Part shown: one piece after another, positions 1-64,000 of the stretch | How positions within the stretch are numbered: the first letter of the stretch is position 1 | Layout: every line of letters starts with the position of its first letter | Assembly: GCA_025998755.1 (NCBI GenBank) | Contig: AP024674.1 | Location: 876,467 to 940,466 of the forward strand | Direction: 5' to 3' | DNA from: Armatimonadota bacterium | GTDB taxonomy: Bacteria > Armatimonadota > UBA5829 > DSUL01 | Length of the DNA: 64,000 bases | Notes under the pieces: model-generated | Seen by the model: the letters and a program-made list of their open reading frames with translations, nothing else | What the model was told of the DNA's origin: nothing | Databases searched by the model: none | Translations under genes and position numbers: made by a program

Positions 1-1264
1 GATGCTGAAACGGGGCGAGATGCCCATCTATGAGCCGGGACTGGAAGAGATGGTGTCCCGAAACGTGGAGGATGGCCGCCTGTCGTTCACGACCGACATC
101 GTGGAAGCGGTGAAACGCTCCGAAGTGGTTTTCATAGCGGTGGGAACTCCCCCGAGAGAGGACGGCCAGGCGGATCTGTCCGGCGTGGAGGCCGTGGCGA
201 AAACCATCGCTAAGGGTCTGAACGGCTACAAGGTCATCGTGAACAAGAGCACGGTGCCGGTCGGGACGGGCGACCTGGTGCGGCGGATCATCGAGCAGCA
301 TCGCGAGAACGGCCAGGATTTCGATGTCGTCAGCAATCCTGAGTTCCTGCGGGAAGGCTCCGCCATCAATGACACGCTCTACCCGGACCGGGTGGTGATC
401 GGGGCCCCCACCCAGACAGTGGCGATGAAGATTCTGGAGCTGTATGCTCCGCTTGAACGCCCGATGATCATCACCGACGTGTATTCCGCGGAAATGATCA
501 AATACGCCTCCAATGCGTTCCTTGCCACAAAGATCTCATTCATCAACAGCATAGCAAACATCTGCGAGCGCGCCGGCGCGGACGTGGTCCAGGTGATGAA
601 GGGCATGGGCTATGACCGACGTATCGGACCGGACTTCCTCCAGGCCGGGCTGGGTTACGGCGGCAGTTGCTTCGGGAAGGATGCCAGCTGTCTGTATCAC
701 ACGGCGGCCAAGCTGGGGTATGATTTCAACCTGCTCGGCGCAGTGATGGAGGTCAACGAGAAGCAAGCCATTCGGTTCGTGGACAGGCTGGTGGACGTGC
801 TCGGCGGCGTGTCCGGCCGGACGATCGGCATTCTGGGACTGGCGTTCAAGCCGAACACGGACGACATGCGGGACGCCAAGAGCATCGAGGTCATCGGGCG
901 TCTGCTTTCGCTGGGAGCGTCGGTTAAGGCATACGATCCCATCGCAATGGAAAACTGCCGGGCCATCTTCCCGCAGATAACTTACTGCAAGAACGCCTAT
1001 GAAGTGGCGGAGGGCGCAGACGCCCTGATGCTGGTGACAGAGTGGAACGAGTTCAAGTTCCTTGCGCTGGAGAAGATCCGTGACCTGATGCGTCAGCCCG
1101 TATTTTTCGACGGCCGCAACCTCTATGATCCGGCCCGCATGGTGCGTTTGGGCTTCGACTATCATTGTATCGGCCGCTCGCCTCGCTTGTGGAAGAACGT
1201 GGGTGAGGCACAGAACGGACACGCTCAACTGCCGGCCGAAACGGCCGCCAGAGCGTGCGCCTGA
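1..1264 (+). CDS. ugd: UDP-glucose 6-dehydrogenase (N-terminus lies upstream of window)
   Basis: ORF open to window edge; motifs GTPPREDGQADLS, NKSTVPVGT, GGSCFGKD (catalytic Cys region), LAFKPNTDD typical of UDP-glucose/GDP-mannose dehydrogenase family. Confidence 0.85.
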   Translation, partial: MLKRGEMPIYEPGLEEMVSRNVEDGRLSFTTDIVEAVKRSEVVFIAVGTPPREDGQADLSGVEAVAKTIAKGLNGYKVIVNKSTVPVGTGDLVRRIIEQHRENGQDFDVVSNPEFLREGSAINDTLYPDRVVIGAPTQTVAMKILELYAPLERPMIITDVYSAEMIKYASNAFLATKISFINSIANICERAGADVVQVMKGMGYDRRIGPDFLQAGLGYGGSCFGKDASCLYHTAAKLGYDFNLLGAVMEVNEKQAIRFVDRLVDVLGGVSGRTIGILGLAFKPNTDDMRDAKSIEVIGRLLSLGASVKAYDPIAMENCRAIFPQITYCKNAYEVAEGADALMLVTEWNEFKFLALEKIRDLMRQPVFFDGRNLYDPARMVRLGFDYHCIGRSPRLWKNVGEAQNGHAQLPAETAARACA

Positions 1265-2196
1265 TGGTGATTTGGGAGCCAGAGAGAGCTGATATGCAAG
1301 TTCTGGGAGTAGTAGGCAATCCGCACTATGAAGCGGGGCTGTCCTATCTGGATCAGGGGCAGCTGGAAATGGCCATCATCGAGCTCGGCAAGGTGGCAAG
1401 CGGAGCCGCGGGGGCCACGCGCGGGCAGATGAAGCTGGCGCGTTTTCATCTGGGTCAGGCGCATCAGCAGCTTGCTGAGCGCCATATCCAAAGGCATCAG
1501 TGGACGGCCGCGGAGGAGCACCTGAGGGAGGCCCTGCAGATCAATCCGCATTATCCGGACTTGCACTATCAGCTGGCGCGAGTGCTGTGCTCCACGGACC
1601 GGCTTCCGGAGGCACTCAAAGCCGTGCGTCAGGCGCTCGCCCTTAATGCTCGCTACGCGCGTGCCATTGCGCTGGAGGCCCTTATACTTTATCGCCAGGG
1701 AGAGCGCGAGACCGCGCTGAGCCGGGCCCGGGAAAGCGTGGAGATTGAACCTGCCCTGGACTCCAATGCGCTGCGGGATGCCCAGGACCGGAATGCTGCG
1801 GGTGATTATGAGGGCGCCGCCGCCAGCCTGGCGGCGATGGCTGAAACATCCGTGGACGAACTCGCGGACCTGCTTCGCTCCGCCAGGGAGAAACTGAAGG
1901 CGGGAGCCATTGCAGAGGCTGAGAACTTTGCAAGAGAGGCGGTGCGTCTCAGCCCGGATTACCCCGACGTGCGGAATGTTATGGGACAGGTGCACCTTGC
2001 GAAGGGAGAGCATCTGCACGCGGTGAATGAGTTCAAGACGGCACTTCAGAAGAACCCCGTGTTCCTGGCCGCCGTCATCAACCTGGGCCGCGCGTGCAGA
2101 GCCATGGGCAATGAGGACGCCGCAAGGGATGCTTTCCGCAAGGCCCTGGTGATTGATCCGGACAACGAGGAGGTCCGCGAGCTCCTATCGCAGTAG
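1255..2196 (+). CDS. tetratricopeptide (TPR) repeat protein
   Basis: Repeated ~34-aa helical units (ALQINPHYPDLHYQLARV, AVRLSPDYPDVRNVMGQV, ALQKNPVFLAAVINLGRA); start ATG 1255 or ATG 1294 uncertain. Confidence 0.6.
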   Translation: MRLMVIWEPERADMQVLGVVGNPHYEAGLSYLDQGQLEMAIIELGKVASGAAGATRGQMKLARFHLGQAHQQLAERHIQRHQWTAAEEHLREALQINPHYPDLHYQLARVLCSTDRLPEALKAVRQALALNARYARAIALEALILYRQGERETALSRARESVEIEPALDSNALRDAQDRNAAGDYEGAAASLAAMAETSVDELADLLRSAREKLKAGAIAEAENFAREAVRLSPDYPDVRNVMGQVHLAKGEHLHAVNEFKTALQKNPVFLAAVINLGRACRAMGNEDAARDAFRKALVIDPDNEEVRELLSQ

Positions 2197-2273
2197 ACAG
2201 TTGCCAGGCTGAATACGGCGGGTTTTCGCAGGACGGGCGGGCGTTCGAAGTCGAGCGTGTTGACCCGTCCTGC

Positions 2274-3350
2274 TTGGCGCGTACGGGTTGGCTATGCACC
2301 CCTCACGGGCGTATTGAGACGCCTGCCTTCATGCCTGTGGCCACTCAGGGGACAGTGAAGGCCATGACGACGGAAGAGGTCTGGGACATTGGCTACCGGC
2401 TCATCCTGGCGAACACCTACCACCTTTACCTGCGTCCGGGAACGGAAGTCCTGCGTAAGGCCGGCGGGTTGCGTGGCCTGATGAAATGGCAAGGGGCGTT
2501 GCTGACGGACAGCGGAGGCTATCAGGTCTTTAGCCTGTCCGCCATCCGCAAGATCTCGGACGATGGTGTAATGATCCGCAGCTACATTGACGGCTCGCCT
2601 CACCATTTCACCCCGGAAAAGGTGCTGGACATACAGCGCGCCATCGGATCGGACATCGCCATGGTTCTGGACGTCTGCCCTCCTTATGGGGCCCCGCATG
2701 CCGAGGTTTCCAGGGCCGTGGACCTGACGGTTTCCTGGGCTGAGCGCTCTGCGGCGGCACGCGACGGGATTGCTCTGGTGTTTGGCATTGTACAGGGTGG
2801 ACCGTTCGAGGACCTTCGCCGGCGCTGTGCGGAAAAAATCTGCGATATCGGATTCGACGGCTATGCCATCGGTGGTGTGTCCGTGGGAGAACCGCCGCCG
2901 GAGGCTTACCGCATCGTGGAGTTGACGGCTCCTCTGTTGCCGGTGGACAAACCTCGTTATCTCATGGGCATGGGGACTCCACTGGATATCCTCAATGGCA
3001 TCGAGCGGGGGGTGGATCTCTTTGACTGCGTATTGCCGACCCGACTGGGCCGCAACGGCAGTGTGTATACATCCAGAGGACGGCTGAATCTGAAAAACGC
3101 TCGTTTTGCGGACGATCTGGGGCCAGTGGATCCGGATTGCTGTTGCCCCACGTGCAGCAAGTATTCCGCGGCTTACCTGCGTCATCTTTACAAGGCGGAA
3201 GAGATCCTTGCAGCCCGGCTCGCAACGATGCATAACCTTTGGCTTTACCACGATCTGGTCCGGCGAGCCCGCGAGGCCATCCGCCGGGGAGAGTTTCCGG
3301 CGTTCAAAGCTTCCGTCGAACAGGCGATGACAGCGGCGGATCAGGAGTGA
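2274..3350 (+). CDS. tgt: queuine tRNA-ribosyltransferase
   Basis: Motifs ETPAFMPVATQGTVKAMT, LILANTYHLYLRPG, DSGGYQVFSL and zinc site CCCPTCSKY; TTG 2274 is the first in-frame start, true N-terminus uncertain. Confidence 0.85.
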   Translation: MARTGWLCTPHGRIETPAFMPVATQGTVKAMTTEEVWDIGYRLILANTYHLYLRPGTEVLRKAGGLRGLMKWQGALLTDSGGYQVFSLSAIRKISDDGVMIRSYIDGSPHHFTPEKVLDIQRAIGSDIAMVLDVCPPYGAPHAEVSRAVDLTVSWAERSAAARDGIALVFGIVQGGPFEDLRRRCAEKICDIGFDGYAIGGVSVGEPPPEAYRIVELTAPLLPVDKPRYLMGMGTPLDILNGIERGVDLFDCVLPTRLGRNGSVYTSRGRLNLKNARFADDLGPVDPDCCCPTCSKYSAAYLRHLYKAEEILAARLATMHNLWLYHDLVRRAREAIRRGEFPAFKASVEQAMTAADQE

Positions 3351-3500
3351 GTGCCTGGTGAGCCGGTGTTTGGCGATCATGAGAGCGGGGCATCATAAAA
3401 ACGCGACGTTGTAGGAGACTGTGAGAGGAAAATCGCCCAACGAGGGAGCTGGGCGAGCGATACTGCTATCCGCCTTTGGGCTTCGGGGAGCCGCGGCAAT

Positions 3501-4220
3501 ATGGAAGTCGGTCAGAACGAAGGCATCTCCACAGGCCAGAAGCTGCGGAAGGCACGAGAGCAGAAGCAGCTTGCGCTTGAAGATATTGCACGACAGACCC
3601 GGATCCGCAAGGAGTTTCTTGAGGCGCTGGAAGAGGAGCGGCTGGACGCCTTTCCGGGCGCCGTGTATGCCCGGGCCTTCCTGCGGGAATACTCCGCCTT
3701 TCTGGGGCTGGACGGAGAGGATCTGGTGGCGTCCATGTTTCCTGAGAGCCAGCCCAAATCAGAAGGCTCCCCTGTTGCCTCTTCCTTTTCCCGCAAGAGC
3801 ACACCTGTGCCCCTGGTGGCGGTCGCGCTGTTAGCGGCTGCCGTGGTCGTCGGAGCGGTCTTGCTACGGCCGGCGCTCAATGTGGCGCCGTCTTCACCCC
3901 AAGTGGAGCCGGCACCGCAATCGCCGCCTGGAACTTGCGCTCCGTTGGATGTCGAAAGCAACGCCACAGTTAGCGGAGTCCGGCTGCGCATTCGCGCCGA
4001 GGCCCCATGCTGGATGCGCATCCAGTCTGGGGGACGGGTGCTCTATGAAGGCACTCTGCGCACCGGTGATTCGGTGCATTTCGCTTCACGCGAGGCCATC
4101 GTCCTGCTAGCCGGAAATGCGGGGGCTCTCCGTGTCCGGCACAACGAGGGAACTGAAGAGGTTCCGGGAAAATACGGTGAGGTCATCACGAGGGTCTTTG
4201 AACCGGCTAATGCCGATTGA
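3501..4220 (+). CDS. rodZ: RodZ-like cytoskeleton protein (HTH + TM + DUF4115-like domain)
   Basis: N-terminal XRE-type HTH (QKLRKAREQKQLALEDIARQTRI), one TM segment (PVPLVAVALLAAAVVVGAVLL), C-terminal beta-rich domain ending RVRHNEGTEEVPG. Confidence 0.6.
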   Translation: MEVGQNEGISTGQKLRKAREQKQLALEDIARQTRIRKEFLEALEEERLDAFPGAVYARAFLREYSAFLGLDGEDLVASMFPESQPKSEGSPVASSFSRKSTPVPLVAVALLAAAVVVGAVLLRPALNVAPSSPQVEPAPQSPPGTCAPLDVESNATVSGVRLRIRAEAPCWMRIQSGGRVLYEGTLRTGDSVHFASREAIVLLAGNAGALRVRHNEGTEEVPGKYGEVITRVFEPANAD

Positions 4221-4253
4221 CCTGCGAAACCGGGCATCTGAGAAACGGTCCAA

Positions 4254-5270
4254 ATGAGGGATATCTCGATGTGCTTAACCGTGAGAATTGTTCTGTCTGC
4301 CGTACTTTTGGCTCTTGTGGCGCCTTCCGCGCAAGGTCAGATTCTCGCCCACGATAGCGGCCAGATGGAGGAACTCGCCGATGTGGATACAGCAGGAATC
4401 TCCGTGCGCTTTCACTCCCCCTCAGAGGCCGACCTCACCGCATTCCAGTTTTACGGGTGTCGAGGAGGCGAGGGCGGCTCCCCTGCAGACTCGTTTTTCG
4501 TGAGATTAAAGGACGGTGAGGGAAACCTTCTCAGGGAGCTGGAGAAGCCTCTTTGGAATATCGGCGCAGGACGGGCGCTTTGGCAGACGGTTTCCATCAG
4601 CCCGCCCGTACGGGTGAACGGCGACTTCGAGATCCACGTTGCGGCTGATCCGCGCGCCGCAGCCTCCCTGCGGGTGGGACGCGACGGTCCAACTGACTCA
4701 GGACGCTGGATGGTTCGGGCTCATCTGCTGGATCCTTCGCGCGCTCCGGAACGTTCCGCCGCTAGGGGTCGCACGCGGCCGACCTCTGAGGGATCTACGG
4801 CCGCCCCGCGGGAGATCACGAAAGCTGCCGCGGAAAACCAGCCGCGGCGACTGATGGCCGCGCCTTCCCCTACCTCTCAGGGCGTTCTGGCCTATCGCGA
4901 CCAGCACCGGCGCTTGAGTTTTCCTCGCAAGCCGCCGCCGATCCCTCCCGGCTGCGGCAGGGTGGATATCCACTGGGATGCAGCGCCGGCGACGGTCGAG
5001 TTGAGCTATGTCGGAAAGCCGCCCCGGATACTGGAGGGGCTGGATGTCCGCCGTCTGGTTGTGGACTTTCCCGTCCCTGAACCGGGGCTTTTCGAAGTGA
5101 CCGTGAGGAAGGAGGGGTACCGCCCCGAATCACGGCGCTTCCTGGTATCGGCTGGCAGCAGGCACGAATGGCACATCCGGCTCCGAAGCGCCTCTGAGAC
5201 GGATGGTCGGGGAGAAAATCCGGGTCCGGAAGTTCCTCCTGTGGTGATTGAGGAGCTCGTCCAGCCCTGA
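4254..5270 (+). CDS. hypothetical secreted protein
   Basis: Signal peptide (IVLSAVLLALVAPSAQG); coding-like composition; antisense ORFs look non-coding; no family recognised. Confidence 0.5.
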   Translation: MRDISMCLTVRIVLSAVLLALVAPSAQGQILAHDSGQMEELADVDTAGISVRFHSPSEADLTAFQFYGCRGGEGGSPADSFFVRLKDGEGNLLRELEKPLWNIGAGRALWQTVSISPPVRVNGDFEIHVAADPRAAASLRVGRDGPTDSGRWMVRAHLLDPSRAPERSAARGRTRPTSEGSTAAPREITKAAAENQPRRLMAAPSPTSQGVLAYRDQHRRLSFPRKPPPIPPGCGRVDIHWDAAPATVELSYVGKPPRILEGLDVRRLVVDFPVPEPGLFEVTVRKEGYRPESRRFLVSAGSRHEWHIRLRSASETDGRGENPGPEVPPVVIEELVQP

Positions 5271-5276
5271 TGCGCT

Positions 5277-5957
5277 TCAACCGACCGGACGCCGGAAGAC
5301 GGCGCGGACGGGACTGCCATCGCTACCCGTGATTCTGAGCGGCAGGCAGATCAGCTCCCACCATCCCGGCTCGACATCCGTCAGGTCCAATCCCTCCACC
5401 GGAATAACGCCCGCCCGCAGCAGGGTTCTGTGCACCACCGGCTCGGGAGGCCGAAAGCGCTCCACGGAAAGGTAGTCAATACCCACCAGACGGATCTCCC
5501 GGCTCGCGATCCACTGCGCCGCGTCGGGGGAGAGGTGTGCGTAGTCGCGTGTGAACTGCCGCCGGTGCATCAAGTTTCGGGTGGTGTTAGCCGTGCGCAG
5601 GACCAGCCGCTCGCAGTTGTCGGGAACCTCTTCTAGGTTCGGCGGTTCAACAGGTCCCGTCACCGTCTCCAGGTTCAACACGTATGCCGGACCACACAGT
5701 ACCTCCAGTGGAAGCTGTTCTACTGCGGAACCTGCCGGGAGGAAGTGGCAAGGAGCATCGAGATGCGTGCCTGTGTGCACGGAAAGCGCAATCCGCGTGA
5801 TATTGCAGGAATCTCCTGCATCAAAGCTGGCGATGCGTTCGACCGAGACGGGGGGGTCTGTCTCCCAGACGGGGGTCAGGCCGCCGAGGGGAACCGTGGC
5901 GTCGACATAGCAAAAACTTCTATGGCTCTCCTTGTCCAAACTGTTAATATTTCTCAA
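5277..5957 (-). CDS. cyclase family protein (kynurenine formamidase-like)
   Basis: HxGTHxDxPxH motif (SVHTGTHLDAPCHF); overlaps the anti-sigma gene by 14 nt (same strand). Confidence 0.7.
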   Translation of the reverse strand: MRNINSLDKESHRSFCYVDATVPLGGLTPVWETDPPVSVERIASFDAGDSCNITRIALSVHTGTHLDAPCHFLPAGSAVEQLPLEVLCGPAYVLNLETVTGPVEPPNLEEVPDNCERLVLRTANTTRNLMHRRQFTRDYAHLSPDAAQWIASREIRLVGIDYLSVERFRPPEPVVHRTLLRAGVIPVEGLDLTDVEPGWWELICLPLRITGSDGSPVRAVFRRPVG

Positions 5958-6189
5958 GAAGGGCCCGGACTTTAGCCTTCAGTTCTTCCGGGCACTTTTC
6001 GCCGCGGCCTTCTTCCCGTACCCGCTGCCAAAGGAGCGCCTCGAACGCGAATCTGCTGCAACAGTGGCGGCAGAGATCCAGGTGGACCTCCACTTCCTCC
6101 AGCGACGCCGCTGGACCCTCCCTGTCCAGGTAATCGTAAAGGCGGCTGACGGCTTCAGCGCAGTTGATCTGCCTAACTCGATGCGACAT
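5944..6189 (-). CDS. anti-sigma factor (zf-HC2 type)
   Basis: 81-aa protein with HxxxCxxC motif (HLDLCRHCC); overlaps 3' end of the ECF sigma gene by 17 nt. Confidence 0.65.
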
Positions 6190-6748
6190 ATCCCATTTCG
6201 CGAGCTTGTTCGTAGAGAAACTTCTGTAGCAGCTTCCTACCGCGGTACAATCTGGACCGAACCGTGCCGATGGGAATGCCCAGGATGTCTGCTATCTCCT
6301 GGTAAGCCAGACCTTCGATGGCATTCAGGACCACCACCAGGCGGAACTCCTCCGGAAGACGGTCTATGGCCGCCATGATATCCTCGTGCAGGAACCTGTT
6401 GAGCACCTGCATCTCCGGATCGCTCGCCGATTCGCTTTGCCGTCGGACCTCGCTGAGGAAGTAGAAATCTTCTACATCCGGCAGGTCCACGCGTTCCGGT
6501 TCCTTTGACTTTTTGCGGTAGCCGTTGATGAAGGTGTTTGTCAATATCCGGAACAACCACGCCTTTATATTGGTTCCGGACTGGAACTGGTGGAAATTGC
6601 GGAACGCGAGCAAGACCGTCTCCTGGACCAGGTCTTCGGCGTCGGAGGAGTTTCGCGTCATCCTCAGCGCCGCGGAGTAGAGACTGTCGAGAAGTGGAAG
6701 GACCAGCTCTTCGAACTCTTTTTTGGCTGCTGTGTCGGATCCGGTCAT
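6173..6748 (-). CDS. RNA polymerase ECF-type sigma-70 factor
   Basis: Region 2 ([30 protein letters not shown]) and region 4 HTH ([21 protein letters not shown]); ORF-track start 6886 treated as N-terminal extension, ATG at 6748 chosen. Confidence 0.8.
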
Positions 6749-6976
6749 TGGGAACTGCTTCTGTCTTCGATAAGGCAGCCGGGCCATTTCCGCCCGGGGT
6801 GCGCCGGCGCCGTGCAGTATACTTCGTAAGTTCGCGCTCTGTCCAATGAACGGCGCGTCATCGTGCCGCAGGGAAGCCGACGCCAATCAATACGCGATTA
6901 CCCCGGGATACCGTTTCGGTAAACATTCCGGTGCCCAGGCCGAGAATCATCGCCGTGCGAATGGAGTGAATAGGAC

Positions 6977-7507
6977 TTGACAGACGACATGTTTCCTGTC
7001 TATTGCCGCTTTTGCCGGGCGCAGATTTCGGCTGGAGCCCGCACCTGCCCGCGCTGCGGGAAGCCCCAGGGACTGCAACCATCCTCGCCGCCCCCTGCCA
7101 CGGCGGAGCCGGCGCGCCCCGCGCCGGGTGCGGGACCTCCAGAATCAGCGGCAGCGCCAGCCGCAGCTGCTGCATGCCCTTACTGCAGGGTCTCCATTAC
7201 GCCTGGAGACTATTTTTGCCGTGCCTGCGGGAAAGCACTTGCCCCGGGATTGACTGATCCCGCCAAATCGGCGGCGGCAGCCGCCTATGGAACTGCCGGG
7301 CTCCTGAGCGTTCTGATGTGTTTTCCACCGGGCGGCATTATTCTTGGCATTTTGGCTGTGGCCAAGGGAGCTCGCGGCCTGGGACTGGCCAGTATTGTGG
7401 CAGGAGTCGGGATGATGGCGGTCGTGATTCTTCTCTACGCCGCGGCGCTTGGGCGTGTTCTGTCGGCCGTTCCGTCATTGGCGCCCTTTACGGATTTGAT
7501 GCCGTGA
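6977..7507 (+). CDS. zinc-ribbon domain membrane protein
   Basis: Two CxxC...CxxC zinc ribbons (CRFCRA...CPRCG; CPYCRV...CRACG), Pro/Ala-rich linker, two C-terminal TM helices; start TTG 6977 or ATG 6989. Confidence 0.5.
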   Translation: MTDDMFPVYCRFCRAQISAGARTCPRCGKPQGLQPSSPPPATAEPARPAPGAGPPESAAAPAAAAACPYCRVSITPGDYFCRACGKALAPGLTDPAKSAAAAAYGTAGLLSVLMCFPPGGIILGILAVAKGARGLGLASIVAGVGMMAVVILLYAAALGRVLSAVPSLAPFTDLMP

Positions 7508-7551
7508 TACAATCCGATGGGAACCGCGCGGGATATCCAGATGTCAGGTAT

Positions 7552-7937
7552 CATGCAGGTGTCGAGCGGCCGGCGGGCGCGCAAAGCCGTGGCGATGCGC
7601 GTCTGCAGGAAAGTCCGGGCACCGCAGGGCAGGGTGCCGGATAACGTCCGGAGTGCCGGCGCTGACCGGCATATGGAAAGTGCCACAGAAAAGAAAACTC
7701 CCAAGGCAACCGGTTGCTGCCGGATTGCCCGGAAAAGCTGAAACGGTGGTGTAAGAGACCACCAGATCCGCCGAGAGGTGGATGCTGGGTAAACCCCACC
7801 CGGTGCAAGGCAGAGGAGGGCCCGCATTCCGTTGCCCGCGGGGGCTCTCCGACAGACGCCGCTTGAGCTCCGGCGCAAGCCGGAGTCCAGACAGATGGCC
7901 GCATAAAACAGAACCCGGCTTACGGACACCTGCTGAG
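7552..7937 (+). ncRNA. rnpB: RNase P RNA, bacterial type A
   Basis: Conserved blocks GGAAAGTCCGGGC, CAGGGTGCCGGATAACGTCCGG, GGGTAAACCCCACCCGGTGCAAGG, ACAGAACCCGGCTTAC; P1 pairing gcaggtgtc (7555-7563) with gacacctgc (7925-7933); ends approximate (+/- 5 nt). Confidence 0.85.
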
Positions 7938-7980
7938 GGGGCCGCCCGGCTACACGACGGGGCGGCCCTTGAACTGTTTG
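7938..7980 (+). terminator. stem-loop immediately 3' of rnpB
   Basis: gggccgccc (7939-7947) / gggcggccc (7960-7968) 9-bp GC stem followed by ttgaactgtttg. Confidence 0.4.
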
Positions 7981-8000
7981 AGAAGGAGGTTGCGCTTCAG

Positions 8001-8597
8001 TTGGAAAATGCCAGGTTGAAGAGACAGATCGACTTCGTCCGTCAGATGGATCGCCTGAAAAATGTTTTTCGTCAGACCCTGCTGATGGACGGGACGCGCC
8101 ATGAAAACGATGCAGAGCACTCCTGGCATGTTTGTTTGATGGCAATACTTCTACACGAATATGCCGGTTCCGCGGACCTGGATGTTCTCCGGGTTGTCAA
8201 AATGCTCCTCGTGCACGATATCGTGGAGATAGAAGCGGGCGACACGTACTGCTACGATGAGGAAGCGCACCGCGACAAGGCCGCACGAGAAAACGCAGCC
8301 GCGGACCATCTGTTCGGGCTGCTCCCTGAAGATCAGGCCGCGCAGGTGCGCGCGCTGTGGGAGGAGTTCGAAGCGATGCAGACTCCTGAGGCGCGATTCG
8401 CGGCGGCGCTGGACCGTCTTCAGCCTCTGCTACATAACTATTACACGAAAGGGGAAGCCTGGCGCAGGCACGGAGTCCGCCGCAGCCAGGTTCTGAAGCG
8501 CAACGCTCACATCCGGGAGGGTGCCCCCAAACTCTGGGCGTTTGCGGAGGAGCTGATTGCAGAGTCGGTCCGGAAGGGTTATCTGGCAGATGGCTGA
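8001..8597 (+). CDS. HD-domain phosphohydrolase (YfbR-like 5'-deoxynucleotidase family)
   Basis: HD signature HENDAEHSWHV ... LLVHDIVEIEAGD; TTG 8001 preceded by aaggagg (7983-7989); ORF-track start 7782 would overlap rnpB. Confidence 0.65.
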   Translation: MENARLKRQIDFVRQMDRLKNVFRQTLLMDGTRHENDAEHSWHVCLMAILLHEYAGSADLDVLRVVKMLLVHDIVEIEAGDTYCYDEEAHRDKAARENAAADHLFGLLPEDQAAQVRALWEEFEAMQTPEARFAAALDRLQPLLHNYYTKGEAWRRHGVRRSQVLKRNAHIREGAPKLWAFAEELIAESVRKGYLADG

Positions 8598-8670
8598 GGC
8601 TCTTGTCAGAGGACTCGGGCTGCAATTTGGCTAATAGAGGTTTCTGCCGAAAGGCGAAACGGAGGCGTGA

Positions 8671-9690
8671 ATGGTTCGCACAAATGTTCTCATCGTGCTG
8701 GCGATGACCGCTGCGGTCGTCGCAGGGTGCGGGTCCCGAGAACCGGCGGGAGAAGGAGCCGGCAAACAGGGCGCCGGCAGCGAAAAATACACCATCGCTG
8801 TCATCCCGAAAGGCACCACGCATGAATTCTGGAAGTCCGTCCACGCCGGGGCCGTGAAAGCGTCTCGCGAGACGGGCGTTGAGGTCATCTGGAAGGGGCC
8901 GCTCAAGGAGGACGACCGGGAGGCGCAAATCGCAGTCGTCGAGAATTTCGTCACCCGCGGGGTATCGGGCATCGTTCTTGCTCCACTGGACGATACAGCC
9001 CTGCGTCCGGCTGTTTCGAACGCGGTCCGCTCAGATATCCCCGTCGTAATCATTGACTCCGACCTTCAGGGTGAGGAACATATCAGCTTCGTCGCCACCG
9101 ACAACTATAAAGGCGGTCAGTTGGCAGGCCAGGAGATGGCCCGGCTGCTGAACGGGAAAGGGCGCATCGTGGTGCTCCGCTATCAGGAGGGCTCCGCCAG
9201 CACCACAAATCGCGAGAAGGGTTTTCTGGATGAGATAGCGCGGCACCCGGGGATCCAGGTGGTCAGCGCCAACCAGTACGGCGGAGCCACCACGGAGTCG
9301 GCCTACCGGGCCAGCGAGAATCTGCTCGCCCCGCTGAAAAAGGGCGGGAAACTGGTCATTGACGGCATCTTCTGCCCCAACGAGTCCACCACGTTCGGAA
9401 TGCTGCGCGCGCTGCAGGACTCCAAGCTGGCCGGAACGGTGCGATTCGTCGGTTTCGACTCTTCGGAGAAGCTGGTCCAGGCACTCTCGTCGGGAGAGAT
9501 TGACGCTCTGGTTCTGCAGGATCCCTTCAAGATGGGTTATCTCGGCGTCAAAACTCTGGTGGACCACCTGAACGGCAAGGAAGTTCCCCGCCGGGTGGAC
9601 ACCGGGGTGACGCTGGTCACTCGCCAGAACATGCAGCAGCCTGAGATCCAGCAACTGCTGAAGCCCGATCTGGACCAGTGGCTGAAGTAG
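8671..9690 (+). CDS. sugar ABC transporter substrate-binding lipoprotein (ribose/monosaccharide type)
   Basis: Lipobox (LAMTAAVVAGCGS), periplasmic binding protein type-I features (YTIAVIPKGTTHEFW, GIVLAPLDD); ggagg RBS before ATG. Confidence 0.8.
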   Translation: MVRTNVLIVLAMTAAVVAGCGSREPAGEGAGKQGAGSEKYTIAVIPKGTTHEFWKSVHAGAVKASRETGVEVIWKGPLKEDDREAQIAVVENFVTRGVSGIVLAPLDDTALRPAVSNAVRSDIPVVIIDSDLQGEEHISFVATDNYKGGQLAGQEMARLLNGKGRIVVLRYQEGSASTTNREKGFLDEIARHPGIQVVSANQYGGATTESAYRASENLLAPLKKGGKLVIDGIFCPNESTTFGMLRALQDSKLAGTVRFVGFDSSEKLVQALSSGEIDALVLQDPFKMGYLGVKTLVDHLNGKEVPRRVDTGVTLVTRQNMQQPEIQQLLKPDLDQWLK

Positions 9691-9721
9691 TTCTTACCCC
9701 GTTCTTCGGAAAGGGTTCGCG

Positions 9722-10678
9722 GTGAAGGCCACCGGACTGGGGTGGCTGGGGCCCGTCGCCGGGTTGGCGGGTGTGTATCTGCTGTTCGCCCTGATCGGCC
9801 CGGAGTCGTTCCACTCAGCGCGCAACGTGGAGCAGATCCTCCGTCAAACCGCCATTGTCGGGGTGGCCGCGCTGGGGATGACGCTGGTAATCATCTCGGG
9901 TGGCATAGATCTCTCAGTGGGGTCTGTCATCGCGCTGACCACGGTGATCGTAGCGGCTCTGTTGGGGAAGGATGCTCCTCCAATCGCCGCGGCTGCCGTT
10001 GGTATTGTGGCGGCATCGCTCTGCGGTCTGCTTAACGGAGTGCTCATCGCCGGGCTGCGTGTGGTGCCATTCATTGTGACGCTGGGCACCCTGCTTGTAG
10101 TGCGCGGCGCAGCTAAAGGGCTGGCGGGCGAGCAGAAAATAGATGCCCCCCTCACCTGGCTGGCGGATCTGCTGGCTGCGCTACGGCCTGAGCAGAAGTG
10201 GATGCTGGTTCCTGCGGGCGTCTGGGTGATGCTGTTGCTCGCGCTGCTGGTCTCGCTGCTGCTCCGCCGTACCCGACTGGGCCGACATATCTTCGCCGTG
10301 GGCTCCAATGAGCTGGCTGCTCACCTCAGCGGCGTTCCGGTGGCAAGGGTGAAGGTGGCTGTCTATACCCTTGCCGCGGTATTCGCGGGAGCGGCTGGAG
10401 TATTGCAGTTTTCCCGCCTGACCGTGGGCGATCCCACGGTGGCGTCGGGGCTGGAGCTGGACGTCATCGCCGCGGTGGTCATAGGTGGAGGCAGCCTATC
10501 CGGTGGCGAAGGATCCGTCCTGGGCAGCATCGTGGGTGCCCTCATTATGACAGTAATCCGCAGCGGCTGCTCCCAGATGGGCCTGCCCAACTGGGTACAG
10601 GAGATCGTCACCGGCGGGATCATCGTCCTGGCCGTGGCGCTGGACCGCATGCGTCAGAGGCGGCTTGTACGAGCCTGA
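9722..10678 (+). CDS. sugar ABC transporter permease (RbsC-like)
   Basis: Multi-TM protein with RbsC-type N-terminus (FHSARNVEQILRQTAIVGVAALGMTLVIISGGIDLSVGSV); GTG start. Confidence 0.8.
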   Translation: MKATGLGWLGPVAGLAGVYLLFALIGPESFHSARNVEQILRQTAIVGVAALGMTLVIISGGIDLSVGSVIALTTVIVAALLGKDAPPIAAAAVGIVAASLCGLLNGVLIAGLRVVPFIVTLGTLLVVRGAAKGLAGEQKIDAPLTWLADLLAALRPEQKWMLVPAGVWVMLLLALLVSLLLRRTRLGRHIFAVGSNELAAHLSGVPVARVKVAVYTLAAVFAGAAGVLQFSRLTVGDPTVASGLELDVIAAVVIGGGSLSGGEGSVLGSIVGALIMTVIRSGCSQMGLPNWVQEIVTGGIIVLAVALDRMRQRRLVRA

Positions 10679-10684
10679 TTCGCT

Positions 10685-11962
10685 TTATCCGCTCTCGGCT
10701 GCTTCCTGCAAGGCTGCCAGGCGCTCCAGGCACTCAACCGTGGATCGTATTGTATGGTAATTGATCTTCCACTCGTGTCCCAGATAATCCCAGATAACAC
10801 GGTTGTCCGGCCCTAGGAGCGCATACCATTCTCCCACCCGGTGATTGATGACGTAGTCGAATACGAACCGGTGGACATTTCGGTAAGCTTCCCAGAAGCG
10901 CAAGTCCCCGAACCGCTGGACGCCGTCCAGCATAGCGATCAGCGTCTCCGCCTGTTGCCAGAACTCTTTGTTGCGTTCGCGCGCCGGGCCCGCGTGCGGA
11001 CCTTCGCACCAAACGCCGCCAAGCTGCCAGTCCAGACCAAACTCCAGACAGTGCTCGTACAGGCGGCGGACCTTCGGATAGTAATGTGCCTGGTCCGCTC
11101 CCAACACATCCACCGCCCACGTCGTCAGCCAGCCCAGCTCTACGTTGTGGCCGTAGGAGGTGTTGTCCAGAGGGCGACCTTCCGGATCGTCCACCTCGCG
11201 GTCCGAACCCCAGACATTCTTCAAGATGATGGCGCGCAGGGGATGGAAATTCGGTGTGAACTGGGGGATCCCCGTTCCGTGCTCCGGGTGAAGCATCCGC
11301 GAATAGATGAGCTCCAGCACCTCCAGGGCACGCCTGCGATGGATATGATGGCCGGAGGCGGCGAAAAGATTGGTGAACGCCTCCATCAGGTGCATATGAA
11401 CGTCCAGCGACTTACGGTCTCCCCCGTAAGCGCCCGGGGGCGTGTGGCGCCAGTCTTCCTCAAAGAACTCGTAGTAGCCCCCGTGCAGAACGTCCGCAGC
11501 GCGGTCCTGGAGCAGATCGAACGTCCGGCAAGCCCACTCCAGAGCCGCCGCGTCCCCAGTGGCCCGATAGAACTCGGCGAAAGCGTAAATGACGAAGCTG
11601 TGCCCGTAAACGATCTTCTTGCGATCGAGCGGCTTCCCGTCCCGCTCGGCAGTCCAGAACCAGCCGCCGTGTGTTTCATCCCAGAAGTGTCGGATGACGA
11701 ACTGCACTCCCTGACGGCCTCGCTCCAGAAACGCTCCTTCACCGTAGCCTTTCCTGTGAGCCAGGGAGTAGCTGAAGATCATCCTGGCCTGGCAGAGCAG
11801 GGTTTTGACGGTCTCACCGGTGGGATTGCCGTCGCGGTCGAAGTAGGTGAGGAACCCGCCGTATTCTTCGTCCACGCCATGCTTCAACCAGAAAGGAAGG
11901 AGCTCGTCCTCCAGGTGCGAGCGGACTTCCACAAGGTGCTGCCGGATCTCTTCTGCCGTCAT
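10685..11962 (-). CDS. N-acylglucosamine 2-epimerase (AGE) family protein
   Basis: AGE-family (alpha/alpha)6 motifs (LPFWLKHGVDEEYGGFLTYFDRDGNP, TLLCQARMIFSYSLAH, HNVELGWL). Confidence 0.8.
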   Translation of the reverse strand: MTAEEIRQHLVEVRSHLEDELLPFWLKHGVDEEYGGFLTYFDRDGNPTGETVKTLLCQARMIFSYSLAHRKGYGEGAFLERGRQGVQFVIRHFWDETHGGWFWTAERDGKPLDRKKIVYGHSFVIYAFAEFYRATGDAAALEWACRTFDLLQDRAADVLHGGYYEFFEEDWRHTPPGAYGGDRKSLDVHMHLMEAFTNLFAASGHHIHRRRALEVLELIYSRMLHPEHGTGIPQFTPNFHPLRAIILKNVWGSDREVDDPEGRPLDNTSYGHNVELGWLTTWAVDVLGADQAHYYPKVRRLYEHCLEFGLDWQLGGVWCEGPHAGPARERNKEFWQQAETLIAMLDGVQRFGDLRFWEAYRNVHRFVFDYVINHRVGEWYALLGPDNRVIWDYLGHEWKINYHTIRSTVECLERLAALQEAAESG

Positions 11963-12090
11963 TGCAGGTGGGCTCCAGAGGCGCGCCGATATGGTTGAAA
12001 GCTAGGGGCGGCCTCGACTATGATACACGGGCGCCTGCTGAAGGCGCCGTGCTTCTTCGACGCTCTTTCGCGGTGATTTTTCTCAGGCAT

Positions 12091-13993
12091 ATGACCCGTC
12101 ACGAATTGGAATCTCTTCTGCAGGATATCCGCCGTACGCGCATCGCTGTACTGGGTGATTACTGTCTGGACGTCTACTGGTTCATCAACATGTCCCGCAG
12201 CGAGCAGTCTGTCGAGACCGGATTGGACACGCTGCCCGTACAATGGCAAAGGTGCTCGCTGGGGGGAGCCGGAAACGTGGTGAACAACTTGGTAGACCTC
12301 GGATGCGGTCAGGTGGCAGCGTTCGGCGTGGTGGGGTCCGATCCCTGGGGTCACGAGATGTTGCGCCTCCTCCAGGAGAAAGGAGTGGACGTTGATGGTC
12401 TGCTCACGGAGTCTGAGAACTGGGCCACATTGACCTACATAAAACCGCATATCGCGGACACCGAGCAGCAGCGGATAGATTTTGGGAATTTTAACTCTCT
12501 GCCTTCTGAGCGGAGCACCGAGTTGCTCTCGAAGCTGGAGGCGCGCCTTGGGCAGTTCGATGTTGTCGTCGTGAACCAGCAGGTGCTGCAGGGGATTCAC
12601 ACGGACGAGTTCCGCCAAGGCCTTCGTAGCCTCATCCGCCGCCATCCGGAAACGGTTTTCATTGTGGATAGCAGGCACTGGAGCTCCGAATACCCGGAGA
12701 CCGTTTTGAAGGTTAATGATCGGGAAGCCTTGAGGCTATGCGGGCGGGAGACGCCGCCGGGCGCGCTTGTCGTGCGCGAAGAGGCGCTGGCGGCGGCATC
12801 GGAGTTGCACCAAAGGACAGGCAAGACCGTGTTCGTCACGCGGGGAGAACGTGGATGCGTGGTCTGCCACTCAGGCGGCACCGAGGAGATTCCGGGTATT
12901 CAGGTCCTTTCTCGGACGGATCCCGTAGGCGCCGGGTGACAGCTTCCTCGCAGGGGCGGCGGCGGCGCTGGCCGCGGGGCGTCCCCCGGGACAGGCGGCT
13001 TTGCTCGGGAACTTCGCGGCCTCTGTCACGGTGCGCAAGCTCCGGCAGACAGGCACCGCTTCGCCTGCAGAGATTCTGGAGGTGGGGTCAGACCCGGACT
13101 ATGTCTACTTCCCGGAGCTTGCCGAAGATATCCGCCGAGCGCGCTACCTTCCCGGGACAGAATTCGAAGTCGTGACGCAGATCCCGGAAGGATTCCGCCC
13201 GACTCACGCCATCTTTGACCATGACGGCACCATCTCCACCCTCCGGCAGGGGTGGGAGGGGATTATGGAGCCGATGATGGTGCGCGCGGTCCTCGGGCCG
13301 CGCTTCGAGGGCGCCGATGAGTCGCTATACCACCGTGTGCTGGACCGCGTGCGGGAGTTCATAGACAAGACCACGGGTGTGCAGACCATCACCCAGATGC
13401 AGATGCTCATTGACATTGTCCGGGAGTTCGGATGCGTACCGGAGGAGGAGATTCTGGACGCGGCCGGGTACAAGGCGATCTACAACGAGGATCTGATGAA
13501 GATGGTCCGCGGCCGGGTGGCCAAACTCCAACGGGGCGAGCTGTCGGTGGAAGACGTTACTGTCAAGAACGCGCCAGCCTTTCTGGAGCGGCTGCATGCT
13601 GCAGGAGTCAAGCTGTACCTCGCCAGCGGCACCGACCAGCGCGACGTGGAGGAAGAGGCGGCGGCGCTGGGCTATGCGCATCTGTTCGAAGGCCGCATCT
13701 ACGGCAGCGTGGGTGATCCCGGGGCGGAGGCCAAGCGCCTGGTGCTGGAACGCATAATGAGGGACATTGAGGGCGCTCCACGCGCCGGACTGGTCACTTT
13801 CGGCGACGGCCCGGTAGAGATCCGCGAGACACGTAAGCGCGGAGGGCTGGCTGTGGGGGTCGCAAGCGACGAGGTGCGCCGCTACGGAGCGAATCTCTCG
13901 AAGCGCCCCAGACTGATCCGGGCAGGGGCCGACGTGGTCATTCCCGACTTCTCGCAGATGAACCTTCTCCTGCAGCTGCTGGGGGCCGCCTGA
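12091..13993 (+). CDS. PfkB-family carbohydrate kinase fused to HAD-superfamily hydrolase domain (apparent +1 frameshift near 12934-12937)
   Basis: N-terminal ribokinase-like domain resembling HldE domain I (IAVLGDYCLDVYWF, SLGGAGNVVNNLVDLG); frame switches at ccgggtga so that DPVGAG continues as DSFLAGAAAALAAG...LGNFAASVTV (kinase C-terminal motifs); downstream HAD motifs FDHDGTIS, LYLASGT, FGDGPVE. ORF track splits this as 11962..12939 and 13001..13993. Confidence 0.55.
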
Positions 13994-13994
13994 G

Positions 13995-15105
13995 ATGCGC
14001 CCTGAGCCTCTCGACCGCAGCCGCGTGCGCTTCCGTCCTCTTGCCGAGCGTGCGAACAAGGTCCAGATCGAGCGCGATGCCGTTCCTCTGGACGCCGAGC
14101 CAGAGAATCTGTCAGAGCTGGCATGGAAAGTGGCGCGGGAGACTGCCTCGCGGATCCTCGCCGCGCGTGCAGAAGACCGGCCTGTCATGCTGGCGTTCGG
14201 TGCGCACAGCATCAAGAACGGGCTCGGCCCGCTCCTTGCGCACCTCATCCGGAAAGGGTGGGTCACCCACCTGGCCACCAACGGCGCGGCCATCATCCAC
14301 GACTGGGAGTTCGCTTATCAGGGCGCGTCCAGCGAGGACGTCCGCGGAGGTGTCGCCCGGGGTGAATTCGGGAACTGGCAGGAGACAGGCTTCTACATCA
14401 ACCTTGCCATCAACGCGGGAGCGTGGCAGGGCAGGGGTTACGGCGAGTCGGTCGGCGCCTTCATCAGCAACGAAGGGCTGGTGCTGCCTTCGGAAGACCA
14501 ACTGCAGCGGGAGGTTCGGGAACGCCTCTCCAGCGATCCGGCGCAAGCGGCGGCAGCAGCGGATTTGCTGTCCCTGGTACGCTTTTTCTCTCTGCCGCCA
14601 GGCCCGATGTCCGTAGCCGCATCCCTGGAAGCGCTTCAGTCTCCAGGCGGCGGCTTTCGAGCTTGGCTTGCCTCTCACGGGGCATCCCATGTTTGGTCAC
14701 GACATCATCTACAACCATCCCATGAACTGCGGCGCTTGCATCGGGCGGGCTGCGCAGCGGGATTTCCTGACATTTGCCGGCGCGGTAAGCCGGCTTGAGG
14801 GAGGGGTATATCTCTCAATAGGATCGGCGGTCATGTCGCCGATGGTTTTCGAGAAATCCTTCTCGATGGCTCAGAACCTGGCGCTTCAGCGGGGTGAGCC
14901 CATCCGCAATCATTTCATCACGGTAGTGGACCTCGCGGAAAGCCGCTGGGACTGGAGCAAAGGCGAGCCGCCGGAGAGCTCGCCGGATTACTACATTCGA
15001 TTCTGCAAGAGTTTCAGCCGGATGGGCGGAGAGCTTCGGTACGCCAGCGCTGACAATAGAGACTTCCTGCTGGCTCTCACCGCCTCGCTGGAGGGCCGGG
15101 CCTGA
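13995..15105 (+). CDS. deoxyhypusine synthase-like protein (apparent frameshift around 14600-14660)
   Basis: By-eye similarity to deoxyhypusine synthase: MLAFGAHSIKNGLGPLLAHLIRKGWVTHLATNGAAIIHD vs FLGYTSNLISSG...VDVLVTTAGGVEED; second frame carries LPLTGHPMFGHDIIYNH resembling PALTDGSLGDMIFFH. ORF track splits as 13995..14798 and 14668..15105. Confidence 0.45.
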
Positions 15106-15107
15106 CG

Positions 15108-16343
15108 GTGGGCTCACGAATGCATCAGGTTGTGAAGGGGGTAAAAGTCTGGGGGACTCCCGATCCCGAGGCTGTAGACCAGATGGTGCGATGCCGCAGT
15201 GTCGGCAGCGTGGCGGATGCGGCATTGATGGCGGACCATCACAAGGGGTATTCGCAGCCTATCGGTGGGGTTGTTGCGTATCTCGAGCACGTCAGTCCGT
15301 CAGGGGTTGGCTATGACATCGCCTGCGGCAACAAGGCCGTGCGCACTGACCTCAAGCTCCGGGACGTCCAGCCTCGCCTGCACAAGATCCTGGACCGCAT
15401 CCAGTCGGAGATCTCCTTTGGCATCGGACGCAAGAACCCGGACCCGGTAGATCACGAACTGTTCGAGTCCGATACGTGGCGGGAGGTTCCCGAGCTTTTG
15501 AGCCTGAAAAAGCTGGCCTATCAGCAGCTTGGGACGGTTGGCGCGGGTAACCACTTCGTGGATATCCTGGTGGAGCCGGAGACGGAGGACATCTGGGTGG
15601 CGGTGCATTTCGGCAGTCGCGGCTTCGGGCACAAGACCGCCACCGGATTCCTGAACCTGGCGAAGAACCGCCCTTTCGACGCCAAAGCCCCTGGCGAGCA
15701 TATGGACCAGCCTCCGACGATCATTCCTGCGCGCAGCCCGCTGGGAGAGGCTTACATTGCAGCAATGAAGCTTGCCGGACGGTATGCTTACGCTGGGCGG
15801 GATATCGTCACGGATCAGGTGCTTCGCATTCTGGAGGCCCGGAGCACCTTCGAAGTGCATAATCACCACAACTTTGCCTGGAGGGAGAAGATCCCCACCG
15901 GAGATCTGGCGGGTCAGGAAGCGTGGGTGGTGCGGAAGGGCGCGACACCTTGTTTCCCCGGCCAGCTTGGGTTTATCGGGGGTTCGATGGGCGATATCTC
16001 GGTCATTGTCCGGGGCAAGGAGTCGGCGGAATCGCGTGAGGCACTCTATTCGACGGTCCACGGCGCAGGGCGGGTCATGAGCCGTACCCAGGCGGCAGGA
16101 AAGATGAACTGGCGCACCAAACAGCGCACGGGCGGAAAGATCAGCCGTCGGGAGATGGAAGAGGCGGTCCGCCGATTCGGGGTGGAGCTTCGCGGAGCTG
16201 GAACGGACGAAGCCCCGATGGTTTACCGCAAGCTGGAAACCGTGCTGGACGCGCATCGGGACACGCTGGAGATCCTGCACGTGCTGCGGCCCATCGGCGT
16301 GGTGATGGCCGGCGAGGACGAATACGACCCCTACAAGGACTGA
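15108..16343 (+). CDS. rtcB: RNA ligase RtcB (3'-phosphate/5'-hydroxyl RNA-splicing ligase)
   Basis: RtcB motifs MADHHKGYSQPIGGV, GYDIACGN, GAGNHFVDIL, HFGSRGFGH; GTG 15108 (or ATG 15120) start 2 nt after upstream stop. Confidence 0.85.
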   Translation: MGSRMHQVVKGVKVWGTPDPEAVDQMVRCRSVGSVADAALMADHHKGYSQPIGGVVAYLEHVSPSGVGYDIACGNKAVRTDLKLRDVQPRLHKILDRIQSEISFGIGRKNPDPVDHELFESDTWREVPELLSLKKLAYQQLGTVGAGNHFVDILVEPETEDIWVAVHFGSRGFGHKTATGFLNLAKNRPFDAKAPGEHMDQPPTIIPARSPLGEAYIAAMKLAGRYAYAGRDIVTDQVLRILEARSTFEVHNHHNFAWREKIPTGDLAGQEAWVVRKGATPCFPGQLGFIGGSMGDISVIVRGKESAESREALYSTVHGAGRVMSRTQAAGKMNWRTKQRTGGKISRREMEEAVRRFGVELRGAGTDEAPMVYRKLETVLDAHRDTLEILHVLRPIGVVMAGEDEYDPYKD

Positions 16344-16532
16344 CTGCCGCCGTGCCCCCCTCCTCTGGTGTGGCGCGGCCGGGAACTCCGGGATAACCTG
16401 CTTCTGTTGCAAGAAACAGCGACGCCGGGCCGTCTCATGGGCGGCAAAGGCTAAGCTCTACCCGAACATTAGCCATTTTCAACCGCCCCCGAACTCAACG
16501 GGCCGGTATCGAGGAACTGGCGCAGGAAGACT

Positions 16533-17959
16533 ATGGACATCAAGGCTCTGGCTGAGAGCGAATACAAATACGGTTTCGTCACGGACATAGAGGCGGAGAC
16601 TCTACCGAAAGGGCTCAATGAGGACATCATCCGGCGCATCTCCGAGCTGAAGGGCGAGCCGGATTTTATGCTTCAGTGGCGCCTGAAGGCTTACCGGCAC
16701 TGGCTGACTATGGAAGAGCCGCGGTGGCCGAACGTGCGCATCTCGCCCATTGACTACAACGATATCATCTACTACTCCGCTCCGGTGCAGAAGAAGGCGC
16801 TGGATAGCCTGGACCAGGTGGATCCGCAGCTTCTGGAGACGTTCGAGAAGCTGGGCATCCCCCTATCAGAGCAGAAGCGTCTGGCTGGGGTGGCGGTGGA
16901 TGCAGTGTTCGACAGTGTCTCTGTAGCCACTACCTTCCAGGAGGAGCTGCTGAAGTACGGTATCATCTTCTGCCCCATTTCGGAGGCCATCAAGTGCCAC
17001 CCGGAGCTGGTGGAAAAGTATCTGGGAAGCGTAGTGCCGTACACGGATAACTTCTATGCGGCCCTGAACTCCGCCGTCTTCAGCGACGGATCGTTTTGCT
17101 ATATCCCGAAGGGCGTCCGCTGCCCGATGGAGCTTTCCACTTATTTCCGTATCAACACGGCCGGTTCGGGACAGTTCGAGCGGACACTGTTGATTGCGGA
17201 TGAAGGCAGCTACGTCAGCTATCTGGAAGGCTGCACAGCTCCTCGCCGCGACGAGAATCAGCTGCACGCCGCCGTGGTGGAGTTGATCGCCCTGAAGGAT
17301 GCGGAGATCAAGTATTCCACGGTGCAGAACTGGTACTCTGGCGATGCGGAGGGCCGGGGCGGCATCTATAACTTCGTGACCAAGCGGGGCAAATGCGCGG
17401 GTGAGAACTCCAAGATCTCTTGGACACAGGTGGAGACCGGCTCCGCCATCACCTGGAAGTATCCCAGCTGCATCCTTCAGGGGGATAACTCGGTCGGGGA
17501 ATTCTACTCGGTGGCGCTCACCACGAACCACCAGCAGGCCGACACCGGGACCAAGATGATCCACATCGGCCGCAACACCCGGAGCACCATTGTCTCGAAA
17601 GGCATCTCGGCCCGGTTCGGCCAGAACTCATACCGCGGGCTGGTGAAGGTGCTGCCGCGCGCCGAGAACGCCCGCAACTACACCCAGTGCGACTCGATGC
17701 TTATCGGGGATAAGTGCGGTGCGCATACGTTTCCTTACATCGAGGTGCAGAACAACACGGCCCGCGTGGAGCACGAGGCGTCCACGTCCAAGATCAGCGA
17801 GGAGCAGCTGTTCTACTGCCGCCAGCGAGGACTCTCGGCGGAGGACGCGGTCTCGATGGTCATCAACGGTTTCTGCAAGGAAGTCTTCCGCGAGCTGCCG
17901 ATGGAGTTCGCGGTTGAGGCTACCAAGCTGCTTCAGGTCAGTCTGGAAGGGAGTGTCGG

Positions 17960-17963
<4 letters not shown>
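16533..17963 (+). CDS. sufB: Fe-S cluster assembly protein SufB
   Basis: 476-aa SufB-type sequence ([27 protein letters not shown] ... [29 protein letters not shown]). Confidence 0.9.
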
Positions 17964-18772
<809 letters not shown>

Positions 18773-18814
18773 AGCTGTCAACCCGGGTGCTGTCAAGAAA
18801 GGTGTCATCCGACA

Positions 18815-20158
18815 TTGCCAGGAACTGATTCAAGCGTCAAGCAGGATCTGTCCCCTCATCTGGAATGGCTGGAGAGCTTCCATCGCTCGTCCGGCCCCGT
18901 GGCTCCAGTCATCGCGGAGTTGCGGGGAAAGGGGCGCCGCGCCCTTGCGGAGAAGGGCTTCCCCACACGCCGGAATGAGGACTGGAAATACACAGACGTT
19001 TCCGGTCTGGCGCGTCGTGTCTTCCTGCCCGTCGCGAGCGGTCTGGGAAGGAAGCTGACGGAAGGAGAGATTTTCCCCTTCCTTTATGAGTCGCCGGAGT
19101 GGCCGCGGCTCGTCTTTGTGGATGGCAGGTTCGATCGGGAGCTTTCTTCTCTGCCCGGCGTCGTGCCGGGGCTCGTTGTGGCCAGTCTGGCGGAGGGGCT
19201 TGCCGGAGGATGCGGTAGCTTCGAGCGGTGCCTCGGGCAGCTTGCGCGCCCGGAGTTCAGCGGATTCACCGCCCAGAACAGCGCGGCTCTTCGCGAAGGA
19301 GCCTTCATCCGCGTAGCAGCCGGGGCGAAGGTGGAGCCGCCGTTGCATCTGCTCTTCCTTGCCACCCAGGAGGGCGCCGGAAGTTACCTTCGCAACCTGA
19401 TCATCGTGGAAGAGGGTGCGGCGGTCACGTTCGTGGAGACCTATGCCTCTCTGGAGTGCGGCGACTATTTCACGAATACAGTTTCAGAGATCTTTGCCGG
19501 GCGCGATGCCGTCGTGGACTGCTACAGGCTTCAGATGGAGTCCCCATCCGCGTTCCACGTGTCGCACGTGGAGGCGCATCAGGAGGAGGGAAGCCGGGTC
19601 TCCTTCACGACCGTCAACACTGGGGGCTTGCTCGTCCGCAATGATCTGAATGTTCTCTTGGCGGGTGAGCGCTGCGAGGCGACTCTAAATGGCCTCACCC
19701 TGGTGGATGGCGACCGCCACGTGGACAACCATACCGCCATTGACCACGCCAGTCCCAACTGCGAAAGCCATGAGCTGTACAAGGCGGTGCTCGACGGGCG
19801 CTCGCGCTCTGTCTTCAATGGCAAGATCTTCGTGCGCCCGGGCGCTCAGAAGACAGACGCCAAGCAGACCAACAGGAGTCTGATGCTCTCGCCTCTCGCG
19901 ACGGTTAACACCAAGCCGCAGCTTGAGATCTTCGCGGATGACGTGAAATGCACACACGGAGCGACCGTAGGGCAGCTGCGGGACGAGGAGATCTTTTACC
20001 TCCGCAGCCGCGGGATGAGCGAAGATACCGCCCGTCAACTATTGACTTACGGCTTCGCTAACGACATTGTGGAGAAGATTCGCGTGGAGCCTGTCCGGGC
20101 CTTCCTGGATCGCGTCCAAATGGCCACGCTGCACACATCGTTTGTTTCAGAGGGCTGA
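18815..20158 (+). CDS. sufD: Fe-S cluster assembly protein SufD
   Basis: SufD-type sequence (TRRNEDWKYTDVSGL, FVRPGAQKTDAKQTNRSLMLS, GATVGQLRDEEIFYLRSRGM) between sufC and sufS; TTG start approximate. Confidence 0.85.
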   Translation: MPGTDSSVKQDLSPHLEWLESFHRSSGPVAPVIAELRGKGRRALAEKGFPTRRNEDWKYTDVSGLARRVFLPVASGLGRKLTEGEIFPFLYESPEWPRLVFVDGRFDRELSSLPGVVPGLVVASLAEGLAGGCGSFERCLGQLARPEFSGFTAQNSAALREGAFIRVAAGAKVEPPLHLLFLATQEGAGSYLRNLIIVEEGAAVTFVETYASLECGDYFTNTVSEIFAGRDAVVDCYRLQMESPSAFHVSHVEAHQEEGSRVSFTTVNTGGLLVRNDLNVLLAGERCEATLNGLTLVDGDRHVDNHTAIDHASPNCESHELYKAVLDGRSRSVFNGKIFVRPGAQKTDAKQTNRSLMLSPLATVNTKPQLEIFADDVKCTHGATVGQLRDEEIFYLRSRGMSEDTARQLLTYGFANDIVEKIRVEPVRAFLDRVQMATLHTSFVSEG

Positions 20159-20161
20159 GAG

Positions 20162-21424
20162 ATGCCGCCGTCCACCGTTCAACAGGGTCTGCAGTTCCCG
20201 GCCACAGGGTTCGACGTCTACCGCACACGTCAGGAGTTTCCCATCCTGAACCAGTTCGTGCGCGGCAAGCCGTTGATCTATCTGGACAATGCGGCCACCA
20301 CCCAGAAGCCGAACACGGTGCTCTGCGGCCTGAACCAGTTCTACGGCTGCTGCAACTCGAATATTCACCGGGGTGTGCACTTCCTCAGCGAACTGGCCAC
20401 CCGTCAGTACGAGGACGCCCGTCTGAACGCGCAGACGTTTCTGAACGCCCGCTCTCACCGGGAGATCATCTTCGTGCGCGGCGCAACCGAGGGGATAAAC
20501 CTGGTCGCCTACAGCTACGGCCGGGCGTTTCTGAAGGAGGGGGATGAGATCATCATCTCCGCCATGGAGCACCATGCGAACATCGTTCCCTGGCAGGTGG
20601 TGTGCGAGCAGACGGGAGCCAGGTTGCGCGTCGTTCCCATCAACGATGATGGCGAATTCCTGATGGAGGAGTATGAGAAGCTCCTCAGCGAACGCACGAA
20701 GATTGTCAGCGTCGTGCATATTTCAAATGCCCTGGGCACGGTGAATCCGGTGAAGGAGATCGTGCGCAAAGCGCATGAGGCGGGGGCCGTGGCGCTGGTG
20801 GACGGAGCGCAGTCGGTGGCGCACATTCCGGTGGACGTTCAGGACCTGGAGTGCGATTTCTTCGTTTTCTCGGGACACAAGCTGTTCGGACCCACAGGAA
20901 TTGGCATTCTCTACGGCCGGGAATCCCTGCTGGAGCGCATGCCGCCCTATCAGACCGGGGGAGATATGATTCTGTCGGTCACCTTCGAGAAAACGGTTTA
21001 CAATGATCTGCCCTACAAGTTTGAGGCCGGCACCCCCAACATCGGAGGAGCAATTGCCCTTTCTCCCGCTCTGGACTTCGTCCGCAGCGTGGACCTGCGC
21101 AAGGTCGCTCCGTACGAGGACGCCCTGCTCAAGTATGCCACGGAAAGACTCCTGGAGATTCCCGGTCTGCGGATCATTGGCAACGCGCGAGAGAAAGCGG
21201 CGGTCATCTCCTTCGTCATGGACTGCGCGCATCCGCACGATATCGGGACCATTCTGGACAGCGAGGGTATCGCCATCCGCACCGGCCACCACTGCGCTCA
21301 GCCCGTGATGCAGCGTTTCGGCGTTCCGGCGACAGCAAGGGCGTCTTTTGCGCTGTATAATACGCCCGAGGACGTTGACGCTCTGGTGAAGGGGCTGCAG
21401 AAAGTGGTCGAGGTATTCGGTTAA
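20162..21424 (+). CDS. sufS: cysteine desulfurase SufS (class V aminotransferase)
   Basis: Motifs IYLDNAATTQKP, SGHKLFGPTGIGILYG, RTGHHCAQP. Confidence 0.9.
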   Translation: MPPSTVQQGLQFPATGFDVYRTRQEFPILNQFVRGKPLIYLDNAATTQKPNTVLCGLNQFYGCCNSNIHRGVHFLSELATRQYEDARLNAQTFLNARSHREIIFVRGATEGINLVAYSYGRAFLKEGDEIIISAMEHHANIVPWQVVCEQTGARLRVVPINDDGEFLMEEYEKLLSERTKIVSVVHISNALGTVNPVKEIVRKAHEAGAVALVDGAQSVAHIPVDVQDLECDFFVFSGHKLFGPTGIGILYGRESLLERMPPYQTGGDMILSVTFEKTVYNDLPYKFEAGTPNIGGAIALSPALDFVRSVDLRKVAPYEDALLKYATERLLEIPGLRIIGNAREKAAVISFVMDCAHPHDIGTILDSEGIAIRTGHHCAQPVMQRFGVPATARASFALYNTPEDVDALVKGLQKVVEVFG

Positions 21425-21867
21425 TGGCGGATTTGCGGGAGCTGTACCAGGAGGTCATTCTCGACCACAACAAGAGTCCCCGGAACTTCGGAAAGCTGGA
21501 AAGTCCCACGCACCAGGCCGAGGGTTACAATCCCCTTTGCGGGGACCACTACTGGGTGTATCTCACCGTCACCGACGGCGTTATCTCGGACATCGCGTTC
21601 GAAGGTTCCGGCTGTGCAATCTCCAAGGCTGCCGCATCCCTGATGACCTCTCTTCTGAAAGGTAAGCCTGTCTCCGATGCGGAAAAGCTTTTCGAGCGCT
21701 ATCGCGCTATGGTTACCGGGCAGGGTGGGGGCGACCCTGCAGAAATGGGCAGGCTTGTGGTTTTCTCTGAGGTCAAGAACTATCCAACCCGCATCAAGTG
21801 CGCCGTTCTTCCCTGGCATACGCTGCACGCGGCTCTCTCGGGCGAACAGACGGCCAGCACGGAGTAG
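21424..21867 (+). CDS. sufU: SUF system Fe-S scaffold/sulfur acceptor SufU (NifU-like)
   Basis: Motifs NPLCGDHYWVYL, FEGSGCAISKAAAS, KCAVLPWHTLHAAL; start overlaps sufS stop (TAATG). Confidence 0.85.
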   Translation: MADLRELYQEVILDHNKSPRNFGKLESPTHQAEGYNPLCGDHYWVYLTVTDGVISDIAFEGSGCAISKAAASLMTSLLKGKPVSDAEKLFERYRAMVTGQGGGDPAEMGRLVVFSEVKNYPTRIKCAVLPWHTLHAALSGEQTASTE

Positions 21868-21876
21868 CAGACCCCT

Positions 21877-22989
21877 TCATTTCTTCAGCTCCTCTGCGGG
21901 GGGCTCTCGCTCCACATAGATTCTCAGTGCTAAGAGGCTCTGCTCAAGCATGCCTTTCTCGTCGTCGGAGATAAGCACCAGACTCCAGCTTCCATCGGCG
22001 AGTCTGGGGCCAAGCGCCATTCCTTCGAAGTTGTTCGGGGCTTCCAATCCAAATCTCTTTTGCCAGAGCAGCGTCTTACGCACAGCAGTAAACGCCCGCC
22101 CTTTTAAGCCATCCGTCATTTCACTCACATCGGAGGCCTCCTTCAGATCCAGAAGAAAAAGCCGGGAGGTAAACACTGGCACGTCGGCGATCAGGAGCCG
22201 CTGCACATCGAGCGCCCGTTCCAGAGCCAGCAGGCGGCCGGCAGGCAAACATGCGAGGGCCACCAATCCGCTTCGCTCCCGGCTGTGTCCTTTCGGCGGG
22301 CGCGCGCCTACGGGTTCCGTAGGGTAGGCATACTGTGCGGCGGGCTGCAGGTCCGGGCCGAACTGAAGCAGCCGCACGAGGCTCCCGGAGTCTACCATGG
22401 ACGGCTCACCGTCGGCCGGAAGTGCCTCTTCATTCGCTGTCCAAAAGTTCCGGCTATCGGGATCCCAGGCGAGCGCCTCAAACCCCAGGTTAGGGCGCCG
22501 GGTACGGAAGATGGGAGGAATCTCCAACTCGCGGACCATCTTGCCGCGCCGCGAAGGGCTGCCTTCCACGAGCTGGAACTGGCGGATTGTGGGGCCGGTC
22601 TCGTCTGCAATCCAGAGCGTGCCGTCGCGATTATCCCAGACAATGTCTTCGCAGTCCGCCCCGTGATCCAGCTCGATACGTTCGACCACGCGGGCTTCCT
22701 TTACCGCCCCGGTGCGCTCATCCAGCCGCACGTTCAACCGGAACACAGCCGGACGGGTGTCCGAGACGGCGTAAAATGTTTCCAGGCCATCGCCCTCGCT
22801 GGATGGCCCCCCCCAGGTCAAGCCACTCAGCTCGTGGGCTTCCAGTGCGCCTGAGTCAAGCAAAAACTTCCCCGCCGCCTCCACGCGAATCGGGGGTGGC
22901 TCCTGAGTGATGGCGGCCCGTGTGGCCGCTGTCATTGCGGGTGGCGGCGTTAGCGATAGCGTCAGGAGAATGGCAGTAAATGTGCGCAT
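21877..22989 (-). CDS. hypothetical secreted protein (possibly phytase-like/beta-propeller)
   Basis: Signal peptide (MRTFTAILLTLSLTPPPAMTAA); coding-like; family call tentative. Confidence 0.45.
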   Translation of the reverse strand: MRTFTAILLTLSLTPPPAMTAATRAAITQEPPPIRVEAAGKFLLDSGALEAHELSGLTWGGPSSEGDGLETFYAVSDTRPAVFRLNVRLDERTGAVKEARVVERIELDHGADCEDIVWDNRDGTLWIADETGPTIRQFQLVEGSPSRRGKMVRELEIPPIFRTRRPNLGFEALAWDPDSRNFWTANEEALPADGEPSMVDSGSLVRLLQFGPDLQPAAQYAYPTEPVGARPPKGHSRERSGLVALACLPAGRLLALERALDVQRLLIADVPVFTSRLFLLDLKEASDVSEMTDGLKGRAFTAVRKTLLWQKRFGLEAPNNFEGMALGPRLADGSWSLVLISDDEKGMLEQSLLALRIYVEREPPAEELKK

Positions 22990-23067
22990 TTTGACTGCTG
23001 AACGGAAGCGGGGCCCGGCATAGACGCTCCGAGCCCCGCTAAGGCCGGCCGGACCTGGCCCGCTTGT

Positions 23068-24399
23068 TCAAACGATCCAGGGCTTGCGCTGAGGGCGGGC
23101 CATCAAGGCGTTTGCTTCCGGGTCGTCAACGAACTCTTCTTTCTTCGGGTCCCAGCGAAGCTCACGCCCATGCAATCGCAGGCAGATGTTGGCCAGATGA
23201 CAGACCGTCACGGAGCGGTGCCCGATCTCAGCATCGCAAATGGGCTGCTTCCGGCTGCGGATACAGTCGAGGAAATTCTGCCCGTGATCGTCCGACACAT
23301 ACAGCCTTTCCGCATTGGCAGGGAGCGGATCGTTCGGAAGCCTCTCATCGCTCGCTCTGATCTGTCCCCGCGAAACGAATATGGAGCCCTCCTCGCCGAT
23401 GAAGTTGACTCCGTTTTCTCCCTGATTCGTGCAGCGCAGCGTCACCCCGTTGGCATACTTGAACTCCAGGTCGAACTCAGGAAACGTATTGAAGCAGCTC
23501 GGACCCAGAACCGCGGGATATTTCCCGGACCCGTGGACGGACACGGGGCCTGAACGGTCCATGCCCAACGCCCACTGAGCGATGTCGTTGTGATGCGCGC
23601 CCCAGTCGGTCAGCATGCCGCCGGAGTACTCCATCCACCACCTGAAGTCACGATGACACCGCTCCGGTATGTAGGGTGTCCAGCGCGCCGGCCCCAGCCA
23701 CATGTTCCAGTCCAGGTCGCTCGGCGCCCGCTGCACCTGAAAGGGGCCTCCGTTGGGTCCGGTGGGGAGGTGCGTTGAAACGAGTTTCAGTCTGCCCAGA
23801 CGCCCGTTCCGGACGAGCTCGCAGGCCAGGCGGAACTTTGCGTCCGAGCGCTGCTGGCTGCCGGTCTGGAACACCCTGCCCGTCTCACGCCAGACTTTGA
23901 CCAGCTTTTTGCCTTCATCAATGGTCAGCGTGAGGGGTTTCTCGCAGTATACATCCTTGCCTGCCTTCATGGCGGCGATGCAGATGTAGGCGTGCCAGTG
24001 ATCCGGGGTGCCGATGACCACAGCGTCAACATTGCGGTCCGCCAGCAGGTCGCGGAAGTCGCGGTATCCCTTGCAGTCCGGGCCGAACAGGTCGCAGGCC
24101 TCTTTCAGGTGGGTGGCGTCCACATCGCAGGCGGCCACTACTTTAACCCCTTCCTTGCTGGCCAGATTGCGGGTGACGTTTAGGCCCATGTGGTAGCCCT
24201 TCTTACTTCCTCCAGGACCGATCACCCCGATCTGGATCGTGTCGTTCCTGGCGATTCGGCGGGGACGCGCCGCAGCAGCCTCCGCACTGGCCGCGCGTGC
24301 TTCACGGGCGAACCAGGCCGGAAGCGATGCCAGCGTAAAACCGGCGGCGCTCTTTGCTAGGAAATCCCGGCGGGAAATCTCGTCGGATCCCCGACTCAT
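23068..24399 (-). CDS. Gfo/Idh/MocA family oxidoreductase with twin-arginine (Tat) signal
   Basis: Tat motif SRRDFLAKSAAGFTLASLPAWFA; Rossmann GxGxxG IGVIGPGG; ATG at 24399 preceded by ggagga; ORF-track start 24564 treated as extension. Confidence 0.75.
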   Translation of the reverse strand: MSRGSDEISRRDFLAKSAAGFTLASLPAWFAREARAASAEAAAARPRRIARNDTIQIGVIGPGGSKKGYHMGLNVTRNLASKEGVKVVAACDVDATHLKEACDLFGPDCKGYRDFRDLLADRNVDAVVIGTPDHWHAYICIAAMKAGKDVYCEKPLTLTIDEGKKLVKVWRETGRVFQTGSQQRSDAKFRLACELVRNGRLGRLKLVSTHLPTGPNGGPFQVQRAPSDLDWNMWLGPARWTPYIPERCHRDFRWWMEYSGGMLTDWGAHHNDIAQWALGMDRSGPVSVHGSGKYPAVLGPSCFNTFPEFDLEFKYANGVTLRCTNQGENGVNFIGEEGSIFVSRGQIRASDERLPNDPLPANAERLYVSDDHGQNFLDCIRSRKQPICDAEIGHRSVTVCHLANICLRLHGRELRWDPKKEEFVDDPEANALMARPQRKPWIV

Positions 24400-24581
24400 T
24401 TGGTTTTCCTCCGTCTTGAAGAAATATCTCCCTGAAGCCGACAGGCACCCGATTGGTGCCTTTGAGGGTGCATTATAGCTCCCCTGCTTGCAGTCCTCCC
24501 TCGTGGAGGCCACCTCGGAGAGGTGTCGGGTCATACGCCGATCACCATGACAGGCTCGCCGCAAGCCCGAAATTAGATATC

Positions 24582-26249
24582 TCAGGACAGTCCCACTACC
24601 TGACCGTCCACCAACTGCATGTTCTCTGCCGCCGGCCGCGGCGGTAGGCCGGGCATTGTCATGATGGTACCGGTGTAGATGACCACGAAACCGGCCCCGG
24701 CGGAAACCCTGGCATCCCGGACTGTGAGCCGGAAGCCCGAGGGGCGTCCCAAAAGGAGAGGATCGTCCGAAAGGGAATTTTGGGTCTTCGCCATGCAGAC
24801 CGGCAACCCGCCAAAGCCCAGGCGGGTTATCAGCGCCAGCTTCTTTTCCGCTTCCAGCGTAAACACCACCCGGTCCGCTCCGTAAACCTGCTTGGCGATT
24901 GTTTCGACCTTCTCCTCAATGGGACGGTCCAGATCGTACAGGAATCGGAAGTGGGGTGGCCGGTTTGAAATGGTCGCCAGCACGGCTCGGGCCAGGTCTT
25001 CGGCTCCTTCGCCTCCGCGCTTCCAGTGGTCCGCCAGCGCAACGCATATTCCACGCTCCCGGCAGCGGTCCACCAACAGCGAAAGCTCTTCTTCTGAATC
25101 GGATTTGAACCTGTTGACCGCAACGACAGGGGGCACGCCGTGAAGCTCCACGTTCTCGCAGTGCTTCCAAAGGTTATCCAGCCCCCGCTCCAGCGCCGCC
25201 GTATCCGGTTGCGCCAGCCGATCCTTGGCGGCTCCCCCGTGCATCTTCAGAGCGCGCACCGTCGCCACCACCACCGCACACGCGGGAGTCAGGCTGGCCG
25301 TGCGGCACTTGATGTTGAAGAATTTTTCCGCCCCCAGATCGCTCCCGAACCCGGCCTCCGTGATTACATAATCCGCCAGCTTCAGGGCCAGCCGAGTGGC
25401 GATGACGGAGCTGCATCCGTGCGCTATGTTGCCGAATGGACCCCCGTGGACGAACGCCGGAGTCCCTTCCAGTGTCTGAACCAGGTTGGGCTTGATGGCA
25501 TCCCTGAGCAGCACGGCCATCGCCCCCGAGGCTTTCAGCGCCTCTGCGGTGACCGGGTTTCCCTGCCGGTCCAGGGCGACAACGATCCTGGCAAGACGCT
25601 GTTTCAGGTCCTCAAGGTCCGTGGCCAGGCACAGCAGGGCCATCACCTCGCTTGCGGTCGTAATGTCGAAGCCCGTCTGCCGGGGGAGGCCATTCGCCCG
25701 CCCCCCCAGGCCGGTCACGATCTCCCGCAGCGAGCGGTCGTTCATATCTATGACCCGGCGCCACATCACCTCGTAAGGGTCTATGTTGAAGGCGTCACCC
25801 CGGTGGATATGGTTGTCCAGGAGTGCGGACAGCAGGTTATGCGCCGATGTGATGGCGTGGAAATCGCCGTTGAAGTGCAGGTTGATGTCCACCATCGGGA
25901 TGACCTGCGCGTAGCCGCCGCCGGTGGCACCTCCTTTCAGCCCGAAGCACGGCCCCAGGCTCGGTTCCCGGATGGCGATGCATGCGGAGTGGCCCAGACG
26001 GCGCAGGGCGTCGCCGAGGCCGATGGTCGTCGTGGTCTTGCCTTCGCCCGCCGGTGTGGGGGTAATACCCGTCACGAGGATGAGCCTGCCGTCTGGGCGG
26101 TCCGCGAAGCGATGGATAGCATCCATCGTCACTTTGGCCTTTACCGGCCCGTAAAGCTCGATGTCTGTCTCCGCAAGGCCCAGACGCCCCGCTACCGCTG
26201 TAATCGGCTCGGGAACGGCCTGCTGGGCTATTTCAACGTCAGTCAGCAT
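24582..26249 (-). CDS. fhs: formate--tetrahydrofolate ligase
   Basis: Motifs PTPAGEGKTTTTIGL, EPSLGPCFGLKGGATGGGY, NLHFNGDFHAIT. Confidence 0.9.
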   Translation of the reverse strand: MLTDVEIAQQAVPEPITAVAGRLGLAETDIELYGPVKAKVTMDAIHRFADRPDGRLILVTGITPTPAGEGKTTTTIGLGDALRRLGHSACIAIREPSLGPCFGLKGGATGGGYAQVIPMVDINLHFNGDFHAITSAHNLLSALLDNHIHRGDAFNIDPYEVMWRRVIDMNDRSLREIVTGLGGRANGLPRQTGFDITTASEVMALLCLATDLEDLKQRLARIVVALDRQGNPVTAEALKASGAMAVLLRDAIKPNLVQTLEGTPAFVHGGPFGNIAHGCSSVIATRLALKLADYVITEAGFGSDLGAEKFFNIKCRTASLTPACAVVVATVRALKMHGGAAKDRLAQPDTAALERGLDNLWKHCENVELHGVPPVVAVNRFKSDSEEELSLLVDRCRERGICVALADHWKRGGEGAEDLARAVLATISNRPPHFRFLYDLDRPIEEKVETIAKQVYGADRVVFTLEAEKKLALITRLGFGGLPVCMAKTQNSLSDDPLLLGRPSGFRLTVRDARVSAGAGFVVIYTGTIMTMPGLPPRPAAENMQLVDGQVVGLS

Positions 26250-27735
26250 TGTCTCTCCCTGTTGCGCGGTCCTTCACAGATGTTTCCTGCGCTTCGACGC
26301 GGCGTCCTGCCTTTCGGGCACGGCCTGTCTTTGTATCGGGCTTCGAGAAAAGCTGCTTCAGCCAGAGCGGGGTGATCAACGTGGTGACGACCACCATGAC
26401 CACAATGGCGGAATAGATGGATGAGGAGATGACAGGCTCTCCGCCCAGCACAAGCGCGGCGCCTATGCTTGCGAAGATAAGCCCCACCTCCCCGCGGGGA
26501 ATCATTCCTACGCTGACGATCAGCCGGTTTACCCCCTTCTGAACGACTGCCAGCCCGCAGACCATCTTTCCAACAATGGCGGCGGCAACCAGAGCAGCGG
26601 CAAGCCCCAGAACGGAAACGTCACCGAAGGATCTCAGGTCCACGTGGAGACCCATTACCACGAAGAAGACAGGTACAAAGATGGCTCCCAGGGGCTGGAT
26701 CACCTCTTCCAGCGGGCGCTCTCCCCGGACGCGGAAGCGTTCGAAGTGCCGGGGCTCCAGAATAAGTCCGGCCGCGAATGCACCGACGATCGGAGCGAGG
26801 CCCACCAGACCGGCAAGCCCTGCAAGAACGAAACAAATGGACACACTGACCGCCAACATGACTCCGGGAACGCGCATTCCCGACATGAGATTCATCAGAG
26901 GACGCGCCGCGATGCTGCCCACTGCCAGCGCTGCCGCCAGAAACAGCGTAGCTTTTCCAAGGATAATCGCCACTTGCCCTATGGAGATTCCGCCGTCTCC
27001 ACCCCGGTTGGCCGCTGCGATGACGCCGCTGACTACTGCAAGCACCACCAGCCCCAGGACATCGTCAATGACCGCCGCCCCGAGGATGATTCGAGCTTCC
27101 TTCGTCTGCGTCTTGTTCAGGTCTTTCAGGACTCTGGCGGTGATGCCGACGCTCGTGGCACAGAGGGTCGCTCCCAGGAAGACATGCGCCAGCGGCAGTT
27201 CCTCTGGTAGAAGAAGGACACCGACGAAATAGCCGAGGACCATCGGCGCGACAACGCCGGCGACTGCCGCCAAAAGGGAACTGAAACCCACCTCCAGCAG
27301 ATCGCGCATCTTGGACTCAAGCCCGACCTCGAAAAGCAGCAAAATGACGCCCACCTGCGCCGCGATGTTCAGCGGAACACTTGTCTTCAGAATGTCAAAG
27401 GCGTGCCATCCCAGCAAGGAGAGGTTTCCCAAAACGACGCCGACAGCAAGCTCACCGAGGACCGCAGGCTGACCTTTTCTCTCCACCAACTCGGCCCCGA
27501 TCTTGGCAGCCACCAGCACCACCGCCAATTCCAGAAGAAGGGGCAGGATCTCACGCTCGGCCTCCCGGGTGGCTTCTTCCTCAGTCAGTGTATGCCCGTG
27601 CAGGGTCTGACTGTGCTCTGCTCCCCGAGACGCGGGAGGAGACGGGGTGGGACCGGAAATCACGTCAGCCCGCCCTGCTGCGGCGACGGCAAGCGCAGCA
27701 GCCGCCACGAGTAAAAAACGTCGCACCTTGGACAA
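26239..27735 (-). CDS. cation:proton antiporter (sodium/hydrogen exchanger family)
   Basis: Multi-TM protein with exchanger-type N-terminal helix (LLLELAVVLVAAKIGAELVERKGQPAVLGELAVGVVLGN); stop overlaps fhs start by 11 nt. Confidence 0.75.
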   Translation of the reverse strand: MSKVRRFLLVAAAALAVAAAGRADVISGPTPSPPASRGAEHSQTLHGHTLTEEEATREAEREILPLLLELAVVLVAAKIGAELVERKGQPAVLGELAVGVVLGNLSLLGWHAFDILKTSVPLNIAAQVGVILLLFEVGLESKMRDLLEVGFSSLLAAVAGVVAPMVLGYFVGVLLLPEELPLAHVFLGATLCATSVGITARVLKDLNKTQTKEARIILGAAVIDDVLGLVVLAVVSGVIAAANRGGDGGISIGQVAIILGKATLFLAAALAVGSIAARPLMNLMSGMRVPGVMLAVSVSICFVLAGLAGLVGLAPIVGAFAAGLILEPRHFERFRVRGERPLEEVIQPLGAIFVPVFFVVMGLHVDLRSFGDVSVLGLAAALVAAAIVGKMVCGLAVVQKGVNRLIVSVGMIPRGEVGLIFASIGAALVLGGEPVISSSIYSAIVVMVVVTTLITPLWLKQLFSKPDTKTGRARKAGRRVEAQETSVKDRATGRDNAD

Positions 27736-27952
27736 ATCCTGCTATCCTATGGGTATCAGATTAAGCGCGGAGCCGGGACAGGGCCCGCTGCAAGGGACCG
27801 GACCAGGCAGTATCTTACTCGAATCTCCATCCCTTCCGCACACAGCACGGACGCACTCTGCGTGTGTTGCAGGCAGTGTCACTTGCGGGAACAATCTATC
27901 CGGTCGCCCACCAGTGCGCGCACATATTACAGAAGAAAACGAGGTGCGGAGT

Positions 27953-28867
27953 TTGGAGTACAGGATTCTGGGCAGAACAGGTCTTCGGGTATCGGTCATC
28001 GGGCTGGGAGCGCTCGAGGTGGGCCGGCCGTGGGGGATCCGTGGGGAGGGGGATACGGGGCAACCACCCTCTGAGAGGGAGGCGCTTCAGTTCCTGAACC
28101 ACGTGCTGGATAGCGGTATCAACTTCATCGATACGGCAGCTGCATACTGGGCCAGTGAGGAGCGGATCGGGAAGGCGCTTTCGTCCCGGCGGGATGAGTT
28201 CATCCTTGCCACGAAATGGGGAGAATGGTGCGATGAGAGTGGTTCCGTCTACGACTACTCGCCATCGGCGATGTGGAAATTCCTTGAAGAAAGCCTCCGT
28301 AAGCTCCGCACGGACGTAATTGATGTCTATCAGATTCACTCCGCGCCGCTGGAGGTGATTCAGCGGGGAGATGCCCTTGCCGAGATGCAGAAAGCCCGCG
28401 ATCAGGGCAAGGTGCGTTTTCTGGGGTGCTCTTGCGGCGAGCAAGAAGCGCTGGCCGCCATCGAGTGCGGAGGATTCGACACCATCCAGGTCAGTTACAG
28501 TCTGCTGGACCTTACCATGGAGGAGAGCGTCCTGCCGGCGGCTCTGACTTCTGGGGTTGGGGTGATCATCAAGGACGGTCTGGCGGCGGGGCGGTTGACT
28601 CAGAAGGTGCAGCGGTTGGGGGATGAACACACGGAGCTAAAGCACAGGGTGGAGGTCTTCCGGGATCTTGCAGGCGCGTGGGGTATGAGTCTGCCCGAGA
28701 TGGCCCTTCGTTTCGTCCGCGCGAATCCGGCTGTGTCCACCATCATCGTGGGCACGCGGTCCCGTATCCATCTTGCGGAAAACCTCCGGGCAGCGGAAGG
28801 CGCTCCCCTCTCGGAGGAACAGATGGCCACGCTGCGGCGTTACCTCAGCGCGCCGCACCAAGCCTGA
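27953..28867 (+). CDS. aldo/keto reductase
   Basis: Canonical N-terminus EYRILGRTGLRVSVIGLG and INFIDTAAAY motif; TTG 27953 chosen because ORF-track start 27647 overlaps the divergent antiporter gene. Confidence 0.8.
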   Translation: MEYRILGRTGLRVSVIGLGALEVGRPWGIRGEGDTGQPPSEREALQFLNHVLDSGINFIDTAAAYWASEERIGKALSSRRDEFILATKWGEWCDESGSVYDYSPSAMWKFLEESLRKLRTDVIDVYQIHSAPLEVIQRGDALAEMQKARDQGKVRFLGCSCGEQEALAAIECGGFDTIQVSYSLLDLTMEESVLPAALTSGVGVIIKDGLAAGRLTQKVQRLGDEHTELKHRVEVFRDLAGAWGMSLPEMALRFVRANPAVSTIIVGTRSRIHLAENLRAAEGAPLSEEQMATLRRYLSAPHQA

Positions 28868-28891
28868 ACCGGCTGCCCGCCGCTCGTTGCC

Positions 28892-29719
28892 ATGGATGGC
28901 TGGCGTCCGGGGATTTCCGTTGAAAACTGGAGCGTCTGGGTTTCTTCCTGCCGTCCGGCTCGAGTTGTCGGCGCTCTTGCTGCGTTGCTTGTCCTTCTTG
29001 TTCCGGCGCCCCTTGAAAGGGGCGTCCTCCCTCCCGGAGTAGTTGAATCGCGCGTGCTCCTGCGACGGGCACAACTGCTGGAAGCGCGCCCACGTCGCCG
29101 GGCTTATCACCCGCCGCACGTTGTCAAGGTCTGGATGGTGGAGCACCGCGGCAGGGTTTTCCGGTGCATCCAGCTCCCGCGATGCGAGCACTTGGAGGCC
29201 ATCCTCTCGCTGGACTGGAACGGCCAGACGCTGGAACAGGCCAAAAAACGGCACGGAGGCGTAGCCGCGTGCACCGACGGCTTCATTCACAGCCGCAACC
29301 TTACTCCGGCGGATTTCCTCCAGACGAACGGCCGCCGCCTTTCGCGCGCGCTCACGGGGCGTTGGATGCTTGTCATCCAGCAGAGCGGGGCGCTGGACAT
29401 TCACGGCAACTATTTCCTGGTGAAGGGCAAGGAGGGTGTCACGGCCGCAGCCCTGGGCCAGAGGCTGGTGCCTCTCGCGTATGACGGTTTCTCCAAAGCG
29501 TTCATGAACCGGGTTACCGACAGGATGGGCATAGGCATGACGAATCATCACATCTTCATCGCCGCCGGCCGTTCAGATATCTGGCGCTTCTCGAAGCTTT
29601 TCAGTGAAGTGCTTCACTGTAAGGTGGCCATCAACACGGACGGCGGTCACGTGGTGCGGGGACGGTCGTCCACACACATCGTGTTCAGGTGGAAGAGTCC
29701 ACAGCCGATAACCAGGTGA
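28892..29719 (+). CDS. hypothetical protein
   Basis: Coding-like ORF whose antisense ORF is Arg-rich junk; no confident family (NTDGGH motif loosely reminiscent of phosphodiester glycosidases). Confidence 0.35.
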   Translation: MDGWRPGISVENWSVWVSSCRPARVVGALAALLVLLVPAPLERGVLPPGVVESRVLLRRAQLLEARPRRRAYHPPHVVKVWMVEHRGRVFRCIQLPRCEHLEAILSLDWNGQTLEQAKKRHGGVAACTDGFIHSRNLTPADFLQTNGRRLSRALTGRWMLVIQQSGALDIHGNYFLVKGKEGVTAAALGQRLVPLAYDGFSKAFMNRVTDRMGIGMTNHHIFIAAGRSDIWRFSKLFSEVLHCKVAINTDGGHVVRGRSSTHIVFRWKSPQPITR

Positions 29720-30672
29720 GAGCGATTCACGAGGAGGAACCTGTGCTGTTCACACGTCACCCCGCCAATCCTGTCCTAGGGCCTTCAGATCTCTGGTGGG
29801 AATACAGAGCCACTTTCAACTGCGCCGCAGCCGAAAAAGACGGGCGCGTCTACCTGCTATATCGCGCGATCGGCGACGATCCCCTCTCGCGCCTGGGACT
29901 GGCCGTCTCGGAAGACGGCGTGCTTTTCGAGCGATATAATCTGCCGGTTTTCGAGGGCGATCCTGACAATCCCTGGGAAAGGCTGGGAGTAGAGGACCCG
30001 CGCGCAACGTTTCTAGACGGGACTTTCTACGTCACCTACGTCGCCGCCTCGGTGTATCCCGCCGGCCATCCGCGGCCGGCATTCAGTTTCGGAGCGCCCT
30101 GGCGAACACGGGTCTGTCTGGCCGCGACGGACGATCTCCAGAACTATCGCCGCTTGGGAGTCATTCTGCCCGATTCGGACAATAAAGACGTTGTGCTATT
30201 CCCGGAGAAGATCCGCGGGCGCTACTGCCTGATGCACCGGGAATACCCGGATATGTGGGTGGCATTTTCTGAAGACCTCATTCACTGGACGGACCATCGC
30301 CGCATTCTGTCTCCCCGGCCTGGTTACTGGGACTGCAATCGCATCGGGGCCGGAGCCCCGCCATTCAAGACGGAACTGGGGTGGGTGGAGATCTACCACG
30401 GCGTCGACGACGATCGCCGGTATATGGCGGGAATCGCGCTGCTTGATCTGGAAGATCCTTCCCGTGTCATCGGGCGATCAGCGGAGCCGCTCCTTGTGCC
30501 CTCAGAATGGTATGAGTGTGAGGGGCTGGTCCCGAATGTCTGCTTCCCGAGCGGTGTAATCGAGCGGGACGGGGTATTCTATGTCTACTACGGCGCCGCT
30601 GACAGATATGTGGCGCTGGCCACCGTCTCAAGAAAGGACCTGCTGGACTACCTGGCCCGCCTGAGAGAGTAA
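29689..30672 (+). CDS. glycoside hydrolase family 130 protein (putative beta-mannoside phosphorylase)
   Basis: GH130-type motifs ([52 protein letters not shown]). Confidence 0.7.
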
Positions 30673-30716
30673 GAAGCGGCCAGCGTGAAGGCACCGGCGG
30701 TCAGGAGGCGTCCGAT

Positions 30717-32792
30717 ATGTCCACCGGTGAGGCTGCCGGCACAAAGAAACCCAACCGCCTGGCGGGGGAGACAAGCCCTTATCTCTTGCAGCACGCGTTC
30801 AATCCCGTTGACTGGTATCCGTGGGGAGAGGAGGCGTTCCGCGCAGCACGTGAACGCGATGTTCCCATCTTCCTTTCCATCGGCTACAGCACCTGCCACT
30901 GGTGCCACGTGATGGAGCGGGAGAGCTTTGAGAACGAAGAGACTGCCCGGATCCTGAACGAACATTTCGTCAGCATCAAGGTGGACCGCGAGGAGCGGCC
31001 GGACATCGACGAAGTCTATATGCAGGCGGCGCAGCTCCTGACCGGTGCCGGCGGCTGGCCTCTGAGTGTCTTTCTGACCCCGGATCTGCGCCCCTTTTAC
31101 GCTGGTACCTATTTCCCCCCCATTGATGCCTACGGCCGGCCGGGATTTCCGCGATTGCTTCAGGCGATAGCTCAGGCCTACCGTGAGCGTAGAGAGGATG
31201 TCGAAGCTAGTTGCTCTGATCTGAGCCAGGCTATAGTCCAGTCTCTGACCGGGCTAGAGCGTCCCGGTGACGTTGGCCTCGGAACGGTGCGAGAGGCAGG
31301 CCGCGAGATCCTGTCCACGTTGGACCCAGTTTTCGGGGGCTTCGGGAGCGCCCCGAAGTTTCCACCATGCTTTGCGCTCCAGCTCCTGCTGCGAGAGTAT
31401 CACCGCTGCGGCGAAACTTCGTTCCTGGACGCAGTCTCGTTGACGTTGGACCGGATGACGCAGGGAGGCATTTTCGATCACATCGGCGGCGGATTCCATC
31501 GCTATTCCACCGATCGCCAGTGGTTGGTGCCGCACTTTGAGAAGATGCTTTACGACAACGCGCTCATCCCGCTCGTGCTATTGGAGGGGTGGCAGGTGAC
31601 AAAGCGCGAGCAGTGGGCGGAGGCCGCGGCGCGGACGCTAGACTTTGTGCTGCGCGAACTGACCGGTTCCCACGGCGGTTTCCTGAGCGCTCTGGATGCG
31701 GACAGTGAGGGCGAAGAGGGCAGGTTCTACGTATGGACACCCGAAGAGGTGAAATCTGCTCTCGGGGAACGCGATGGAGAGTTGTTTTGCCTTGCCTACG
31801 GCATAACGCCTGAGGGAAATTTCGAACACGGGCGCAGCATCCCCCACCTGCAGAAGGATCTGGAGACGCTTGCGAGTGAGCTTGGCCTGGACCCGGACGG
31901 ATTCAAGCGGGACATTGCGCGAATGCGAGAGATCCTTCTCAACATACGTTCGCGAAGAGTTCCTCCACACCTGGACGACAAGGTTAACGTTTCCTGGAAC
32001 GGGCTGATGATCCGCACCCTTGCATTCGCTGCGCGAGTATTGGACCGACCGGGTTATCTGGACGGGGCGCGCCGTGCGGCCTCGTTCATCCTCGATGAGG
32101 TTCTCACAGACGGCGGACTTGCTCACTCCTGGCGCGATGGCCGGGCCGCGTTGCCCGCTTTCCAGGAAGACTATGCTTGCCTGCTGTTGGGGCTTGTGGA
32201 ACTCTATCAGGCGGACTTCGATGTGCGCTGGCTAAACGAGGCTGAGCGCTTGGGCGATGAAATGATCTCTCTCTTCCTGGACCGGGAGGGTGGGGGGTTT
32301 TACTCATCGCGTAAGTCCCACGAAACCCCGCTGGTGCGAAGCAAAAGTCCAACCGATGGTGTGACGCCATCCGGCAACTCGGCGGCGGCTCTCGCGCTCG
32401 CACGGCTGGGGAGGCTGCTAGGTCGGCAGGATTTCCTGGAAATCGCCAATCAGACCGTTCAGACTTTCGGCCAAGCGGCAGCTCGCGCGCCCCGGGCATT
32501 CGAGCATCTGCTGATCGCTGTGGACTATCTGGAGACCCCCTCGCAGGAGATTGTGCTTGCAGGCGATCCGGATACCTCGGAGTGGGCGGATCTGCGCGCC
32601 GTTACGGGATCCCTGTTTCTGCCCTGGAGCGTGCTCGCCTTTGCCGCCGGAACAGAAGACGACCCCGCTCCTGCGCGCGGCAAAATGGCGTCGGATAGGC
32701 GCGCAACGGCTTATGTCTGCCGGGACTTTGCCTGCCGGGCCCCCGTGTGCACAGCCTCGGATCTGGAGGCAGCGCTGACCGCGAGGGATTAG
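30717..32792 (+). CDS. thioredoxin-domain protein (DUF255/YyaL family, AGE-like C-terminal domain)
   Basis: N-terminal [22 protein letters not shown]...[20 protein letters not shown] signature of DUF255 family. Confidence 0.8.
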
Positions 32793-32798
32793 CGTGGC

Positions 32799-33326
32799 TT
32801 AATTTCTGCCGGGCGGGGTCTGGCGCGGTGGAGAGGCGCCCGTCGGCCTCTCATTCCGCACTTCCACCCGCCCGTCCATCCGCAGGATCAGAACGACCCT
32901 CTGCTGCCCCGCAGGCGCGTGCATGTCGCAGCGGATGACCGCCGCTTCCGGGGGAGTGGCATCGGTGGGACGGAAGTAACGGTATCCGGCTGGTTTCTTT
33001 TCATTCTTGTCTGTGGGGCACCGCAGCACGCTGTCCGTCTTGAGGAAGTCCGGATAGAGCATCTCCAGCTTCTCTGGATAACTCCGGTGCCTGTTGTGAT
33101 ATCGCTGAAGCGCGGCTCCCAGCTCGATCAGATTCCGCCGACAGGTCTCCACTTCCATCCACGAGCGGTACAACCGCGAAAGCGACCCGTCCCGGGACGA
33201 AACTGCGAGAAACAGCAGAACTGCCAACACACATAGAAGCAGCGCCGCAAGGCAGCCGATGCAGGCCATGGACCGCCCGGCGGACCGAATGGGGGGAACG
33301 CCGGGTCTCTCTTCGCGACTGGACAA
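32799..33326 (-). CDS. hypothetical membrane-anchored protein
   Basis: Single N-terminal TM (MACIGCLAALLLCVLAVLLFLAV) followed by soluble domain; antisense ORF non-coding-like. Confidence 0.45.
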   Translation of the reverse strand: MSSREERPGVPPIRSAGRSMACIGCLAALLLCVLAVLLFLAVSSRDGSLSRLYRSWMEVETCRRNLIELGAALQRYHNRHRSYPEKLEMLYPDFLKTDSVLRCPTDKNEKKPAGYRYFRPTDATPPEAAVIRCDMHAPAGQQRVVLILRMDGRVEVRNERPTGASPPRQTPPGRN

Positions 33327-33472
33327 AAGCGACCTCCGTCAAGTTGCCTGGGTCAGGCAGACCCCGTGCATCATAATCGGATGAGCTTTGCAGGGTCAAG
33401 ACAGGGAAACGGCACAACATCAAGCAACATTGGGTTGGGTCGGGAGGTCGGGGCGGGTATAACCCTGTAGCG

Positions 33473-33502
33473 TTGCCGGAGAGAAACTAAATCGGCAATA
33501 AT
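33473..33502 (+). promoter_or_regulatory. candidate sigma70-type promoter for sbtA
   Basis: TTGCCG (33473-33478), 18-nt spacer, AATAAT (33497-33502), about 45 nt upstream of sbtA start. Confidence 0.25.
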
Positions 33503-33548
33503 TCTGCAGGCTGTCCGGCGCGATTCACATAACCGGAGCGGGATACTC

Positions 33549-34484
33549 TTGGACCCTGTCATCCTGTTTTTCATTCTCGGTCTGGCAGCCGGGGCTGCGA
33601 AGGCGGACCTTCGCCTGCCGCCGGCCATCTATGATTTCCTCAGCGCTTATCTTCTGCTGGCCATCGGGCTCAAGGGAGGAATCGAGCTGTCGACCCAGTC
33701 GCTCGGTCCACTCATCCCGAAAGTGATCGTGGTGATGTTTCTGGCCTCTCTTCTTCCTCTCCTGGCTTATCCGGTACTGCGCCTCTTGGGACGGCTGGGC
33801 CAGGCGGACGCGGCATCGGTCGCCGCGCATTACGGGTCCGTCAGCGTTGGCACGTATGCCGTCGCGGTGGCCTTTCTATCTGCGCGCAGCATGTCCCACG
33901 AGAGCTATATGCCCCTTTTTCTTGCCCTGATGGAGATGCCAGCCATTGTTGTCGGCATTCTTCTGGCCAGGGGGATCACACGGGAAGTGCGTTGGGGTCG
34001 CCTGTTGCATGAAGTGTTCCTTGGGAAAGCTGTTGTGCTGCTGAGTGGCGGGTTACTGATCGGATGGGCGGCAGGCCCTGATGGATTCTCGTCGCTGGAA
34101 GCGTTTTACGGTGGTCTTTTCCGCGGCCTGCTCAGTCTGTTTCTGCTGGAGATGGGACTGCTCTGCGCCGGCCAAATCGGGGCGCTCCGAGGGGTGGGGG
34201 CGTTCCTTGTGGCATTCGGCATCCTGACGCCGGTGGTGTTTGGCCTGCTGGGATGTGCGGCGGGCACGCTGTTGATGAACCTGTCCGCAGGCGGTGCTGC
34301 GCTGCTTGGTGTACTGGCCGCCAGCGCATCGTATATCGCGGTGCCTGCAGCGATGCGCATCTCCGTTCCCGAGGCCAATCCGGCCATCTCGCTGGCGGCA
34401 GCACTGGGAGTTACGTTTCCGTTCAATGTCACCCTAGGAATACCCCTCTACGTTCGAATGGCGCAGTGGATGGCACGGTTCTAG
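33549..34484 (+). CDS. sbtA: sodium-dependent bicarbonate transporter family permease (SbtA/DUF897)
   Basis: N-terminus DPVILFFILGLAAGAAKADLRLPPAIYDFLSAYLLLAIGLKGG matches SbtA family; ~10 TM; TTG start with ggagcggg RBS. Confidence 0.75.
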   Translation: MDPVILFFILGLAAGAAKADLRLPPAIYDFLSAYLLLAIGLKGGIELSTQSLGPLIPKVIVVMFLASLLPLLAYPVLRLLGRLGQADAASVAAHYGSVSVGTYAVAVAFLSARSMSHESYMPLFLALMEMPAIVVGILLARGITREVRWGRLLHEVFLGKAVVLLSGGLLIGWAAGPDGFSSLEAFYGGLFRGLLSLFLLEMGLLCAGQIGALRGVGAFLVAFGILTPVVFGLLGCAAGTLLMNLSAGGAALLGVLAASASYIAVPAAMRISVPEANPAISLAAALGVTFPFNVTLGIPLYVRMAQWMARF

Positions 34485-34496
34485 GAAGGATTATCA

Positions 34497-34799
34497 GTGA
34501 GCACATTCCAGGCCAAACTTGTCACAATCATCACCGAGGCTCTTTTGGAAGAGGAGCTGACGCAGCGCCTTGTGGAGCTTGGGGCCACAGGCTACACCAT
34601 CTCGGATACGCGAGGGAGGGGGCATCGGGGCATCCGAGACGCCGGTTGGGAGCACGGCGCAAATATCCGCGTGGAGGTTCTCTGCGAGGAAGAGGTGGCC
34701 CGGCGCATCGCGGCGTTCCTTGTTGAGAACTATTACAGAGACTATGCAATGGTCGTTTTCATAGACACTGTGGAGGTTCTCCGTGAAAACCGTTTCTGA
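34497..34799 (+). CDS. sbtB: PII-like signalling protein SbtB
   Basis: 100-aa PII fold signature ([39 protein letters not shown]); GTG start 12 nt after sbtA stop. Confidence 0.75.
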
Positions 34800-35319
34800 A
34801 CAGGCCGCCACTGAATCCTCCGGCGTCCAGCCCCTCGTGGGCGTGATCATGGGCTCCAAATCGGACTGGGAGACTATGCGCCACGCATCAGAGACTCTGG
34901 AGCGGCTAGGGGTGCCGCACGAGGTCCGCGTGGTGTCCGCCCACAGAACGCCCGATGAGATGCGCCGCTATGCTACTGAGGCAAAGGCAAGAGGACTTCA
35001 GGTCATCATCGCCGGCGCGGGCGGGGCGGCCCATCTGCCGGGAATGACGGCTGCGTTCACCACGCTGCCCGTGCTGGGCGTCCCCGTTCAGACCAGCGCA
35101 CTGAACGGCATGGACTCGCTGCTTTCCATCGTCCAGATGCCCGGCGGCATCCCCGTTGGAACACTGGCGATCGGCAGGGCAGGGGCGGTGAATGCCGCTC
35201 TCCTGGCGGCGGCCATTCTGGCGCTTACACGCCGCGAGCTTCAAAGCAGGCTGGAAGAGCTGCGCGAACAGACAGCCCGCGAGGTGCTATCGTGTCCGGA
35301 TCCTCGCCTCCCCGGGTGA
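34783..35319 (+). CDS. purE: 5-(carboxyamino)imidazole ribonucleotide mutase
   Basis: Motifs [38 protein letters not shown]; GTG start overlaps sbtB 3' end by 17 nt. Confidence 0.9.
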
Positions 35320-36401
35320 GAACGGTCGGTATTCTTGGCGGGGGGCAGTTGGCCAGGATGTTGGCTCTGGCCGGCATTCCTCTGGGGCTGCGCTTCGTGT
35401 TCGCTTCTCCTCAGCCCGGAGAGTGCGCCTTCGAACTGGGCCGAGCCGTCGTAGCGGACTGGCGCAGCTTGGAGTCGGAACCAGGTGTTCTGGAGGAGGC
35501 AGATGTCGTCACTTGGGAATTCGAGAATATCTCGCTGCGCGCGTTGAGGCGGCTGCAGAAAATTCTGCCGGTGTTTCCCTCCCCGGAGATTCTGGCCGTC
35601 AAGCAAGATAGACTGCGGGAAAAGGAGGTATTCCGAAGCCTTGGCATTCCCACGGCGGATTTCGTGCCTGTAGATACTATTGAGGATGCGAGCCGAGCTT
35701 TTGAGATCCTCGGCAACCCGCTGGTGCTGAAGACGCGATCTCACGGGTATGACGGCAAGGGCCAGGTGGTGGCAAAGGATTTCGTGGATCTCGAACAAGC
35801 GGTCTCGCGCGGTGGGCATCTTCTGGCGGAGCAATTCGTGCAGTTCGATCGCGAACTCTCAGTGGTGGGCGTGAGAACGACCGATGGATGCCACAGCTTC
35901 TATCCCGTGACGGAAAACATCCACAGAGAAGGGATCCTCAGGGTATCGCGCTGCCGGCCAGACGATCCGAAATGGGGCGAGGCAACGGAATATACCCGGC
36001 GTTTGATGGATTACTTTGGCTACACAGGAGTGCTGGCGATCGAGTTTTTTGAGAAGGACGGCGGGCTGTTGGCGAACGAGTTTTCTCCCCGCGTTCATAA
36101 CACCGGCCACTGGACCATTGAAGGTGCGGAGACAAGTCAGTTCGAGAATCACTTGCGGGCTGTGGTGGGGTGGGAGCCGGGCAGCACCGCTCCCGTTGCC
36201 AGTGCCGCGATGGTGAACTGCATTGGACACCTGCCGGCCCCGGAAGATGTTGCCCGGATTCCCGGTGCGCACCTCCATATTTACGGAAAGGCGATCCGGC
36301 CGCGCCGGAAGGTGGGGCACGTAACCGTTCGAGCGGAGTCCCAGGCGGTGTTGGAGGAACGCCTGCAAGCAGTCGGCCGCCTGCTCAATGAGGCGATATA
36401 G
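35292..36401 (+). CDS. purK: N5-carboxyaminoimidazole ribonucleotide synthase
   Basis: ATP-grasp enzyme with [15 protein letters not shown]-terminus; overlaps purE by 28 nt. Confidence 0.85.
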
Positions 36402-36435
36402 GAAGCCGGAATAGCCGCTGCTACCTTCAAGGATA

Positions 36436-36466
36436 GAGGCCCGGGCGTTATCCGTCCCCGGGCCTC
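36436..36466. terminator. GC-rich hairpin between purK and tRNA-Ala (possible bidirectional terminator)
   Basis: gaggcccggg (36436-36445) pairs with cccgggcctc (36457-36466), 11-nt loop. Confidence 0.3.
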
Positions 36467-36473
36467 ATCCAAA

Positions 36474-36549
36474 TGGTGGAGCTGAGCGGATTCGAACCGC
36501 CGACCTCTTCCGTGCGAAGGAAGCGCTCTCCCAACTGAGCCACAGCCCC
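36474..36549 (-). tRNA. tRNA-Ala (anticodon CGC)
   Basis: Reverse complement GGGGCTGTGGCTCAGTTGGGAGAGCGCTTCCTTCGCACGGAAGAGGTCGGCGGTTCGAATCCGCTCAGCTCCACCA folds as cloverleaf: G3:U70 Ala identity pair, anticodon loop TTCGCAC, T-loop TTCGAAT, encoded CCA. Confidence 0.9.
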
Positions 36550-36728
36550 GTTCGCGCTGCCGGCCTCCCGCCCGGACACGCCAATTGCCGAGAACGACGT
36601 GTCCCGTTCAGCGGGGCTACGGGCAATGGCTGACAGCCGGCATTTCACCGAAACACCGCTTCAGCCTTCTTTACGCAGACTATTATAGCACACAGTCATC
36701 AGCCCGCCAGCGGGGGCTTTCCTGGAGC

Positions 36729-38171
36729 CTACTCACCTTGGCCGAGAGTGAACCCGGGCTCTCCATCATAAGAATACAGGTTTTCCGTTTTGATGATATC
36801 AAGCCCGGCATCCGTCAGGCATCCCAGAAGCTCCAGACATTTTCGGTAGCTTTCGGCCGACTGGTGGAAGCGGAACCGGCATCTCCAGTGGTCAGTGCAG
36901 AAAGTCTCGGGCAGACCCTCAGGATACACCTTCACACCTCGGTTGGTGATCAGCGACAGCTCGGTTCCGGGTGGGGCGGCGGCAAGCAGCTTGCTCGCAA
37001 GGGTCTCCGCATTCCGGCCCGCTTCATTCCAGAACAGGAAGACATCTATCCCCACCAGTTCCCGCACTGCGGCGGACGGATGGGAAAGCGAGACAGCCAC
37101 CGGCGTATTGCGATACTGGACAGGGGTAAGCTTTCTCGGTTCCTTTCCCAGTCTTGCAATCACTGCGTCGGCGAACGCTGCGGTTCCAACTTCATCCGCA
37201 CTCAGGCCCACTCTGTAGATATCCGGGGTGTGGATACCATCCTCAATCGTACAGAGCCAGGCGTTTTTAACGGTCTGGGCGGTTTCGCCCAGGCCCAGAT
37301 GAACCAGCATCTGGGTTGCGGCGATCAACAGCCCCGATGGATTGGCTACACCCCGGCCTGCAATATCCGGAGCGGAGCCGTGCACCGCCTCGAACATGGC
37401 CGCCTGCTCTCCGATGTTGGCTGACGCGGCAAGTCCGATGGAGCCTGTCAGTTGAGCCGCGATGTCTGAAAGGATATCCCCATACAGGTTGAGCGTCACG
37501 ATGACATCAAATGTCTCGGGGCTTGCCGCCAGCCGGGCAGAGCCGATGTCAATGATCATGTGATCGCTTTCGATGTCCGGGTACTCCGTGGAGATCTCGT
37601 CGAACACCCGATGAAACAGGCCGTCCGTGAGCTTCATGATGTTGTCTTTCGTCATACAGGTGACACGGCGGCGGCCAAAGGCGCGGGCATATTCGAAAGC
37701 GAAGCGGACGATCTTTTCGCATCCGGGCCGCGATACCAGCTTCAGAACCTGGGTGACCTCGGGGGTCTGTCGGTGCTCGATCCCGGCGTACAGGTCCTCT
37801 TCATTCTCCCGGATAATAACTAGGTTCATCCCCGGGTGAGGGGATGCAATGAAGGGGCTATACGCCTTGCACGGCCTGACGTTAGCGAACAGATTCAGGG
37901 TCTTGCGGATCGTGACATTGACGCTCTTGAAGCCCTTTCCCTGAGGCGTTGTCACAGGGCCTTTCAGCAGACACCCGGCGGCTCGGATCTTGTCCCAGGC
38001 ATCGGGGGATACGCCCGAAGTGATGCCGCGGCGATAGACGCTCTCGCCGAGCTCCAGAAAATCGTAATCCAGAGGAGCATCGGCCGCGTCCAGAATCCGC
38101 AGCACGGCTTCCGTGATCTCCGGGCCGATGCCATCACCGGGCGCCACCACACACCTTTTCCTGTCGCTCAT
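36729..38171 (-). CDS. isocitrate dehydrogenase (isocitrate/isopropylmalate dehydrogenase family, with ~130-aa C-terminal extension)
   Basis: Motifs VVAPGDGIGPEI, NLFANVRP, CMTKDNIMKLTDGLF, NLYGDILSDIAAQLTGSIGLAASANIG. Confidence 0.7.
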   Translation of the reverse strand: MSDRKRCVVAPGDGIGPEITEAVLRILDAADAPLDYDFLELGESVYRRGITSGVSPDAWDKIRAAGCLLKGPVTTPQGKGFKSVNVTIRKTLNLFANVRPCKAYSPFIASPHPGMNLVIIRENEEDLYAGIEHRQTPEVTQVLKLVSRPGCEKIVRFAFEYARAFGRRRVTCMTKDNIMKLTDGLFHRVFDEISTEYPDIESDHMIIDIGSARLAASPETFDVIVTLNLYGDILSDIAAQLTGSIGLAASANIGEQAAMFEAVHGSAPDIAGRGVANPSGLLIAATQMLVHLGLGETAQTVKNAWLCTIEDGIHTPDIYRVGLSADEVGTAAFADAVIARLGKEPRKLTPVQYRNTPVAVSLSHPSAAVRELVGIDVFLFWNEAGRNAETLASKLLAAAPPGTELSLITNRGVKVYPEGLPETFCTDHWRCRFRFHQSAESYRKCLELLGCLTDAGLDIIKTENLYSYDGEPGFTLGQGE

Positions 38172-38308
38172 GACGATACTCTTCCTTTTATCTTGATAGT
38201 TAGAATTCCTGAAAAGCTTAGGCCCTCATCAGGCCGGCGTCGACAGCAGTAAACGCTTTCCTGCCGCTCCTTTGTTCCGAGAGACGGCACAGAGCAAGCC
38301 GGAGGACT

Positions 38309-39769
38309 TCATCCGAGGAACCGTCTGCGCAGAGCAGCCTGCAAAAGAAGATCGGCGACCTTGGCAGTCTGACCGGCTTCAAGCGACTCGCAGATCCTGC
38401 GCGTCAGCAGCACGTGCTCCTCGTCGGGCTCCCATTTCAGCCCGGCGTGCACGACTGCAGCCTGCAGATCCTGCGTCAGGAACGGGCTTTCCGGATCGGT
38501 GTAACGCAGCGCATCCGTCAGCTTCGCGCGGAACGAGGGATAGACGGAATCGAGGAACTCCAGATCCCGATCGCTTAACGACTCAAGTCCGAGGAGCTCC
38601 GGAGGGCAACCCAGGGAATACAGTGCGCAGGTGAAGGAGATGGCCCGCGGCAAGCTCACTCCGTCCAGTTCCCGCGCATATCCGAACAGTCCTATGTGGA
38701 GCTTGCGTGCCCGCCGTGGCGGAACGAATCTTGCTACCGCGTTAATGGACGGAGCAAGCTGGACGACCCGGCGGCGGTAAGCGCTGCTGTACGCCTGGAT
38801 GAGTGCCTGGGCGCGTCCCGGATCCACGGGAACGGGGGCTCCAATGGTTCTGTCTTTCAGAAAGGCGCAGGCTTGGCTTACCTCGGACACAGGATAATCG
38901 AACTTGAATGCTGACTGAATGGTGAAGGTCACCACGCTGGGATACTCCGCGCTGACGCGCTCCACCGTGCGCGGGCTAAGGCCGCCCCGGAACGGCGCTG
39001 AACCCATGCCTATGATAGGGCACAGGGGAATTCCTCTCTTCTGGCCAGTTTCATACAGTTGCTGCAGGGCCACCTTGTTGGCGAGCGCTGCGGCGGCCAG
39101 ACCGTAGTTCATCGCGGTGTCGGATCGCGCAAGGAACACCCGCTGATACTCCACATCCTTCCCGTCCAGATATTCCGTCAGGATTTCGCCGGCCCTGAGC
39201 ATTGTGGGAATGTCCTCAAACAGCGGGATGACATTGATTCGCGCCGGCCCAAAGTCACCGATCCACTGCGCCACCGTGATGTCCCCTTCTCGCACCGGCC
39301 TAAGCTGCCGCGCAATGATGAAGTCTTCGTAGTATTTGAAGACTCGGTTCAGGCAGCCAGCGGAGGTGGTCATAGGGAGGATCACCTCGAAGATCGGCGG
39401 TGGGGCGTCATCCCCGTAAAAGGCCCGGGCGGCGTCGAAAGACCGCGGAATGCTTTCCAGCGTCTCCAGGAGAATCTTGGCCTCGGCGCGCTCAACGGAC
39501 GGGTTCGGCACGCGAACAGTGAGCCGTAGATCCCGCCCCAGCACGTTCTGCCGGAAGAACTCCGGATAGAACGTGAGAAGTTTTTTCACCACGTGCGGGT
39601 CAATCTCTTTTCCCTCGACGTCCCACATCTGCTCATCGCAACCCAGATGCGAGTAGCAGTAGAACGCCTCGCGGATCTCGTCTTCTCCTGCCAGGACGGG
39701 GGAGGATGCGAAGAAGGGAACAGAAGCGTTATCGGGGTGTTGCGTGCTCATGCACCGCGAAACATTCAT
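38309..39769 (-). CDS. phosphoenolpyruvate carboxylase, archaeal type (PepcA-like)
   Basis: Hallmark N-terminus MSTQHPDN; ~500 aa; ATG 39769 preceded by ggag; ORF-track start 39832 treated as extension. Confidence 0.75.
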   Translation of the reverse strand: MNVSRCMSTQHPDNASVPFFASSPVLAGEDEIREAFYCYSHLGCDEQMWDVEGKEIDPHVVKKLLTFYPEFFRQNVLGRDLRLTVRVPNPSVERAEAKILLETLESIPRSFDAARAFYGDDAPPPIFEVILPMTTSAGCLNRVFKYYEDFIIARQLRPVREGDITVAQWIGDFGPARINVIPLFEDIPTMLRAGEILTEYLDGKDVEYQRVFLARSDTAMNYGLAAAALANKVALQQLYETGQKRGIPLCPIIGMGSAPFRGGLSPRTVERVSAEYPSVVTFTIQSAFKFDYPVSEVSQACAFLKDRTIGAPVPVDPGRAQALIQAYSSAYRRRVVQLAPSINAVARFVPPRRARKLHIGLFGYARELDGVSLPRAISFTCALYSLGCPPELLGLESLSDRDLEFLDSVYPSFRAKLTDALRYTDPESPFLTQDLQAAVVHAGLKWEPDEEHVLLTRRICESLEAGQTAKVADLLLQAALRRRFLG

Positions 39770-40062
39770 CGTGAACAATCTCCAGAAGGGGCGTGCGTAT
39801 TTGTGGCACCAGCGCAGTTCAGGGACGGTCAATCACGGCAGTATACCCCGAAAGAAAGCGTCCTGGTGTCCAGCGGAGAACCTGTCACCGGCGAAGCAGT
39901 GCACACCGGGGCAGGTTGTTGCGGCGTATGACGTGATTGAAATCCGCCCTTGCGAGCAGTGGAGGAGGAAGGCGGCTGGGCAGTGGAGGGCCCAAATTTG
40001 TGCTGGGGGACGAGCGAGGTAAGCTGATAGCCAAACTTTTTGAAATCCCTACGGAAAAAGTC

Positions 40063-40091
40063 TTGCGAGGCAGCAAAAGATATGTTACTCT
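40063..40091 (+). promoter_or_regulatory. candidate sigma70-type promoter of the glycan locus
   Basis: TTGCGA (40063-40068), 17-nt spacer, TACTCT (40086-40091), directly upstream of the palindromic operator. Confidence 0.3.
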
Positions 40092-40093
40092 GA

Positions 40094-40115
40094 GGTGTGG
40101 GAGCGCTCCCACACC
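40094..40115 (+). promoter_or_regulatory. perfect 22-bp palindrome, LacI-family operator candidate
   Basis: ggtgtgggagc|gctcccacacc; core GTGGGAGCGCTCCCAC resembles the symmetric lac operator TGTGAGCGCTCACA; half-site tgtgggagc repeated at 40117-40125; 30 nt upstream of the first gene of the locus. Confidence 0.45.
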
Positions 40116-40144
40116 CTTGTGGGAGCAGAGAAGGAGAGGGCCGT

Positions 40145-42958
40145 ATGCTCCGTGCTACGGCCCCGGAAGCGATGTGGCGTATTCTGCTGGTCGCCATAGT
40201 GGCAGCAGCGCCGTGCGGACCTCTAGCCGCCGCACTGCTGGCGAATGCCGGGTTCGAGGCCGGAGACGGAGCCACGCCTCCAGATCCCCTTTACTGGACA
40301 GAGTACGGTCCGGACCTGACCGGCGAACGCTCTTCTGTCTTCAAGCGCTTGGGAGGATGGGCGGCAAAGCGTTGGACGGGCGGCGACCATCAGGAGTACG
40401 GATATTATCAGGACTTCCCGGCGATCCCGGGCAGAGAGTATCGTCTTGCCGCCTGGCTTCACAGCCCGCCCTCGGACGCGCTGTCTGGCTCCAGCTATGC
40501 GTGTCTGAAACTCGAGTTCCTGTCACCAGGCGGCGCGATGCTGCTCCAACGGGAGAGCCTCCGTCTCACCTCATCCAACGCTGGGTTCGAGGAGTATCTG
40601 GTCACAGCGGTGGCACCTCCGGGGGCCACAAAAGGTCGGGTGGTCTACGCTGTAGGCGCGGGTGCCGCACCGCACGGCGGTGCGGCCTACTGCGACGACG
40701 TCACGCTCGAAGATCTGGGACCGCTGCCCACATCCGACGACGCGTTGCTGGAAGAGCTCCAGAAAAGGGCCTTCCGTTTCTTCTGGGACGAGGCAGGGCC
40801 GCTGGGGCTCATTAAAGACCGGGCAGGCAACTTCCGGCAAGACCGATACCAGCACTCCAGCATCGCATCCGTGGGATTTGGGCTGGCGGCGATCTGCGTG
40901 GCCGAGGGGCGGGGCTGGGTGTCACGGGAGCAGGCTCGTCAGCGCATCGCGCTGACGCTGGATACCCTGGCTACGAAGGTTCCCAGGCAGCACGGATTCT
41001 TGCCCCATTTCCTGGATGCACGAACCGGGCAGCCATCCCCGGGAACGGAATACTCCGCCATTGATACGGCAATCCTGCTCTACGGAGCGCTGTTTGCCGG
41101 GTCCTGGTTCGAGGATCGATACGGAGACGCTTCCATTCGGGAGGCGGCTGAGGCTCTGTACCACGCAGTCCAATGGCCTGTTCTGCATTCGGGCAGCACC
41201 GTTTACAGCGAATACTGGATGATGGATCTGCTGGCCATCGGCTCGCCAACATATCCGCTCCCGCCCTCCGTGTGGAACGCGTTCAGCCGCAACTTCCAGG
41301 ACAATCTGGCCACGCGCCCGGCCGACCGGTCATATCCCAGGTTTTTCTACCCGGTGCTGTTTGTGCACCAGTATCCGCAGCTTTTCCTGGATATGCGGTT
41401 CCGGCGCGACGTCCATACTGTGGACTTGACCTATTTCGAGAGCACCCGGAACCACACTTTTTCGAACAGGCAGTACTGCATTGATCACTCCGTGTCCGCC
41501 GGGTTTGCGCATCCCCGCTTCCAGACCTACTCGGAGCATTGTTGGGGACTGACCGCCGGGGATGGCCCGGACGGATACCGGGACTATGGCGAGGCGCTTC
41601 CCTGGCTGCCGGAGCCGCAGAGCACCTGGCTTCTGGACGGGACCGTCCTGCCGCACGCCGCCGGTGGGTCTGTGGCCTTCGCTCCAGAGGTCTGTATCCC
41701 TGCGCTGCGCCGGATGGCGCAGACATATGGACACCGCATCTGGGGGCGTTACGGTTTTTCGGATGCCTTCAACGTGGACCGGAACTGGTGGGCGGAAGAT
41801 GTCATCGGTATAGACCTGGGCGCCATATTCCTGAGCATCGAGAACTATCGCAGTGGCGGCATCTGGCGGTGGACGATGCGAATCCCAGCCATCCGCCGCG
41901 CGCTGGCGCGGACGGGGTTCGTCGACGAGCGGCAGGCCGCGGTGGAGGATTTCGACTCCGCACCTCTTGGGGTCTGGGGATCCGGTTGCGAGAGCGATTG
42001 GGGAACGGGACACCTGTCATATGAGGAAATCGGGAGCACAGGCCAACTGCCAGGCGGCCGCGTTGCACGAATAACGGCGAGTGTGGCTGGAGGCGGAGCT
42101 GGAATCTGTCTTGGGTCGCTGGATTTGACCTACGCTGACGTCTTGAGCTTCTTCATCCGCGGGCAACGGGGTGGGGAGCGCATCACTCTGGTGCTGCGCG
42201 ATTGCGATGGACGGGAATCTGCCGTTGCGCTGACGGAGGAGCACCTATGGCAGCGCAGCATAGGCACGGACTGGCAGACTGTTTCTGTGCCGCTCAGCGC
42301 TTTCGACGGCATCCGCAGACCGTGCGCAGAGCGGCTGGCATTCCTGCTGCAGGAACCGGGGTCGGTCTGGGTTGACGGAGTGGCGTTCACCGGTGCGCAT
42401 CCAGATGCTCCGGCCGTGCCACTCCCCAGTCCCGGTTATGTGCGCAACCTTCCTCCCGGAGTATCTGTCACTCTCGAAAACCTTGTCGTAACGGACGACT
42501 TCGGAGCGTTTTTCTACGCCGCTCGGCCGGATCGCGCATCAGGAATACGCATTCAGCCGGGCGGCGGCTTCACGCCGGGGGAGCGCATTTCAGTCCGTGG
42601 AACCGTGGGGAGTGCAGATGAGGAGCCGGCGGTCTTCGCGACAGCGGTCTCCCGGCAGGGCAGGGTGTTGCCCCTTGAGCCGGTCGGGATGAAGTTGGCT
42701 GGTATAGGCAATAACCGCCCCGATCCCCTGGGACTGCGGGTTCGCTCCTGGGGTCAGGTGTCCGGTCTCGAACAGGATGGATTCCGTCTCCGGGACGGTT
42801 CCGGACGGGAGCTGGCGGTCGTCGCGCCCTCTCTTCCGAAGCCGGCTCCCGGAGCATTTGTCATTGTCACAGGTGTCGCGGGGCGCCGGGTTGCAGCGCA
42901 GGGTCCCCAACCGGTGCTGCGAATCCGGTCTCCGTGGGACATTGAGGTAGTGCAGTAG
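40145..42958 (+). CDS. secreted multi-domain glycoside hydrolase: N-terminal carbohydrate-binding module + (alpha/alpha)6 GH144/DUF3131-like catalytic domain (putative endo-beta-1,2-glucanase)
   Basis: Signal peptide (WRILLVAIVAAAPCGPLAAALLA); CBM4/9-like segment (NAGFEAGDG...YCDDVTLE); catalytic-domain motifs HGFLPHFLD and YGFSDAFNVDRNWWAEDVIGIDLGAIFLSIENYRSGG; ATG 40145 preceded by aaggagagg. Confidence 0.65.
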   Translation: MLRATAPEAMWRILLVAIVAAAPCGPLAAALLANAGFEAGDGATPPDPLYWTEYGPDLTGERSSVFKRLGGWAAKRWTGGDHQEYGYYQDFPAIPGREYRLAAWLHSPPSDALSGSSYACLKLEFLSPGGAMLLQRESLRLTSSNAGFEEYLVTAVAPPGATKGRVVYAVGAGAAPHGGAAYCDDVTLEDLGPLPTSDDALLEELQKRAFRFFWDEAGPLGLIKDRAGNFRQDRYQHSSIASVGFGLAAICVAEGRGWVSREQARQRIALTLDTLATKVPRQHGFLPHFLDARTGQPSPGTEYSAIDTAILLYGALFAGSWFEDRYGDASIREAAEALYHAVQWPVLHSGSTVYSEYWMMDLLAIGSPTYPLPPSVWNAFSRNFQDNLATRPADRSYPRFFYPVLFVHQYPQLFLDMRFRRDVHTVDLTYFESTRNHTFSNRQYCIDHSVSAGFAHPRFQTYSEHCWGLTAGDGPDGYRDYGEALPWLPEPQSTWLLDGTVLPHAAGGSVAFAPEVCIPALRRMAQTYGHRIWGRYGFSDAFNVDRNWWAEDVIGIDLGAIFLSIENYRSGGIWRWTMRIPAIRRALARTGFVDERQAAVEDFDSAPLGVWGSGCESDWGTGHLSYEEIGSTGQLPGGRVARITASVAGGGAGICLGSLDLTYADVLSFFIRGQRGGERITLVLRDCDGRESAVALTEEHLWQRSIGTDWQTVSVPLSAFDGIRRPCAERLAFLLQEPGSVWVDGVAFTGAHPDAPAVPLPSPGYVRNLPPGVSVTLENLVVTDDFGAFFYAARPDRASGIRIQPGGGFTPGERISVRGTVGSADEEPAVFATAVSRQGRVLPLEPVGMKLAGIGNNRPDPLGLRVRSWGQVSGLEQDGFRLRDGSGRELAVVAPSLPKPAPGAFVIVTGVAGRRVAAQGPQPVLRIRSPWDIEVVQ

Positions 42959-43014
42959 GCTTGGTGTGCTACGGCGCTCGTGCGTGCGCACCTTGCAGAA
43001 AGGAGAGGATGCTG

Positions 43015-44695
43015 ATGAGGAGCTGCAAAGGGCTTATCTGGATGACGCTGCTGGCGCTGGCAGTCTCCCTGCCTGCGGCGGCTGAGAATCTGTTGCTGAA
43101 CCCCAGCTTCGAAGTGGATCCGGTGGAAGACGGGCTGGCGGCCGGCTGGGCGAAGTATCGCTCTGGCGATGGCATTGATGGCTGGCTGAAGCCGTGGTCC
43201 GGCCCGGAGAACGACTGGGTGGCTGTCATTGGCCAATGGCAGCCCGGGCAGTGGGCGTTCTGGGGACAGAGTGCGCCCTGCGTTCCCGGCCGGATCGTCA
43301 CCTTCCGGGCCTGGAGCGGCGGCTTCCCCGGGTTCAACGGCTCCACGAAGGTGAAGCTGGAGTTCTACTATCCGAACCAGGAAGGGGGCACGATGGCCAT
43401 CTCCACGCCGGAGAGCTCATCCATCACGGGACCGCACGGGTGGCGTTTGCAGGAGGTGTCCGTGGTGGTCCCTCCACAGGCCATCCGGGTGCGCGCGATG
43501 CTCTGGGTGGACGGAGCTCCATCAGCACCGGCCAGCGGAAGCGCCAAGTTCGATGACGCCTGGCTGGAGACAGACGGGATCCCGCCGCGAGTGACTCCCG
43601 GCGAGGTCAACGGGCTCCCGGACAACACTCTGGTATGGCTGAAGTGGCCGGTTGTGGTGAAGGACAACGGAAGCGACGAAACCCGCACCGACTGCTACGT
43701 GACGGGATACGGCCGCGAGGGTACCTGCAGGGTGGTATCGTCGAATCCCATTCTCAGCAACGGGGGTACCGGTTGCGGTCCGACCGGGTGTTATGCTCCA
43801 CGTGCTTGGCACCGTTCAAACGGTGAACGGCGAAAAACGCGTGAACGCCATAGACATCGTTCCCACCAACTGGGACGGGCCGTGGCCCAGGCAGATCGGC
43901 ATGACATCCAAGTCCATGGCACTCCCACCGAACCCGTCCGGGCAGATTGTCCGGCTCGTCGGAAACGTCAGCAGCACGACTCCCGACAAGAGCTTTGTCT
44001 ATGTGGATGACGGGGCGAACGTGCCGGGCGAGGCTGGGTACACCGGTGTCAGGGTTCCCTATCCGGGCAGTCCAGATGACTATCCGGCCATCGGAGACAC
44101 AGTCGCAGCTACCGGTGTGCTTTGGCTGGAGCCAGGAGCTGGCGGACAGCGTTATCCCGTTCTGTATACCCGCCGCGCCACGGATTTCAGCATCATCAAC
44201 ATTGGCAGCGGGGGCATCGGGCGCAACCTCCTGCTGAATCCCGGCTTCGAAGAAGGTCCTGCGAACTGGGAGCGATCACCTCAGAGCGTGGCCCCGGAGC
44301 GCTGGGCGGCCCGTTCCGGAAGCTGGGGCATGGCGTTCTACGCGTGGGATACCTACGAGCAGGTCTTTGTCGGCCAGAGGGTGCGCAACATCGTGCCCGG
44401 AGCCTCTTACTCCTTCAGCGCCTACATCCTGAAGGAGGTCAACCACGTGGGCAACGTGGTTATGGAGGTTCACTGGTTCGATGCGGACGGTAACGAGATT
44501 CTCCCTGCGGTAGAAGTCCCTGCCGCCGCGGGCACCACTTGGCAGCAGTTCACTGTACCGGTTGTCGCCCCGGCCGGGGCCGCCGAGGGGAGTTTCGTAA
44601 TCCGGAACGTGGATCACGAACCTGCTCCGCCGCCCGGGCAGCTTCAGGCAGTGATGATTGACGACGTGGTGGTGAAGATGACCGCCACGCCCTGA
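43015..44695 (+). CDS. secreted protein with two CBM4/9-like carbohydrate-binding modules (apparent frameshift at G5 run 43762-43766)
   Basis: Signal peptide (LIWMTLLALAVSLPAAA); NLLLNPSFEVDPVEDG and NLLLNPGFEEGPANWE module starts; reading frame changes near cgggggtacc. ORF track shows 42961..44010 and 43793..44695. Confidence 0.5.
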
Positions 44696-44863
44696 TCAGT
44701 GTTGGAAAAGCTTCGGGAAGCGCGCCGTGGTCAGCTACAACGTTCGCGGCGCGCCTCCCGGGAAGATCGGCGAGTTATTCGCCGGAACAGCAGAAGCAGA
44801 CCTTCCGGAGCGTTGCAGCGCTCAGGGAGCTGCAAGTCTCAACGAGACAAGGAGGAAAGACAG

Positions 44864-45628
44864 ATGGGTAAGTGGTTCTGGCTCTGCTCGCTGGCACTGG
44901 TCCTTGGTGTCAGTTGCGCGGCGAACGCTTACGGGCCGGTCAGCTCCATTGATTCGGCCAAGGTCTATCAGTACGTGTGGCAGGACGATCCGGACTCCAC
45001 TCTGACGGTGGTGAACAACTATCCGTCCTATATCAGCTTCCGCGATGAGAACCTGGACGGCGACGGTCAGGGCGGGGAGTATGCCAACCGGCACGTCTGG
45101 AGGTTCTCCGCGGACGGTGGGTCAACTCCTTTCGAGTTCGGCAACACCACCTATTTCGAGTACTTCGTGGACGTGAAGGTGCAGGGCGACCCCACGACGG
45201 GGAAGCATCACGAAGCGGGCATCTTCTTCGACTATCGAGGCTGGGACGGCGTTCTGATGGTGAAGACCAACGGAGAGATCGCCGCCTTCGGCTATGTCCT
45301 TCCGTTTTATGCCTTCTTGGATCCGTACACCCCCGGCGACTGGATCCGTATCGGGGTGAAGTATTTCCAGGATCCCGGAGACGGCAAGAACAAGATCCGG
45401 TATTACGCGGGCTCCGCGCAGAGCCCCGCTCTGGCATTCGGAAACCTGGAGGGGGGCATCATTGACGGAACGACCATCGGGGGCTACGGACAGTTCCAGA
45501 TCGCTCCCGGGGTCCAGTCCAACTTCGGCATGGCGGAGTGGGGCAACATTCACATTGTGCCGGAACCGGCGTCGCTTCTGGTGCTGGCCGCCGGCGTGGC
45601 AGGCATGGCCCTGCGCCGCAGGCGCTAG
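44864..45628 (+). CDS. PEP-CTERM sorting domain protein (exosortase substrate)
   Basis: Signal peptide (WFWLCSLALVLGVSCAANA) and C-terminal VPEPASLLVLAAGVAGMALRRRR (PEP motif, TM helix, Arg cluster); aaggagg RBS. Confidence 0.7.
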   Translation: MGKWFWLCSLALVLGVSCAANAYGPVSSIDSAKVYQYVWQDDPDSTLTVVNNYPSYISFRDENLDGDGQGGEYANRHVWRFSADGGSTPFEFGNTTYFEYFVDVKVQGDPTTGKHHEAGIFFDYRGWDGVLMVKTNGEIAAFGYVLPFYAFLDPYTPGDWIRIGVKYFQDPGDGKNKIRYYAGSAQSPALAFGNLEGGIIDGTTIGGYGQFQIAPGVQSNFGMAEWGNIHIVPEPASLLVLAAGVAGMALRRRR

Positions 45629-45793
45629 TGCTCCGGCAGGGGGGACGGCCGGTCCCGTCCGACCGTCCCTCCTGAACGCCCGGCGCCGTTCAGGAATGCC
45701 GCCACTGCTCCACGACCGCCCCTGCGAAGCTGAGACGCCTCTGGCAACCGTCCGGGATGAGGACGGTTGCAGATCACAGGCGGAGGCTCAACA

Positions 45794-46483
45794 ATGAACC
45801 GCAAGGCATTCACGCTTATTGAACTGCTGGTGGTGATCGCCATCATCGCGATCCTGGCTGCCATCCTGTTCCCGGTTTTCACCCGGGCCCGAGAGAGCAG
45901 CAAAAGGTCGGCCTGTCTGTCCAACTGCAAGCAGCTCGCTTCTGCAATGCAGATGTACATTGATGACTGGAAAGGCCGCTTCCCGTCGTTCACGTATAGT
46001 GAGCAGTGGAAGCAGCTGGAGCCGCAGAATATCGTCTCCTACACAAAGAGCGAAGATGTCTTTCACTGCCCTGGCGCTACGGATATCAATAGCGCCCGGG
46101 TTCCGCCGCGAAACGCCAGCGAAAACTGGAAGAACTACTTCGGCCGGAATATGGGCAGCCCGGCTCAGTGGAAGTGGACGGACTACAAGATGATGGACAA
46201 CGGGTATCTGCCAGGAATGAGCGCCTCTGAAGTGCGCTCGCCCGTGTGGCTGGTGGTCTGTATTGACAACACGGACTGGTGGCCGCGGCATCCACGAGGC
46301 ACGGCTGCGAAAAATTACAACGATGGAGGGAGCAATCTGGCGTTCCTGGACGGACACGCGGCGTATTTTCCGAAGGAACGCTACAACGACGGCAACAAGC
46401 GATCCGGTCCCGATGTGGACGACGCAGGAGCCACTCCTTTCTGGAACTGGGGGCTTCCCCGGGATTACTGGATTCCGGAATGA
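45794..46483 (+). CDS. prepilin-type N-terminal cleavage/methylation domain protein (DUF1559-like)
   Basis: N-terminus [29 protein letters not shown]; C-terminal [15 protein letters not shown] (H-X9-DG-like); ggagg RBS. Confidence 0.8.
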
Positions 46484-47772
46484 TCCCTGTGCTGTTGGCA
46501 TTGATGCTCGCGGGAACCGCCGCGGCGGGAGGCGAGCTGCGAGATGACCGCAGCTACCTGATCCAGGTTGCTCGCGAGACGTGGCGCTACTTTGAAGAGT
46601 GCCGCGACCCGGTATCCGGCCTGGTCTGGGATCACTGCGGGGAGACTGGCGCTGAAGGTCGGGGAGAGTATACCAGCCCCACGAATATCGCCCTAGACCT
46701 CACCTCGACGCTTGCGGCGATGGACCTCGGCATCATCACGCGGCAGCAGGCACAGGAGCGCATCGAAACGATTGTCGGCACACTTCAAAAGCTGGATCGG
46801 TACCGGGGGTTTTTCTTCAATTTTTATGAAACTGCCACGCTGAAGCCGACAGTACGCTTCCTTTCTTTTGTGGACAACGGCTGGCTGACCCTGGCGCTTC
46901 TGGCCGTCCGGCAGGAGTTTCCGGGAGATATGGGGGAGCGGGCCACCGCCATATTGAACAGCCAGGACTATGCATTCTTTTATGACCGGAAGGCCGGTTT
47001 GATGTATCACGGGTTCCATACGGATCGCAGGGGGATCCGCTACGGCCACTATGCTATCTTTTGCTCCGAACCCCGGGCGGCATCGCTTCTGGCCATCTCT
47101 CGCGGCGATGTGCCGGTGGAGCACTGGTTCCGGATGGAGAGAGCGCGTCCGGCCGAGGGGAAGGATTACAGGAAAGGAGAGATGCGCCGTTACTGCGGCG
47201 TCGACGTCCAGGAGAGCTACTTCGTCTACCGCGGTGTGCCCGTTGTGCCCAGCTGGGGCGGAAGCATGTTCGAGTTTTTGATGCCATCCCTGTTCATTGA
47301 CGAGTCCAGGTATGCGCGCACCAGTCTGGCCGAAAACAATCGCCGCGCCGTAGATGCGCAGATTGCGTTTGCCGCGGAGAGGGGAATGCCTGCCTGGGGA
47401 CTGTCGCCGTGCGCCAATCCGGCTGGCGGATATGGAGAGTACGGCGCTGCACCCATCGGGGTACAGGGGTATGCAGAGGGCGTAGTGACCCCGCACGCCT
47501 CGTTTCTGGCACTGGAGATCCGCCCTGCAGAGTCGCTGGCCAACATCCGGAAAATGGAACAGCTGTATGCCATCCGTGGTCACTACGGGTTCCGGGACTC
47601 TGTGGACACGTCTTCCGGCCGGGTAGCCAGTGTGTATCTGGCGCTTGACCAGGGCATGATCCTCACCGCCATCGGCAACTATCTGACGGGCGGCTCGATC
47701 CGCCGGCGCGTTATGCGGGATCCATCCATGAAGAAGGCTACCAGGATTCTTGCAATGGAGCGCTTTTTCTGA
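46480..47772 (+). CDS. secreted GH144/DUF3131-like (alpha/alpha)6 glycoside hydrolase, second copy
   Basis: Signal peptide ([18 protein letters not shown]); motifs SFVDNGWL and YGFRDSVD...[21 protein letters not shown] paralogous to the 40145..42958 catalytic domain; start overlaps upstream stop (ATGA). Confidence 0.65.
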
Positions 47773-47791
47773 AGGAAATGGGGCAAGGAAA

Positions 47792-48853
47792 GTGGCTGCT
47801 TCCAGAACACCACCGAACATCTTCGACGTGGCCCGTCGGGCGGGGGTTTCCAAGTCCACGGTTTCGCGCGTTCTGAACGGGTCGGATCGCGTGAGCGAAG
47901 CCTCCCGACAGGCGGTTCTCCGGGCAATGGAAGACCTCGGCTTTCGGCCGAACAGCGCCGCCAGGCGTCTTGCAGGCTCGGCGGACCGGCGCATTGGTCT
48001 GTTGCTGCCTTTTTTCGGAAGCATGTTCTCATCCTTTTACGTGTATGAGATCATCCGTGGGGTGGGTCAGGTGGTTTCGGAACGCGATACGGAACTGCTG
48101 CTCCATTTTCAGCACGAAGACCGCAATGGACATAACCTCCGGCGGCGTTTGACAGCCAATGGTGCGCTTGGCGGATGGGTCATCGCAGATGAAATGGTGG
48201 ACGACGGGCTACTGGAAGAGGTTCGCGAGGCTGGAATCCCCTTTGTGTTGCTGAACAGAGAGTCCTCCGTTCCGTGGTCTTCCTGGGCCACAGTGGATAA
48301 CCGGGGCGCCGCAGAGGCAGTTGTGGAATATCTCGTTTCTCTCGGACACACGTTTATCGCCACGCTGACTGGTCCGCTTCACCAGCCTCCCGCCCGGGAG
48401 CGCCTGGAAGGCTTCCAAGCGGCGATGGCTGCGCGGGGTCTTGAGGTTCCGGATGGTTGGGTGGCCCGCTGCGACTTTCAGCGGCAGCTGGCAGCGGAAG
48501 AGACAGTCAGAATGCTTCGAGAACGTCCCCGTCCGACGGCTATCTTTGCGGCGTCGGACCTGATGGCCGCCGGCGCATATGAGGCTGCCTCGTCGCTTGG
48601 GTTGCGGATCCCGGAGGATCTCTCGGTGGTGGGCTTCGACGACGACTTCATTGCGGCTCAGTTGATTCCCCGCCTGACTACGGTCCGCCAGCCCCTCCAG
48701 GATGCGGCGCGGGCGGCCACATCCTGGTTGCTGGATCATCTGGAAGAAAGAAACGGACAACCGCTACGTGTGAGATTGCCGGCTTTTCTGGTGGAACGCG
48801 ACTCCTGTGCGCCGCCCTCCCGGGCGGACAACAGCAAGGGGAGCAGACCATGA
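47792..48853 (+). CDS. LacI-family transcriptional regulator
   Basis: N-terminal HTH NIFDVARRAGVSKSTVSRVLNG plus periplasmic-binding-like sugar-binding domain; GTG 47792 chosen, TTG 47750 possible. Confidence 0.8.
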   Translation: MAASRTPPNIFDVARRAGVSKSTVSRVLNGSDRVSEASRQAVLRAMEDLGFRPNSAARRLAGSADRRIGLLLPFFGSMFSSFYVYEIIRGVGQVVSERDTELLLHFQHEDRNGHNLRRRLTANGALGGWVIADEMVDDGLLEEVREAGIPFVLLNRESSVPWSSWATVDNRGAAEAVVEYLVSLGHTFIATLTGPLHQPPARERLEGFQAAMAARGLEVPDGWVARCDFQRQLAAEETVRMLRERPRPTAIFAASDLMAAGAYEAASSLGLRIPEDLSVVGFDDDFIAAQLIPRLTTVRQPLQDAARAATSWLLDHLEERNGQPLRVRLPAFLVERDSCAPPSRADNSKGSRP

Positions 48854-51243
48854 ACGCCGCGGTCGCGGGGAGGTTGAGTGCAGCCGGGCGGACCCGCTTC
48901 GGTCATTTCTCGGAAGACGGCAGGGAATTCGTCATCCGCCGGCCAGACACTCCGCGGCCCTGGGTGAACGTTCTGTGCAACGACGATCCGGGATACGGGT
49001 GCATTTGGAGCCAGGCGGGAGGTGGTTATAGCTGGCTGGTCAACGCGGAGTTGAACCGGATCACCTTCTGGCAGCAGGACCTGATCCGGGATGACCGTGG
49101 GCGTTTTATCTATCTGCAGGATGCCCGGACCGGCGAGCTCTGGTCGGCCGGGTACCAGCCTGTCCGGCGGAAGCCCGAAGCCTTCGAATGCCGCCATGGG
49201 GCGGGCTACTCCGTCCTTAGCTCCCAGAACTCGGGCGTTCTCAGCCGGTTGACGGTCTTTGTGCCGCCGGCAGCGCCGCTGGAGGTCTGGCTGCTGGAGG
49301 TTGCAAACTTCTCGGGAGCCCCGCGCGATATCCTGGTTACCAGCTATCTGGAATGGTGCCTGGGCACAGCGCACGACACTCACCGGGAGTTCCATCGCAT
49401 CTTCATAGAAACGGAGTTCATCCGAGAACGCAGCGCCATCTTGGCGCGCAAGCGTCTGTGGGCCATCCCAAACGCCCTGGGCCAGGGATGGAACCGCAAC
49501 TGGGAGGGAACGGCATTTCACGCTTGCTCCCTACCCGTCGCCGCGTTCGAGTGCGACCGGGAGGTGTTTGTCGGGAGATACGGTTCTCTGGAATCGCCTG
49601 CCGCTTTGACTAACGGGCGGATGGCGGGGACCAGCGGACGATGGGGGGATCCCATCGCATCCCTTCAGGCCCCCCTCCGCTTGGGACCGGGTGAGTCGGC
49701 GGAGTTGGTCTTCGTTCTGGGCGCAGCCAATAGCGACGCAGTTGCGTTGTCTCTGGCGGAGCAGTACTGCAACGTCAAGCGTGCGGCCGAGGCGCTCCGC
49801 GAAACTCAGCTATGGTGGAGAAACCGTCTGGATGGCTACTCGGCCGAGACCCCGGACCCGGGACTGAATGCTCTGCTTAATACTTGGCTCCGCTATCAGG
49901 CCATGGCGGGGCGCCTCTGGGGGCGCAGCGGATACTATCAACCGGGCGGGGCATACGGCTTCCGTGATCAGCTACAAGACAGCCTGGTCTTCCTGCCGAC
50001 AGAGCCGGATCGGACCCGCCGTCAGATCCTGCTGCACGCGGCACACCAGTTCTCTGCCGGGCACGTGTTCCACTGGTGGCAGCCGATCGCCGAGTCCGGC
50101 GCGCACAGCAGGTTTTCAGACGATCTCCTCTGGCTACCGTTTGCGGTGCTGGCCTATATCCGGGAGACCGGCGACACGGCCATCCTGAATTTTCAAGCGC
50201 CTTTTGTGGACGGCCCTTCGGATACCATCCGGAACCACTGCGAGCGCGCGCTCGATCTGGCCCTGTCCCGAAGGAGTCCCCGTGGCCTGCCGCTCATGGG
50301 CGAGGGGGACTGGAACGATGGCCTTTCGGCGGTCGGCTGGGAGGGTAAAGGCGAATCGGTATGGGTGGGACATTTTCTGTGCTATCTCCTTCCGCGCTGG
50401 GCGGAGCTGGCCAGGACCGTGGGTGACGGCGAGCGCGCGGCACAGTACCTGCAGGCGGCCCAAGACCTGCAGGCTGCCATCAACAGGTGGGCCTGGGACG
50501 GCCAGTGGTATTTCCGGGCGACCTGCGACGATGGGACGGTGATCGGCGGCAGTGCGTGCAATGAAGGCCAGATATTCCTGAACGCTCAAACATGGTCGAT
50601 CATCGCCGGGGTCTGCCCTCCCGAGCGCCGTAGGCAACTTATGCGGACGGTCCGGGACCGGCTCTATACGGCAGCCGGGCCGGTGCTGCTCCGTCCGGCA
50701 TACACCGTGCCGGATGAACGGATTGGATACCTCACCCGTTACGCTCCCGGGGTGCGGGAGAACGGGGGTGTGTATCTCCACGCGGCAACGTGGGCGATCT
50801 GGGCCGAGTGCCTGCTCGGCCGCGCAGAGCAAGCCTGGAGACTTGTTCAGAGCATCTCTCCTTGCATTCGTGCACTGGACGCTGAACTGTACCGCGCCGA
50901 GCCATACGTAACGCCCGGGAACATCGATGGCCCGGACTCGCCGCACTTCGGGCGCGGGGGGTGGACGTGGTACACCGGATCGGCCGCCTGGCTGTTCCGG
51001 GTGGTTGCGGAGTGGTTGCTGGGAGTCCGTCCCGCCAGGGAAGGACTGCGAGTTGCCCCCTGCATCCCTGAGGACTGGGACGGTTTTCGGGTGTACCGTC
51101 GCTTCCGTGGAGCGGGCTACCAGATCGCTGTTTCCAGAAATGGTGAGGGGGGGAAGCTTATGGTGGACGGCCGCCCTGTTGCAGGGGACATTGTGCCAGC
51201 ATTCCACGACGGGAAAGACCATCAGGTCGAACTCCTGTTGTAG
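48850..51243 (+). CDS. glycoside hydrolase family 94 phosphorylase (cellobiose/oligoglucan phosphorylase type)
   Basis: N-terminus FGHFSEDGREFVIRRPDTPRPWVNVLCND typical of GH94; 797 aa; start overlaps LacI stop. Confidence 0.8.
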   Translation: MNAAVAGRLSAAGRTRFGHFSEDGREFVIRRPDTPRPWVNVLCNDDPGYGCIWSQAGGGYSWLVNAELNRITFWQQDLIRDDRGRFIYLQDARTGELWSAGYQPVRRKPEAFECRHGAGYSVLSSQNSGVLSRLTVFVPPAAPLEVWLLEVANFSGAPRDILVTSYLEWCLGTAHDTHREFHRIFIETEFIRERSAILARKRLWAIPNALGQGWNRNWEGTAFHACSLPVAAFECDREVFVGRYGSLESPAALTNGRMAGTSGRWGDPIASLQAPLRLGPGESAELVFVLGAANSDAVALSLAEQYCNVKRAAEALRETQLWWRNRLDGYSAETPDPGLNALLNTWLRYQAMAGRLWGRSGYYQPGGAYGFRDQLQDSLVFLPTEPDRTRRQILLHAAHQFSAGHVFHWWQPIAESGAHSRFSDDLLWLPFAVLAYIRETGDTAILNFQAPFVDGPSDTIRNHCERALDLALSRRSPRGLPLMGEGDWNDGLSAVGWEGKGESVWVGHFLCYLLPRWAELARTVGDGERAAQYLQAAQDLQAAINRWAWDGQWYFRATCDDGTVIGGSACNEGQIFLNAQTWSIIAGVCPPERRRQLMRTVRDRLYTAAGPVLLRPAYTVPDERIGYLTRYAPGVRENGGVYLHAATWAIWAECLLGRAEQAWRLVQSISPCIRALDAELYRAEPYVTPGNIDGPDSPHFGRGGWTWYTGSAAWLFRVVAEWLLGVRPAREGLRVAPCIPEDWDGFRVYRRFRGAGYQIAVSRNGEGGKLMVDGRPVAGDIVPAFHDGKDHQVELLL

Positions 51244-51288
51244 CTACAGCGCGCCCCTGATGCGGAGTTGAGAAACGTGTCGGTTCTA

Positions 51289-51318
51289 TTGACGGGGCTT
51301 CCGCCTTCGCCCTATAAT
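51289..51318 (+). promoter_or_regulatory. near-consensus sigma70 promoter
   Basis: TTGACG (51289-51294), 18-nt spacer, TATAAT (51313-51318); about 55 nt upstream of the 51377 start with gggaggagaagggg RBS. Confidence 0.45.
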
Positions 51319-51376
51319 CTCGCCGCCGGCTGCGGCCCAAAGGCTGCGATTGAGACCGGGAGGAGAAGGGGCTGAA

Positions 51377-52075
51377 ATGAACCTTAAGACTGCGAAGCGC
51401 GCAGGGCTGAGCCTGGCGCTGCTCATCCTCGTATGCGAAGCTGCTGTGGCATACAGCATCGTGAACGTGCCCACTGCCAACCAGGCGGCTTTGCGGGAAG
51501 TTAACCTTGCCTACTACAGCATGTCTGTGGACAGGCTGCCGGTCACGCACAAGGACATCATCATTATCTACTCCACGGTAGCGCCGAACCTCGAGGTGGA
51601 GTACTTCCACATCAATATCAACAAGGGGGCTCCCTCGCAGAATCTGGTGAACGCCAGCTACAGGTTGGTGAGCGAAACGGCGCAGATCCCGGACGTAGTG
51701 GTGGGCGCCAAGAATATCTTCGAGGACGACCACTCGCCCAATCCCGATGAGCAGAAGCGCTCCTATTACATCGCCACCGCAAAGACCCTGAACCCGCCGA
51801 AGCCGGGAGCCGCCTGGCAGCCCGTGGTGCGTCTGCACGTGAACTACGGCACCCGGGAGCACAGGGGACTGTTCGGTGGTGTCCAGATCGCGGTCACGCC
51901 GCAGCTGGGGATCGCGGCAATGAAGTTCTCCAGCTCACCCTATGTGGACACCTTTTTCGGCAACTCGATGGAATATGCCGTCGTTTACTCGCTCGGGAAA
52001 GGGCGTCCCACGCTGAAGGCGGGCACTCTGGGCCGCCACGAATGGGTGGGACTGGATTACAGCATCTTCTTCTGA
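51377..52075 (+). CDS. hypothetical exported protein, possible outer-membrane beta-barrel
   Basis: Signal peptide (LSLALLILVCEAAVA), alternating beta-strand-like pattern, C-terminal aromatic residues (YSIFF). Confidence 0.5.
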   Translation: MNLKTAKRAGLSLALLILVCEAAVAYSIVNVPTANQAALREVNLAYYSMSVDRLPVTHKDIIIIYSTVAPNLEVEYFHININKGAPSQNLVNASYRLVSETAQIPDVVVGAKNIFEDDHSPNPDEQKRSYYIATAKTLNPPKPGAAWQPVVRLHVNYGTREHRGLFGGVQIAVTPQLGIAAMKFSSSPYVDTFFGNSMEYAVVYSLGKGRPTLKAGTLGRHEWVGLDYSIFF

Positions 52076-52172
52076 AGTAGCTGTCTCTTGCACCCTGGCT
52101 CCGCGAAACAGCCACCTTGCCTTCCGGGAGGCTTGCGCGGATCCATTTGTTCCCGGGAAAGGATCTTCTGGA

Positions 52173-53735
52173 GTGAGTTGTCCGGACTTGCGCATTGCGG
52201 CGGCTTTGCTGATCGCCGCAGCAGTTCCCGTGGTTCTCCCGCTACCAGTGACGGCTGACGTGAGGACCGCGGCGCTGTTCTCCGACGGGGCCGTGCTTCA
52301 GAGGCAGCGGCCCGTTCCGGTGTGGGGATGGGGCGACGAGGGTGAGAATGTTACCGTCCACTTCAACGGACAGCAAAAATCAACAACCGTCCGGGGAGGC
52401 AGGTGGATGGTTCGGCTGGATCCGATGGAGGCGGGAGGTCCGTTTACCCTTACGATTCGCGGCCGCAACACCGTGGAAGTGCGGGATGTGCTGGTGGGCG
52501 AGGTCTGGGTGTGCAGCGGGCAGTCGAACATGCAGTGGCCCATGAAGCTGTCTGACATGCCGGAGCCGGATACCATCCAGAAGTCCGCAGACCCGCAAAT
52601 GCGCCTGTTTACCGTGCCTCGGCGCGCAGCGGACACGCCGCAGTCCGATGTGCAGTCGCGTTGGGAACCTTGCGATCCCTCCACGGTGCCAGATTTCTCT
52701 GCCGTTGGCTATTTCTTCGGACGAATGTTGAGAAAAGAGCTTGGTGTGCCGGTTGGCCTTATAAGTACTAACTACGGGGGCACCCCTGCCCAGGCGTGGA
52801 CAAGTTGTCCGGTGCTTCGGTTCGATCCGCTTCTCCGCAACCTGCTGGAACGCCAAGAGAAGGCTGTCGCCGAATATCCTGCCAGGCTGGCCGAGTGGCG
52901 CAGGGTGATGGATGCGCATCGGCAGGAGGTGGAGAAGGCCCGACAGGAGGGCCGCGAGCCCCCGCGTCCGCCCGCTCAGCCGCAGAATCCGGCAGAGTCT
53001 CCGCAGAGGCCCTGTGGTCTTTACAACGCGATGATCGCACCCCTCATCCCCTATGCCATCCGGGGCGTCATTTGGTATCAGGGCGAATCCAACGCGGGAG
53101 AAGCGTGGCTGTACCGCAGGCTGTTTCCGGCGATGATCCGCAACTGGCGCGCCAACTGGGGACAGGGAGACTTTCCGTTCCTGTTCGTGCAACTTGCTCC
53201 CTATACCAAGATCAAGCCGGAGCCCGGCGACAGTAAATGGGCGGAGCTCCGGGAGGCCCAGCTTCTGACCGCTCTAAACGTGCCGAACACGGCGATGGCG
53301 GTCATCACGGATCTTGGTGACGAGGACGATATTCATCCTAAGCGCAAGGCGCCCGTCGGAGAGCGACTGGCCCTCGCCGCGCTTGCGAAGGCTTACGGGC
53401 GGAACGTGGAGTATTCCGGGCCCGTATACCGGACAATGCAGACCGAAGGAAGCCGCGTGCGGCTAAGTTTCGACCACGCGGAGGGGGGCCTAGTGGTCCA
53501 CGGTGACCGCCTGACCGGGTTTACCATCGCCGGAGCGGACGGTCGCTTTGTGAATGCGCAAGCGCGTGTGGAAGGCAACCAGGTCATCGTGTGGAGCCCA
53601 CAGGTCCCCAGACCGGCCGCCGTGCGCTTCGGGTGGGCGGATTATCCTGTTGTGAATCTCTACAACAGGGCCGGTCTTCCCGCCTCACCGTTCCGGACGG
53701 ATGACTTCTTGATGGTGACTGGGCCGCGCAGCTAG
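52173..53735 (+). CDS. sialate O-acetylesterase-like carbohydrate esterase (SASA domain)
   Basis: Signal peptide; motifs LFSDGAVLQRQRPVPVWGWG, WVCSGQSNMQWPM, VIWYQGESNAGEAW. Confidence 0.75.
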   Translation: MSCPDLRIAAALLIAAAVPVVLPLPVTADVRTAALFSDGAVLQRQRPVPVWGWGDEGENVTVHFNGQQKSTTVRGGRWMVRLDPMEAGGPFTLTIRGRNTVEVRDVLVGEVWVCSGQSNMQWPMKLSDMPEPDTIQKSADPQMRLFTVPRRAADTPQSDVQSRWEPCDPSTVPDFSAVGYFFGRMLRKELGVPVGLISTNYGGTPAQAWTSCPVLRFDPLLRNLLERQEKAVAEYPARLAEWRRVMDAHRQEVEKARQEGREPPRPPAQPQNPAESPQRPCGLYNAMIAPLIPYAIRGVIWYQGESNAGEAWLYRRLFPAMIRNWRANWGQGDFPFLFVQLAPYTKIKPEPGDSKWAELREAQLLTALNVPNTAMAVITDLGDEDDIHPKRKAPVGERLALAALAKAYGRNVEYSGPVYRTMQTEGSRVRLSFDHAEGGLVVHGDRLTGFTIAGADGRFVNAQARVEGNQVIVWSPQVPRPAAVRFGWADYPVVNLYNRAGLPASPFRTDDFLMVTGPRS

Positions 53736-53799
53736 GCCGGCATCTGTGCGGCCGCCGGACACACAGTCTGGCGGCCGCTCCGTCTTTCCGCCGGTGTCC

Positions 53800-54501
53800 T
53801 CACGGAAGATGACGGGTGGTGGGGCAGCGCCGCCACGCGTCCAGCCTCCTGAAGCCCTCGGCATAATCCACTCCGCAAGCCAGACCCCGGAAGCGTCCCT
53901 GCACGCGGATCATATCCAGGATGTCAATCCCGTCGTGGTCCTTCAGCCACCGGACCTGACTCTGATGGCAGTTCATCATAGCGAGCTTATCTTCGATGAC
54001 TTCCGTGATGTCCACGTATTCCGTCGGAATGAACGCCGCGCCGGCCAGGCTGTCCATATAGTAAAGGGGCGGGATCCCGTCCGTCCGCTCGTGAGCGGTC
54101 TCCACGTGGGGCAGGGAGGCCATGAATGAGCTCACGAAAACCAGTTCCGAAACGATCCGGTGATCCAGATGATAGTCGTCGGGGTTGTGCGTGATGACCA
54201 CATCGGGACGCGCCTGTCGCATCATATCAATGAACATCATCCGGGTCGCGTGGTCGTGGTAAATGAACTCGTCGTGGATATCCAGCCAGATTAGCTCTGC
54301 CCCGCAGACTCTGGCGGATGCTTCGGCTTCCTTTTTGCGTATCTCTTTCAACTCCGGTGGGGGAATGACCATGTGACCCTGCTCGCCGTTAGTGGCGACG
54401 CAGATGACCACCTGGTGTCCCTCCCGGGCGTAGCGCAGCAACGTTCCGGCGCACAGGATCTCGATATCATCGGGGTGGGCGCCCACAGCCAGTATTCTCA
54501 A
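53800..54501 (-). CDS. PIG-L/LmbE family N-acetylglucosaminyl deacetylase
   Basis: N-terminus MRILAVGAHPDDIEILCAGT and HNPDDYHLDH zinc-site motif. Confidence 0.8.
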   Translation of the reverse strand: MRILAVGAHPDDIEILCAGTLLRYAREGHQVVICVATNGEQGHMVIPPPELKEIRKKEAEASARVCGAELIWLDIHDEFIYHDHATRMMFIDMMRQARPDVVITHNPDDYHLDHRIVSELVFVSSFMASLPHVETAHERTDGIPPLYYMDSLAGAAFIPTEYVDITEVIEDKLAMMNCHQSQVRWLKDHDGIDILDMIRVQGRFRGLACGVDYAEGFRRLDAWRRCPTTRHLP

Positions 54502-54578
54502 CGTCGTGCATCCTCCTTCTTGTGTCTCTCGTGCCAGCCCGCAATGCCAGCCAATAGCTCAGGCCGGCACGGGAAAAC

Positions 54579-55559
54579 CTAGTCGTAGATACCCTCGCGT
54601 CGCCACACGTCCAGAATGAGCTCATAGCGAGACAGGCGCATTCCAGTGTAGATGCAGTTGCTGGTGGAGAAAATGTAGCCGTAGCCGGGCATTCCGTGGC
54701 GCAGGGCGTAACGGGCGGACTCGACACAGTCTTCGTCCGTTCCTGTGTCCAGCAGTCCGCAGTTCACGTTGCCAATCAGGCACAACCGTTGACCGTAAAG
54801 CCGCTTCACCTCCGCGATGTCCACTCCCGCCTGGGGATCAAGGGAATGCAGCGCGTGAGGACCGGCTTCCACGAGTTGATCAATGATGGGCATGATATTC
54901 CCGTCGGTGTGCTTTATGGTGTAGAACCCCATCTCCCTATAGCCCATGATGATCTGCTTCAGATACGGCGCCACAAACTCCGCGAACTGATCCGGACTGA
55001 GGAAGGGACCCGAATTCAGGCAGTAGTCCGAACAGAGGGCGAAGCCGTCCAAGCAGCCGTGTTCCCGCAGAACACGTGCTCGCTCCAGTGCCGCGTCCAC
55101 CATTCTCGAAGCCTCGTCCTTGATGCCTGCAGGATCGTCCGCAATCCGGTAGCTGAATTCCACCATCCGATCCCCCGGCGGTATGCCGTAGGTAGCGTCG
55201 CCATGGAGCATCAGGAAATACTTTAGACCGGACCGTTGACGGATGACATCCAGGAGCCGCCGCGTTTCATCAAGGTCGCCAGGGTTCGGGTGCACGAAGA
55301 TCGCATCGTGCTGAAAGCGCTCAGCAGTGGCGATGAAGACGTCGGCCATATCCTGTCGATGTAGCTGGCGCTCCTTCTCCTGCATCTGATCCCACTGCCC
55401 GTAAGCCCGGTGCAGGGGATGCACCTTCCCGAACGCTTCCATGGTGAGGAAAAAGACCAGCTCGAAATGCGGCACGCGCCCCTTGAGAGGCCTGCGCTCT
55501 AGCGCGGCAATGAAACGTTCACGCGGCATAAAGTCCTGGCCGACCGTTGTGTCCTGCAA
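54579..55559 (-). CDS. uroporphyrinogen decarboxylase (URO-D)-like family protein
   Basis: URO-D-like TIM-barrel sequence features across 326 aa; sits inside a sugar-type operon, so not assigned to heme synthesis. Confidence 0.6.
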   Translation of the reverse strand: MQDTTVGQDFMPRERFIAALERRPLKGRVPHFELVFFLTMEAFGKVHPLHRAYGQWDQMQEKERQLHRQDMADVFIATAERFQHDAIFVHPNPGDLDETRRLLDVIRQRSGLKYFLMLHGDATYGIPPGDRMVEFSYRIADDPAGIKDEASRMVDAALERARVLREHGCLDGFALCSDYCLNSGPFLSPDQFAEFVAPYLKQIIMGYREMGFYTIKHTDGNIMPIIDQLVEAGPHALHSLDPQAGVDIAEVKRLYGQRLCLIGNVNCGLLDTGTDEDCVESARYALRHGMPGYGYIFSTSNCIYTGMRLSRYELILDVWRREGIYD

Positions 55560-55586
55560 TTGATCTCCTTGGTTGCGACAAACCGC

Positions 55587-56324
55587 CTAGAGATAATGGA
55601 TCCTGTCGCGGTACTGCTCCAGCAGACGCGCGTTGTATTCGTCGCCTCCGTCCAGATTGGCGCTCCTGAAGACTGGCGGCTCAATGCCCCTCGCAAGGCA
55701 GATCTCCACCACCTCGACTGTGAGCGCATTCACCAGGGCGATCCCAGTGAGCGAAGAGAGGGGACCAATCCGCTGAGGGCATCCGGGAACCTCCACGGCC
55801 GCGTCTCCGACAGGCGCTCCGTTGTCCAGGACAACGTCACACAGGTCCGGCAGCTTGAGTCCCGAGGAGTCGCGACTTGATACCGCCGACGAATATGCAA
55901 CCGAGGTCACTCCGATGACCTTAATCTGCTGCTCGCGGGCTGCGCGCGCCATATCCACAACCACCGGGTTCCGGCCGGATGTGGAGGCGATGATCAGGAC
56001 ATCTCCGGCCGACGCAGGCGATGAGAGGAGCAGCTCCCGCCCGAGTCCCGGAATCCTTTCGAATCGCGAGGTGGCCGTCACGGGTCGGACGGAAAGGTTC
56101 ATTCCGTGAGGATAGATAGGGTTGACCAGCATCAATCCGCCGGTCCGATACACCATCTCTTCCGCAATCATGAACGAGTGGCTGGCCCCGAATGCGAACA
56201 GGCTGTTTCCCTGGGCAATAGCATCAGCAATGATGCAGGCAGCCTTGTGAAGATTGTCTTTCTGCCCTGTCCGAATCTTCTGCAAAGCTCCGGCGGCCGC
56301 GTCAAAATAGCTCTCCATCGGCAT
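55587..56324 (-). CDS. SIS-domain sugar-phosphate isomerase-like protein
   Basis: SIS fold features (NSLFAFGASHS, DVLIIASTSGRNPVVVDMARAAREQQIKVIGVTS). Confidence 0.65.
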   Translation of the reverse strand: MPMESYFDAAAGALQKIRTGQKDNLHKAACIIADAIAQGNSLFAFGASHSFMIAEEMVYRTGGLMLVNPIYPHGMNLSVRPVTATSRFERIPGLGRELLLSSPASAGDVLIIASTSGRNPVVVDMARAAREQQIKVIGVTSVAYSSAVSSRDSSGLKLPDLCDVVLDNGAPVGDAAVEVPGCPQRIGPLSSLTGIALVNALTVEVVEICLARGIEPPVFRSANLDGGDEYNARLLEQYRDRIHYL

Positions 56325-56328
56325 AAGG

Positions 56329-57066
56329 TCAGTAGCCCCTCTCGTTGTAGCGCTGAAGGCACTGCTCGTAATGGGCCGGACCCTCAGGACGGTTCACGCT
56401 TACGAAGACCGTGGGCGGGTCGCCCTCTGCCGCCATCTTCTCCATCACCGTCCCCCAGAGCATCCAGCCCAGGACGGTCATCGCCACGCCGGAGAGAGGA
56501 ATGGCTTTGACCTCCAGTCCCGGAACGTCCACGCAGGCATCCCCGTAAGGAACGCCGATATCCAGCACAATATCCGCAGCATCGCCCAGCTTCTTGCCGG
56601 ACGGATGCTGGGACTCTACGCGCGACGAATACTCCTTTGAGACCAGGGCAATAACGCTGACACCCTTCTTCTGGCACGCCAGCGCCATCTCCACGGCCTG
56701 ACGGCTCCTGCCAGATACCGAGGACAGCAACATCACGTCGCCTGCCTTCAAAGGGCTCTGTGAGACCGCAAAGCGGACGCGAGCCAGATCGGAGTCAGGG
56801 TCAGAAGAACGTTGCTGTCGGATGCAGTCGGGCAGCGGGGCCTGGAGGCTTATCGCAAAGGAGAACCGCTGGACCGCCGCCAACCCGCCTGCTCGATTGA
56901 TGAAATCTCCTTCCGTCCCGTGCCCGATGTTATGGCAGAATACGGCGCCGCCGGAACGGAGCGCCTGGACCACCAGATCCGCGGCGCGGTTTACCTGCTC
57001 CATCTGGGTGGATCCAAGGAAATCCAGAAGCTCCCGCACCCGATCCAGATACATCAGAGCCACCAT
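56329..57066 (-). CDS. SIS-domain sugar-phosphate isomerase-like protein (paralog)
   Basis: Paralogous to 55587..56324 (GAVFCHNIGHG, DVMLLSSVSGRSRQAVEMALACQKKGVSVIALVS); ATG 57066 preceded by aggggga. Confidence 0.65.
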   Translation of the reverse strand: MVALMYLDRVRELLDFLGSTQMEQVNRAADLVVQALRSGGAVFCHNIGHGTEGDFINRAGGLAAVQRFSFAISLQAPLPDCIRQQRSSDPDSDLARVRFAVSQSPLKAGDVMLLSSVSGRSRQAVEMALACQKKGVSVIALVSKEYSSRVESQHPSGKKLGDAADIVLDIGVPYGDACVDVPGLEVKAIPLSGVAMTVLGWMLWGTVMEKMAAEGDPPTVFVSVNRPEGPAHYEQCLQRYNERGY

Positions 57067-57070
57067 AGCG

Positions 57071-58084
57071 TCATCCCCCTTGTGCCGCGGGCAGCGCTTC
57101 ACGAAAGAGCTCGCCAGCGGTATTGAGCAACCTGGCTCGCCGTGCGGGATAGTCTTCTACAGAGATCTCCCTGAGAATGACCAGCGCAGCCCCGATCACG
57201 GGTGGCTGTCTGACCTGCACGACCTCCAGAGCCGGAGCTTGCTCCGCGAGAACCGCCTTCACATGCTCAGCGTAAAGACGCGAGTTCGCCCCCACACCGC
57301 CCGACAGAGCCACCGTGCACGGCGTGGCGATCAGGCCGACGCTTTCGGCGGCGTCCCGGATGGTCTGGGCGAGATCGGCGGCTGCCGACTGGAGGATCCT
57401 CAGAGCGATGGAATCTCCCTTTTCGGCTTCCTGGTCCACGATGCGCGCCAGGGCCGCGATCTCCGCCCGGTCTCTGCGTTCCAGCGAATAATCCACAAGC
57501 CTCCACCCGGACTCCTCCGGCGATTCCCCGGTGCAGGCCCGGTAGACCGGCTCGGCCAGCGACGTGCGGCGCCTCTCCGACCACCCGGAGCAGGCTGCGG
57601 CCCTCATGGCCTCACGCCCGATCTGATAACCTCCCCCGTGGTCGCCCAGCTCCGGTCCAAGACCGTCCAGTAACACATCTCTCCCCTCAGGCGAACGCGC
57701 ATAGACCAACGCTCCAGTCCCCGCGATGGCCACGATTCCCCATTGCATTCCAGCCAACTCCATAGGGCAATCCTGCTCGCGGACCGCGTGCCACATCGTT
57801 TGAAAGGAGCCTTGCAACGGCTCGATGGGCGGGCCGAGATCGGGGGAAACGTTGTGGTGCAGGAACGCCGGCCTTGAATCCGCCAGGGCCTGTTTGACCG
57901 CACGCTCAAGACTGCGACGGCTACGTCCGGATCCGCTCACCCCCCGGCCACCTTCCGGGTCCTCTATTCCGCTTCGTCCCACAGCGATGGCCGTTCCGTC
58001 CAGCTGGCACAGCAGCGCATCACACTTGCTGCCTCCTCTATCCACTGCGAGGACAAACGTACCGATTTCAGGATGTGCCTTCAT
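57071..58084 (-). CDS. BadF/BadG/BcrA/BcrD-type ATPase (N-acetylglucosamine kinase-like)
   Basis: N-terminal phosphate-1 motif VLAVDRGGSKCDALL and ASKHA-fold features (VAIAGTG, TVALSGGVG). Confidence 0.75.
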   Translation of the reverse strand: MKAHPEIGTFVLAVDRGGSKCDALLCQLDGTAIAVGRSGIEDPEGGRGVSGSGRSRRSLERAVKQALADSRPAFLHHNVSPDLGPPIEPLQGSFQTMWHAVREQDCPMELAGMQWGIVAIAGTGALVYARSPEGRDVLLDGLGPELGDHGGGYQIGREAMRAAACSGWSERRRTSLAEPVYRACTGESPEESGWRLVDYSLERRDRAEIAALARIVDQEAEKGDSIALRILQSAAADLAQTIRDAAESVGLIATPCTVALSGGVGANSRLYAEHVKAVLAEQAPALEVVQVRQPPVIGAALVILREISVEDYPARRARLLNTAGELFREALPAAQGG

Positions 58085-58326
58085 GGACGCCTTTTCCCGC
58101 TGAGCCTAAAACTCGTTGACCGGACCGCCCCAGAGTTCGTCCCGGCGGCACTGCTCCTCCTGCTGCAGTTTGGCGTATCTGCCAGGCCCATTGTCAGGCA
58201 AGAACGCGCAAAACCTGAAAACTCCCGGCTTTTTGCCGTTACTTGGGAGGTAGCAGTGTGTTACAACACCTGTAAACCGAGTCCAGAACCAGCGAGAGGA
58301 ATGGGAAACCCTTGCCTTCTGCCAGA

Positions 58327-59106
58327 ATGATGTTTGAGATGACCGTCCGCGATGTGGAGGAAGGTCTGCGGCAGACGCAGACCATCATTGTCCCGGTCGG
58401 CATCCTGGAACAGCACGGCTACCACTTGCCCCTGAGTGTGGATATTCACAACGCTGTGGAACTTGCGCGGCGCGCATCCGAACGGACCGGCTGCTTCGTG
58501 GCCCCTCCCGTCCACTATAACTTTTCCGGGGGAAGCCTCCCCGGTACGATCAACATCAGCCCGCCGGTGTTCTCGCTGATGCTGATGGACATCCTGCAAA
58601 GCCTTGTGATGCAGGGGTTCCGCAGGATCCTTCTGCTTCTCGGGCACGCTGGCTCGGAAAGTCAGGCAGCGGCCCGAGACGCGGCCCATCATTTGCAGCG
58701 GCTGCGGCCACCGGTGCCGGGGCTGGTGATCTGCGTTGTTCCCTTCACGGAGCTATCTCCCACCATCCAGCAGGCGATGAACGATGGCGATTATCACGCG
58801 GGATTCTATGAGACATCCCTGATGCTCTACTGGAAGCCCGAGATGGTCCGCTTGGATCTGGCGGCGATGGATGAGCCGTCGGTAGCGGAGATGATGCGCC
58901 GGGATCCGGACGCTTATGCCATAGCAGAGAAACGGACGGCCAGCCCATTCGAAGTACCGCGGGTGTTTCAGGATCCGCGGATTAGGGTGGGGGTGATGGG
59001 GGACTACACCGGAGCCAGCGCCGAGGTGGGAGAAAAGATCGCGGGAGAATGCGTGGATGCGCTTGAATCCATCATCCGCCTGATGGAGGAGGGAGGGGTG
59101 GCATGA
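58327..59106 (+). CDS. creatininase-family amidohydrolase
   Basis: Motifs IIVPVGILEQHGYHLPLSVD and LLLLGHAGSES; ATG 58327 chosen (TTG 58312 possible). Confidence 0.75.
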   Translation: MMFEMTVRDVEEGLRQTQTIIVPVGILEQHGYHLPLSVDIHNAVELARRASERTGCFVAPPVHYNFSGGSLPGTINISPPVFSLMLMDILQSLVMQGFRRILLLLGHAGSESQAAARDAAHHLQRLRPPVPGLVICVVPFTELSPTIQQAMNDGDYHAGFYETSLMLYWKPEMVRLDLAAMDEPSVAEMMRRDPDAYAIAEKRTASPFEVPRVFQDPRIRVGVMGDYTGASAEVGEKIAGECVDALESIIRLMEEGGVA

Positions 59107-60149
59107 TCCGTTGGGGGATTATCGGGTGTGGAGGCATAGCGCGAAGGCGTGTGCTGCCTGCCAGGACGGACATGCGATCCACCCGCTTCGTCGCGGTAAT
59201 GGACGCAGATCCGGATGTGACCCGGGATGTCGCGGAGGAGACCGGTACGCGCGCCTGTTTCAGCTTGGAAGAGATCCTCGATGACCCAGAAATTCAGGCG
59301 GTCTACATCGCTACGCCGGTCCATCTTCACCATCCTCAGGCTCTATTGGCCGCCGTCAAAGGCAAGCACGTCCTGCTCGAGAAGCCTCTTGCGCTGAATG
59401 TGGAACAGGGTCGGGAAGTCGTGGAAACCTTCGAGCGCAAAGGCCTTCTGCTGATGGAAGGCTATATGATGAAGTTCCACTCTCTCAACGGACGGGCAGC
59501 AGAAATGGTTGCCCGCGGAGATCTGGGAAAACCCGTCTTCCTGCGCGCGCAGCTGACCTGCTGGTACCCTGAGATTCCGGGCGCCTGGAGGCAGGATCCC
59601 TCACTTGGCGGCGGAGGGGCACTGATGGACATGGCCACGCACCTTTTCGACCTGCTGGAGGAGATCTCTGGCTCCTCCATTGTGGAGGTGACAGCGCTAG
59701 TCGCCACTCAAACGTTCTCGTACCCCGTGGAGGATAGTTCCGTGACGCTGCTTGGTTTCCAGAATGGAGCCTTCGGGGTTGTGGAGGCTTTTTACAACAT
59801 TCCGGATGTGGCGGCTCAAGGGCGGTTAGAGGTCTACGGAACGCAAGGTTCGATCCTGGCAGAGGGAACGATCGGGCAGGATCCGGGGGGCTCAATGCAT
59901 GCTTTCCTGAGTCCGTCGGAAAAGGGGTACGACGCTCTTCAGCAACGCGCGCCGTCTGACCTGCGGCGGCAAGTCATCATCGCACCTCCCGTAAATATGT
60001 ACGCTGCCGAGTTCGATTACTTTTCCGAATGTATCGCCGACGGTCGCCCTCCAGCCAAAAGCTCCGGCAGGCAGGGGCTGCATATTCTGGAGGTGGCTCG
60101 CGCAGCGTATGAGAGCGCGCGCACGGGACGGGCTGTCTGTCTCAGTTGA
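59103..60149 (+). CDS. Gfo/Idh/MocA family oxidoreductase
   Basis: N-terminus MIRWGIIGCGGIARRRVLPA and EKPLALNVEQ motif; ATG overlaps upstream stop (ATGA). Confidence 0.8.
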   Translation: MIRWGIIGCGGIARRRVLPARTDMRSTRFVAVMDADPDVTRDVAEETGTRACFSLEEILDDPEIQAVYIATPVHLHHPQALLAAVKGKHVLLEKPLALNVEQGREVVETFERKGLLLMEGYMMKFHSLNGRAAEMVARGDLGKPVFLRAQLTCWYPEIPGAWRQDPSLGGGGALMDMATHLFDLLEEISGSSIVEVTALVATQTFSYPVEDSSVTLLGFQNGAFGVVEAFYNIPDVAAQGRLEVYGTQGSILAEGTIGQDPGGSMHAFLSPSEKGYDALQQRAPSDLRRQVIIAPPVNMYAAEFDYFSECIADGRPPAKSSGRQGLHILEVARAAYESARTGRAVCLS

Positions 60150-60165
60150 ACACAAAAGGAAGAAG

Positions 60166-60205
60166 CACACAAAAAACCGGCCGCACCGTCTAGATGCGGC
60201 CGGTT
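60166..60205 (-). terminator. rho-independent terminator (for the minus-strand Spy-like gene; possibly bidirectional)
   Basis: Hairpin ccggccgca (60177-60185) / tgcggccgg (60195-60203) with 9-nt loop; on the minus strand it is followed by TTTTTTGTGTG (plus 60166-60176). Confidence 0.55.
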
Positions 60206-60226
60206 CTCATAAGTTCTGATGCCGAG

Positions 60227-60967
60227 TTACGGGCTGGTCGGGCGAGACCATCCCTGCCACGCTCGTGCGCGCTGCTCGAACTGCCTACGCTGCTCCGGGG
60301 TGAACACGCTCATCACCTGCTCATGCGTCTGAGTTCGGATCTCCTGCACGCGGAGGGCCCTCTCCTGAGCCGTCAGGTTCGGATCAGCCATCACGGCAGC
60401 CACCTGCCGGGCGCCGTCCTGCCGGATCTGCCGGATCCGCTCCTGCTGCTCTGCTGTGAGCTGCACCCCGGGAACCAGGCCGGACATCCCATAACCGGCT
60501 CCCAACCAGGCAGCGCCCGGCCCGATGCCCCGGCCTGCTCCGCGGCCCATTCCAGCACCCCGTCCGAGGCCGGCACCGCAAGGACCGCGGCCTAGACCAA
60601 CACCGGGAGCTGCGCCCGGCCAGCGGCTCTGGAATTGCTGGCGCTGCTCAGGTGTCAGGACGTTCATCACCCGCTCATGACCCTCCTGACGCACCTTCGC
60701 AATCTCGGCGGCGATCTGCTCGGGCGTCAAGGAGCTGTCCCAGCGGATCTGCTGCACCCGCTGCATCGTCTCGGAGCGGATCTGGGCCACCTGCCGCTCC
60801 TGTTCCGGCGTCAGCTGCACACCGGGAACCAAACCGATGGCAGCTGCCCCCCGGCCGCCACCGCGCCCGGCGCCGCCGCGCCACCCCTGTGCATCGGCCT
60901 GAAGGGCCAATGACGCAACCATCGCGGCTGCCGCAAATACCATAAGAATGGTCGCAATTCTCGTCAT
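60227..60967 (-). CDS. periplasmic Spy/CpxP-like LTXXQ-motif protein (tandem duplicated)
   Basis: Signal peptide (ILMVFAAAAMVASLALQA); LTPEQ/LTAEQ motifs in two repeated modules separated by Gly/Arg-rich linker; ATG 60967 preceded by ggagga. Confidence 0.65.
   Translation of the reverse strand: MTRIATILMVFAAAAMVASLALQADAQGWRGGAGRGGGRGAAAIGLVPGVQLTPEQERQVAQIRSETMQRVQQIRWDSSLTPEQIAAEIAKVRQEGHERVMNVLTPEQRQQFQSRWPGAAPGVGLGRGPCGAGLGRGAGMGRGAGRGIGPGAAWLGAGYGMSGLVPGVQLTAEQQERIRQIRQDGARQVAAVMADPNLTAQERALRVQEIRTQTHEQVMSVFTPEQRRQFEQRARAWQGWSRPTSP
60287..60833. repeat. intragenic tandem duplication (~190 bp units, ~355 bp period) within the Spy-like gene
   Basis: Units ~60287-60480 and ~60641-60833 align visibly (ctgctc...gttcatcacc.gctcatg ... 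ctgcac.ccgggaacca). Confidence 0.5.
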
Positions 60968-61087
60968 CTCCGGTATCCTCCGCCTTTCGCTTACCGAACC
61001 ATCATGTGTCATCAGGTTTAGATGACTCACCTAAGCTGTGTCTTCACGGGATAAGACGACAGCCGCCTCGGTTTCATTCAATGTTTT

Positions 61088-62296
61088 TCAGGGGTCTACG
61101 TCTTGGAGCACTTCCGGCGGCAAAAGGTCCGTGGTGAGCAACCGAGCTTCGGGGTCGGCCAGCACGCACGCTCTCTCGATCACATTTTCCAGCTCCCGCA
61201 CATTGCCAGGCCACCGGTAGGCCGTCAGGGCATCCAGGAACTCCTGAGAAGCCCCCTCGATCTTGCGTCCTTCTTCAGGTGCGTATTTGCGGATAAAGTG
61301 GTCCACAAGCAGGGGAATGTCTTCCGTGCGCTCGCGGAGAGGAGGAAGGTCTATCTGGACTACCTTGAGCCGGAAGTAGAGGTCCTCGCGGAACTCTCCC
61401 TTCTCCACCAGCTTCGCCAGGTCCTGGTTCGTGGCTGTGATCAACCTGACATCCACGCGGATGGTCTTGTTGCCCCCCACGCGCTCGAACTCACGCTCCT
61501 GAAGCACCCGCAGCAGCTTGCGCTGCACCTCCATCGGAATGTCACCGATCTCGTCTAGGAAAAGCGTCCCTTTGTGCGCCAGCTCAAAGCGTCCAATCTT
61601 CTGGGACAGCGCACCGGTGAAGGCACCTTTCTCGTGACCGAAAAGCTCGCTCTCCAGCAGGTTCTCGGACAGAGCGATGCACGCAACCGCCACAAAGTTC
61701 TCCGACGCGCGAGGGCTGTTGAAGTGAAGAGCCCGGGCGATCAGCTCCTTACCGGTTCCACTCTCCCCGCGGATGAGGACGGAAGCCCGGGACTGGGCCA
61801 CCCGTTCCACCAGGTCGAACACCTCCCGCATCTTTGGGGACTGTCCCACGATGTTGTCAAAACGGTAAGACTGCTTCAGTTTTTCACGGACGCCCGTGTC
61901 CGGAGACTCCAGTTCCCGGCGCTCGATGGCCTTTCGCACCAGAACCTTCAAGTCGTCTATGTCGAAAGGCTTGGTGACGTAGTCGAAGGCGCCCAGGCGC
62001 ATCGCATCCACAGCCGTGCGGATGGTCCCGTGAGCGGTAATCATCACAACGGAGACACGGGGGTTGGTCTCCCGGACAACCTCCAGAAGCTCCACACCGT
62101 TGATGTCCGGCATGATCAGGTCGCTGATCAGAACATCCGTGTCCCGGTTGGCCTTCAACAGCTCCAGCGCCTTTCTGCCGTTCTCGGCCGTGAATACCTG
62201 ATAGCCCTCCCGCTGGAACGTGGCTTCCAGCACGCGACGGATGTTCGGCTCGTCGTCCGCGATCAGAATGGTTCCGGCTTTGGCGTTCTCCGGCAA
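61088..62296 (-). CDS. sigma54-dependent response regulator (receiver + AAA+ domain, no C-terminal HTH)
   Basis: Receiver [15 protein letters not shown]...[12 protein letters not shown]; AAA+ motifs [30 protein letters not shown]; only ~33 aa follow GNVRELEN; TTG 62296 chosen because the ORF-track N-terminus overlaps the kinase gene. Confidence 0.7.
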
Positions 62297-62391
62297 GTGT
62301 TTTCCCCCAAGGTCAGACTCGCCGCCGATGTGCGGCGTGGTTATCCTCCGGCCAACATTATCGGCAAAGCGTGCCCCTGCTGCGCAGCGTC

Positions 62392-63990
62392 TCACGCCCG
62401 TTCCATCAGATCGGGCGGCGCAGGCTCGTGCTGCTGAAGCAAAGACGGCGCTGGTCCCCTGACAGGAAGGTGTATCCGGAAGAGCGATCCTTCTCCCTCG
62501 GCAGACTCTACGGCGATATGCCCTCCGTGGTTCTGGATGATCTTCTGGACCACTGGCAGGCCGAGCCCGGTGCCTTTCACTTTTGTCGTGAAGAACGGTG
62601 TGAAAATCCGCTCCAGGCGGTCCGACGGGATTCCGCAGCCCGTGTCGCGCACCCACAGCTCCACGCTCTCCGGCCAATCGGCCGAAGGACGCGCCCCGAG
62701 TTCCAGTGTGCCACCGTCCGGCATCGCCTGGATGGCGTTCAGGATCAGGTTCAGAAGCACCTGCTCTAGCTGCTTGACATCCGCCAGGAAGAGGGGTGTT
62801 CCTTCCTGGACGGCTACGGCGCAATCAATGCCTGCCTGTTCCAGTTGCGCGGCCACGCGCGAGCGCCCTCGCTCAAGGAGCTCAAGCGCCCTGACCTCCG
62901 ACACTTCCAGCTTCAAGGGACGAGCGAAGTCCAGGAACTCGCTTGCGATCCGGTTGAGCCCATCCACCTCCTCGATGATGATGTTGAGGAACTCCCGGTC
63001 GGCGGGGTCGGTAAGCTCGGAGTTGAGGAACTGCGCCGCTCCTTTAATGGATGAAAGTGGGTTGCGCAGCTCGTGCGCAATGCTTGCCGCAAGCTGACCG
63101 ATGGCGGCCAGCTCTCCCATGCGGCGTACCTCTTCCTGCATCCGCACTTGCCGGGTCATGTCCTCGAACACGATAACGAGTCCCAGCGGCTCGCCATCCG
63201 TATTTCTGAGCTGCGAAGAACTTAGTGAAATGTGAAGCTGCGATTCCGGCCCGCTCTTCAGGGTGAGGACGATGCCCCGCTCTGGTGGCGCGCCGTCCAG
63301 AACGCGCGCTAGGGACGCCTCCAGAGTGGCCAGGTCCGAAGGAGCTATCTCGAAGCGCTCCAGCACCTCGGTGAACGTGACTCCCAAAGTAGCGGAAGTT
63401 TCGATTCCCAGGATCTCCTCCGCCGCACGGTTCCAACTCACAACCCGACCCGAGCTGTCCAGCGTCACCACTCCTGCCGGCACGCTGGACAGGATGTTAT
63501 CGGTGTAGGTGGTCAGTGCAGTCAAAGCTTCCAGGCCGCGGTAGATGGATGCGGCCTGCGACGCAATGACTGAGAGCACCCGCAGATGGTCTTCCGTATA
63601 GACGTTGGGCGAGCGGCTGTGGACACTGAGGACCCCCACGACTTCGTCTTGCACCATCAGGGGAATGGCCATGACGGACCGCAGCAGCGGGTCGCGCGCC
63701 ACCTCCGCGAATCGCGCATCCTTCTGGATGTCCGGCAGGACCACTGCTTTGCGCTCGTGCACCGCCCAGCGCGCCAGACGGTAACCCCCTGAGCTGTCCC
63801 CGGCCTGTCCCGTGCGCATCTGCAGAGCGCCGGACTCCGGATCCACCGTCCAGATGAAGCACTCGTCGCATTCCACCAGATCCCGCACGATGGCCACGAT
63901 GCTAGCAAGCGCTTCGTCAAGGTTGGCGGCGGTGCTGATTCGCTGGGAAAGCTCATACAACGCGGAGAGCTCCAGCACCTTCTCGCGCAT
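62392..63990 (-). CDS. cytoplasmic sensor histidine kinase (GAF-PAS-HisKA-HATPase)
   Basis: H-box [18 protein letters not shown] boxes [14 protein letters not shown] and [17 protein letters not shown]; no TM segments seen; start within 10 nt of window end. Confidence 0.8.
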
Positions 63991-64000
63991 GCGGCGTTCA

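Follow-up and report, generated by a model that had tools for sequence, protein, structure and literature searches.

A predicted sbtA-sbtB-purE-purK operon in an Armatimonadota bacterium and its likely role in bicarbonate supply to purine synthesis

Gene layout of the locus

The window, i.e., the whole stretch of 64,000 nucleotides that was analysed, carries four close-packed open reading frames (ORFs) at positions 33549-36401, whose coordinates place them all on the forward strand in the order sbtA, sbtB, purE, and purK (Table 1). Each start is preceded by a ribosome-binding site. The first two genes do not overlap and are separated by a 12-nt spacer containing GGAAGG. If purE starts at the GTG at 34783, sbtB and purE overlap by 17 nt, and sequence comparison revealed that the N-terminal extension of PurE is also kept in a relative with 89% SbtA identity. 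The overlap between purE and purK amounts to 28 nt for the longest ORF and to 4 nt (GTGA) from the GTG at 35316. In an alignment of PurK N-termini, conservation begins downstream of the longest-ORF start, and the relatives' starts fall at the same point. For this reason, the GTG at 35316 is the more likely start. An earlier note on this DNA had read the overlapping or abutting genes as one operon. The four adjoining genes and the 17-nt overlap stand, while the 28-nt overlap it had given is more likely the shorter one.

Whichever purK start is chosen, purEK is left with no intergenic room for a promoter or terminator of its own. A consensus scan detected neither terminator-like sites where the genes meet nor promoter-like sites within the operon, in line with the absence of a separate purEK promoter expected from the earlier note, although a promoter buried in coding sequence is conceivable. 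Upstream, relatives with 89% and 79% SbtA identity retain the GGGTATAACC block as well as the TTG belonging to the -35 element. Another consensus promoter match, at 33473-33502, was considered as the main promoter and rejected; its segment is missing in the 79% relative, so the GGGTATAACC block is the preferred candidate. An Rfam scan of positions 32500-37000 (E <= 1) returned the tRNA only. A leader RNA or riboswitch ahead of sbtA was accordingly rejected; the purine, ZTP and c-di-AMP classes gave no hit. At the 3' end, an 86-nt RNA segment (36395-36480) folds at -38.6 kcal/mol (z = -3.0 versus shuffles). The hairpin it contains has no T-tract; it probably marks the end of the operon and is possibly a bidirectional terminator.

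The GC content of the operon is uniform (0.60-0.63). The best explanation of the layout is one predicted transcription unit with translationally coupled genes: the genes share one strand, lack internal room for promoters or terminators, and keep their order in relatives.

Table 1 Features of the sbtA-sbtB-purE-purK locus (positions in the window)
Feature	Position	Strand	Remarks
Putative promoter	33435-33463	+	TTGGGT, 17-nt spacer, TATAAC; predicted from sequence
sbtA	33549-34484	+	311 aa; TTG start, GGAG 10 nt upstream
sbtB	34497-34799	+	100 aa; GTG start
purE	34783-35319	+	178 aa; GTG start at 34783; GGAGG at 34772-34776, 6 nt upstream
purK	35316-36401	+	Likely GTG start at 35316; longest ORF 35292-36401, 369 aa
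GC-rich hairpin	36436-36466	unstranded	Between purK stop and convergent tRNA-Ala gene
tRNA-Ala(CGC)	36474-36549	-	Convergent with the operon

Assignment of the four proteins

SbtA matches the Pfam family Sbt_1 (PF05982) over the full profile (1-308 of 308; E 4.5e-112, 374.8 bits, cutoff 27). The family corresponds to TC 2.A.83. Both repeats align with Synechocystis SbtA (7CYE; E 7.7e-29), and the halves alone give E 7.8e-09 and 7.9e-19. The profile match, with which the 7CYE alignment agrees, confirms the earlier placement of the permease in the SbtA family. An identical protein is titled 'sodium-dependent bicarbonate transport family permease [Armatimonadota bacterium]' at NCBI, and no NCBIfam equivalog model was found for SbtA. 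In the Na+-site segments TM4a/TM9a, F110-G111-A112 of 7CYE correspond to Y95-G96-S97, and A320 and S322 to A257 and S259; the Na+ ligands of SbtA are main-chain oxygens (PMC8352866). As for the HCO3- ligands, whose reference site is a docking model, two of the four are conserved (S114 as S99, S324 as S261; Synechocystis numbering first) and two are changed (Y140 to L125, S327 to A264). Identity to characterised SbtA1 is low, about 25-30%, and a cytoplasmic loop of about 55 aa is absent. SbtA2 proteins are nevertheless HCO3- transporters at about 25% identity to SbtA1 (PMC13187645), and transport of HCO3- is described for SbtA-family members of Proteobacteria as well as for this distant clade (PMC10880623; PMC13187645). 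The protein is considered a putative Na+/HCO3- symporter, whose substrate and transport direction we infer from sequence.

The PII family assignment of sbtB made earlier holds by profile search (P-II, PF00543; E 2.7e-22, 79.5 bits). The best-scoring PDB entry is TTHA0516 of T. thermophilus (2CZ4, E 1.5e-22), and the cyanobacterial SbtB structures 5O3P, 6MM2, and 7CYF follow at about E 4e-13. The T-loop sequence GRGHRGIR aligns with GKGSRNVR of cyanobacterial SbtB, and the pattern R-G-x-G-x-x-G-x-R is invariant among 12 SbtB family members. R43 and R46 in the T-loop of Synechocystis SbtB are required for nucleotide binding and also take part in docking to SbtA (PMC9974498), and their equivalents are conserved in the Armatimonadota protein. 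The C-terminal redox R-loop CGPxGC is missing, and the C-terminus reads ...VEVLRENRF. The R-loop is not a strict criterion for SbtB, since Cyanobium SbtB also lacks it (PMC9974498). By homology, SbtB may act as a nucleotide sensor.

PurE exceeds the cutoff of TIGR01162 (223.4 bits versus 149.6), and its top PDB matches are all N5-CAIR mutases, including 6O55 (E 7e-63) and E. coli 1QCZ. It contains a SAHRTP motif, the mark of class I PurE. PurK scores above the cutoffs of NF004679 (402.5 bits versus 326) and TIGR01161 (348.5 versus 318.4), has all three Pfam domains (pre-ATP-grasp, ATP-grasp, and PurK_C), and has 3AW8 as its top PDB match (E 3.5e-103). Judged by these matches, PurE is a class I N5-CAIR mutase that depends on PurK, and PurK is a genuine N5-CAIR synthetase of the ATP-grasp type with HCO3- as substrate. 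The bicarbonate logic of the operon thus holds, and PurK was rightly described in the earlier note as a bicarbonate-dependent carboxylase. In E. coli, the loss of purK is remedied by high CO2. Likewise, purK mutants of cyanobacteria need high CO2, and PurE without PurK is functional only at very high dissolved inorganic carbon (PMC10880623).

Recurrence and neighbourhood of sbtAB

Related loci were surveyed in 80 species-level genomes, taken for their high similarity to the query subfamily and not drawn at random from the family. Genes were called with a GC3-based filter against antisense ORFs of high-GC genomes. A same-strand purE-purK pair lies within 6 kb of sbtA in 18 of these 80 genomes. 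The cases belong to 10 or more separate SbtA clades and to three clades of PurK, and they show at least six gene orders (A-B-E-K, A-E-K, E-K-A-B, and others). The linkage as such recurs in at least six phyla: Armatimonadota, Planctomycetota, Tectimicrobiota, Pseudomonadota, Verrucomicrobiota, and Deinococcota. With 0.004 as the expected frequency, a naive binomial calculation gives P of about 1e-26; reducing the cases to 10 independent events leaves it at about 1e-12. The linkage exceeds chance by far and is not confined to this genome, a point on which the earlier note had made its reading depend.

The relatives with 89% and 79% SbtA identity have the identical four-gene order and identical flanks. 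In Planctomycetota and Tectimicrobiota, the four-gene cassette occurs with overlaps of 4 nt. In Thermus thermophilus and T. oshimai, purE-purK and sbtA-sbtB are divergent and share a 47-nt spacer. The gene sbtB follows sbtA directly in 70 of the 80 related loci; one whole clade, however, has sbtA-purE-purK without sbtB, which is therefore unnecessary for the linkage. In about three quarters of the related sbtAB loci, purEK is absent from the vicinity; sbtAB also stands alone in two of the closest relatives. The linkage is frequent, not obligatory.

LysR regulators are the commonest neighbours of sbtAB, and purE is the commonest non-regulator gene immediately 3' of sbtA or sbtAB (10 of 76). Further recurrent neighbours are the A and B subunits of pyruvate carboxylase, Sua5, beta-carbonic anhydrase, and Proton_antipo_M (DabB/Mrp-type) proteins; a formate/nitrite transporter adjoins sbtAB at one locus (L042), and in some genomes nothing relevant lies beside sbtAB. 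A PEP carboxylase gene is found 2 kb from the operon. It was rejected as a general partner, being adjacent only in this lineage (the window, L081, and L082); in a census of the direct neighbours of sbtAB across the 80 loci, PEP carboxylase is outside the 25 most frequent families. Homologues of sbtA are present on 17 plasmids, and conjugative plasmids carry sbtAB by itself. Neither of the two plasmids inspected showed the four-gene cassette: one has sbtAB without purEK, and the other has an unannotated sbtA beside a Tn3 transposase.

Proposed role and comparison with known systems

The best reading is that SbtAB provides bicarbonate for PurK, and probably for other carboxylases, at low CO2. 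It is likely that the sbtA-sbtB-purE-purK unit ties bicarbonate import to purine synthesis in this way. The operon would link the import of HCO3- with the sole bicarbonate-consuming step of de novo purine synthesis. SbtA, by homology a trimeric elevator-type Na+/HCO3- symporter, would increase cytoplasmic HCO3-. PurK would then use HCO3- and ATP to convert AIR to N5-CAIR, which class I PurE would convert to CAIR. The PII-like SbtB trimer probably binds adenine nucleotides and, depending on the energy status, would enter SbtA with its T-loop and gate or plug it. The advantage would be purine prototrophy under low ambient CO2. Imported HCO3- would form a free diffusible pool that is also accessible to other carboxylases, including the neighbouring PEP carboxylase, and SbtAB would for this reason be a supply line and no exclusive channel. 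The earlier note had proposed an import dedicated to purine biosynthesis. A bicarbonate supply to PurK is supported, but 'dedicated' is too strong, because sbtAB elsewhere adjoins Sua5, pyruvate carboxylase or beta-carbonic anhydrase, or has no relevant neighbour, and because a PEP carboxylase gene is close by here.

A broader and more tentative proposal, which we hold to be somewhat less probable than not, is that SbtAB is a portable bicarbonate module, recruited repeatedly and in independent events beside the HCO3--dependent enzyme that is growth-limiting at low CO2. Among non-photosynthetic bacteria, in six phyla or more, this enzyme would most often be PurK/PurE; in the other cases it would be Sua5 or a pyruvate carboxylase of two subunits. 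Where purEK is linked, SbtB as a sensor of adenine nucleotides would complete a feedback loop in which purine end products gate the import of the inorganic substrate of their own pathway. No description of such an organising principle was found in the open-access literature.

Two other explanations are about equally unlikely. The SbtA-family permease could carry a different solute, e.g., another small anion or a Na+-coupled nucleotide-related metabolite, in which case the bicarbonate reading would be a naming artefact. The two altered docked ligands, the low identity to SbtA1, the lost cytoplasmic regulatory loop, the lack of an equivalog model, and the formate/nitrite transporter at L042 fit this possibility. 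However, the backbone Na+-site motifs and two serine ligands are retained, and SbtA2 moves HCO3- despite a similar divergence (PMC13187645). Moreover, unrelated neighbours that use or make HCO3- recur (PurK, biotin-dependent pyruvate carboxylase, Sua5, and beta-carbonic anhydrase) along with the Proton_antipo_M proteins, and inorganic carbon is the sole common factor of these recurrent neighbours.

Alternatively, SbtAB could serve pH/Na+ homeostasis or general inorganic carbon balance with SbtB as a valve, a role proposed in a preprint (10.1101/2023.08.10.552651), and purEK would be co-expressed merely as housekeeping genes tied, like sbtAB, to growth, with PurK receiving no specific supply. 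The majority of sbtAB loci without purEK, the solitary sbtAB on conjugative plasmids, and the prevalence of LysR neighbours would be expected in this case. On the other hand, purE and purK are the only recurrent housekeeping neighbours, other pur genes being limited to one purC, and every other enzyme that recurs depends on HCO3-. The linkage also arose or persisted in many gene orders, including the Thermus divergon, which argues for selection on the co-regulation of sbtAB and purEK.

Neutral hitch-hiking of a horizontally transferred cassette without functional interaction is very improbable: the A-B-E-K PurKs of Gammaproteobacteria, Planctomycetota, Tectimicrobiota, and Armatimonadota do cluster in a neighbour-joining tree, as fits unit transfer, and plasmid-borne sbtAB exists, but the three PurK lineages and at least six gene orders indicate that the linkage arose or was rearranged repeatedly, the stable flanks and uniform GC content in this lineage show that the operon is not a recent island, and unit transfer is itself predicted by selection on co-function.

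The supply of bicarbonate to PurK by SbtAB, as the preferred reading, gives the linkage a wider meaning. The sbtAB-purEK linkage is made up of known parts; no published description of it was found in the open-access literature, in agreement with the earlier note, to which it was not known as a described operon type. Inorganic carbon transporters have been studied almost only within autotrophic CO2-concentrating mechanisms. They are widespread in heterotrophs too, where their role is largely guesswork. The linkage to purEK, pyruvate carboxylase, and Sua5 names reactions that bicarbonate import may serve, and it gives PII-like SbtB proteins a non-photosynthetic context. If the reading is true, it suggests a way for non-photosynthetic bacteria to keep purine synthesis going at scarce CO2, and sbtA mutants should be high-CO2-requiring strains that purines remedy. 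Thermus thermophilus is a tractable carrier of the linkage. The structure of its SbtB-like protein is available, as is that of the closest solved PurK. Aeromonas, Kangiella, and Neptuniibacter are further carriers in culture. The topic is relevant to CO2-dependent bacterial growth and to the engineering of bicarbonate-dependent pathways.

The closest known system is cyanobacterial sbtA-sbtB (Synechocystis slr1512-slr1513; 7CYE, 7CYF, and 7EGK), which shares both families and the order of permease, then PII-like protein. Both inverted repeats are conserved, as are the crossover motifs of TM4/TM9 and the RxxR of the T-loop. In contrast, SbtA has 311 aa here and 374 aa in Synechocystis, where alone the cytoplasmic loop is present, and the T-loop of SbtB is 4-5 residues shorter here, next to the missing redox R-loop. 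Furthermore, the Armatimonadota operon runs on into purE-purK, lies outside any carboxysome/RuBisCO CO2-concentrating mechanism, and belongs to a metagenome-assembled genome of a presumably heterotrophic host. In stand-alone purEK of E. coli and many other bacteria, PurK likewise comes after a class I PurE, and the stop codon of the first gene overlaps the start codon of the second. The Armatimonadota pair differs in having no promoter region of its own and in its position downstream of a bicarbonate importer and a regulator.

DAB/MpsAB (S. aureus mpsAB; Halothiobacillus DAB) is an unrelated family that takes up CO2 by vectorial hydration. Here, inorganic carbon uptake supplies bicarbonate-dependent carboxylases and so enables a non-autotroph to grow at atmospheric CO2 (PMC6689103), a physiological idea shared with the present reading. 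No linkage of DAB/MpsAB to purEK is reported in the literature searched. A functional analogy is the mammalian mTORC1-SLC4A7 axis, in which regulated bicarbonate import is reported to boost the de novo synthesis of nucleotides (Ali et al. 2022, via PMC10912719). It differs in its eukaryotic SLC4 transporter, translational control, and lack of an operon. Moreover, mammalian AIR carboxylase uses CO2 as substrate and works without PurK, whereas the Armatimonadota route has PurK. Although AmtB-GlnK concerns ammonium and a canonical PII, and its substrate-consuming enzyme is not in the operon, its architecture is equivalent, in that the membrane transporter is encoded together with a PII trimer whose T-loop gates it.

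Anatomy of the operon and its flanks

The four genes are those named in the earlier note, and their packing is that of one operon: all ORFs lie on the + strand within 33549-36401, and a scan found no terminator-like site at the gene junctions and no promoter-like site in the interior. Profile searches upheld the assignment of the permease to the SbtA family and of its partner to the PII-like proteins (see the table). The matched profile PF05982 is titled 'Na+-dependent bicarbonate transporter superfamily' in Pfam, and an identical permease in NCBI is named 'sodium-dependent bicarbonate transport family permease [Armatimonadota bacterium]'. PurK contains the pre-ATP-grasp, ATP-grasp and PurK_C domains.

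Features of the operon and its surroundings (window positions; relatives are designated by the identity of their SbtA to the window protein)
Feature	Position	Strand	Details
GH130 gene	29689-30672		
Divergent ORF	32799-33326	-	175 aa; same-position ORFs of 175 aa (89% relative) and 155 aa (79% relative)
Putative promoter	33435-33463		TTGGGT-17-TATAAC
sbtA	start 33549 (TTG)	+	311 aa; Pfam Sbt_1 (PF05982), E 4.5e-112, entire profile covered; GGAG 10 nt 5'
sbtB	start 34497 (GTG)	+	100 aa; starts 12 nt past the sbtA stop; Pfam P-II, E 2.7e-22; GGAAGG 5'
purE	start 34783 (GTG)	+	starts 17 nt within sbtB; AIRC, E 2.2e-65; TIGR01162, 223 bits (cutoff 150 bits); GGAGG 6 nt 5'
purK	longest ORF from 35292; likely start 35316 (GTG)	+	NF004679, 402 bits (cutoff 326 bits)
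Hairpin	36436-36466		GC-rich; ahead of a convergent tRNA-Ala(CGC) gene
Isocitrate dehydrogenase	36729-38171	-	convergent, just 3' of the operon
PEP carboxylase, archaeal-type	38309-39832	-	PF14010, E 1.9e-180; convergent, 2 kb 3' of the operon

Two overlaps had been proposed. The one between sbtB and purE stands, as the purE start is supported by a 16-residue N-terminal extension of PurE that is kept in the 89% relative. The other, of 28 nt between purE and purK, holds for the longest purK ORF. Since the PurK N-termini of five relatives can be aligned only from the relatives' own start and not with the longer ORF, the downstream GTG is the more likely start; it shares the sequence GTGA with the purE stop.

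A region of 222 nt separates sbtA from the divergent ORF. In it, the block GGGTATAACC and a TTG 17 nt farther 5' are conserved upstream of sbtA in the 89% and 79% relatives, and the putative promoter in the table is the likely one for the operon. The divergent ORF, which has no Pfam or NCBIfam match, uses the same intergenic region, with a conserved TATGAT -10-like element on its own strand. At the operon's end, the 86-nt segment with the hairpin folds at -38.6 kcal/mol (z = -3.0). No riboswitch was found in an Rfam scan of the operon region, and no regulator gene adjoins the operon in the window. In Tectimicrobiota and Gemmatimonadales relatives, a small MarR/HTH-type regulator gene lies directly 5' of sbtA (L087:4464-4763; L088:4663-5004). 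The GC content is even across the window (0.60-0.63), so the operon is not an obvious island.

Linkage of sbtA and purEK in other genomes

The linkage extends beyond the window genome. The 89% and 79% relatives carry the same four genes and flanks (GH130, a DUF255 thioredoxin-like gene and the small divergent ORF, with PEP carboxylase 3'); PEP carboxylase keeps its position in both and abuts purK directly in the 79% relative. Among SbtA homologues of 63-69% identity, those from Planctomycetota and Candidatus Tectimicrobiota show sbtA-sbtB-purE-purK with 4-nt overlaps, one has sbtA-sbtB-purE followed by an unrelated gene, and two have sbtAB only.

In a survey by SbtA alignment with one genome per species, at least 595 loci were confirmed, and the best 80 were retained and searched by tblastn with the window SbtB, PurE and PurK. 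Within these best 80, sbtB is directly 3' of sbtA in 70, and purE-purK lies at most 6 kb from sbtA in 18, on the same strand every time (one, L032, was counted on partial hits only). Seven loci have the order of the window. Three show purE-purK, a gap of 1-2 kb and sbtA(-sbtB), and single loci show purE-purK-sbtA-sbtB, purE-purK-sbtA (Planctomycetota) and purK ... purE-sbtA-sbtB (Limisphaera, Verrucomicrobiota). The remaining five, with sbtA-purE-purK and no sbtB, form a single clade of marine Gammaproteobacteria, monophyletic in SbtA, so the link between transporter and purEK can exist in the absence of the PII-like regulator. In these five (L052, L054, L059, L063 and L076: Halioglobus, Neptuniibacter, Kangiella, an Alteromonadaceae bacterium and a gammaproteobacterial MAG), sbtB is neither between the genes nor near them.

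Linked loci occupy at least 10 separate clades in an NJ tree of 90 SbtA sequences, and the linked PurK sequences fall into three clades of a PurK tree. By chance, purEK would be expected within 6 kb in about 0.3-0.4% of loci; the binomial P is about 1e-26 when calculated naively and about 1e-12 when only 10 independent events are counted.

Because the best solved relatives of both SbtB and PurK are Thermus proteins, Thermus loci were also retrieved. In T. thermophilus and T. oshimai JL-2 (L092 and L093, 3393-6303), purE-purK and sbtA-sbtB diverge from a common 47-nt spacer. Thermus thus represents a sixth phylum with the linkage, in a further arrangement, and the divergent layout implies co-regulation and not mere operon inheritance. 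The T. thermophilus sbtB encodes the structural-genomics protein TTHA0516 (PDB 2CZ4), which databases still call 'hypothetical' or 'P-II family nitrogen regulator'. In this species purK is abutted by a GH130 gene, and one is also found near the operon in the window.

Several annotations deserve mention. A contig labelled 'MAG: Klebsiella pneumoniae' (L012, CAMDVY010000056.1) has all four genes in the order sbtA-sbtB-purE-purK, and its SbtA shares 61% identity with the Armatimonadota protein. The PurK of this contig groups with those of Chromatiales and Thiohalomonadaceae, and the contig looks mis-binned or mislabelled. SbtA homologues occur on 17 plasmid records, and sbtA-sbtB on conjugative plasmids such as that of Arthrobacter sp. 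U41 (L090, NZ_CP015734.1, 4929-6181). The SbtB-like gene of this plasmid is named 'transcriptional regulator'. This is probably a misannotation, and NCBI names of Thermus and Meiothermus homologues repeat it.

Bicarbonate as the probable substrate and the proposed role of the module

SbtA is known as a Na+/HCO3- symporter that the T-loop of SbtB gates in response to the adenine-nucleotide state (PMC8352866; PMC9974498), and HCO3- transport has been described for Proteobacterial family members (PMC10880623) and distant SbtA2 members (PMC13187645). The window SbtA aligns with Synechocystis SbtA (7CYE) in two stretches (E 7.7e-29) and lacks the cytoplasmic loop of about 55 residues between the repeats. 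When the cryo-EM residues (PMC8352866) were transferred through this alignment, the backbone Na+-site segments were retained (F110-G111-A112 as Y95-G96-S97; A320 and S322 as A257 and S259). Two of the four ligands of docked HCO3- were kept (S114 as S99, S324 as S261) and two changed (Y140 to L125, S327 to A264). HCO3- is therefore plausible as the substrate, but not proven from the sequence.

The genes directly on either side of sbtA(-sbtB) in the best 80 of at least 595 loci were classified by Pfam. PurE was the most frequent downstream family (10 of 76 genes), ahead of LysR (6), beta-carbonic anhydrase, Sua5/TsaC and glutaminase (3 each) and purC (1). Upstream, LysR (12) was accompanied by the carboxyltransferase/BCCP subunit of two-subunit pyruvate carboxylase (6-7 of 75 genes), PurK (3), Proton_antipo_M of the DabB/Mrp type (2), SulP (1) and a chromate-transporter family member (1). 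LysR-type regulators stand beside sbtAB in 18 of these 80 loci.

Six loci (L028, L029, L031, L036, L038 and L041, at about 2100-7240 in each) have ORFs of about 480 and 600 aa followed by sbtA-sbtB; the hosts of such loci are an unclassified gammaproteobacterial MAG (L028), Ectopseudomonas oleovorans (L029), Pseudomonas and Stutzerimonas. In L028 and L029, the loci checked, Pfam identified the shorter ORF as a biotin carboxylase subunit, 5' of the pyruvate carboxylase subunit; the longer was identified as the carboxyltransferase/BCCP subunit in L029. The remaining Pseudomonas and Stutzerimonas loci have ORFs of matching size at the biotin carboxylase position. Pyruvate carboxylase is the second HCO3--dependent carboxylase that recurs beside sbtAB; like PurK, it is an ATP-grasp enzyme activating HCO3-. 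A glutaminase gene comes next in Stutzerimonas and P. guineae (L038, L040, L041). Sua5/TsaC, which makes threonylcarbamoyl-AMP from HCO3-/CO2, lies directly 3' of sbtB in Wenzhouxiangellaceae and a Burkholderiales MAG (L009:7298-8287, L046:7270-8223, L047:6020-7006), and in the Burkholderiales MAG purEK is present as well, 1 kb 5' of sbtA.

Inorganic carbon is the common denominator of these recurrent neighbours. This speaks for bicarbonate being the substrate and makes a permease for another compound unlikely, two changed ligands notwithstanding. It also argues against a module exclusively 'for purines'. PEP carboxylase also uses HCO3-; its gene is 2 kb 3' of the operon in the window, but it does not figure among the 25 commonest families beside sbtAB in the other 80 loci. 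The interpretation in the earlier note was essentially right, except for the word 'dedicated'. A permease serving pH/Na+ or general inorganic carbon homeostasis, without any specific tie to PurK, is improbable beside the recurrence of purEK. The sbtA-purEK pairing is shown to be under selection across phyla, and neutral hitch-hiking of the cassette is a highly improbable account of the adjacency.

The nearest solved relative of SbtB is TTHA0516 (E 1.5e-22), followed by cyanobacterial SbtB structures (about E 4e-13). In Synechocystis, the T-loop residues R43 and R46 bind the nucleotide phosphates and dock onto SbtA (PMC9974498). Their equivalents are conserved in the window protein, and the T-loop pattern is invariant in 12 clade members. 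Compared to cyanobacterial SbtB, the T-loop is shorter by 4-5 residues, and the redox R-loop (CGPxGC) is missing, as in some cyanobacterial SbtBs. Each of the top PDB matches of PurE is a class I N5-CAIR mutase, and PurE has the SAHRTP loop; PurK matches 3AW8 (E 3.5e-103). PurK consumes HCO3- and ATP, PurE without PurK requires very high DIC, and cyanobacterial purK mutants are high-CO2-requiring (PMC10880623).

We consider it probable that SbtAB supplies HCO3- to PurK and, in second place, to PEP carboxylase and other carboxylases. In a presumably heterotrophic host, SbtA would raise cytoplasmic HCO3- and thereby keep these enzymes from being HCO3--limited at low CO2, and SbtB would shut the transporter at low adenylate energy charge. 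Direct purine end-product feedback via SbtB is an attractive candidate.

Relation to known systems

The earlier note did not know the linkage as a described operon type. A search of open-access full text found no account in which sbtAB-purEK is treated as a conserved unit, and none that places sbtAB beside pyruvate carboxylase or Sua5. A 2024 review of DIC toolkits treats SbtA and PurK in different sections, unlinked (PMC10880623). The finding is real, although specialists will not be greatly surprised by it. It offers a clean, testable hypothesis on the role of bicarbonate transporters in non-autotrophs, with Thermus as a tractable model. The parts themselves are known, from the cyanobacterial sbtAB operon and the bacterial purEK operon. 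Uptake of inorganic carbon by heterotrophs for bicarbonate-dependent biosynthesis is established for MpsAB/DAB (PMC6689103); this protein system is unrelated to SbtAB and meets the same need. In mammals, bicarbonate import by SLC4A7 is coupled to nucleotide synthesis, as cited in PMC10912719.

What the first reader, a model, noticed from the sequence alone, without database searches (positions are those of the whole stretch)
36729..39769. Archaeal-type PEP carboxylase and isocitrate dehydrogenase beside the bicarbonate operon
The PEPC begins with the MSTQHPDN hallmark of the short archaeal-type enzyme rather than the ~900-aa bacterial Ppc. It is a bicarbonate-fixing anaplerotic enzyme, and it sits with a CO2-releasing IDH directly downstream of sbtAB-purEK. 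The clustering of bicarbonate-consuming functions around a bicarbonate transporter is notable.
Basis: partly seen in the sequence, partly recalled or inferred. Interest (0 to 1): 0.5.

Follow-up and report, generated by a model that had tools for sequence, protein, structure and literature searches.

The report
Ordinary PEP carboxylase and isocitrate dehydrogenase genes
The interval holds two correctly identified but ordinary, already-annotated central-metabolism genes of an Armatimonadota bacterium, which lie next to a widely conserved bicarbonate-transporter/purine operon without being part of it.

Summary
Both gene calls are right. 38309-39769(-) is a 486-aa archaeal-type PEP carboxylase: TIGR02751 scores 573 bits against a cutoff of 146, while the bacterial Ppc model scores 20 bits against a cutoff of 815. 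36729-38171(-) is a 480-aa Thermus-type isocitrate dehydrogenase. Both are 100% identical to annotated proteins of an Armatimonadota MAG.

"Archaeal-type" is only a family name. At least 592 species carry the family, most of those listed being bacteria, and this copy sits in an all-bacterial clade.

The genes are not "directly downstream" of sbtAB-purEK. They run PEPC-IDH-tRNA-Ala on the minus strand, converging on that plus-strand operon.

sbtA-PII-purE-purK is the conserved unit. purE lies beside sbtA in 9 of 80 metagenome loci (0.1-0.3 expected), and purE (with purK in two) in 3 of 4 of the closest relatives from other phyla. None of these has PEPC or IDH.

Close relatives have lost either IDH or sbtAB at this locus.

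The bicarbonate-cluster idea keeps some support. A Bacillota MAG has PEPC-purE-purK-sbtA-mpsC-PII on one strand. A marine clade has pycAB-sbtA-PII, one locus with purEK as well. With one independent PEPC case, this is not significant.

Verdict: known enzymes, a sensible but non-obligatory neighbourhood, low interest.

The parts
38309..39769 (-). Archaeal-type (atPEPC/PepcA) phosphoenolpyruvate carboxylase, 486 aa
   Evidence: PF14010 601 bits and TIGR02751 573 bits (cutoff 146). PDB 3odm E 4e-37. 100% identical to an NCBI 'phosphoenolpyruvate carboxylase [Armatimonadota bacterium]'. Motifs QHPDN, FED, SDTAM and GSAPFRGG are invariant or nearly so in 22 homologues.
38172..38308 (-). 137-nt PEPC-IDH spacer; no terminator, promoter or known RNA detected; only the IDH ribosome-binding site (AAAGGA) is conserved
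   Evidence: (fold z-score -0.57).
36729..38171 (-). Isocitrate dehydrogenase, 480 aa, Thermus/TIGR02924 type with a C-terminal domain; carries an Asp-Ile (NAD-type) cofactor motif, HGSAPDIAG
   Evidence: NF006673 714 bits, TIGR02924 644 bits, PF00180 plus PF18324. 2d1c 417 bits, with KY in Thermus where this protein has DI. The motif is present in 119 of the 120 best homologues.
36474..36549 (-). tRNA-Ala(CGC), last gene of the minus-strand unit; separates IDH from the end of purK
   Evidence: ARAGORN and Rfam RF00005 66.5 bits. Conserved at the same place in L082, L085 and L088.
33549..34484 (+). Context: Sbt_1-family (SbtA-like) putative Na+/HCO3- permease, first gene of the convergent operon
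   Evidence: PF05982 375 bits. Named 'sodium-dependent bicarbonate transport family permease' by NCBI.
34497..34799 (+). Context: P-II-like (SbtB-like) protein, 100 aa
   Evidence: PF00543 79.5 bits. A P-II gene follows sbtA in 60 of 80 metagenome loci by tblastn, and 7 further P-II matches appear in the Pfam census.
34783..35319 (+). Context: purE (N5-CAIR mutase)
   Evidence: TIGR01162 223 bits.
35292..36401 (+). Context: purK (N5-CAIR synthetase, HCO3- and ATP dependent)
   Evidence: NF004679 402 bits, TIGR01161 348 bits.

Best explanation
Two housekeeping genes of a carbohydrate-degrading Armatimonadota bacterium are transcribed leftwards as PEPC, IDH, tRNA-Ala.

The 486-aa archaeal-type PEPC carboxylates PEP with HCO3- to give oxaloacetate, which is anaplerosis. 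The 480-aa Thermus-type IDH oxidatively decarboxylates isocitrate to 2-oxoglutarate. Its Asp-Ile motif predicts that it uses NAD+.

Together they open and close the oxidative branch oxaloacetate -> citrate -> isocitrate -> 2-oxoglutarate, which supplies the aspartate and glutamate families.

They converge on, but are not part of, a four-gene operon, sbtA-PII-purE-purK. That operon is conserved as a unit across phyla and most plausibly supplies HCO3- to PurK.

PEPC draws on the same cytoplasmic HCO3- pool, so the position is metabolically sensible. It is nevertheless best explained as lineage-specific synteny rather than as a dedicated module.

Shown: gene identities, orientation, conservation patterns. 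Inferred: enzyme activities, cofactor choice, transport substrate, co-transcription of PEPC and IDH.
For: - Identities.
- Both proteins are already annotated in NCBI on one 3.29-Mb Armatimonadota contig.
- The units are convergent, with a tRNA gene between them.
- The whole roughly 20-kb region is syntenic in relatives whose PEPC is 80-92% identical (glycoamylase, PEPC, purK, purE, DUF255, GH130). L088 lacks IDH. L085-L087 lack sbtAB and keep 29-33-aa remnants of SbtA and P-II, which indicates a secondary deletion.
- PEPC-centred loci from 80 other species: IDH is adjacent in 1 (L008, a non-orthologous IDH type) and sbtA in 1 (L036). Between 0.2 and 0.5 hits are expected by chance for any single-copy gene.
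- SbtA-centred loci: PEPC 0 of 80, IDH 0 of 80, purE 9 of 80.
- Closest SbtA relatives in Planctomycetota, Tectimicrobiota and an unnamed MAG carry sbtA-PII-purE, with purK in the two named MAGs and without it in the unnamed one; none has PEPC or IDH.
- The window context is heterotrophic: GH94, GH130, glycoamylases.
Against: - A Bacillota MAG (L036), whose PEPC belongs to a different clade, has PEPC-purE-purK-sbtA-mpsC-PII co-directionally.
- A marine clade has pycA-pycB-sbtA-PII, and one locus (L128) also has purE-purK. That is a non-homologous anaplerotic carboxylase in the same position.
- purE lies within 10 kb of PEPC in 3 of 80 loci (P about 0.001-0.015). carB, another HCO3- user, abuts PEPC in 9 of 80 loci, mostly Chloroflexota.

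These hints suggest that selection may sometimes favour placing an anaplerotic carboxylase beside DIC-supply genes.
Confidence: 0.72

Rival explanations
1. Bicarbonate supply-and-demand supercluster. PEPC is kept beside sbtA-PII-purE-purK by selection, because the transporter feeds both HCO3--dependent enzymes (PurK and PEPC). Co-localisation would aid co-inheritance or co-regulation at low CO2. IDH is a passenger.
For: - The adjacency is retained across the Armatimonadota lineage down to 80% PEPC identity.
- L036 shows an independent co-directional PEPC-purEK-sbtA-mpsC-PII cluster.
- L128 has pycAB-sbtA-PII-purEK, and seven related loci have pycB beside sbtA-PII.
- A beta-carbonic anhydrase neighbours sbtA in 5 of 80 loci.
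- PEPC, PurK and pyruvate carboxylase all use HCO3- (PMC10880623).
Against: - The units are on opposite strands with a tRNA gene between them.
- PEPC is absent from all 80 SbtA-centred loci and from the 4 nearest cross-phylum sbtA loci.
- One independent PEPC case in 80 loci is within chance.
- Conservation within the lineage is matched by unrelated flanking genes, so it reflects plain synteny.
- L085-L087 deleted sbtAB and kept PEPC-IDH-purEK.
Confidence: 0.22
2. Recent horizontal acquisition from Archaea. The short PEPC would be an archaeal import replacing a canonical bacterial Ppc.
For: The family was first defined in Archaea (Ettema 2004, cited in PMC8100219). The PEPC tree does not follow phylum boundaries, so transfers have occurred. 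A second Armatimonadetes MAG (L068) has a copy only 55-56% identical, in another clade.
Against: - The window clade sits inside an exclusively bacterial clade (62-68% identity). Archaeal copies are 52-57% identical and fall in a separate mixed clade.
- GC content across 36-40 kb is 0.60, against 0.59-0.64 elsewhere in the window.
- PEPC diverges in step with its neighbours among relatives.
Confidence: 0.03
3. Both enzymes fix inorganic carbon. IDH would run reductively (2-oxoglutarate + CO2 -> isocitrate) as part of a reductive TCA-type pathway fed by the transporter.
For: IDH is reversible in rTCA organisms (PMC10880623, Table 1).
Against: No rTCA marker genes appear in the window or in syntenic loci, and the context is sugar catabolism. 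The NAD-type motif fits a catabolic enzyme. IDH is dispensable at the locus. SbtA supplies HCO3-, whereas IDH would use CO2.
Confidence: 0.03

Closest known systems
Archaeal-type PEP carboxylase (atPEPC/PepcA; TIGR02751, PF14010), e.g. Clostridium perfringens PepcA (PDB 3odm) and the Sulfolobus/Methanothermobacter enzymes
   Same: Full-length equivalog match, roughly 490-aa size, the conserved QHPDN / FED / SDTAM / GSAPFRGG motifs, and no bacterial-Ppc regulatory regions.
   Different: Nothing structural. It belongs to a large bacterial subclade, only 131 bits to 3odm but 65-68% identical to copies in Actinomycetota, Desulfobacterota, Hydrogenedentota and Chloroflexota.
Thermus thermophilus isocitrate dehydrogenase (PDB 2d1c) / NCBIfam NF006673 and TIGR02924
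   Same: Same two-part architecture (PF00180 plus the PF18324 C-terminal domain), aligned over the full length at 417 bits.
   Different: The cofactor-discriminating dipeptide is Asp-Ile (HGSAPDIAG) rather than the Lys-Tyr of the NADP-dependent Thermus enzyme. The same holds in 119 of the 120 best homologues, so this subclade is probably NAD-dependent despite the 'NADP-dependent' label that NCBI gives many members. The reading of Asp-Ile versus Lys-Tyr rests on my knowledge of E. coli IDH K344/Y345 and of IPMDH, not on a test here.
Cyanobacterial sbtA-sbtB bicarbonate transporter pair; DIC 'toolkits' reviewed in PMC10880623
   Same: Sbt_1 permease followed by a small P-II gene. SBT-family permeases have been noted in heterotrophic SAR11 genomes alongside carbonic anhydrase and anaplerotic enzymes (PMC10030771).
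   Different: Here the pair heads an operon with purE-purK in a heterotroph. I found no paper describing that linkage or a PEPC link. Transport of HCO3- by this 311-aa subfamily is inferred, not shown.
Two-subunit pyruvate carboxylase pycA-pycB with a divergent LysR regulator
   Same: A functional analogue of PEPC, an HCO3--dependent route to oxaloacetate. It lies directly upstream of sbtA-PII in 8 of 80 metagenome loci, and one of these (L128) also has purEK.
   Different: A non-homologous, biotin-dependent enzyme that is co-directional with sbtA. The window's PEPC is convergent.

Membership tests
Archaeal-type PEPC (TIGR02751 / PF14010) | Full-length match to the curated equivalog model above its cutoff | tested here: met
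   TIGR02751 573 bits against a cutoff of 146, residues 3-486 on model positions 1-506. PF14010 601 bits.
Archaeal-type PEPC (TIGR02751 / PF14010) | Short subunit (55-60 kDa class), not the 90-110 kDa bacterial/plant enzyme (PMC8100219) | tested here: met
   486 aa. The bacterial Ppc model NF000584 gives 19.9 bits against a cutoff of 815, aligning only to residues 176-263.
Archaeal-type PEPC (TIGR02751 / PF14010) | Conserved catalytic motifs (N-terminal QHPD His, acidic metal-site residues, Gly/Arg-rich loop) | tested here: met
   Q10 H11 P12 D13 N14, E185 D186, S216 D217 T218 and G256 A258 P259 F260 R261 G262 G263 are invariant in 22 homologues of 65-100% identity. Assignment of catalytic roles rests on my knowledge of bacterial and plant PEPC, not on a test here.
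Archaeal-type PEPC (TIGR02751 / PF14010) | Sequence homology to a solved archaeal-type PEPC | tested here: met
   3odm_A, E 4e-37, aligned over query residues 4-367 and 372-423. It is the only PDB hit.
Archaeal-type PEPC (TIGR02751 / PF14010) | PEP + HCO3- -> oxaloacetate activity, homotetramer, competitive aspartate inhibition | not testable with these tools
   Needs enzyme assays.
Isocitrate dehydrogenase, NF006673 / TIGR02924 type | Scores above the curated cutoffs of both equivalog models, with the PF00180 plus PF18324 architecture | tested here: met
   714 bits (cutoff 509) and 644 bits (cutoff 561). PF18324 132 bits at residues 370-480.
Isocitrate dehydrogenase, NF006673 / TIGR02924 type | NADP dependence, as in the model's name and in Thermus 2d1c (Lys-Tyr after HGSAP) | tested here: not met
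   The window has HGSAPDIAG where 2d1c has HGSAPKYAG. 119 of the 120 best homologues share DI. This predicts NAD+ use. An assay is needed to confirm it.
sbtA-PII-purE-purK operon (is PEPC/IDH part of it?) | Same strand and contiguous with the operon | tested here: not met
   Opposite strand and convergent, with tRNA-Ala between.
sbtA-PII-purE-purK operon (is PEPC/IDH part of it?) | Co-occurrence with the operon in other lineages | tested here: not met
   PEPC 0 of 80 and IDH 0 of 80 in SbtA-centred loci. 0 of 4 in the nearest cross-phylum relatives. The single exception, found from the PEPC side, is L036.
sbtA-PII-purE-purK operon (is PEPC/IDH part of it?) | Co-expression with the operon | not testable with these tools
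   No transcript data are available.

The most novel reading that the evidence does not exclude
In heterotrophic bacteria the SbtA/P-II pair may be the core of a recurrent 'bicarbonate economy' gene neighbourhood. It would recruit whichever HCO3--dependent enzymes limit growth in air. PurK is the usual partner. An anaplerotic carboxylase is an occasional one: archaeal-type PEPC in Armatimonadota and a Bacillota MAG, and two-subunit pyruvate carboxylase in a marine clade. A beta-carbonic anhydrase also occurs. On this reading PEPC's position in the window is selected, and the P-II protein may tune HCO3- import to the demand of these enzymes.
Probability: 0.22. Interest if true: 0.45.

Novelty: already known. 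Interest (0 to 1): 0.18.

Why it matters
For PEPC and IDH themselves it matters little. Both belong to well-described families, and both are already correctly named in the public record of this genome.

The useful by-products are three:
1. The conserved unit next door is sbtA-PII-purE-purK. This gives a concrete, testable role, feeding PurK, for SbtA-like transporters in non-photosynthetic bacteria.
2. Anaplerotic carboxylases of two unrelated kinds occasionally join that unit.
3. A large IDH subclade that is often labelled 'NADP-dependent' carries the NAD-type signature, which affects metabolic models built from annotation.

Tried and rejected
- Presence of a canonical ppc or pyc elsewhere in the genome could not be tested.
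- The foundational atPEPC papers (PMC524890, PMC3092815) are not held. The motif-to-function mapping therefore rests on my own knowledge.
- Promoter and terminator scans found nothing informative around PEPC-IDH.
- The fold of the 137-nt spacer is not different from shuffled sequence (z -0.57).
- Rfam found only the tRNA.
- The spacer is poorly conserved among relatives apart from the ribosome-binding site. Co-transcription of PEPC and IDH therefore remains undecided.
This was corrected.
- L013 (purE 2 kb from PEPC) was examined. purE there sits with purD, with hisG lying between it and PEPC, so the proximity is likely coincidental.
- L054 has purK-purE 7 kb from PEPC, which is not adjacent.
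- Recent archaeal HGT was rejected on the tree. That tree is neighbour-joining on BLOSUM distances with no support values, so it shows only the broad split.
- No structure prediction was run. Membership is unambiguous from sequence.
Full report
**What is there**

The interval 36729-39769 contains two minus-strand ORFs.

The upstream one, 38309-39769, encodes 486 aa beginning MNVSRCMSTQHPDN.
- It matches Pfam PEPcase_2 end to end (601 bits) and the NCBIfam equivalog for archaeal-type PEPC, TIGR02751 (573 bits, cutoff 146).
- The model for the roughly 900-aa bacterial Ppc gives 19.9 bits against a cutoff of 815.
- Its only solved relative is the Clostridium perfringens archaeal-type PEPC 3odm (E 4e-37).
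- The motifs QHPDN, FED, SDTAM and GSAPFRGG are invariant or nearly so across 22 homologues.
- The start at 39769 agrees with the homologue consensus MxxIPRCMSTQHPDN. The longer TTG ORF (39832) is not supported.

The downstream ORF, 36729-38171, encodes 480 aa. It is an isocitrate dehydrogenase of the Thermus/TIGR02924 type: NF006673 714 bits (cutoff 509), PF00180 plus the PF18324 C-terminal domain, and 417 bits to 2d1c.

Both proteins are 100% identical to NCBI entries from one 3.29-Mb Armatimonadota MAG contig, already named 'phosphoenolpyruvate carboxylase' and 'isocitrate dehydrogenase'.

**Layout**

On the plus strand lie Sbt_1 (33549-34484), a 100-aa P-II protein (34497-34799), purE (34783-35319) and purK (35292-36401). 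They are tightly packed or overlapping.

PEPC and IDH are on the other strand and point towards purK. A tRNA-Ala(CGC) gene at 36474-36549(-) lies between IDH and purK. The pair is therefore adjacent to the operon and convergent with it, not 'directly downstream' of it.

The 137-nt PEPC-IDH spacer shows the following:
- no predicted terminator or promoter;
- no Rfam element;
- no unusual fold;
- no conservation in relatives apart from the IDH ribosome-binding site.

Co-transcription of the two genes is plausible but not shown.

The wider window encodes GH94, GH130, glycoamylases, SUF proteins, formate-THF ligase and a Na+/H+ exchanger. This is a heterotroph's repertoire.

**Is 'archaeal-type' remarkable here?**

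No.
- More than 3,700 homologues scored E<=1e-20. Those 65-68% identical come from Electrothrix, Coriobacteriia, Chloroflexota, Actinomycetota and Sedimentisphaerales, among others.
Most of the best 80 are bacterial.
- In a neighbour-joining tree of 87 sequences, the window and its three closest relatives form one clade inside an all-bacterial group.
- Archaeal sequences (52-57% identity) fall in a second, mixed clade. That clade also holds Dehalococcoidia, another Armatimonadetes MAG (L068) and the Bacillota locus L036.
- The tree does not track phyla, so transfers among bacteria have happened. Nothing points to a recent archaeal import.
- GC content is unremarkable.
- Reviews already state that the archaeal-type enzyme occurs in several bacteria (PMC8100219).

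**Is the neighbourhood meaningful? View from the PEPC side**

Among 80 PEPC loci from other species (about 1.03 Mb of flanks in total), the results were as follows.
- The window's IDH type is never adjacent. One Anaerolineales MAG (L008) has carB-PEPC-IDH, with a non-orthologous E. coli-type NADP-IDH.
- sbtA is present once. L036, a Bacillota MAG, reads aldehyde:ferredoxin oxidoreductase - PEPC - purE - purK - Sbt_1 - MpsC - P-II - 2-oxoacid:ferredoxin oxidoreductase subunits, all on one strand.
- purE lies within the flanks in three loci (L013, L036, L054). In L013 it belongs with purD, with hisG lying between it and PEPC, and in L054 it is 7 kb away.
- carB abuts PEPC in nine loci, mostly Chloroflexota.

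For any single-copy gene, 0.2-0.5 chance hits are expected in these flanks. One sbtA and one IDH are therefore not significant. Three purE hits are marginal (P about 0.001-0.015). Nine carB hits are significant, but the loci are phylogenetically clustered.

**View from the SbtA side**

In 80 metagenome loci centred on relatives of the window's SbtA:
- A P-II gene follows in 60 by tblastn, with 7 more P-II matches in the Pfam census.
- purE is immediately adjacent in 9, with purK in 7. Between 0.1 and 0.3 are expected.
- PEPC and IDH are adjacent in none.

The four closest SbtA relatives outside the lineage that I inspected (66-68% identical) read as follows:
- sbtA-PII-purE-purK in a Tectimicrobiota MAG and a Planctomycetota MAG;
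- sbtA-PII-purE in an unnamed MAG;
- sbtA-PII alone in a Gemmatimonadales MAG.

The conserved, cross-phylum unit is therefore sbtA-PII-purE-purK. PurK is the HCO3-- and ATP-dependent step of AIR carboxylation (PMC10880623), which gives the operon an obvious rationale.

The census also found:
- beta-carbonic anhydrase in 5 loci;
- LysR regulators in 9 loci;
- pyruvate carboxylase subunit B in 4 loci.

tblastn raised the pyruvate carboxylase subunit B count to 8, all from one clade sharing 74-89% identity. One of these, L128, reads LysR | pycA-pycB-sbtA-PII-purE-purK.

**Natural experiments in close relatives**

Contigs whose PEPC is 92%, 83% and 80% identical share the whole roughly 20-kb gene order: glycoamylases, PEPC, tRNA-Ala, purK, purE, a 175-aa hypothetical, DUF255, GH130. 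Conservation of the PEPC/purEK adjacency within the lineage is thus ordinary synteny.
- The 80% relative (L088) has no IDH between PEPC and tRNA-Ala.
- The 83% relatives (L085-L087) have no sbtA or P-II. They keep a 29-aa SbtA fragment and a 33-aa P-II fragment abutting purE, the signature of a secondary deletion.

Neither IDH nor the transporter is needed for the rest of the locus to persist.

**Most likely function**

PEPC supplies oxaloacetate from PEP and HCO3-. IDH produces 2-oxoglutarate. Together they bracket the oxidative branch that feeds aspartate- and glutamate-family biosynthesis.

Pairing of the two recurs once with a different IDH type (L008). That hints at a weak functional link between them, not a link to bicarbonate.

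PEPC shares the cytoplasmic HCO3- pool with PurK. L036 and the pycAB-sbtAB(-purEK) loci show that an anaplerotic carboxylase can join the transporter cluster. For this locus the evidence favours coincidental, lineage-specific juxtaposition (confidence about 0.7) over a selected supercluster (about 0.2).

**A side observation on IDH**

The dipeptide after HGSAP is Asp-Ile, where the NADP-dependent Thermus enzyme has Lys-Tyr. All but one of the 120 best homologues share Asp-Ile, although NCBI names many of them 'NADP-dependent'.

From established work on E. coli IDH (K344/Y345) and on IPMDH and NAD-IDH (Asp-Ile), which is my own knowledge, this predicts NAD+ specificity.

**Verdict**

The gene identifications are correct. 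The layout description is partly wrong. The HGT and novelty implication is unsupported. The functional-cluster idea is weakly supported for PEPC and unsupported for IDH. The enzymes are already known and already annotated. Interest is low (0.18).

The most novel surviving reading is a recurrent heterotrophic 'bicarbonate economy' neighbourhood around SbtA/P-II that sometimes recruits an anaplerotic carboxylase. I give it a probability of about 0.22 and moderate interest if true.

Noticed in passing
window 33549-36401 (+); L170, L172, L169, L090, L101, L110, L118, L128: sbtA-PII-purE-purK is a conserved cross-phylum operon. purE is adjacent to sbtA in 9 of 80 metagenome loci, against 0.1-0.3 expected, and in 3 of the 4 nearest relatives from other phyla. 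This suggests the transporter's main client in heterotrophs is PurK. I found no paper describing it.
   Followed up: partly
window 37290-37320 region of the IDH gene (motif HGSAPDIAG); P0241-P0360: The IDH and 119 of its 120 best homologues carry the NAD-type Asp-Ile signature, where the NADP-dependent Thermus IDH has Lys-Tyr. NCBI nevertheless labels many of them 'NADP-dependent'. This is a probable systematic mis-annotation of cofactor.
   Followed up: partly
window 36474-36549 (-): A tRNA-Ala(CGC) gene sits between the convergent purK and IDH genes. It is conserved in relatives L082, L085 and L088. IDH presence or absence varies immediately next to it.
   Followed up: yes
L085 15161-15259, L086 15162-15345, L087 15161-15344: Relatives whose PEPC is 83% identical have deleted sbtA and most of the P-II gene. 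They leave 29-aa (L086, L087) and 33-aa (all three) remnants fused upstream of purE. This is a natural knockout of the transporter with purEK, PEPC and IDH retained.
   Followed up: yes
L036 4551-12000 (+), Bacillota MAG DAHVYW010000023: A co-directional cluster: PEPC - purE - purK - Sbt_1 - MpsC-like - P-II, followed by 2-oxoacid:ferredoxin oxidoreductase subunits. An MpsC-family gene, known from the Staphylococcus Mps DIC system, is inserted between sbtA and P-II.
   Followed up: partly
L128 3584-10985; also L104, L120, L124, L127, L131, L134, L135: LysR | pycA-pycB-sbtA-PII(-purE-purK): a two-subunit pyruvate carboxylase directly upstream of the transporter pair, in one clade of aquatic metagenome contigs (PycB 74-89% identical).
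   Followed up: partly
L008, L018, L046, L048, L054, L061, L064, L067, L073: carB (carbamoyl-phosphate synthase large subunit, another HCO3- user) lies immediately beside archaeal-type PEPC in 9 of 80 loci, mostly Dehalococcoidia and other Chloroflexota. This could reflect aspartate plus carbamoyl-phosphate supply for pyrimidines, or shared bicarbonate use.
   Followed up: no
L010 11486-13540, L016 2799-4853; window 30717-32792: A DUF255/thioredoxin-domain gene (44% identical to the window's) is convergently adjacent to PEPC in two Coriobacteriia MAGs, and lies 5.5 kb from PEPC in the window. The reason is unknown.
   Followed up: no
window 39770-40145 versus L084 2508-3521 and L085 8830-9846: Relatives carry a PARG_cat_C (poly-ADP-ribose glycohydrolase-like) gene between the glycoamylase and PEPC. 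The window has only a roughly 375-bp gap there.
   Followed up: no
window 26239-27735 (-): A Na+/H+ exchanger gene lies about 6 kb from the putatively Na+-coupled SbtA and is syntenic in relatives. It could maintain the Na+ gradient, but there is no evidence of linkage beyond synteny.
   Followed up: no
L089-L168 neighbours of sbtA: A beta-carbonic anhydrase (Pro_CA) is an immediate neighbour of sbtA/P-II in 5 of 80 loci, a LysR regulator in 9 and a glutaminase in 3.
   Followed up: no

Follow-up and report, generated by a model that had tools for sequence, protein, structure and literature searches.

An uncultivated Armatimonadota genome carries a perfect palindrome in front of a string of glycan-related genes, which raises the question of what protein reads this palindrome and which genes it governs. 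Within the window (the whole 64-kb stretch of DNA that was analysed), the palindrome is most probably the operator of a LacI/GalR-family repressor, in all likelihood the one encoded in the operon at 47792-48853 (rough probability 0.85). This reading provides a concrete regulatory model for the glycan-utilisation operon of this genome and names, for a beta-1,2-glucan-type locus, a cis-element, a probable repressor and a likely inducer class.

The palindrome and the genes downstream

At 40094-40115, the sequence GGTGTGGGAGCGCTCCCACACC forms a perfect palindrome of 22 bp, whose 11-nt arms meet at a central CpG. It is fully self-complementary, as an earlier note on this DNA had claimed, and it is unique in the window: the 22-mer has a single match even at 3 mismatches, and 0/100 dinucleotide shuffles contained a match. 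It is also the longest perfect palindrome of the 64 kb (arms of at least 11 nt arise in 5/300 first-order Markov shuffles of the window). The half-site TGTGGGAGC has three exact copies in the window, all inside 40096-40126, corresponding to the two arms and an extra half-site. This uniqueness, the shuffle results and the clustering of half-sites confirm the palindrome and indicate that it did not arise by chance. Looser copies (1-3 mismatches) occur across the window in numbers equal to chance, and an extension of the regulon was dropped for this reason; the sole 2-mismatch copy of the window, at 29079, sits within a coding ORF. The features of the intergenic region are as follows.

40062-40068, + strand: predicted -35 element CTTGCGA (CTTGC invariant in six lineages, alignment A4)
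40083-40091, + strand: predicted extended -10 element TGtTACTCT (TGnTAnnnT invariant in six lineages)
40090-40129: full stretch ctgaGGTGTGGGAGCGCTCCCACACCcttgtgggagcaga, holding the palindrome and the third half-site
40096-40113: extended core TGTGGGAGCGCTCCCACA, the 18-bp form conserved in close relatives
40098-40111: putative operator core TGGGAGCGCTCCCA, 14 bp, letter-identical to the CebR/CelR box
40118-40126, + strand: third half-site TGTGGGAGC, a direct repeat that starts 22 bp after the first half-site

The surrounding genes are predicted to be the following.

38309-39832, - strand: archaeal-type PEP carboxylase gene, the divergent upstream neighbour
40172-42958, + strand: first gene, encoding a secreted enzyme of PF10091 (beta-1,2-glucanase-like) that carries a CBM30-like domain (Pfam Glycoamylase, 9e-57)
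43015-44695, + strand: second gene, 559 aa in relatives, no Pfam match
44699-45628 (ORF bounds), + strand: PEP-CTERM protein gene (Pfam PEP-CTERM)
45767-46483, + strand: pilin-like gene whose product carries an N-terminal methylation motif as well as a DUF1559-like region (Pfam N_methyl, SBP_bac_10)
46480-47772, + strand: second PF10091/DUF3131 glycoside-hydrolase-like gene (Pfam)
47792-48853, + strand: LacI-family regulator gene, GTG start, 353 aa (Pfam LacI and Peripla_BP_3)
48850-51243, + strand: GH94 glycoside phosphorylase gene (Pfam), the last of the string

The best solved relatives of the first-gene protein are 4gl3, XcSGL (8xul) and the GH144 endo-beta-1,2-glucanase 5gzh. XcSGL is among the beta-1,2-glucanases that have been cloned (PMC12102758). 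The second gene is split in the window by a frameshift near 43748-43761, as its L002 and L006 orthologues match it in two frames (tblastn). The true start of the PEP-CTERM gene is probably later than 44699; orthologues of its product are 249-261 aa long. The start of the 46480-47772 gene follows the gene call for L001, an identical contig. An Armatimonadota MAG encodes a protein identical to the GH94 phosphorylase (BCW97940.1), on a contig of 3,289,812 bp that also carries BCW97939.1. Among solved structures, the best match of the GH94 protein is the corresponding domain of cyclic beta-1,2-glucan synthase (539 bits), followed by cellobiose phosphorylase (475 bits).

The next gene has a strong promoter-like site of its own (TTGACG-18-TATAAT, 51289-51318), and the string therefore probably ends at 51243. 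The 40094-40115 site is predicted to control the whole eight-gene string as one transcription unit, although gaps of approximately 140 nt inside the string leave room for internal promoters. A search for a second operator before the internal genes or the GH94 gene, which included a 178-nt gap in L010, found none at 2 or fewer mismatches.

For comparison, contigs with orthologues of the regulator were combined with the results of one metagenome scan with the first gene, giving eight further lineages with the same gene order. The exact 14-mer TGGGAGCGCTCCCA is found upstream of the first gene in 9/9 lineages (11 sites, zero mismatches), and no other exact copies are found elsewhere in the nine lineages' loci. 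The positions of these sites, their distances to the conserved start of the first gene and the identity of the first-gene protein to that of the window are listed below.

Window: 14-mer at 40098, 74 nt to the start
L006/L136: 14-mer at 2320, 74 nt to the start, 89% identity
L002/L139: 14-mer at 2306, 74 nt to the start, 76% identity
L137: 14-mer at 9927, 74 nt to the start, 76% identity
L138/L141: 14-mer at 9925, 76 nt to the start, 75% identity
L140: 14-mer at 3881, 78 nt to the start, 70% identity
L010/L142: 14-mers at 2998 and 3137 (139 bp apart), 378 and 239 nt to the start, 51% identity
L014: 14-mer at 113, 104 nt to the start, 52% identity
L015: 14-mers at 1943 and 2078 (135 bp apart), 193 and 58 nt to the start, 50% identity

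In the alignment of the six close lineages (A4), TGTGGGAGCGCTCCCA forms 16 consecutive invariant columns, the longest invariant run of the region, while the flanks vary and the outer GG/CC of the window 22-mer is lineage-specific. To judge from the exact 14-mer in nine lineages and the 16 invariant columns in the close group, it is the 14-bp core (18 bp among the close relatives), and not the full 22 bp, that is conserved as the functional unit.

The extra half-site described earlier is an exact copy of the half-site, and is kept in the closest relatives only. It is found at the identical 22-bp offset (two helical turns) in L006 and L002, is degraded in L137 (TAGGAG), L138 (CGGGAGC, offset 23) and L140, and is absent from L010, L014 and L015. 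Because of this decay and its absence from the distant lineages, the third half-site is regarded as an auxiliary or decaying element that provides an auxiliary contact at most.

The CebR/CelR box and the local LacI-family regulator

The palindrome had been likened to the ideal lac operator. The resemblance itself holds, with 12/14 core bases matching TGTGAGCGCTCACA, but the nearest known relative is the CebR/CelR box and not lacO; a lac operator proper is ruled out by the TGGGAGC half-site together with the K-S helix of the regulator described below. A full-text search found the 14-mer in nine papers as a CebR-binding site. TGGGAGCGCTCCCA is the 14-bp cbs consensus; CebR binds it in EMSA, and cellobiose relieves this binding (PMC4358012). 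The identical palindrome is the CelR site, which in many other actinobacteria lies upstream of cellulase genes and cellobiose-transporter operons, and a perfect copy of which precedes the T. fusca operon that celR belongs to (PMC3377646).

When 185,579 species genomes were scanned with the 16-mer GTGGGAGCGCTCCCAC, at least 120 loci were found; among the matches listed, 107 are from Actinomycetota (mostly Streptomyces) and none is from an Armatimonadota genome. In Streptomyces soliscabiei (L027), which served as a control, the box has a binding-protein/permease operon on one side and a LacI gene on the other. In three Chloroflexota matches (L084, L091 and L096), it adjoins a LacI gene and an ABC sugar transporter. 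A literature search returned, among the matches listed, no paper on CebR-type regulation in Armatimonadota or Chloroflexi.

The window encodes a LacI-family regulator of its own at 47792-48853, 7.7 kb downstream in the same gene string, and the conserved domains of its product (LacI and Peripla_BP_3) bear out this earlier assignment. The 353-aa product is on record, identical from the GTG start, as P0132. A shorter deposited model of the protein, 308 aa long, does not contain the helix-turn-helix. Both its helix-turn-helix (GVSKSTVSRVLNG) and its hinge (NSAARRLAG) are intact; this part of the protein reads IFDVARRAGVSKSTVSRVLNG...PNSAARRLAG, with a leucine at the position of LacI Leu56. The protein lacks a LacI-type C-terminal tetramerisation helix and so is expected to act as a dimer. 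Its orthologues are 54-93% identical, the next homologues reach 42% at most, and the gene is found in the same string in every locus long enough to reach it. All orthologues (n=9) read GVSKSTVSRV, with the recognition-helix residues S-K-S-T and the specificity pair K-S. The corresponding sequence is GVGRGTVSRV (R-G) in CebR-type proteins and GVSRSTVSRV (R-S) in the box-adjacent Chloroflexota proteins, and the specificity pair of E. coli LacI is Y-Q.

The regulator is 36-39% identical over its full length to box-adjacent actinobacterial regulators. Its best solved match is 5ysz_A (172.6 bits), with a helix-turn-helix of the CebR class; 5ysz is the cellobiose-bound CelR of T. fusca. CcpA is next, at 166 bits (7 bits lower). 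The helix classes make up coherent blocks in a rough NJ tree (no support values), and the Armatimonadota clade is neither placed within the CebR block nor clearly its sister. Given this level of identity and the lack of grouping in the tree, the identity of the operator is no proof of CebR orthology, and the effector of CebR cannot be transferred to the local protein.

In LacI, Tyr17, Gln18 and Arg22 contact the lac operator and control specificity. Lehming et al. are said to have found in 1990 that the first two residues of the recognition helix read base pairs 4-5 of the operator. The relationship between helix and operator was examined on five homologues from outside the orthologous group (loci L144-L148), which are associated with the following palindromes.

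P0093 (S-K-S-T), L146: GTGGGAACGTTCCCAC, 12 nt before its own start
P0062 (S-K-S-S), L145: TTGGGAGCGTTCCCAA and TTGGGAGCGTTACCAA
P0018 (S-R-S-T), L144, a locus with LacI, ABC and GH94 genes: TTGGAAGCGTTCTCAA, directly after TTGACA-17-TATAAT
P0013 (S-Y-S-T), L147: two copies of TTGCAAACGCTTGCAA
P0030 (S-Y-S-T), L148: TTGCAAGCGCTTGCAA and ATGCAAGCGCTTGCAA

Lysine or arginine at the first helix position goes with TGGGA-type palindromes, and tyrosine goes with TGCAA-type palindromes. The two palindrome classes differ at base pairs 4-5 from the dyad, and the two helix classes differ in their first two residues. Recognition of the palindrome by the local S-K-S-T protein would fit this pattern.

The site could instead be a LacI-type operator that is read by a different regulator encoded elsewhere, such as a true CebR/CelR orthologue, with the local LacI protein binding another sequence. 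The operator is identical to the CebR box and the local regulator is not clearly a CebR orthologue; moreover, the inspection covered 64 kb of a 3.29-Mb genome, so that a LacI paralogue with the same helix could be the binder. However, each lineage examined has both the site and the local LacI gene, the loci share no other conserved palindrome of such a type, Lys/Arg helices accompany TGGGA-type sites in unrelated loci too, and the window contains no second LacI-family gene. A binder encoded elsewhere is therefore considered improbable. The reading of the palindrome as an operator for the local LacI protein, already put forward in the earlier note, is supported by the footprint, the match to a known CebR/CelR box and the covariation of helix and operator, and the 47792-48853 protein probably binds the site.

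Promoter region and proposed model

The -35/-10 pair described previously is present as claimed (TTGCGA at 40063-40068, a 17-nt spacer and TACTCT at 40086-40091). A consensus promoter scan called nothing at the palindrome, where this pair is weak (7/12), and so the promoter assignment rests on conservation. T.TG.TA...T is invariant among the six alignable lineages directly 5' of the operator, and in these lineages the core begins 4-6 nt 3' of the conserved extended -10. In L014, a canonical TTGCAT-17-TACAAT occupies the equivalent position, with 3 nt between its end and the core. The two boxes of L010 flank a predicted promoter, TTGACG-17-TAAAAT. As the -10 of the window ends at 40091, transcription is predicted to start near 40098, the first base of the core.

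The first gene had been placed 30 nt downstream of the palindrome. This distance needs correction, as the start conserved among relatives is the ATG at 40172, 56 nt past the palindrome. An in-frame ATG at 40145 (29 nt past the palindrome) is not conserved: relatives have GTG there, and an indel in L002 puts the 40145-equivalent position out of frame with the conserved ATG. The first gene thus probably starts at 40172.

A role at the RNA level is conceivable, since the site folds well and is probably transcribed in part: a 5'-UTR hairpin (formed by the left and right arms, or by the right arm and the third half-site) would stabilise the mRNA or tune its translation. Transcription from near 40098 would include most of the palindrome. 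In three relatives, the consensus fold has GCUCCCACA paired with UGUGGGAGC and a loop of 4 nt between them, the single-sequence fold is a 9-bp hairpin, and a second conserved hairpin is found at 40138-40163. However, the covariation term is zero, the helix of the right arm and third half-site has no compensatory pair, and the single compensatory pair observed sits in the downstream hairpin. The fold z-score is -1.8. Distant lineages keep the sequence of the 14-mer and not merely its pairing, one of the two L010 copies lies upstream of the predicted promoter, and the third half-site required for the alternative hairpin decays in L137, L138 and L140. RNA structure as the main function was rejected on account of the missing covariation in the palindrome's own helix and the weak z-score, and we consider a role of this kind very improbable. 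An Rfam scan found no RNA family at the site, its only matches being an RNase P RNA and a tRNA elsewhere. An intrinsic terminator or attenuator was also rejected, since there is no T-run 3' of the palindrome; a terminator scan was negative at the site.

The probability that the palindrome is a chance occurrence or a generic repeated element with no regulatory function is negligible: although arms of at least 11 nt arise in approximately 1.7% of Markov-shuffled 64-kb windows, the palindrome is single-copy in the window and is perfectly kept at the orthologous position in nine lineages, conservation that excludes chance, and its core is identical to an experimentally bound operator.

The proposed model for regulation by the local LacI-family repressor is as follows. 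A repressor dimer would place one helix-turn-helix on each TGGGAGC half-site and its hinge-helix leucine at the central CpG. As 4-6 nt separate the predicted extended -10 from the 14-18 bp core, the bound dimer would cover the transcription start and block initiation of the eight-gene string (40172-51243). LacI occludes the transcription start at O1 in E. coli. A small beta-glucoside derived from the substrate would bind the sugar-binding domain, and the repressor would be released. The enzymes of the string (GH94 and PF10091) point to beta-1,2-linked glucans, and the inducer may accordingly be sophorose or short beta-1,2-gluco-oligosaccharides; cellobiose is also possible. Since the repressor gene lies inside the operon, the repressor would also regulate its own expression negatively, as in the T. 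fusca celR operon (PMC3377646).

A broader and more tentative reading, which we hold to be possible but doubtful, is that a LacI lineage that reads the CebR box kept its 14-bp operator across the three Terrabacteria phyla Actinomycetota, Chloroflexota and Armatimonadota while effector and targets were rewired, here towards the sensing of sophorose or beta-1,2-gluco-oligosaccharides. To our knowledge, the regulation of beta-1,2-glucan pathways is essentially unstudied, and we know of no earlier defined repressor-operator pair for beta-1,2-glucan catabolism. If the three-phylum reading is true, the present pair would be the first, and it would offer a ready-made orthogonal sugar switch from a perhaps thermophilic lineage. 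The literature treats the CebR/CelR box as an actinobacterial cellulase signal. Its probable use outside Actinomycetota and for other beta-glucans matters for the motif-based prediction of cellulolytic regulons in metagenomes. The covariation of Lys/Arg or Tyr helices with their operators adds a small data point for the recognition rules of the LacI family. The Armatimonadota operator reveals no new mechanism.

Comparison with known systems

The palindrome shows two properties of a LacI/GalR operator: it is a dyad with a central CpG whose conserved core of 14-18 bp falls in the 14-20 bp range of such sites, and a LacI gene with an intact helix-turn-helix and hinge is found among the genes that it is predicted to control. 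Like lac Osym/O1 of E. coli, it is a dyad site with a GAGCGCTC centre and a central CpG, the core being 12/14 identical, and it is predicted to overlap the transcription start. The regulators belong to the same family and share the TVSRV helix and the hinge leucine. Unlike in the lac operator, base pair 5 of each half-site is G and not T (TGGGAGC vs TGTGAGC), and the local protein differs from LacI in its helix (K-S vs Y-Q) and in having no C-terminal tetramerisation helix.

L010 and L015, which carry two perfect boxes 139 and 135 bp apart, respectively, resemble the dual-operator systems lac O1/O3 and gal OE/OI. The window differs from such systems in having one full operator and a half-site, and looping would need higher-order oligomers.

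The gene context resembles that of lin1838, a LacI-family gene in the 1,2-beta-oligoglucan phosphorylase cluster of Listeria innocua, for which regulation was only speculated and no operator was described (PMC3960220). In both loci, a LacI-family gene is embedded with a GH94 phosphorylase, and the Listeria cluster is thought to metabolise beta-1,2-glucan or sophoro-oligosaccharides (PMC3960220). Unlike the window, the Listeria cluster has an ABC transporter and a GH3 enzyme, and the two are likened by description, not by sequence.

The closest counterparts are the CebR/CelR systems of Streptomyces reticuli, S. griseus, S. scabies and Thermobifida fusca, with which the present system shares the identical 14-bp palindrome and, as predicted here, a LacI-family repressor. 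In these systems as in the window, the regulator gene adjoins or lies inside the operon under (here predicted) control, the targets are beta-glucan catabolic genes, and in the recognition helix a small residue comes after a basic one (here K-S, in CebR R-G). The differences are that the host phylum is Armatimonadota and not Actinomycetota, that the helix reads S-K-S-T and not G-R-G-T, and that an extra direct half-site is present 22 bp downstream in the window and its closest relatives only. The CebR/CelR regulon, whose effector is cellobiose or cello-oligosaccharides, has as its targets an ABC transporter for cellobiose/cellotriose (cebEFG), a beta-glucosidase and/or cellulases; here no ABC transporter and no cellulase family is found, and PF10091 and GH94 enzymes are encoded together with the PEP-CTERM, pilin-like and unassigned proteins. 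The site would work like a CebR box, yet the system departs from that regulon in its target genes. The palindrome therefore resembles, as far as the comparison of sequences can tell, a known kind of switch that has been put to use in a new phylum and on new target genes (not cellulases).

Sequence elements flanking the predicted operator

Two further elements flank the predicted LacI-type operator (40094-40115). The first is a conserved inverted repeat, GGGCCGT...ACGGCCC, at 40138-40163, downstream of the operator and ahead of the conserved ATG of the first operon gene. Its stem is preserved in the close orthologous loci L002 and L006 with a variable loop sequence and one compensatory pair; this repeat may act as a hairpin in the 5' UTR or as a second site for a protein. 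The second is an A/T-rich block (40033-40060; AAACTTTTTGAAA ... GGAAAAAG) lying directly 5' of the predicted -35 element. The block is conserved in the window and in the L002 and L006 lineages, and its only retained part in the more divergent orthologous loci L138 and L140 is the AAAA run beside the -35. The block could be similar to an UP element or could serve as a site for another factor.

Gene content of the operon and its surroundings

In close relatives, a PARG-like gene (PF05028) separates the PEP carboxylase gene from the operon (L002 1218-2234, L006 1236-2249). The corresponding position in the window contains only a 340-bp intergenic region (39833-40171), and no PARG homologue was found within the whole 64 kb. 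Elsewhere in the window are two RNA genes:

7555-7937, plus strand, bacterial RNase P RNA class A (225 bits)
36477-36549, minus strand, tRNA gene

Relatives carry the operon's second gene as a single ORF of 559-561 aa. In the window (43015-44695), it is broken across two frames encoding residues 1-249 and 245-560, respectively, with the junction at about 43748-43761. This split reflects either a real frameshift (creating a pseudogene) or a MAG assembly error. The glycan operon products include, from 44699-46483, a PEP-CTERM protein and a pilin-like N-methylation/DUF1559-like protein, and also the conserved 559-aa protein, which is assigned to no family. No recognisable sugar transporter is encoded among the operon genes. 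Just 3' of the GH94 gene is a near-consensus sigma-70-type promoter, TTGACG-18-TATAAT (11/12; 51289-51318), which precedes an ORF encoding 241 aa without a Pfam family (51350-52075).

The conserved product of the regulator gene (47792-48853) is 353 aa in length and starts with the GTG at 47792. The database model of this protein, BCW97939.1, is 308 aa in length and begins at Met46 (MEDLGF...), and therefore lacks the entire helix-turn-helix. A clone made from this entry would yield a protein unable to bind DNA.

Related sites in other loci

Among the matches listed, the operator 16-mer was found in two archaeal (Halorubrum) genomes (L082 1816-1831; L099, 14-mer core at 2748). Both copies lie within similar ORF arrangements and are probably conserved coding sequence rather than operators.

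Other predicted operators accompany LacI homologues outside the orthologous group. Paired TTGCAA(A/G)CGCTTGCAA sites are found upstream of LacI-ABC-GH3 operons in L147 (5853 and 5970) and L148 (5858 and 5962), whose homologues are Anaerolineae-type with Tyr in the helix. In L144 (5637 and 5921; LacI-ABC-GH94), which encodes an Arg-type homologue, TTGGAAGCGTTCTCAA is immediately 3' of a consensus promoter. These helix and operator pairs provide usable data on LacI-family recognition rules.

Two distant orthologous loci each carry two perfect boxes separated by about 13 helical turns: L010 at 2998 and 3137 (139 bp), with one box on each side of the predicted promoter, and L015 at 1943 and 2078 (135 bp). 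This paired-box layout resembles that of looping systems, although the regulator has no obvious tetramerisation helix.

Follow-up and report, generated by a model that had tools for sequence, protein, structure and literature searches.

A predicted LacI-controlled operon for β-1,2-glucan catabolism in an Armatimonadota bacterium

Background

β-1,2-Glucans are rare bacterial sugar polymers that act as factors of symbiosis, virulence, and osmoprotection, and the enzymes that break them down have been discovered only since 2014. Endo-β-1,2-glucanase (SGL) gene clusters have been described in Ignavibacterium album (IALB_1177-1187), Chitinophaga pinensis, and Bacteroides thetaiotaomicron (Abe 2017; Kobayashi 2022, PMC8861115). 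Each combines a secreted GH144 enzyme with an intracellular enzyme that completes the breakdown of sophoro-oligosaccharides. The I. album cluster also contains a stand-alone GH94 protein, reported to be homologous to the C-terminal domain of cyclic glucan synthase. A further β-1,2-glucanase family, GH193, was founded in 2025 and is described as mainly Gram-positive (Nakajima 2025, PMC12102758).

Here we describe a block of co-directional genes (positions 40145-51243, + strand) from an uncultured Armatimonadota bacterium, located within a 64,000-nt stretch of DNA that was analysed as a whole (GCA_025998755.1 AP024674.1:876467-940466; "the window"). Like the SGL clusters, it joins a predicted secreted GH144 enzyme to an intracellular enzyme that would complete the breakdown of sophoro-oligosaccharides. 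However, it differs from them in lacking a TonB-dependent or ABC transporter, a GH3/GH1 β-glucosidase, and a GH35 transferase, in pairing GH144 with GH193, in belonging to the phylum Armatimonadota, and in adding three genes, which encode a CBM-like-domain protein, a PEP-CTERM ConA-like protein, and a pseudopilin-like protein. We propose, with a probability of about 0.75, that the block is an inducible catabolic operon for β-1,2-glucan, that is, for linear or cyclic sophoro-glucans from other bacteria.

Organization of the locus

The features discussed below are as follows.

40063..40091, + strand: promoter-like site read from the sequence, with a -35 element TTGCGA (40063-40068), a 17-nt spacer, and a TGn motif plus -10 element TACTCT (40086-40091)
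40095..40114, no strand assigned: candidate LacI operator, the perfect 20-bp palindrome GTGTGGGAGCGCTCCCACAC, beginning 4 nt past the -10 element
40118..40126, + strand: extra operator half-site TGTGGGAGC, present in the related locus L002 and degenerate in L005
40131..40139, + strand: ribosome binding site (RBS) AAGGAGAGG of gene 1, by sequence match
40145..42958, + strand: gene 1, putative secreted GH144 endo-β-1,2-glucanase, 937 aa (PF10091, 9e-57)
43000..43008, + strand: RBS AAGGAGAGG of gene 2, by sequence match
43015..44695, + strand: gene 2, putative secreted non-catalytic protein, ~559 aa if intact, broken by an extra G at 43761-43765
44864..45628, + strand: gene 3, PEP-CTERM protein with a ConA-like β-jelly-roll domain, 254 aa (Pfam PEP-CTERM)
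45794..46483, + strand: gene 4, prepilin-type (pseudopilin-like) protein, 229 aa (N_methyl, TIGR02532), whose stop overlaps the gene 5 start
46480..47772, + strand: gene 5, putative GH193 β-1,2-glucanase with signal peptide, 430 aa (PF10091, 2.9e-23, plus DUF3131; GH193 is the best family)
47792..48853, + strand: gene 6, LacI-family repressor, 353 aa (Pfam LacI HTH plus Peripla_BP_3/1), whose stop overlaps the gene 7 start
48850..51243, + strand: gene 7, putative cytoplasmic stand-alone GH94 phosphorylase of the cyclic-glucan-synthase type, 797 aa (both GH94 Pfam domains)

A sequence-only reading of this DNA had described eight co-directional genes, several of them joined by overlapping stop and start codons. 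The shared orientation holds, Pfam backs the domain calls, and two ATGA overlaps are present, between the pilin-like and GH193 genes (46480-46483) and between the LacI and GH94 genes (48850-48853). The gene count, in contrast, falls to seven, since the ORFs 43015-44010 and 43793-44695 are a single 559-aa gene that is intact in orthologues. Housekeeping genes (PEP carboxylase, isocitrate dehydrogenase) lie upstream on the opposite strand, and the next strong promoter found by a generic σ70 scan is a near-consensus one located 3' of the GH94 stop codon; together these support the boundaries 40145-51243 given in that reading.

Among the Pfam-scanned ORFs of the window, neither a transporter nor a β-glucosidase is encoded in or near the locus, and thus the pathway as read here is incomplete. 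Pfam also finds neither a TonB-dependent receptor nor a SusD domain in the locus.

Promoter, operator, and regulator

The layout of the promoter-like site, TTGCnn followed by 17 nt and TGnTAnnCT, recurs in the orthologous loci L002 and L005. The generic σ70 scan did not pick up the site at 40063..40091, and so we infer a promoter there from its elements. The palindrome GTGTGGGAGCGCTCCCACAC that follows occurs once in the window, even when 3 mismatches are allowed, and in none of 100 shuffles. Its core, TGGGAGCGCTCCCA, precedes the GH144 gene in every one of the five related loci, L002, L005, L006/L007 (two copies), and L008, but is found in 0 of the 85 other loci compared. This distribution suggests that the palindrome is likely the operator for the operon-encoded LacI repressor. 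Gene 6, which most probably starts at GTG 47792 (353 aa), has the layout of such a repressor, with an N-terminal HTH and a periplasmic-binding-protein fold, both found by Pfam, in line with the LacI regulator of the sequence-only reading, and with a conserved candidate palindromic operator near the promoter. In six other loci, too, a LacI gene immediately precedes a stand-alone GH94 gene.

The window contains four copies of the motif AAGGAGAGG (0.79 expected), two of which precede genes 1 and 2 at a distance of 5-6 nt from the start codon. The same RBS had indeed been proposed for both CBM genes; the position given for the second (43000-43008) is right, while the first lies at 40131-40139 and not at 40128-40136.

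The two glucanases

To assign families, the proteins were compared by BLASTP with the reference sequences of Nakajima et al. 2025 (PMC12102758, Data S4) and scored with HMMs built for each family from the same sequences. Gene 1 consists of a signal peptide, an N-terminal CBM-like module (~aa 30-190) that resembles a module of gene 2, a catalytic domain (~aa 196-594), and a β-rich C-terminal region. GH144 is its best family both by HMM (307 bits) and by BLASTP, which gives 35% identity to a GH144 reference (5e-80), 32% identity to the characterised XcSGL (3.5e-58), and a match to a further GH144 reference at 4e-44; the next family reaches only 8e-15. The relatives of gene 1 in the PDB are likewise GH144 proteins (4gl3, XcSGL 8xul, CpSGL 5gzh). 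Residues D307, E356, F406, Y481, and D557 align with catalytic and SGL-clan residues. Among them, E356 corresponds to the acid catalyst Glu (CpSGL E211/XcSGL E239), D307 to the acidic candidate base (CpSGL E142), and F406 and Y481 to the clan-defining Phe and Tyr (Xc F286 and Y367). Thus, the proposal of a CBM-fused, GH144-like enzyme stands. GH144 also includes an exo-sophorohydrolase, BDI_3064 (PDB 5z06), and for this reason an endo mode of action is probable rather than certain for gene 1.

Gene 5 had been taken for a second GH144-like enzyme. Its place in the β-1,2-glucanase clan is borne out, as is that of gene 1, so that neither (α/α)6 domain falls to an unrelated family. The family, however, is GH193 rather than GH144. 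The GH193 HMM scores best (435 bits), and BLASTP gives 3e-88 to 4e-75 for GH193 references, 3e-33 for GH189, 5e-24 for GH192, and 1e-21 for GH144; the characterised SkSGL matches over its full length with 35% identity (4e-75). By sequence, gene 5 groups with Group 2/SkSGL and not with GH189, GH144, GH192, or GH194. D132, E197, F264, Y321, and D390 are conserved, including the Phe and Tyr of the clan, and E197 and D132 correspond to the acid E246 and the candidate base D160 of SkSGL. A GH189 transglycosylase was considered and rejected: gene 5 has Pro310 at the position of the nucleophile E1442 and Leu389/Asp390 at those of H1536/H1537, and it lacks the long α4-α5 helical insertion, leaving ~170 residues of 8wy1 (138-315) unmatched. 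SkSGL, from Sanguibacter keddieii (PMC12102758), has the same acid, base, and Pro at the GH189-nucleophile position. Unlike SkSGL, which carries an Ig-like C-terminal domain, gene 5, at 430 aa, has no domain besides the catalytic one, and its ATGA overlap couples it translationally to the pilin-like gene.

A stand-alone GH94 of the cyclic-glucan-synthase type

Gene 7 matches both GH94 domains strongly (PF06165, 2e-77; PF17167, 3.2e-114), in keeping with the original call of a GH94 phosphorylase. The type needs amendment: rather than a cellobiose phosphorylase or a sophoro-oligosaccharide phosphorylase (SOGP) of the known kind, the protein is a stand-alone GH94 of the cyclic-glucan-synthase type. 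In the PDB, it matches the GH94 domain of Cgs best (539 bits), followed by cellobiose phosphorylase (475) and, far behind, LpSOGP (5h3z; 35). Bit scores fall into tiers, with stand-alone relatives at 682-972 and synthase-embedded domains at 527-585. In the genome scan, whose DNA patterns may bias against cellobiose phosphorylases, all of the matches listed at 36-41% identity with enough sequence are full-length cyclic glucan synthases. A neighbour-joining tree gathers the sequence from this operon and the stand-alone GH94 sequences into one group. Gene 7 is thus placed, from its sequence, in a stand-alone GH94 clade that has the synthase GH94 domains as its nearest outgroup and is linked to the SGL clan.

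In an ungapped alignment, E649, F664, N667, and N668 of cellobiose phosphorylase are replaced in gene 7 by Y627, Y642, A645, and A646. We take E649 and N667 (C. uda/C. gilvus numbering) to be located at the acceptor (+1) site. All 91 of the stand-alone and synthase sequences sampled have Tyr, Tyr, and then small residues (V in one sequence), and the N667 position is Ala, Gly, or Ser in every one. Cellobiose phosphorylase (EC 2.4.1.20) was accordingly rejected for gene 7, which has Y627 and A645 in place of E649 and N667 and scores higher against Cgs domains. An SOGP of the Lin1839/LpSOGP type was rejected as well: SOGP homologues are defined by a conserved N-terminal extension of ~250 aa (PMC5309861), which gene 7 lacks, and the score to 5h3z is only 35 bits.

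Gene 7 retains the catalytic Asp, together with the residues conserved at the -1 subsite and for phosphate (as given in PMC5309861 and PMC11842490). D490 aligns with D2528 of RrCGS; R372, D373, W488, E637, Y642, and H644 are invariant within the clade and have the same spacing as R630, D631, W758, D760, E917, Y922, and H924 of LpSOGP (PMC5309861). LpSOGP, an inverting GH94 phosphorylase, has the catalytic Asp and -1 subsite residues in common with gene 7, and the presumed substrate class, sophoro-oligosaccharides, is the same, but it belongs to a different clade and the likeness is very distant. The closest solved relative is the GH94 domain of Cgs/RrCGS, which shares the Tyr, Tyr, Ala, Ala set. 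In Cgs this domain lies inside a membrane synthase of ~2800 aa, whereas gene 7 is a free, predicted cytoplasmic protein under a catabolic-type LacI regulator. Like IALB_1177, gene 7 is a free protein of ~800 aa with the synthase domains as outgroup and SGL-clan genes adjacent. No characterised member of this clade was found in the literature searched; the same role is predicted for the Ignavibacterium homologue IALB_1177 (PMC8861115).

The accessory genes

Gene 2 is split in the window by one surplus G in the run 43761-43765. In orthologues it is intact (550-559 aa) and spans both halves, and a second assembly, made independently from the same sequencing run and also giving ATG 43015 as the gene start, stops exactly at this G run. 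Consequently, the break is most likely an assembly artefact. There are 6 clusters of full-length homologues, one of them labelled Armatimonadota. The AF2 model (pLDDT 73) predicts a β-sandwich, two small β-barrels, and a second β-sandwich, and the top Foldseek match of the model is CBM16 (target-normalised TM-score 0.82, 20% identity), followed by CBM61 and CBM22. By sequence, matches to CBM families are not significant (E ~0.3), and there is no Pfam match.

The C-terminus of gene 3, VPEPASLLVLAAGVAGMALRRRR, contains a PEP motif, a hydrophobic helix, and a basic tail, and it exceeds the cut-offs of both Pfam PEP-CTERM (26.5 bits; cut-off 20.7) and TIGR02595 (22.1; cut-off 16), as expected from the sequence-only reading. 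No exosortase was found among the window ORFs scanned against Pfam, which included all but a few short ones. The family of gene 3 is rare (54 clusters) and carries no annotation; of five unrelated contexts, other phyla included, four place a member next to a GH144 or GH94 gene. One member has no glucan gene nearby.

Gene 4 begins with a prepilin cleavage/methylation motif and a hydrophobic helix (N_methyl, 34.1 bits, cut-off 21.2; TIGR02532, 31.5, cut-off 16.3), and its likeness to GspG/PilA pilins in the PDB is limited to this N-terminus. It had been called a prepilin-type DUF1559 protein. The prepilin part of this call is sound, but the match to DUF1559 (PF07596) falls slightly below the gathering cut-off (22.4 versus 23.3 bits) and covers only profile positions 2-39. 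The cut-off is passed by 4 of the 10 nearest relatives scanned, and among the 2338 distant relatives of the globular part, the ones checked combine N_methyl with DUF1559; judged by these homologues, gene 4 is related to short DUF1559 proteins. Both gene 4 and its overlap with gene 5 are kept in L002, L005, L006, and L008. The presence of PEP-CTERM and pilin-like genes in such a locus is, as had been remarked, unusual; both are conserved parts of the cluster and not chance neighbours.

Conservation of the cluster

The order of the seven genes is kept in loci with 92%, 81%, and 62% GH94 identity, which have different flanks, and in L008 (64%) the order is kept with the PEP-CTERM gene missing. 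Among the matches listed, a GH144 or GH193 gene is present in the available flank of 8 of 16 independent stand-alone GH94 loci, and near the GH94 gene in 4 of the 5 loci that have at least 9 kb on each side. In Anoxybacter the order is LacI-GH94-GH144-binding protein, and the locus of an I. album MAG (L013) has a stand-alone GH94 of the same type at 45% identity.

Members of the GH94 clade adjoin GH144 or GH193 genes in several phyla. Many of them are named "cellobiose phosphorylase" by JGI.

Proposed pathway and alternative readings

In the proposed pathway, the gene 6 repressor would bind the 20-bp palindrome 4 nt past the -10 element and repress the operon until released by a sophoro-oligosaccharide. 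Five proteins, GH144, the CBM-like protein, the ConA-like protein, the pseudopilin-like protein, and GH193, would be exported (signal peptides were judged by eye). Gene 3 would presumably be held on the cell surface through its PEP-CTERM by an exosortase, and gene 4 would be processed by a prepilin peptidase. The GH144 and GH193 enzymes would cut the polymer endolytically to sophoro-oligosaccharides, as expected from CpSGL, XcSGL, and SkSGL, while the surface proteins might, as a guess, keep polymer or enzymes at the cell. Oligosaccharides would be taken up by a transporter encoded outside the operon, and GH94 would phosphorolyse them in the cytoplasm from the non-reducing end, yielding α-glucose 1-phosphate. 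Thus, the original logic of a secreted endo-glucanase and a cytoplasmic GH94 phosphorylase is retained, with families established by BLASTP, HMM, and Pfam. Of the substrates first offered, "β-1,2-glucan or related", β-1,2-glucan itself is much better supported by the GH144 and GH193 assignments.

Other readings have been weighed. The bacterium might remodel or recycle its own surface or periplasmic β-1,2-glucan (matrix or osmoregulated) rather than forage for it, with the PEP-CTERM and pilin-like proteins as matrix components and GH94 recycling or priming oligosaccharides. PEP-CTERM/exosortase systems are typically associated with exopolysaccharide and floc formation, the locus has no uptake transporter, and the nearest GH94 relatives act within a biosynthetic enzyme, all of which would fit. 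However, the window contains no glucan synthase (GT84/GT2 with GH189) and no GH189 match, a cytoplasmic phosphorylase under LacI control is what catabolic loci usually have, ABC binding proteins occur among distant relatives of the module, and the long, CBM-bearing GH144 resembles a foraging enzyme; we consider recycling unlikely. Less probable again is a cellodextrin/cellobiose locus, in which GH94 would be a cellobiose phosphorylase and the (α/α)6 enzymes would act on β-1,4- or mixed-linkage glucans. This would agree with the JGI label, with the 475-bit score and about equal length of solved cellobiose phosphorylases, and with the CBM16-like fold of gene 2, known from cello-/manno-oligosaccharide-binding modules. 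Yet β-1,2-glucan is the only known substrate of both hydrolase families, whose substrate-site residues are kept here, gene 7 is nearer to cyclic glucan synthase domains and lacks E649 and N667, and the locus has no member of a cellulase family.

It is also conceivable that the CBM-like, PEP-CTERM, and pilin-like genes are unrelated passengers in a simple glucanase-regulator-phosphorylase operon. L008 does without the PEP-CTERM gene, one member of that family lies away from glucan genes, and a family as large as the pilin-like DUF1559 proteins (2338 representatives) could insert anywhere. Nonetheless, gene order, spacing, and the pilin-like/GH193 ATGA overlap persist down to 62% identity amid different flanks, gene 2 has modules in common with the GH144 enzyme, and the PEP-CTERM family adjoins GH144/GH94 in 4 of 5 unrelated contexts, which makes this the least probable of the readings.

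Within the preferred reading of β-1,2-glucan catabolism, the locus may follow a logic similar to that of the Sus-like PULs of Bacteroidota, in which surface glycan binders and glycanases (surface and periplasmic) are under one substrate-responsive regulator. Those systems have a SusC/SusD pair, which this locus lacks; any attachment here would depend on PEP-CTERM/exosortase and on a prepilin-type anchor. As a tentative extension, which we regard as possible but rather doubtful when taken as a whole, the accessory set (the CBM-like protein, the PEP-CTERM ConA-like protein, and the pseudopilin-like protein coupled to GH193) might form a surface apparatus that captures and processes β-1,2-glucan, Bacteroidota-like in function but built on exosortase/prepilin-peptidase display; the ConA-like family might be a new β-1,2-glucan-specific binding module or enzyme family; and the GH94 clade might be a second kind of sophoro-oligosaccharide phosphorylase, so far overlooked and in many cases wrongly annotated as cellobiose phosphorylase.

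Conclusions

The core logic of the locus, a secreted glucanase and a cytoplasmic phosphorylase with a LacI repressor, is ordinary, and its enzyme families are already known. A GH144 enzyme here shares its regulator with one of the recently founded family GH193, and the host belongs to a phylum for which β-1,2-glucan metabolism had not previously been described. The locus also ties a large stand-alone GH94 clade, publicly annotated as cellobiose phosphorylase, to β-1,2-glucan by sequence and context, and this clade may be useful for the enzymatic synthesis of sophoro-oligosaccharides. The unannotated ConA-like family is a candidate for a new β-1,2-glucan-associated binding or catalytic module, and gene 4 offers an operon-embedded case in which the role of the hugely expanded DUF1559 pilin-like proteins in polysaccharide use may be probed.

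Extent, gene content and conservation of the locus

A compact run of co-directional genes occupies 40145-51243 of the forward strand:

40145-42958, +, gene 1, GH144 enzyme
43015-44695, +, gene 2, 559-aa protein
44864-45628, +, gene 3, PEP-CTERM protein
45794-46483, +, gene 4, pilin-like protein
46480-47772, +, gene 5, GH193 enzyme
47792-48853, +, gene 6, LacI-type regulator
48850-51243, +, gene 7, GH94 phosphorylase
51289-51318, +, near-consensus σ70 promoter (TTGACG, 18 nt, TATAAT; 11/12 matches)

These boundaries, proposed earlier from the sequence alone, are sound because opposite-strand housekeeping genes (an archaeal-type PEP carboxylase and isocitrate dehydrogenase) lie upstream and the σ70 promoter is found immediately downstream of the GH94 gene. 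The PEP carboxylase gene (38309-39832, reverse strand; PF14010, 1.9e-180) also borders the operon in two of the related loci found in other genomes or contigs (L002 and L005). The promoter precedes genes for a 241-aa protein that matches no family (51350-52075) and a 520-aa SASA-type carbohydrate esterase (52173-53735). Membership of these two genes in the locus is ruled out by this promoter of their own and by their absence from the loci at 62-64% identity. In the closest relatives, L002 and L003, a further gene (~690 aa, without a family match) separates the GH94 gene from the 241-aa/SASA genes.

Pfam recovers the domains that had been called by eye (PF10091 twice, PEP-CTERM, the prepilin N-methylation motif, LacI and both GH94 domains), and the proposed stop/start overlaps are present as ATGA at 46480-46483 (pilin-like/next gene) and 48850-48853 (LacI/GH94). 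The locus was thought to contain eight genes; there are seven. ORFs 43015-44010 and 43793-44695, which overlap in different frames, are one gene: related contigs have a single intact gene (550-559 aa) at the same position, and residues 1-242 of an intact orthologue align to the first ORF and residues 236-550 to the second. DNA alignment to the relatives reveals one extra G in the window, within a run at 43761-43765. Sequencing run DRR290133, the source of this window, has also been assembled independently, and one contig of that assembly terminates within the same stretch of Gs. Since the frameshift thus lies at an assembly junction, it is most likely an artefact; the intact orthologues and the contig end speak against a programmed or other biological frameshift.

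The order GH144, 559-aa protein, PEP-CTERM, pilin-like, GH193, LacI, GH94 is kept in loci whose GH94 proteins are 92%, 81% and 62% identical to that of the window. The 62% loci are in Armatimonadota MAGs and have a different upstream neighbour. The window is itself metagenomic in origin, and among named organisms it is Armatimonadota MAGs that supply the nearest relatives of its proteins. At 64% GH94 identity the order is also kept, with the PEP-CTERM gene absent. The kept order therefore indicates that the cluster is a unit to which the non-enzymatic genes belong. Overall, the locus is real, and its interpretation in terms of beta-glucan utilisation is supported.

Two predicted beta-1,2-glucanases of different families

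Genes 1 and 5 were compared with a 2025 reference set for the clan of SGL enzymes (endo-beta-1,2-glucanases; PMC12102758); family HMMs built here from this set agree with the direct comparison. The catalytic domain of gene 1 is closest to GH144 (35% identity, 5e-80; 32% and 3.5e-58 to the characterised XcSGL), the next family scoring 8e-15. Gene 5 is closest to GH193, Group 2 of that set (39% identity, 3e-88; 35% over the full length and 4e-75 to the characterised SkSGL), followed by GH189 (3e-33), GH192 (5e-24) and GH144 (1e-21). Both proteins keep the key residues of the clan and have N-termini that, by eye, resemble signal peptides. NCBIfam gives no family assignment for the GH144, GH193 or GH94 proteins.

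Key residues of the two glucanases in the clan-wide alignment
Role; gene 1; gene 5
General acid; E356; E197
Candidate general base; D307; D132
Clan-defining Phe; F406; F264
Clan-defining Tyr; Y481; Y321

The top PDB match of gene 5 is the GH189 cyclisation domain of cyclic glucan synthase. At the GH189 sites, gene 5 has Pro for the nucleophile E1442 and Leu-Asp for the His pair, and the GH189-specific helical insertion is absent; this pattern separates GH193 from GH189 (PMC12102758). Because of the family scores and the lack of all three GH189 features, gene 5 is a GH193 beta-1,2-glucanase, and assignment to GH144 or GH189 is ruled out by the scores together with the absent nucleophile and insertion. 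The sequence-only reading, which had called it a second GH144-like enzyme, thus chose the right clan and the wrong family.

A stand-alone GH94 phosphorylase related to cyclic glucan synthases

Gene 7 encodes a GH94 protein of 797 aa that lacks a signal peptide. Its placement relative to cellobiose, chitobiose and cellobionic acid phosphorylases was judged from bit scores against PDB entries and from a single aligned region. Among solved structures its best match is the GH94 domain of the cyclic glucan synthase Cgs (539 bits); it scores 395-475 bits with cellobiose phosphorylases, 375-379 bits with chitobiose phosphorylase, 295 bits with cellobionic acid phosphorylase, and 35 bits with LpSOGP, a known sophoro-oligosaccharide phosphorylase (SOGP). 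D490 occupies the position of the catalytic D2528 in cyclic glucan synthase (PMC11842490), and R372, D373, W488, E637, Y642 and H644 are conserved GH94 residues of the -1 subsite and phosphate site (PMC5309861). In an ungapped alignment, Y627, Y642, A645 and A646 correspond to E649, F664, N667 and N668 of the C. uda/C. gilvus cellobiose phosphorylases. All 91 sampled stand-alone and synthase-embedded sequences have Tyr at both 627 and 642 and Ala, Gly or Ser at 645; the same holds for 646, save for one sequence with Val.

In a database search, stand-alone proteins of ~800 aa that are 50-55% identical to gene 7 make up a large clade spread over many phyla, and a genome scan for GH94 yielded at least 80 loci, which were annotated with the SGL-clan HMMs. 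Among the matches listed, those at 43-49% identity are stand-alone GH94 proteins, which cluster with gene 7 in a neighbour-joining tree; those at 36-41% are, wherever enough sequence is present, all full-length cyclic glucan synthases (GH189 and GH94 in one ORF). Also among the matches listed, 8 of 16 independent stand-alone loci have GH144 or GH193 within the available flank. Five of these loci extend for 9 kb or more to either side, and 4 of the 5 have such a gene. The fifth adjoins a gene of GH35, to which the beta-1,2-glucosyltransferase IaSGT of Ignavibacterium also belongs. In Anoxybacter the gene order is LacI-GH94-GH144-sugar-binding protein, and LacI lies directly 5' of GH94 in six further loci.

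Assignment of gene 7 as a cellobiose phosphorylase or a classical SOGP is rejected on the PDB bit scores, the locus scores and the aligned active-site region. Judged from these comparisons, gene 7 most probably encodes a beta-1,2-specific phosphorylase whose type has no assayed member, and "cellobiose phosphorylase" is probably the wrong label for this type. For the Ignavibacterium homologue IALB_1177, a like role has been predicted by Kobayashi et al. (PMC8861115). A literature search found no biochemical characterisation of the stand-alone clade, many of whose members (P0001-P0120) are named "cellobiose phosphorylase" by JGI and "glycosyl transferase family 36" by NCBI. Because of the gene context and the active-site residues, the cellobiose label is doubted for the clade as a whole, where these sequence features suggest that it is systematically wrong.

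Other arrangements were also observed. In an Elusimicrobia MAG (L010, 7492-12445) a stand-alone GH94 gene is directly 3' of an 821-aa GH35 gene, with no SGL-clan gene within 10 kb. In an Acidobacteriota MAG (L024, 8939-13730) and an Alphaproteobacteria MAG (L029, 8456-13764), the GH94 ORF has an N-terminal extension of 350-500 aa without GH189, scores 569-579 bits, like synthase domains, and is directly followed by a GH144 gene; these proteins could represent either remnants or a third kind of architecture. In some cyclic glucan synthase loci (L050, 3274-12394; L066; L070) the GH189 and GH94 parts are in separate overlapping ORFs, with a divergent GH144 gene upstream in L050. These could be MAG assembly frameshifts or truly split synthases.

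Candidate promoter and operator

The following elements precede gene 1:

40063-40068, +, -35 element TTGCGA
40083-40091, +, TGn and TACTCT, after a 17-nt spacer
40095-40114, perfect 20-bp palindrome GTGTGGGAGCGCTCCCACAC, unique in the window
40118-40126, third half-site

A generic promoter scan found none 5' of gene 1; a promoter is proposed from the alignment of the orthologous upstream regions, in which this layout is kept. The promoter-like site ends 4 nt 5' of the palindrome, whose 14-bp core is present upstream of the GH144 gene in 5/5 related loci and in 0/85 other loci compared. This is a classical position for a LacI-type operator. We infer both the binding of the LacI protein to the palindrome and the identity of the inducer, which would release it.

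An Rfam search of 39800-51500 found no RNA family at E <= 0.1. Two long intergenic gaps within the operon (44696-44840 and 45626-45770) contain GC-rich hairpins, which are present in each orthologue with divergent sequence and have neither a T-run nor an Rfam match. The hairpin at 44696-44840 is more stable than shuffled sequence (z = -3.3; 1/200 shuffles equal). These structures may be intercistronic stabilisers or attenuators.

Three predicted surface proteins

Gene 2 has only six full-length homologue clusters among 5.8 billion sequences. Its AlphaFold model (pLDDT 73) is all-beta, with one beta-sandwich on either side of two small barrels; for one domain, Foldseek ranks CBM16 first (target-normalised TM-score 0.82, 20% identity), then CBM61 and CBM22. 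The N-terminal modules of genes 2 and 1 are alike. By its modelled fold, gene 2 looks like a secreted glucan-binding protein.

Gene 3, which ends in a canonical PEP-CTERM, belongs to a ConA-like family of only 54 clusters, all "hypothetical", for which the PDB sequence search gave no match. D41, N75 and E117 are its invariant polar residues, and R76, H77, E138 and E196 are nearly so. Outside this operon family, relevant neighbours are present in four of five contexts: a stand-alone GH94 gene (Phycisphaerae MAG), GH144 genes (one Verrucomicrobia MAG and one metagenome contig) and a LacI-GH144 pair (another contig); the fifth has none. As far as could be found, this recurrent link with GH144/GH94 is new. 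In two unrelated contigs (L091, 10001-17323; L092, 10001-15366), a family member is near a GH144 gene of ~607 aa that is followed by a protein of ~850-900 aa without a family match, with a 488-aa gene between the ConA-like and GH144 genes in L091; the arrangement is possibly a further conserved module for beta-1,2-glucan.

Gene 4 has a prepilin leader and helix, and significant matches in the PDB sequence search are confined to this pilin N-terminal helix. For the globular part there are 2338 distant relatives, and the ones examined are short proteins that combine N_methyl with DUF1559; gene 4 itself scores slightly below the DUF1559 cut-off. A search of the literature for links between DUF1559 proteins and the use of polysaccharides found nothing useful. 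In every related locus the stop codon of gene 4 and the start codon of the GH193 gene overlap, an arrangement that suggests co-production and, possibly, physical partnership.

Source of the glucan and relation to known gene clusters

No candidate oligosaccharide transporter or beta-glucosidase was found in the locus or the rest of the 64-kb window, where the sole transporter found is a ribose-type ABC system 30 kb away; uptake must be encoded elsewhere. An operon that acts on the cell's own glucan is the less likely reading. A GH130 phosphorylase-family gene (29689-30672, forward strand; PF04041, 7e-56) lies 10 kb upstream, after genes for an aldo/keto reductase (27647-28867) and a 275-aa protein without a Pfam match (28892-29719). 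These genes could belong to another phosphorolytic pathway for sugars, distinct from that of the locus.

The enzymology of the locus is predictable. Compared with known SGL/SOGP gene clusters, this locus pairs GH144 with GH193, its stand-alone GH94 is of the synthase type, and it is under LacI control with a defined candidate operator. Whereas the known clusters usually have transporter and glucosidase genes, this one has three conserved, predicted surface proteins instead.
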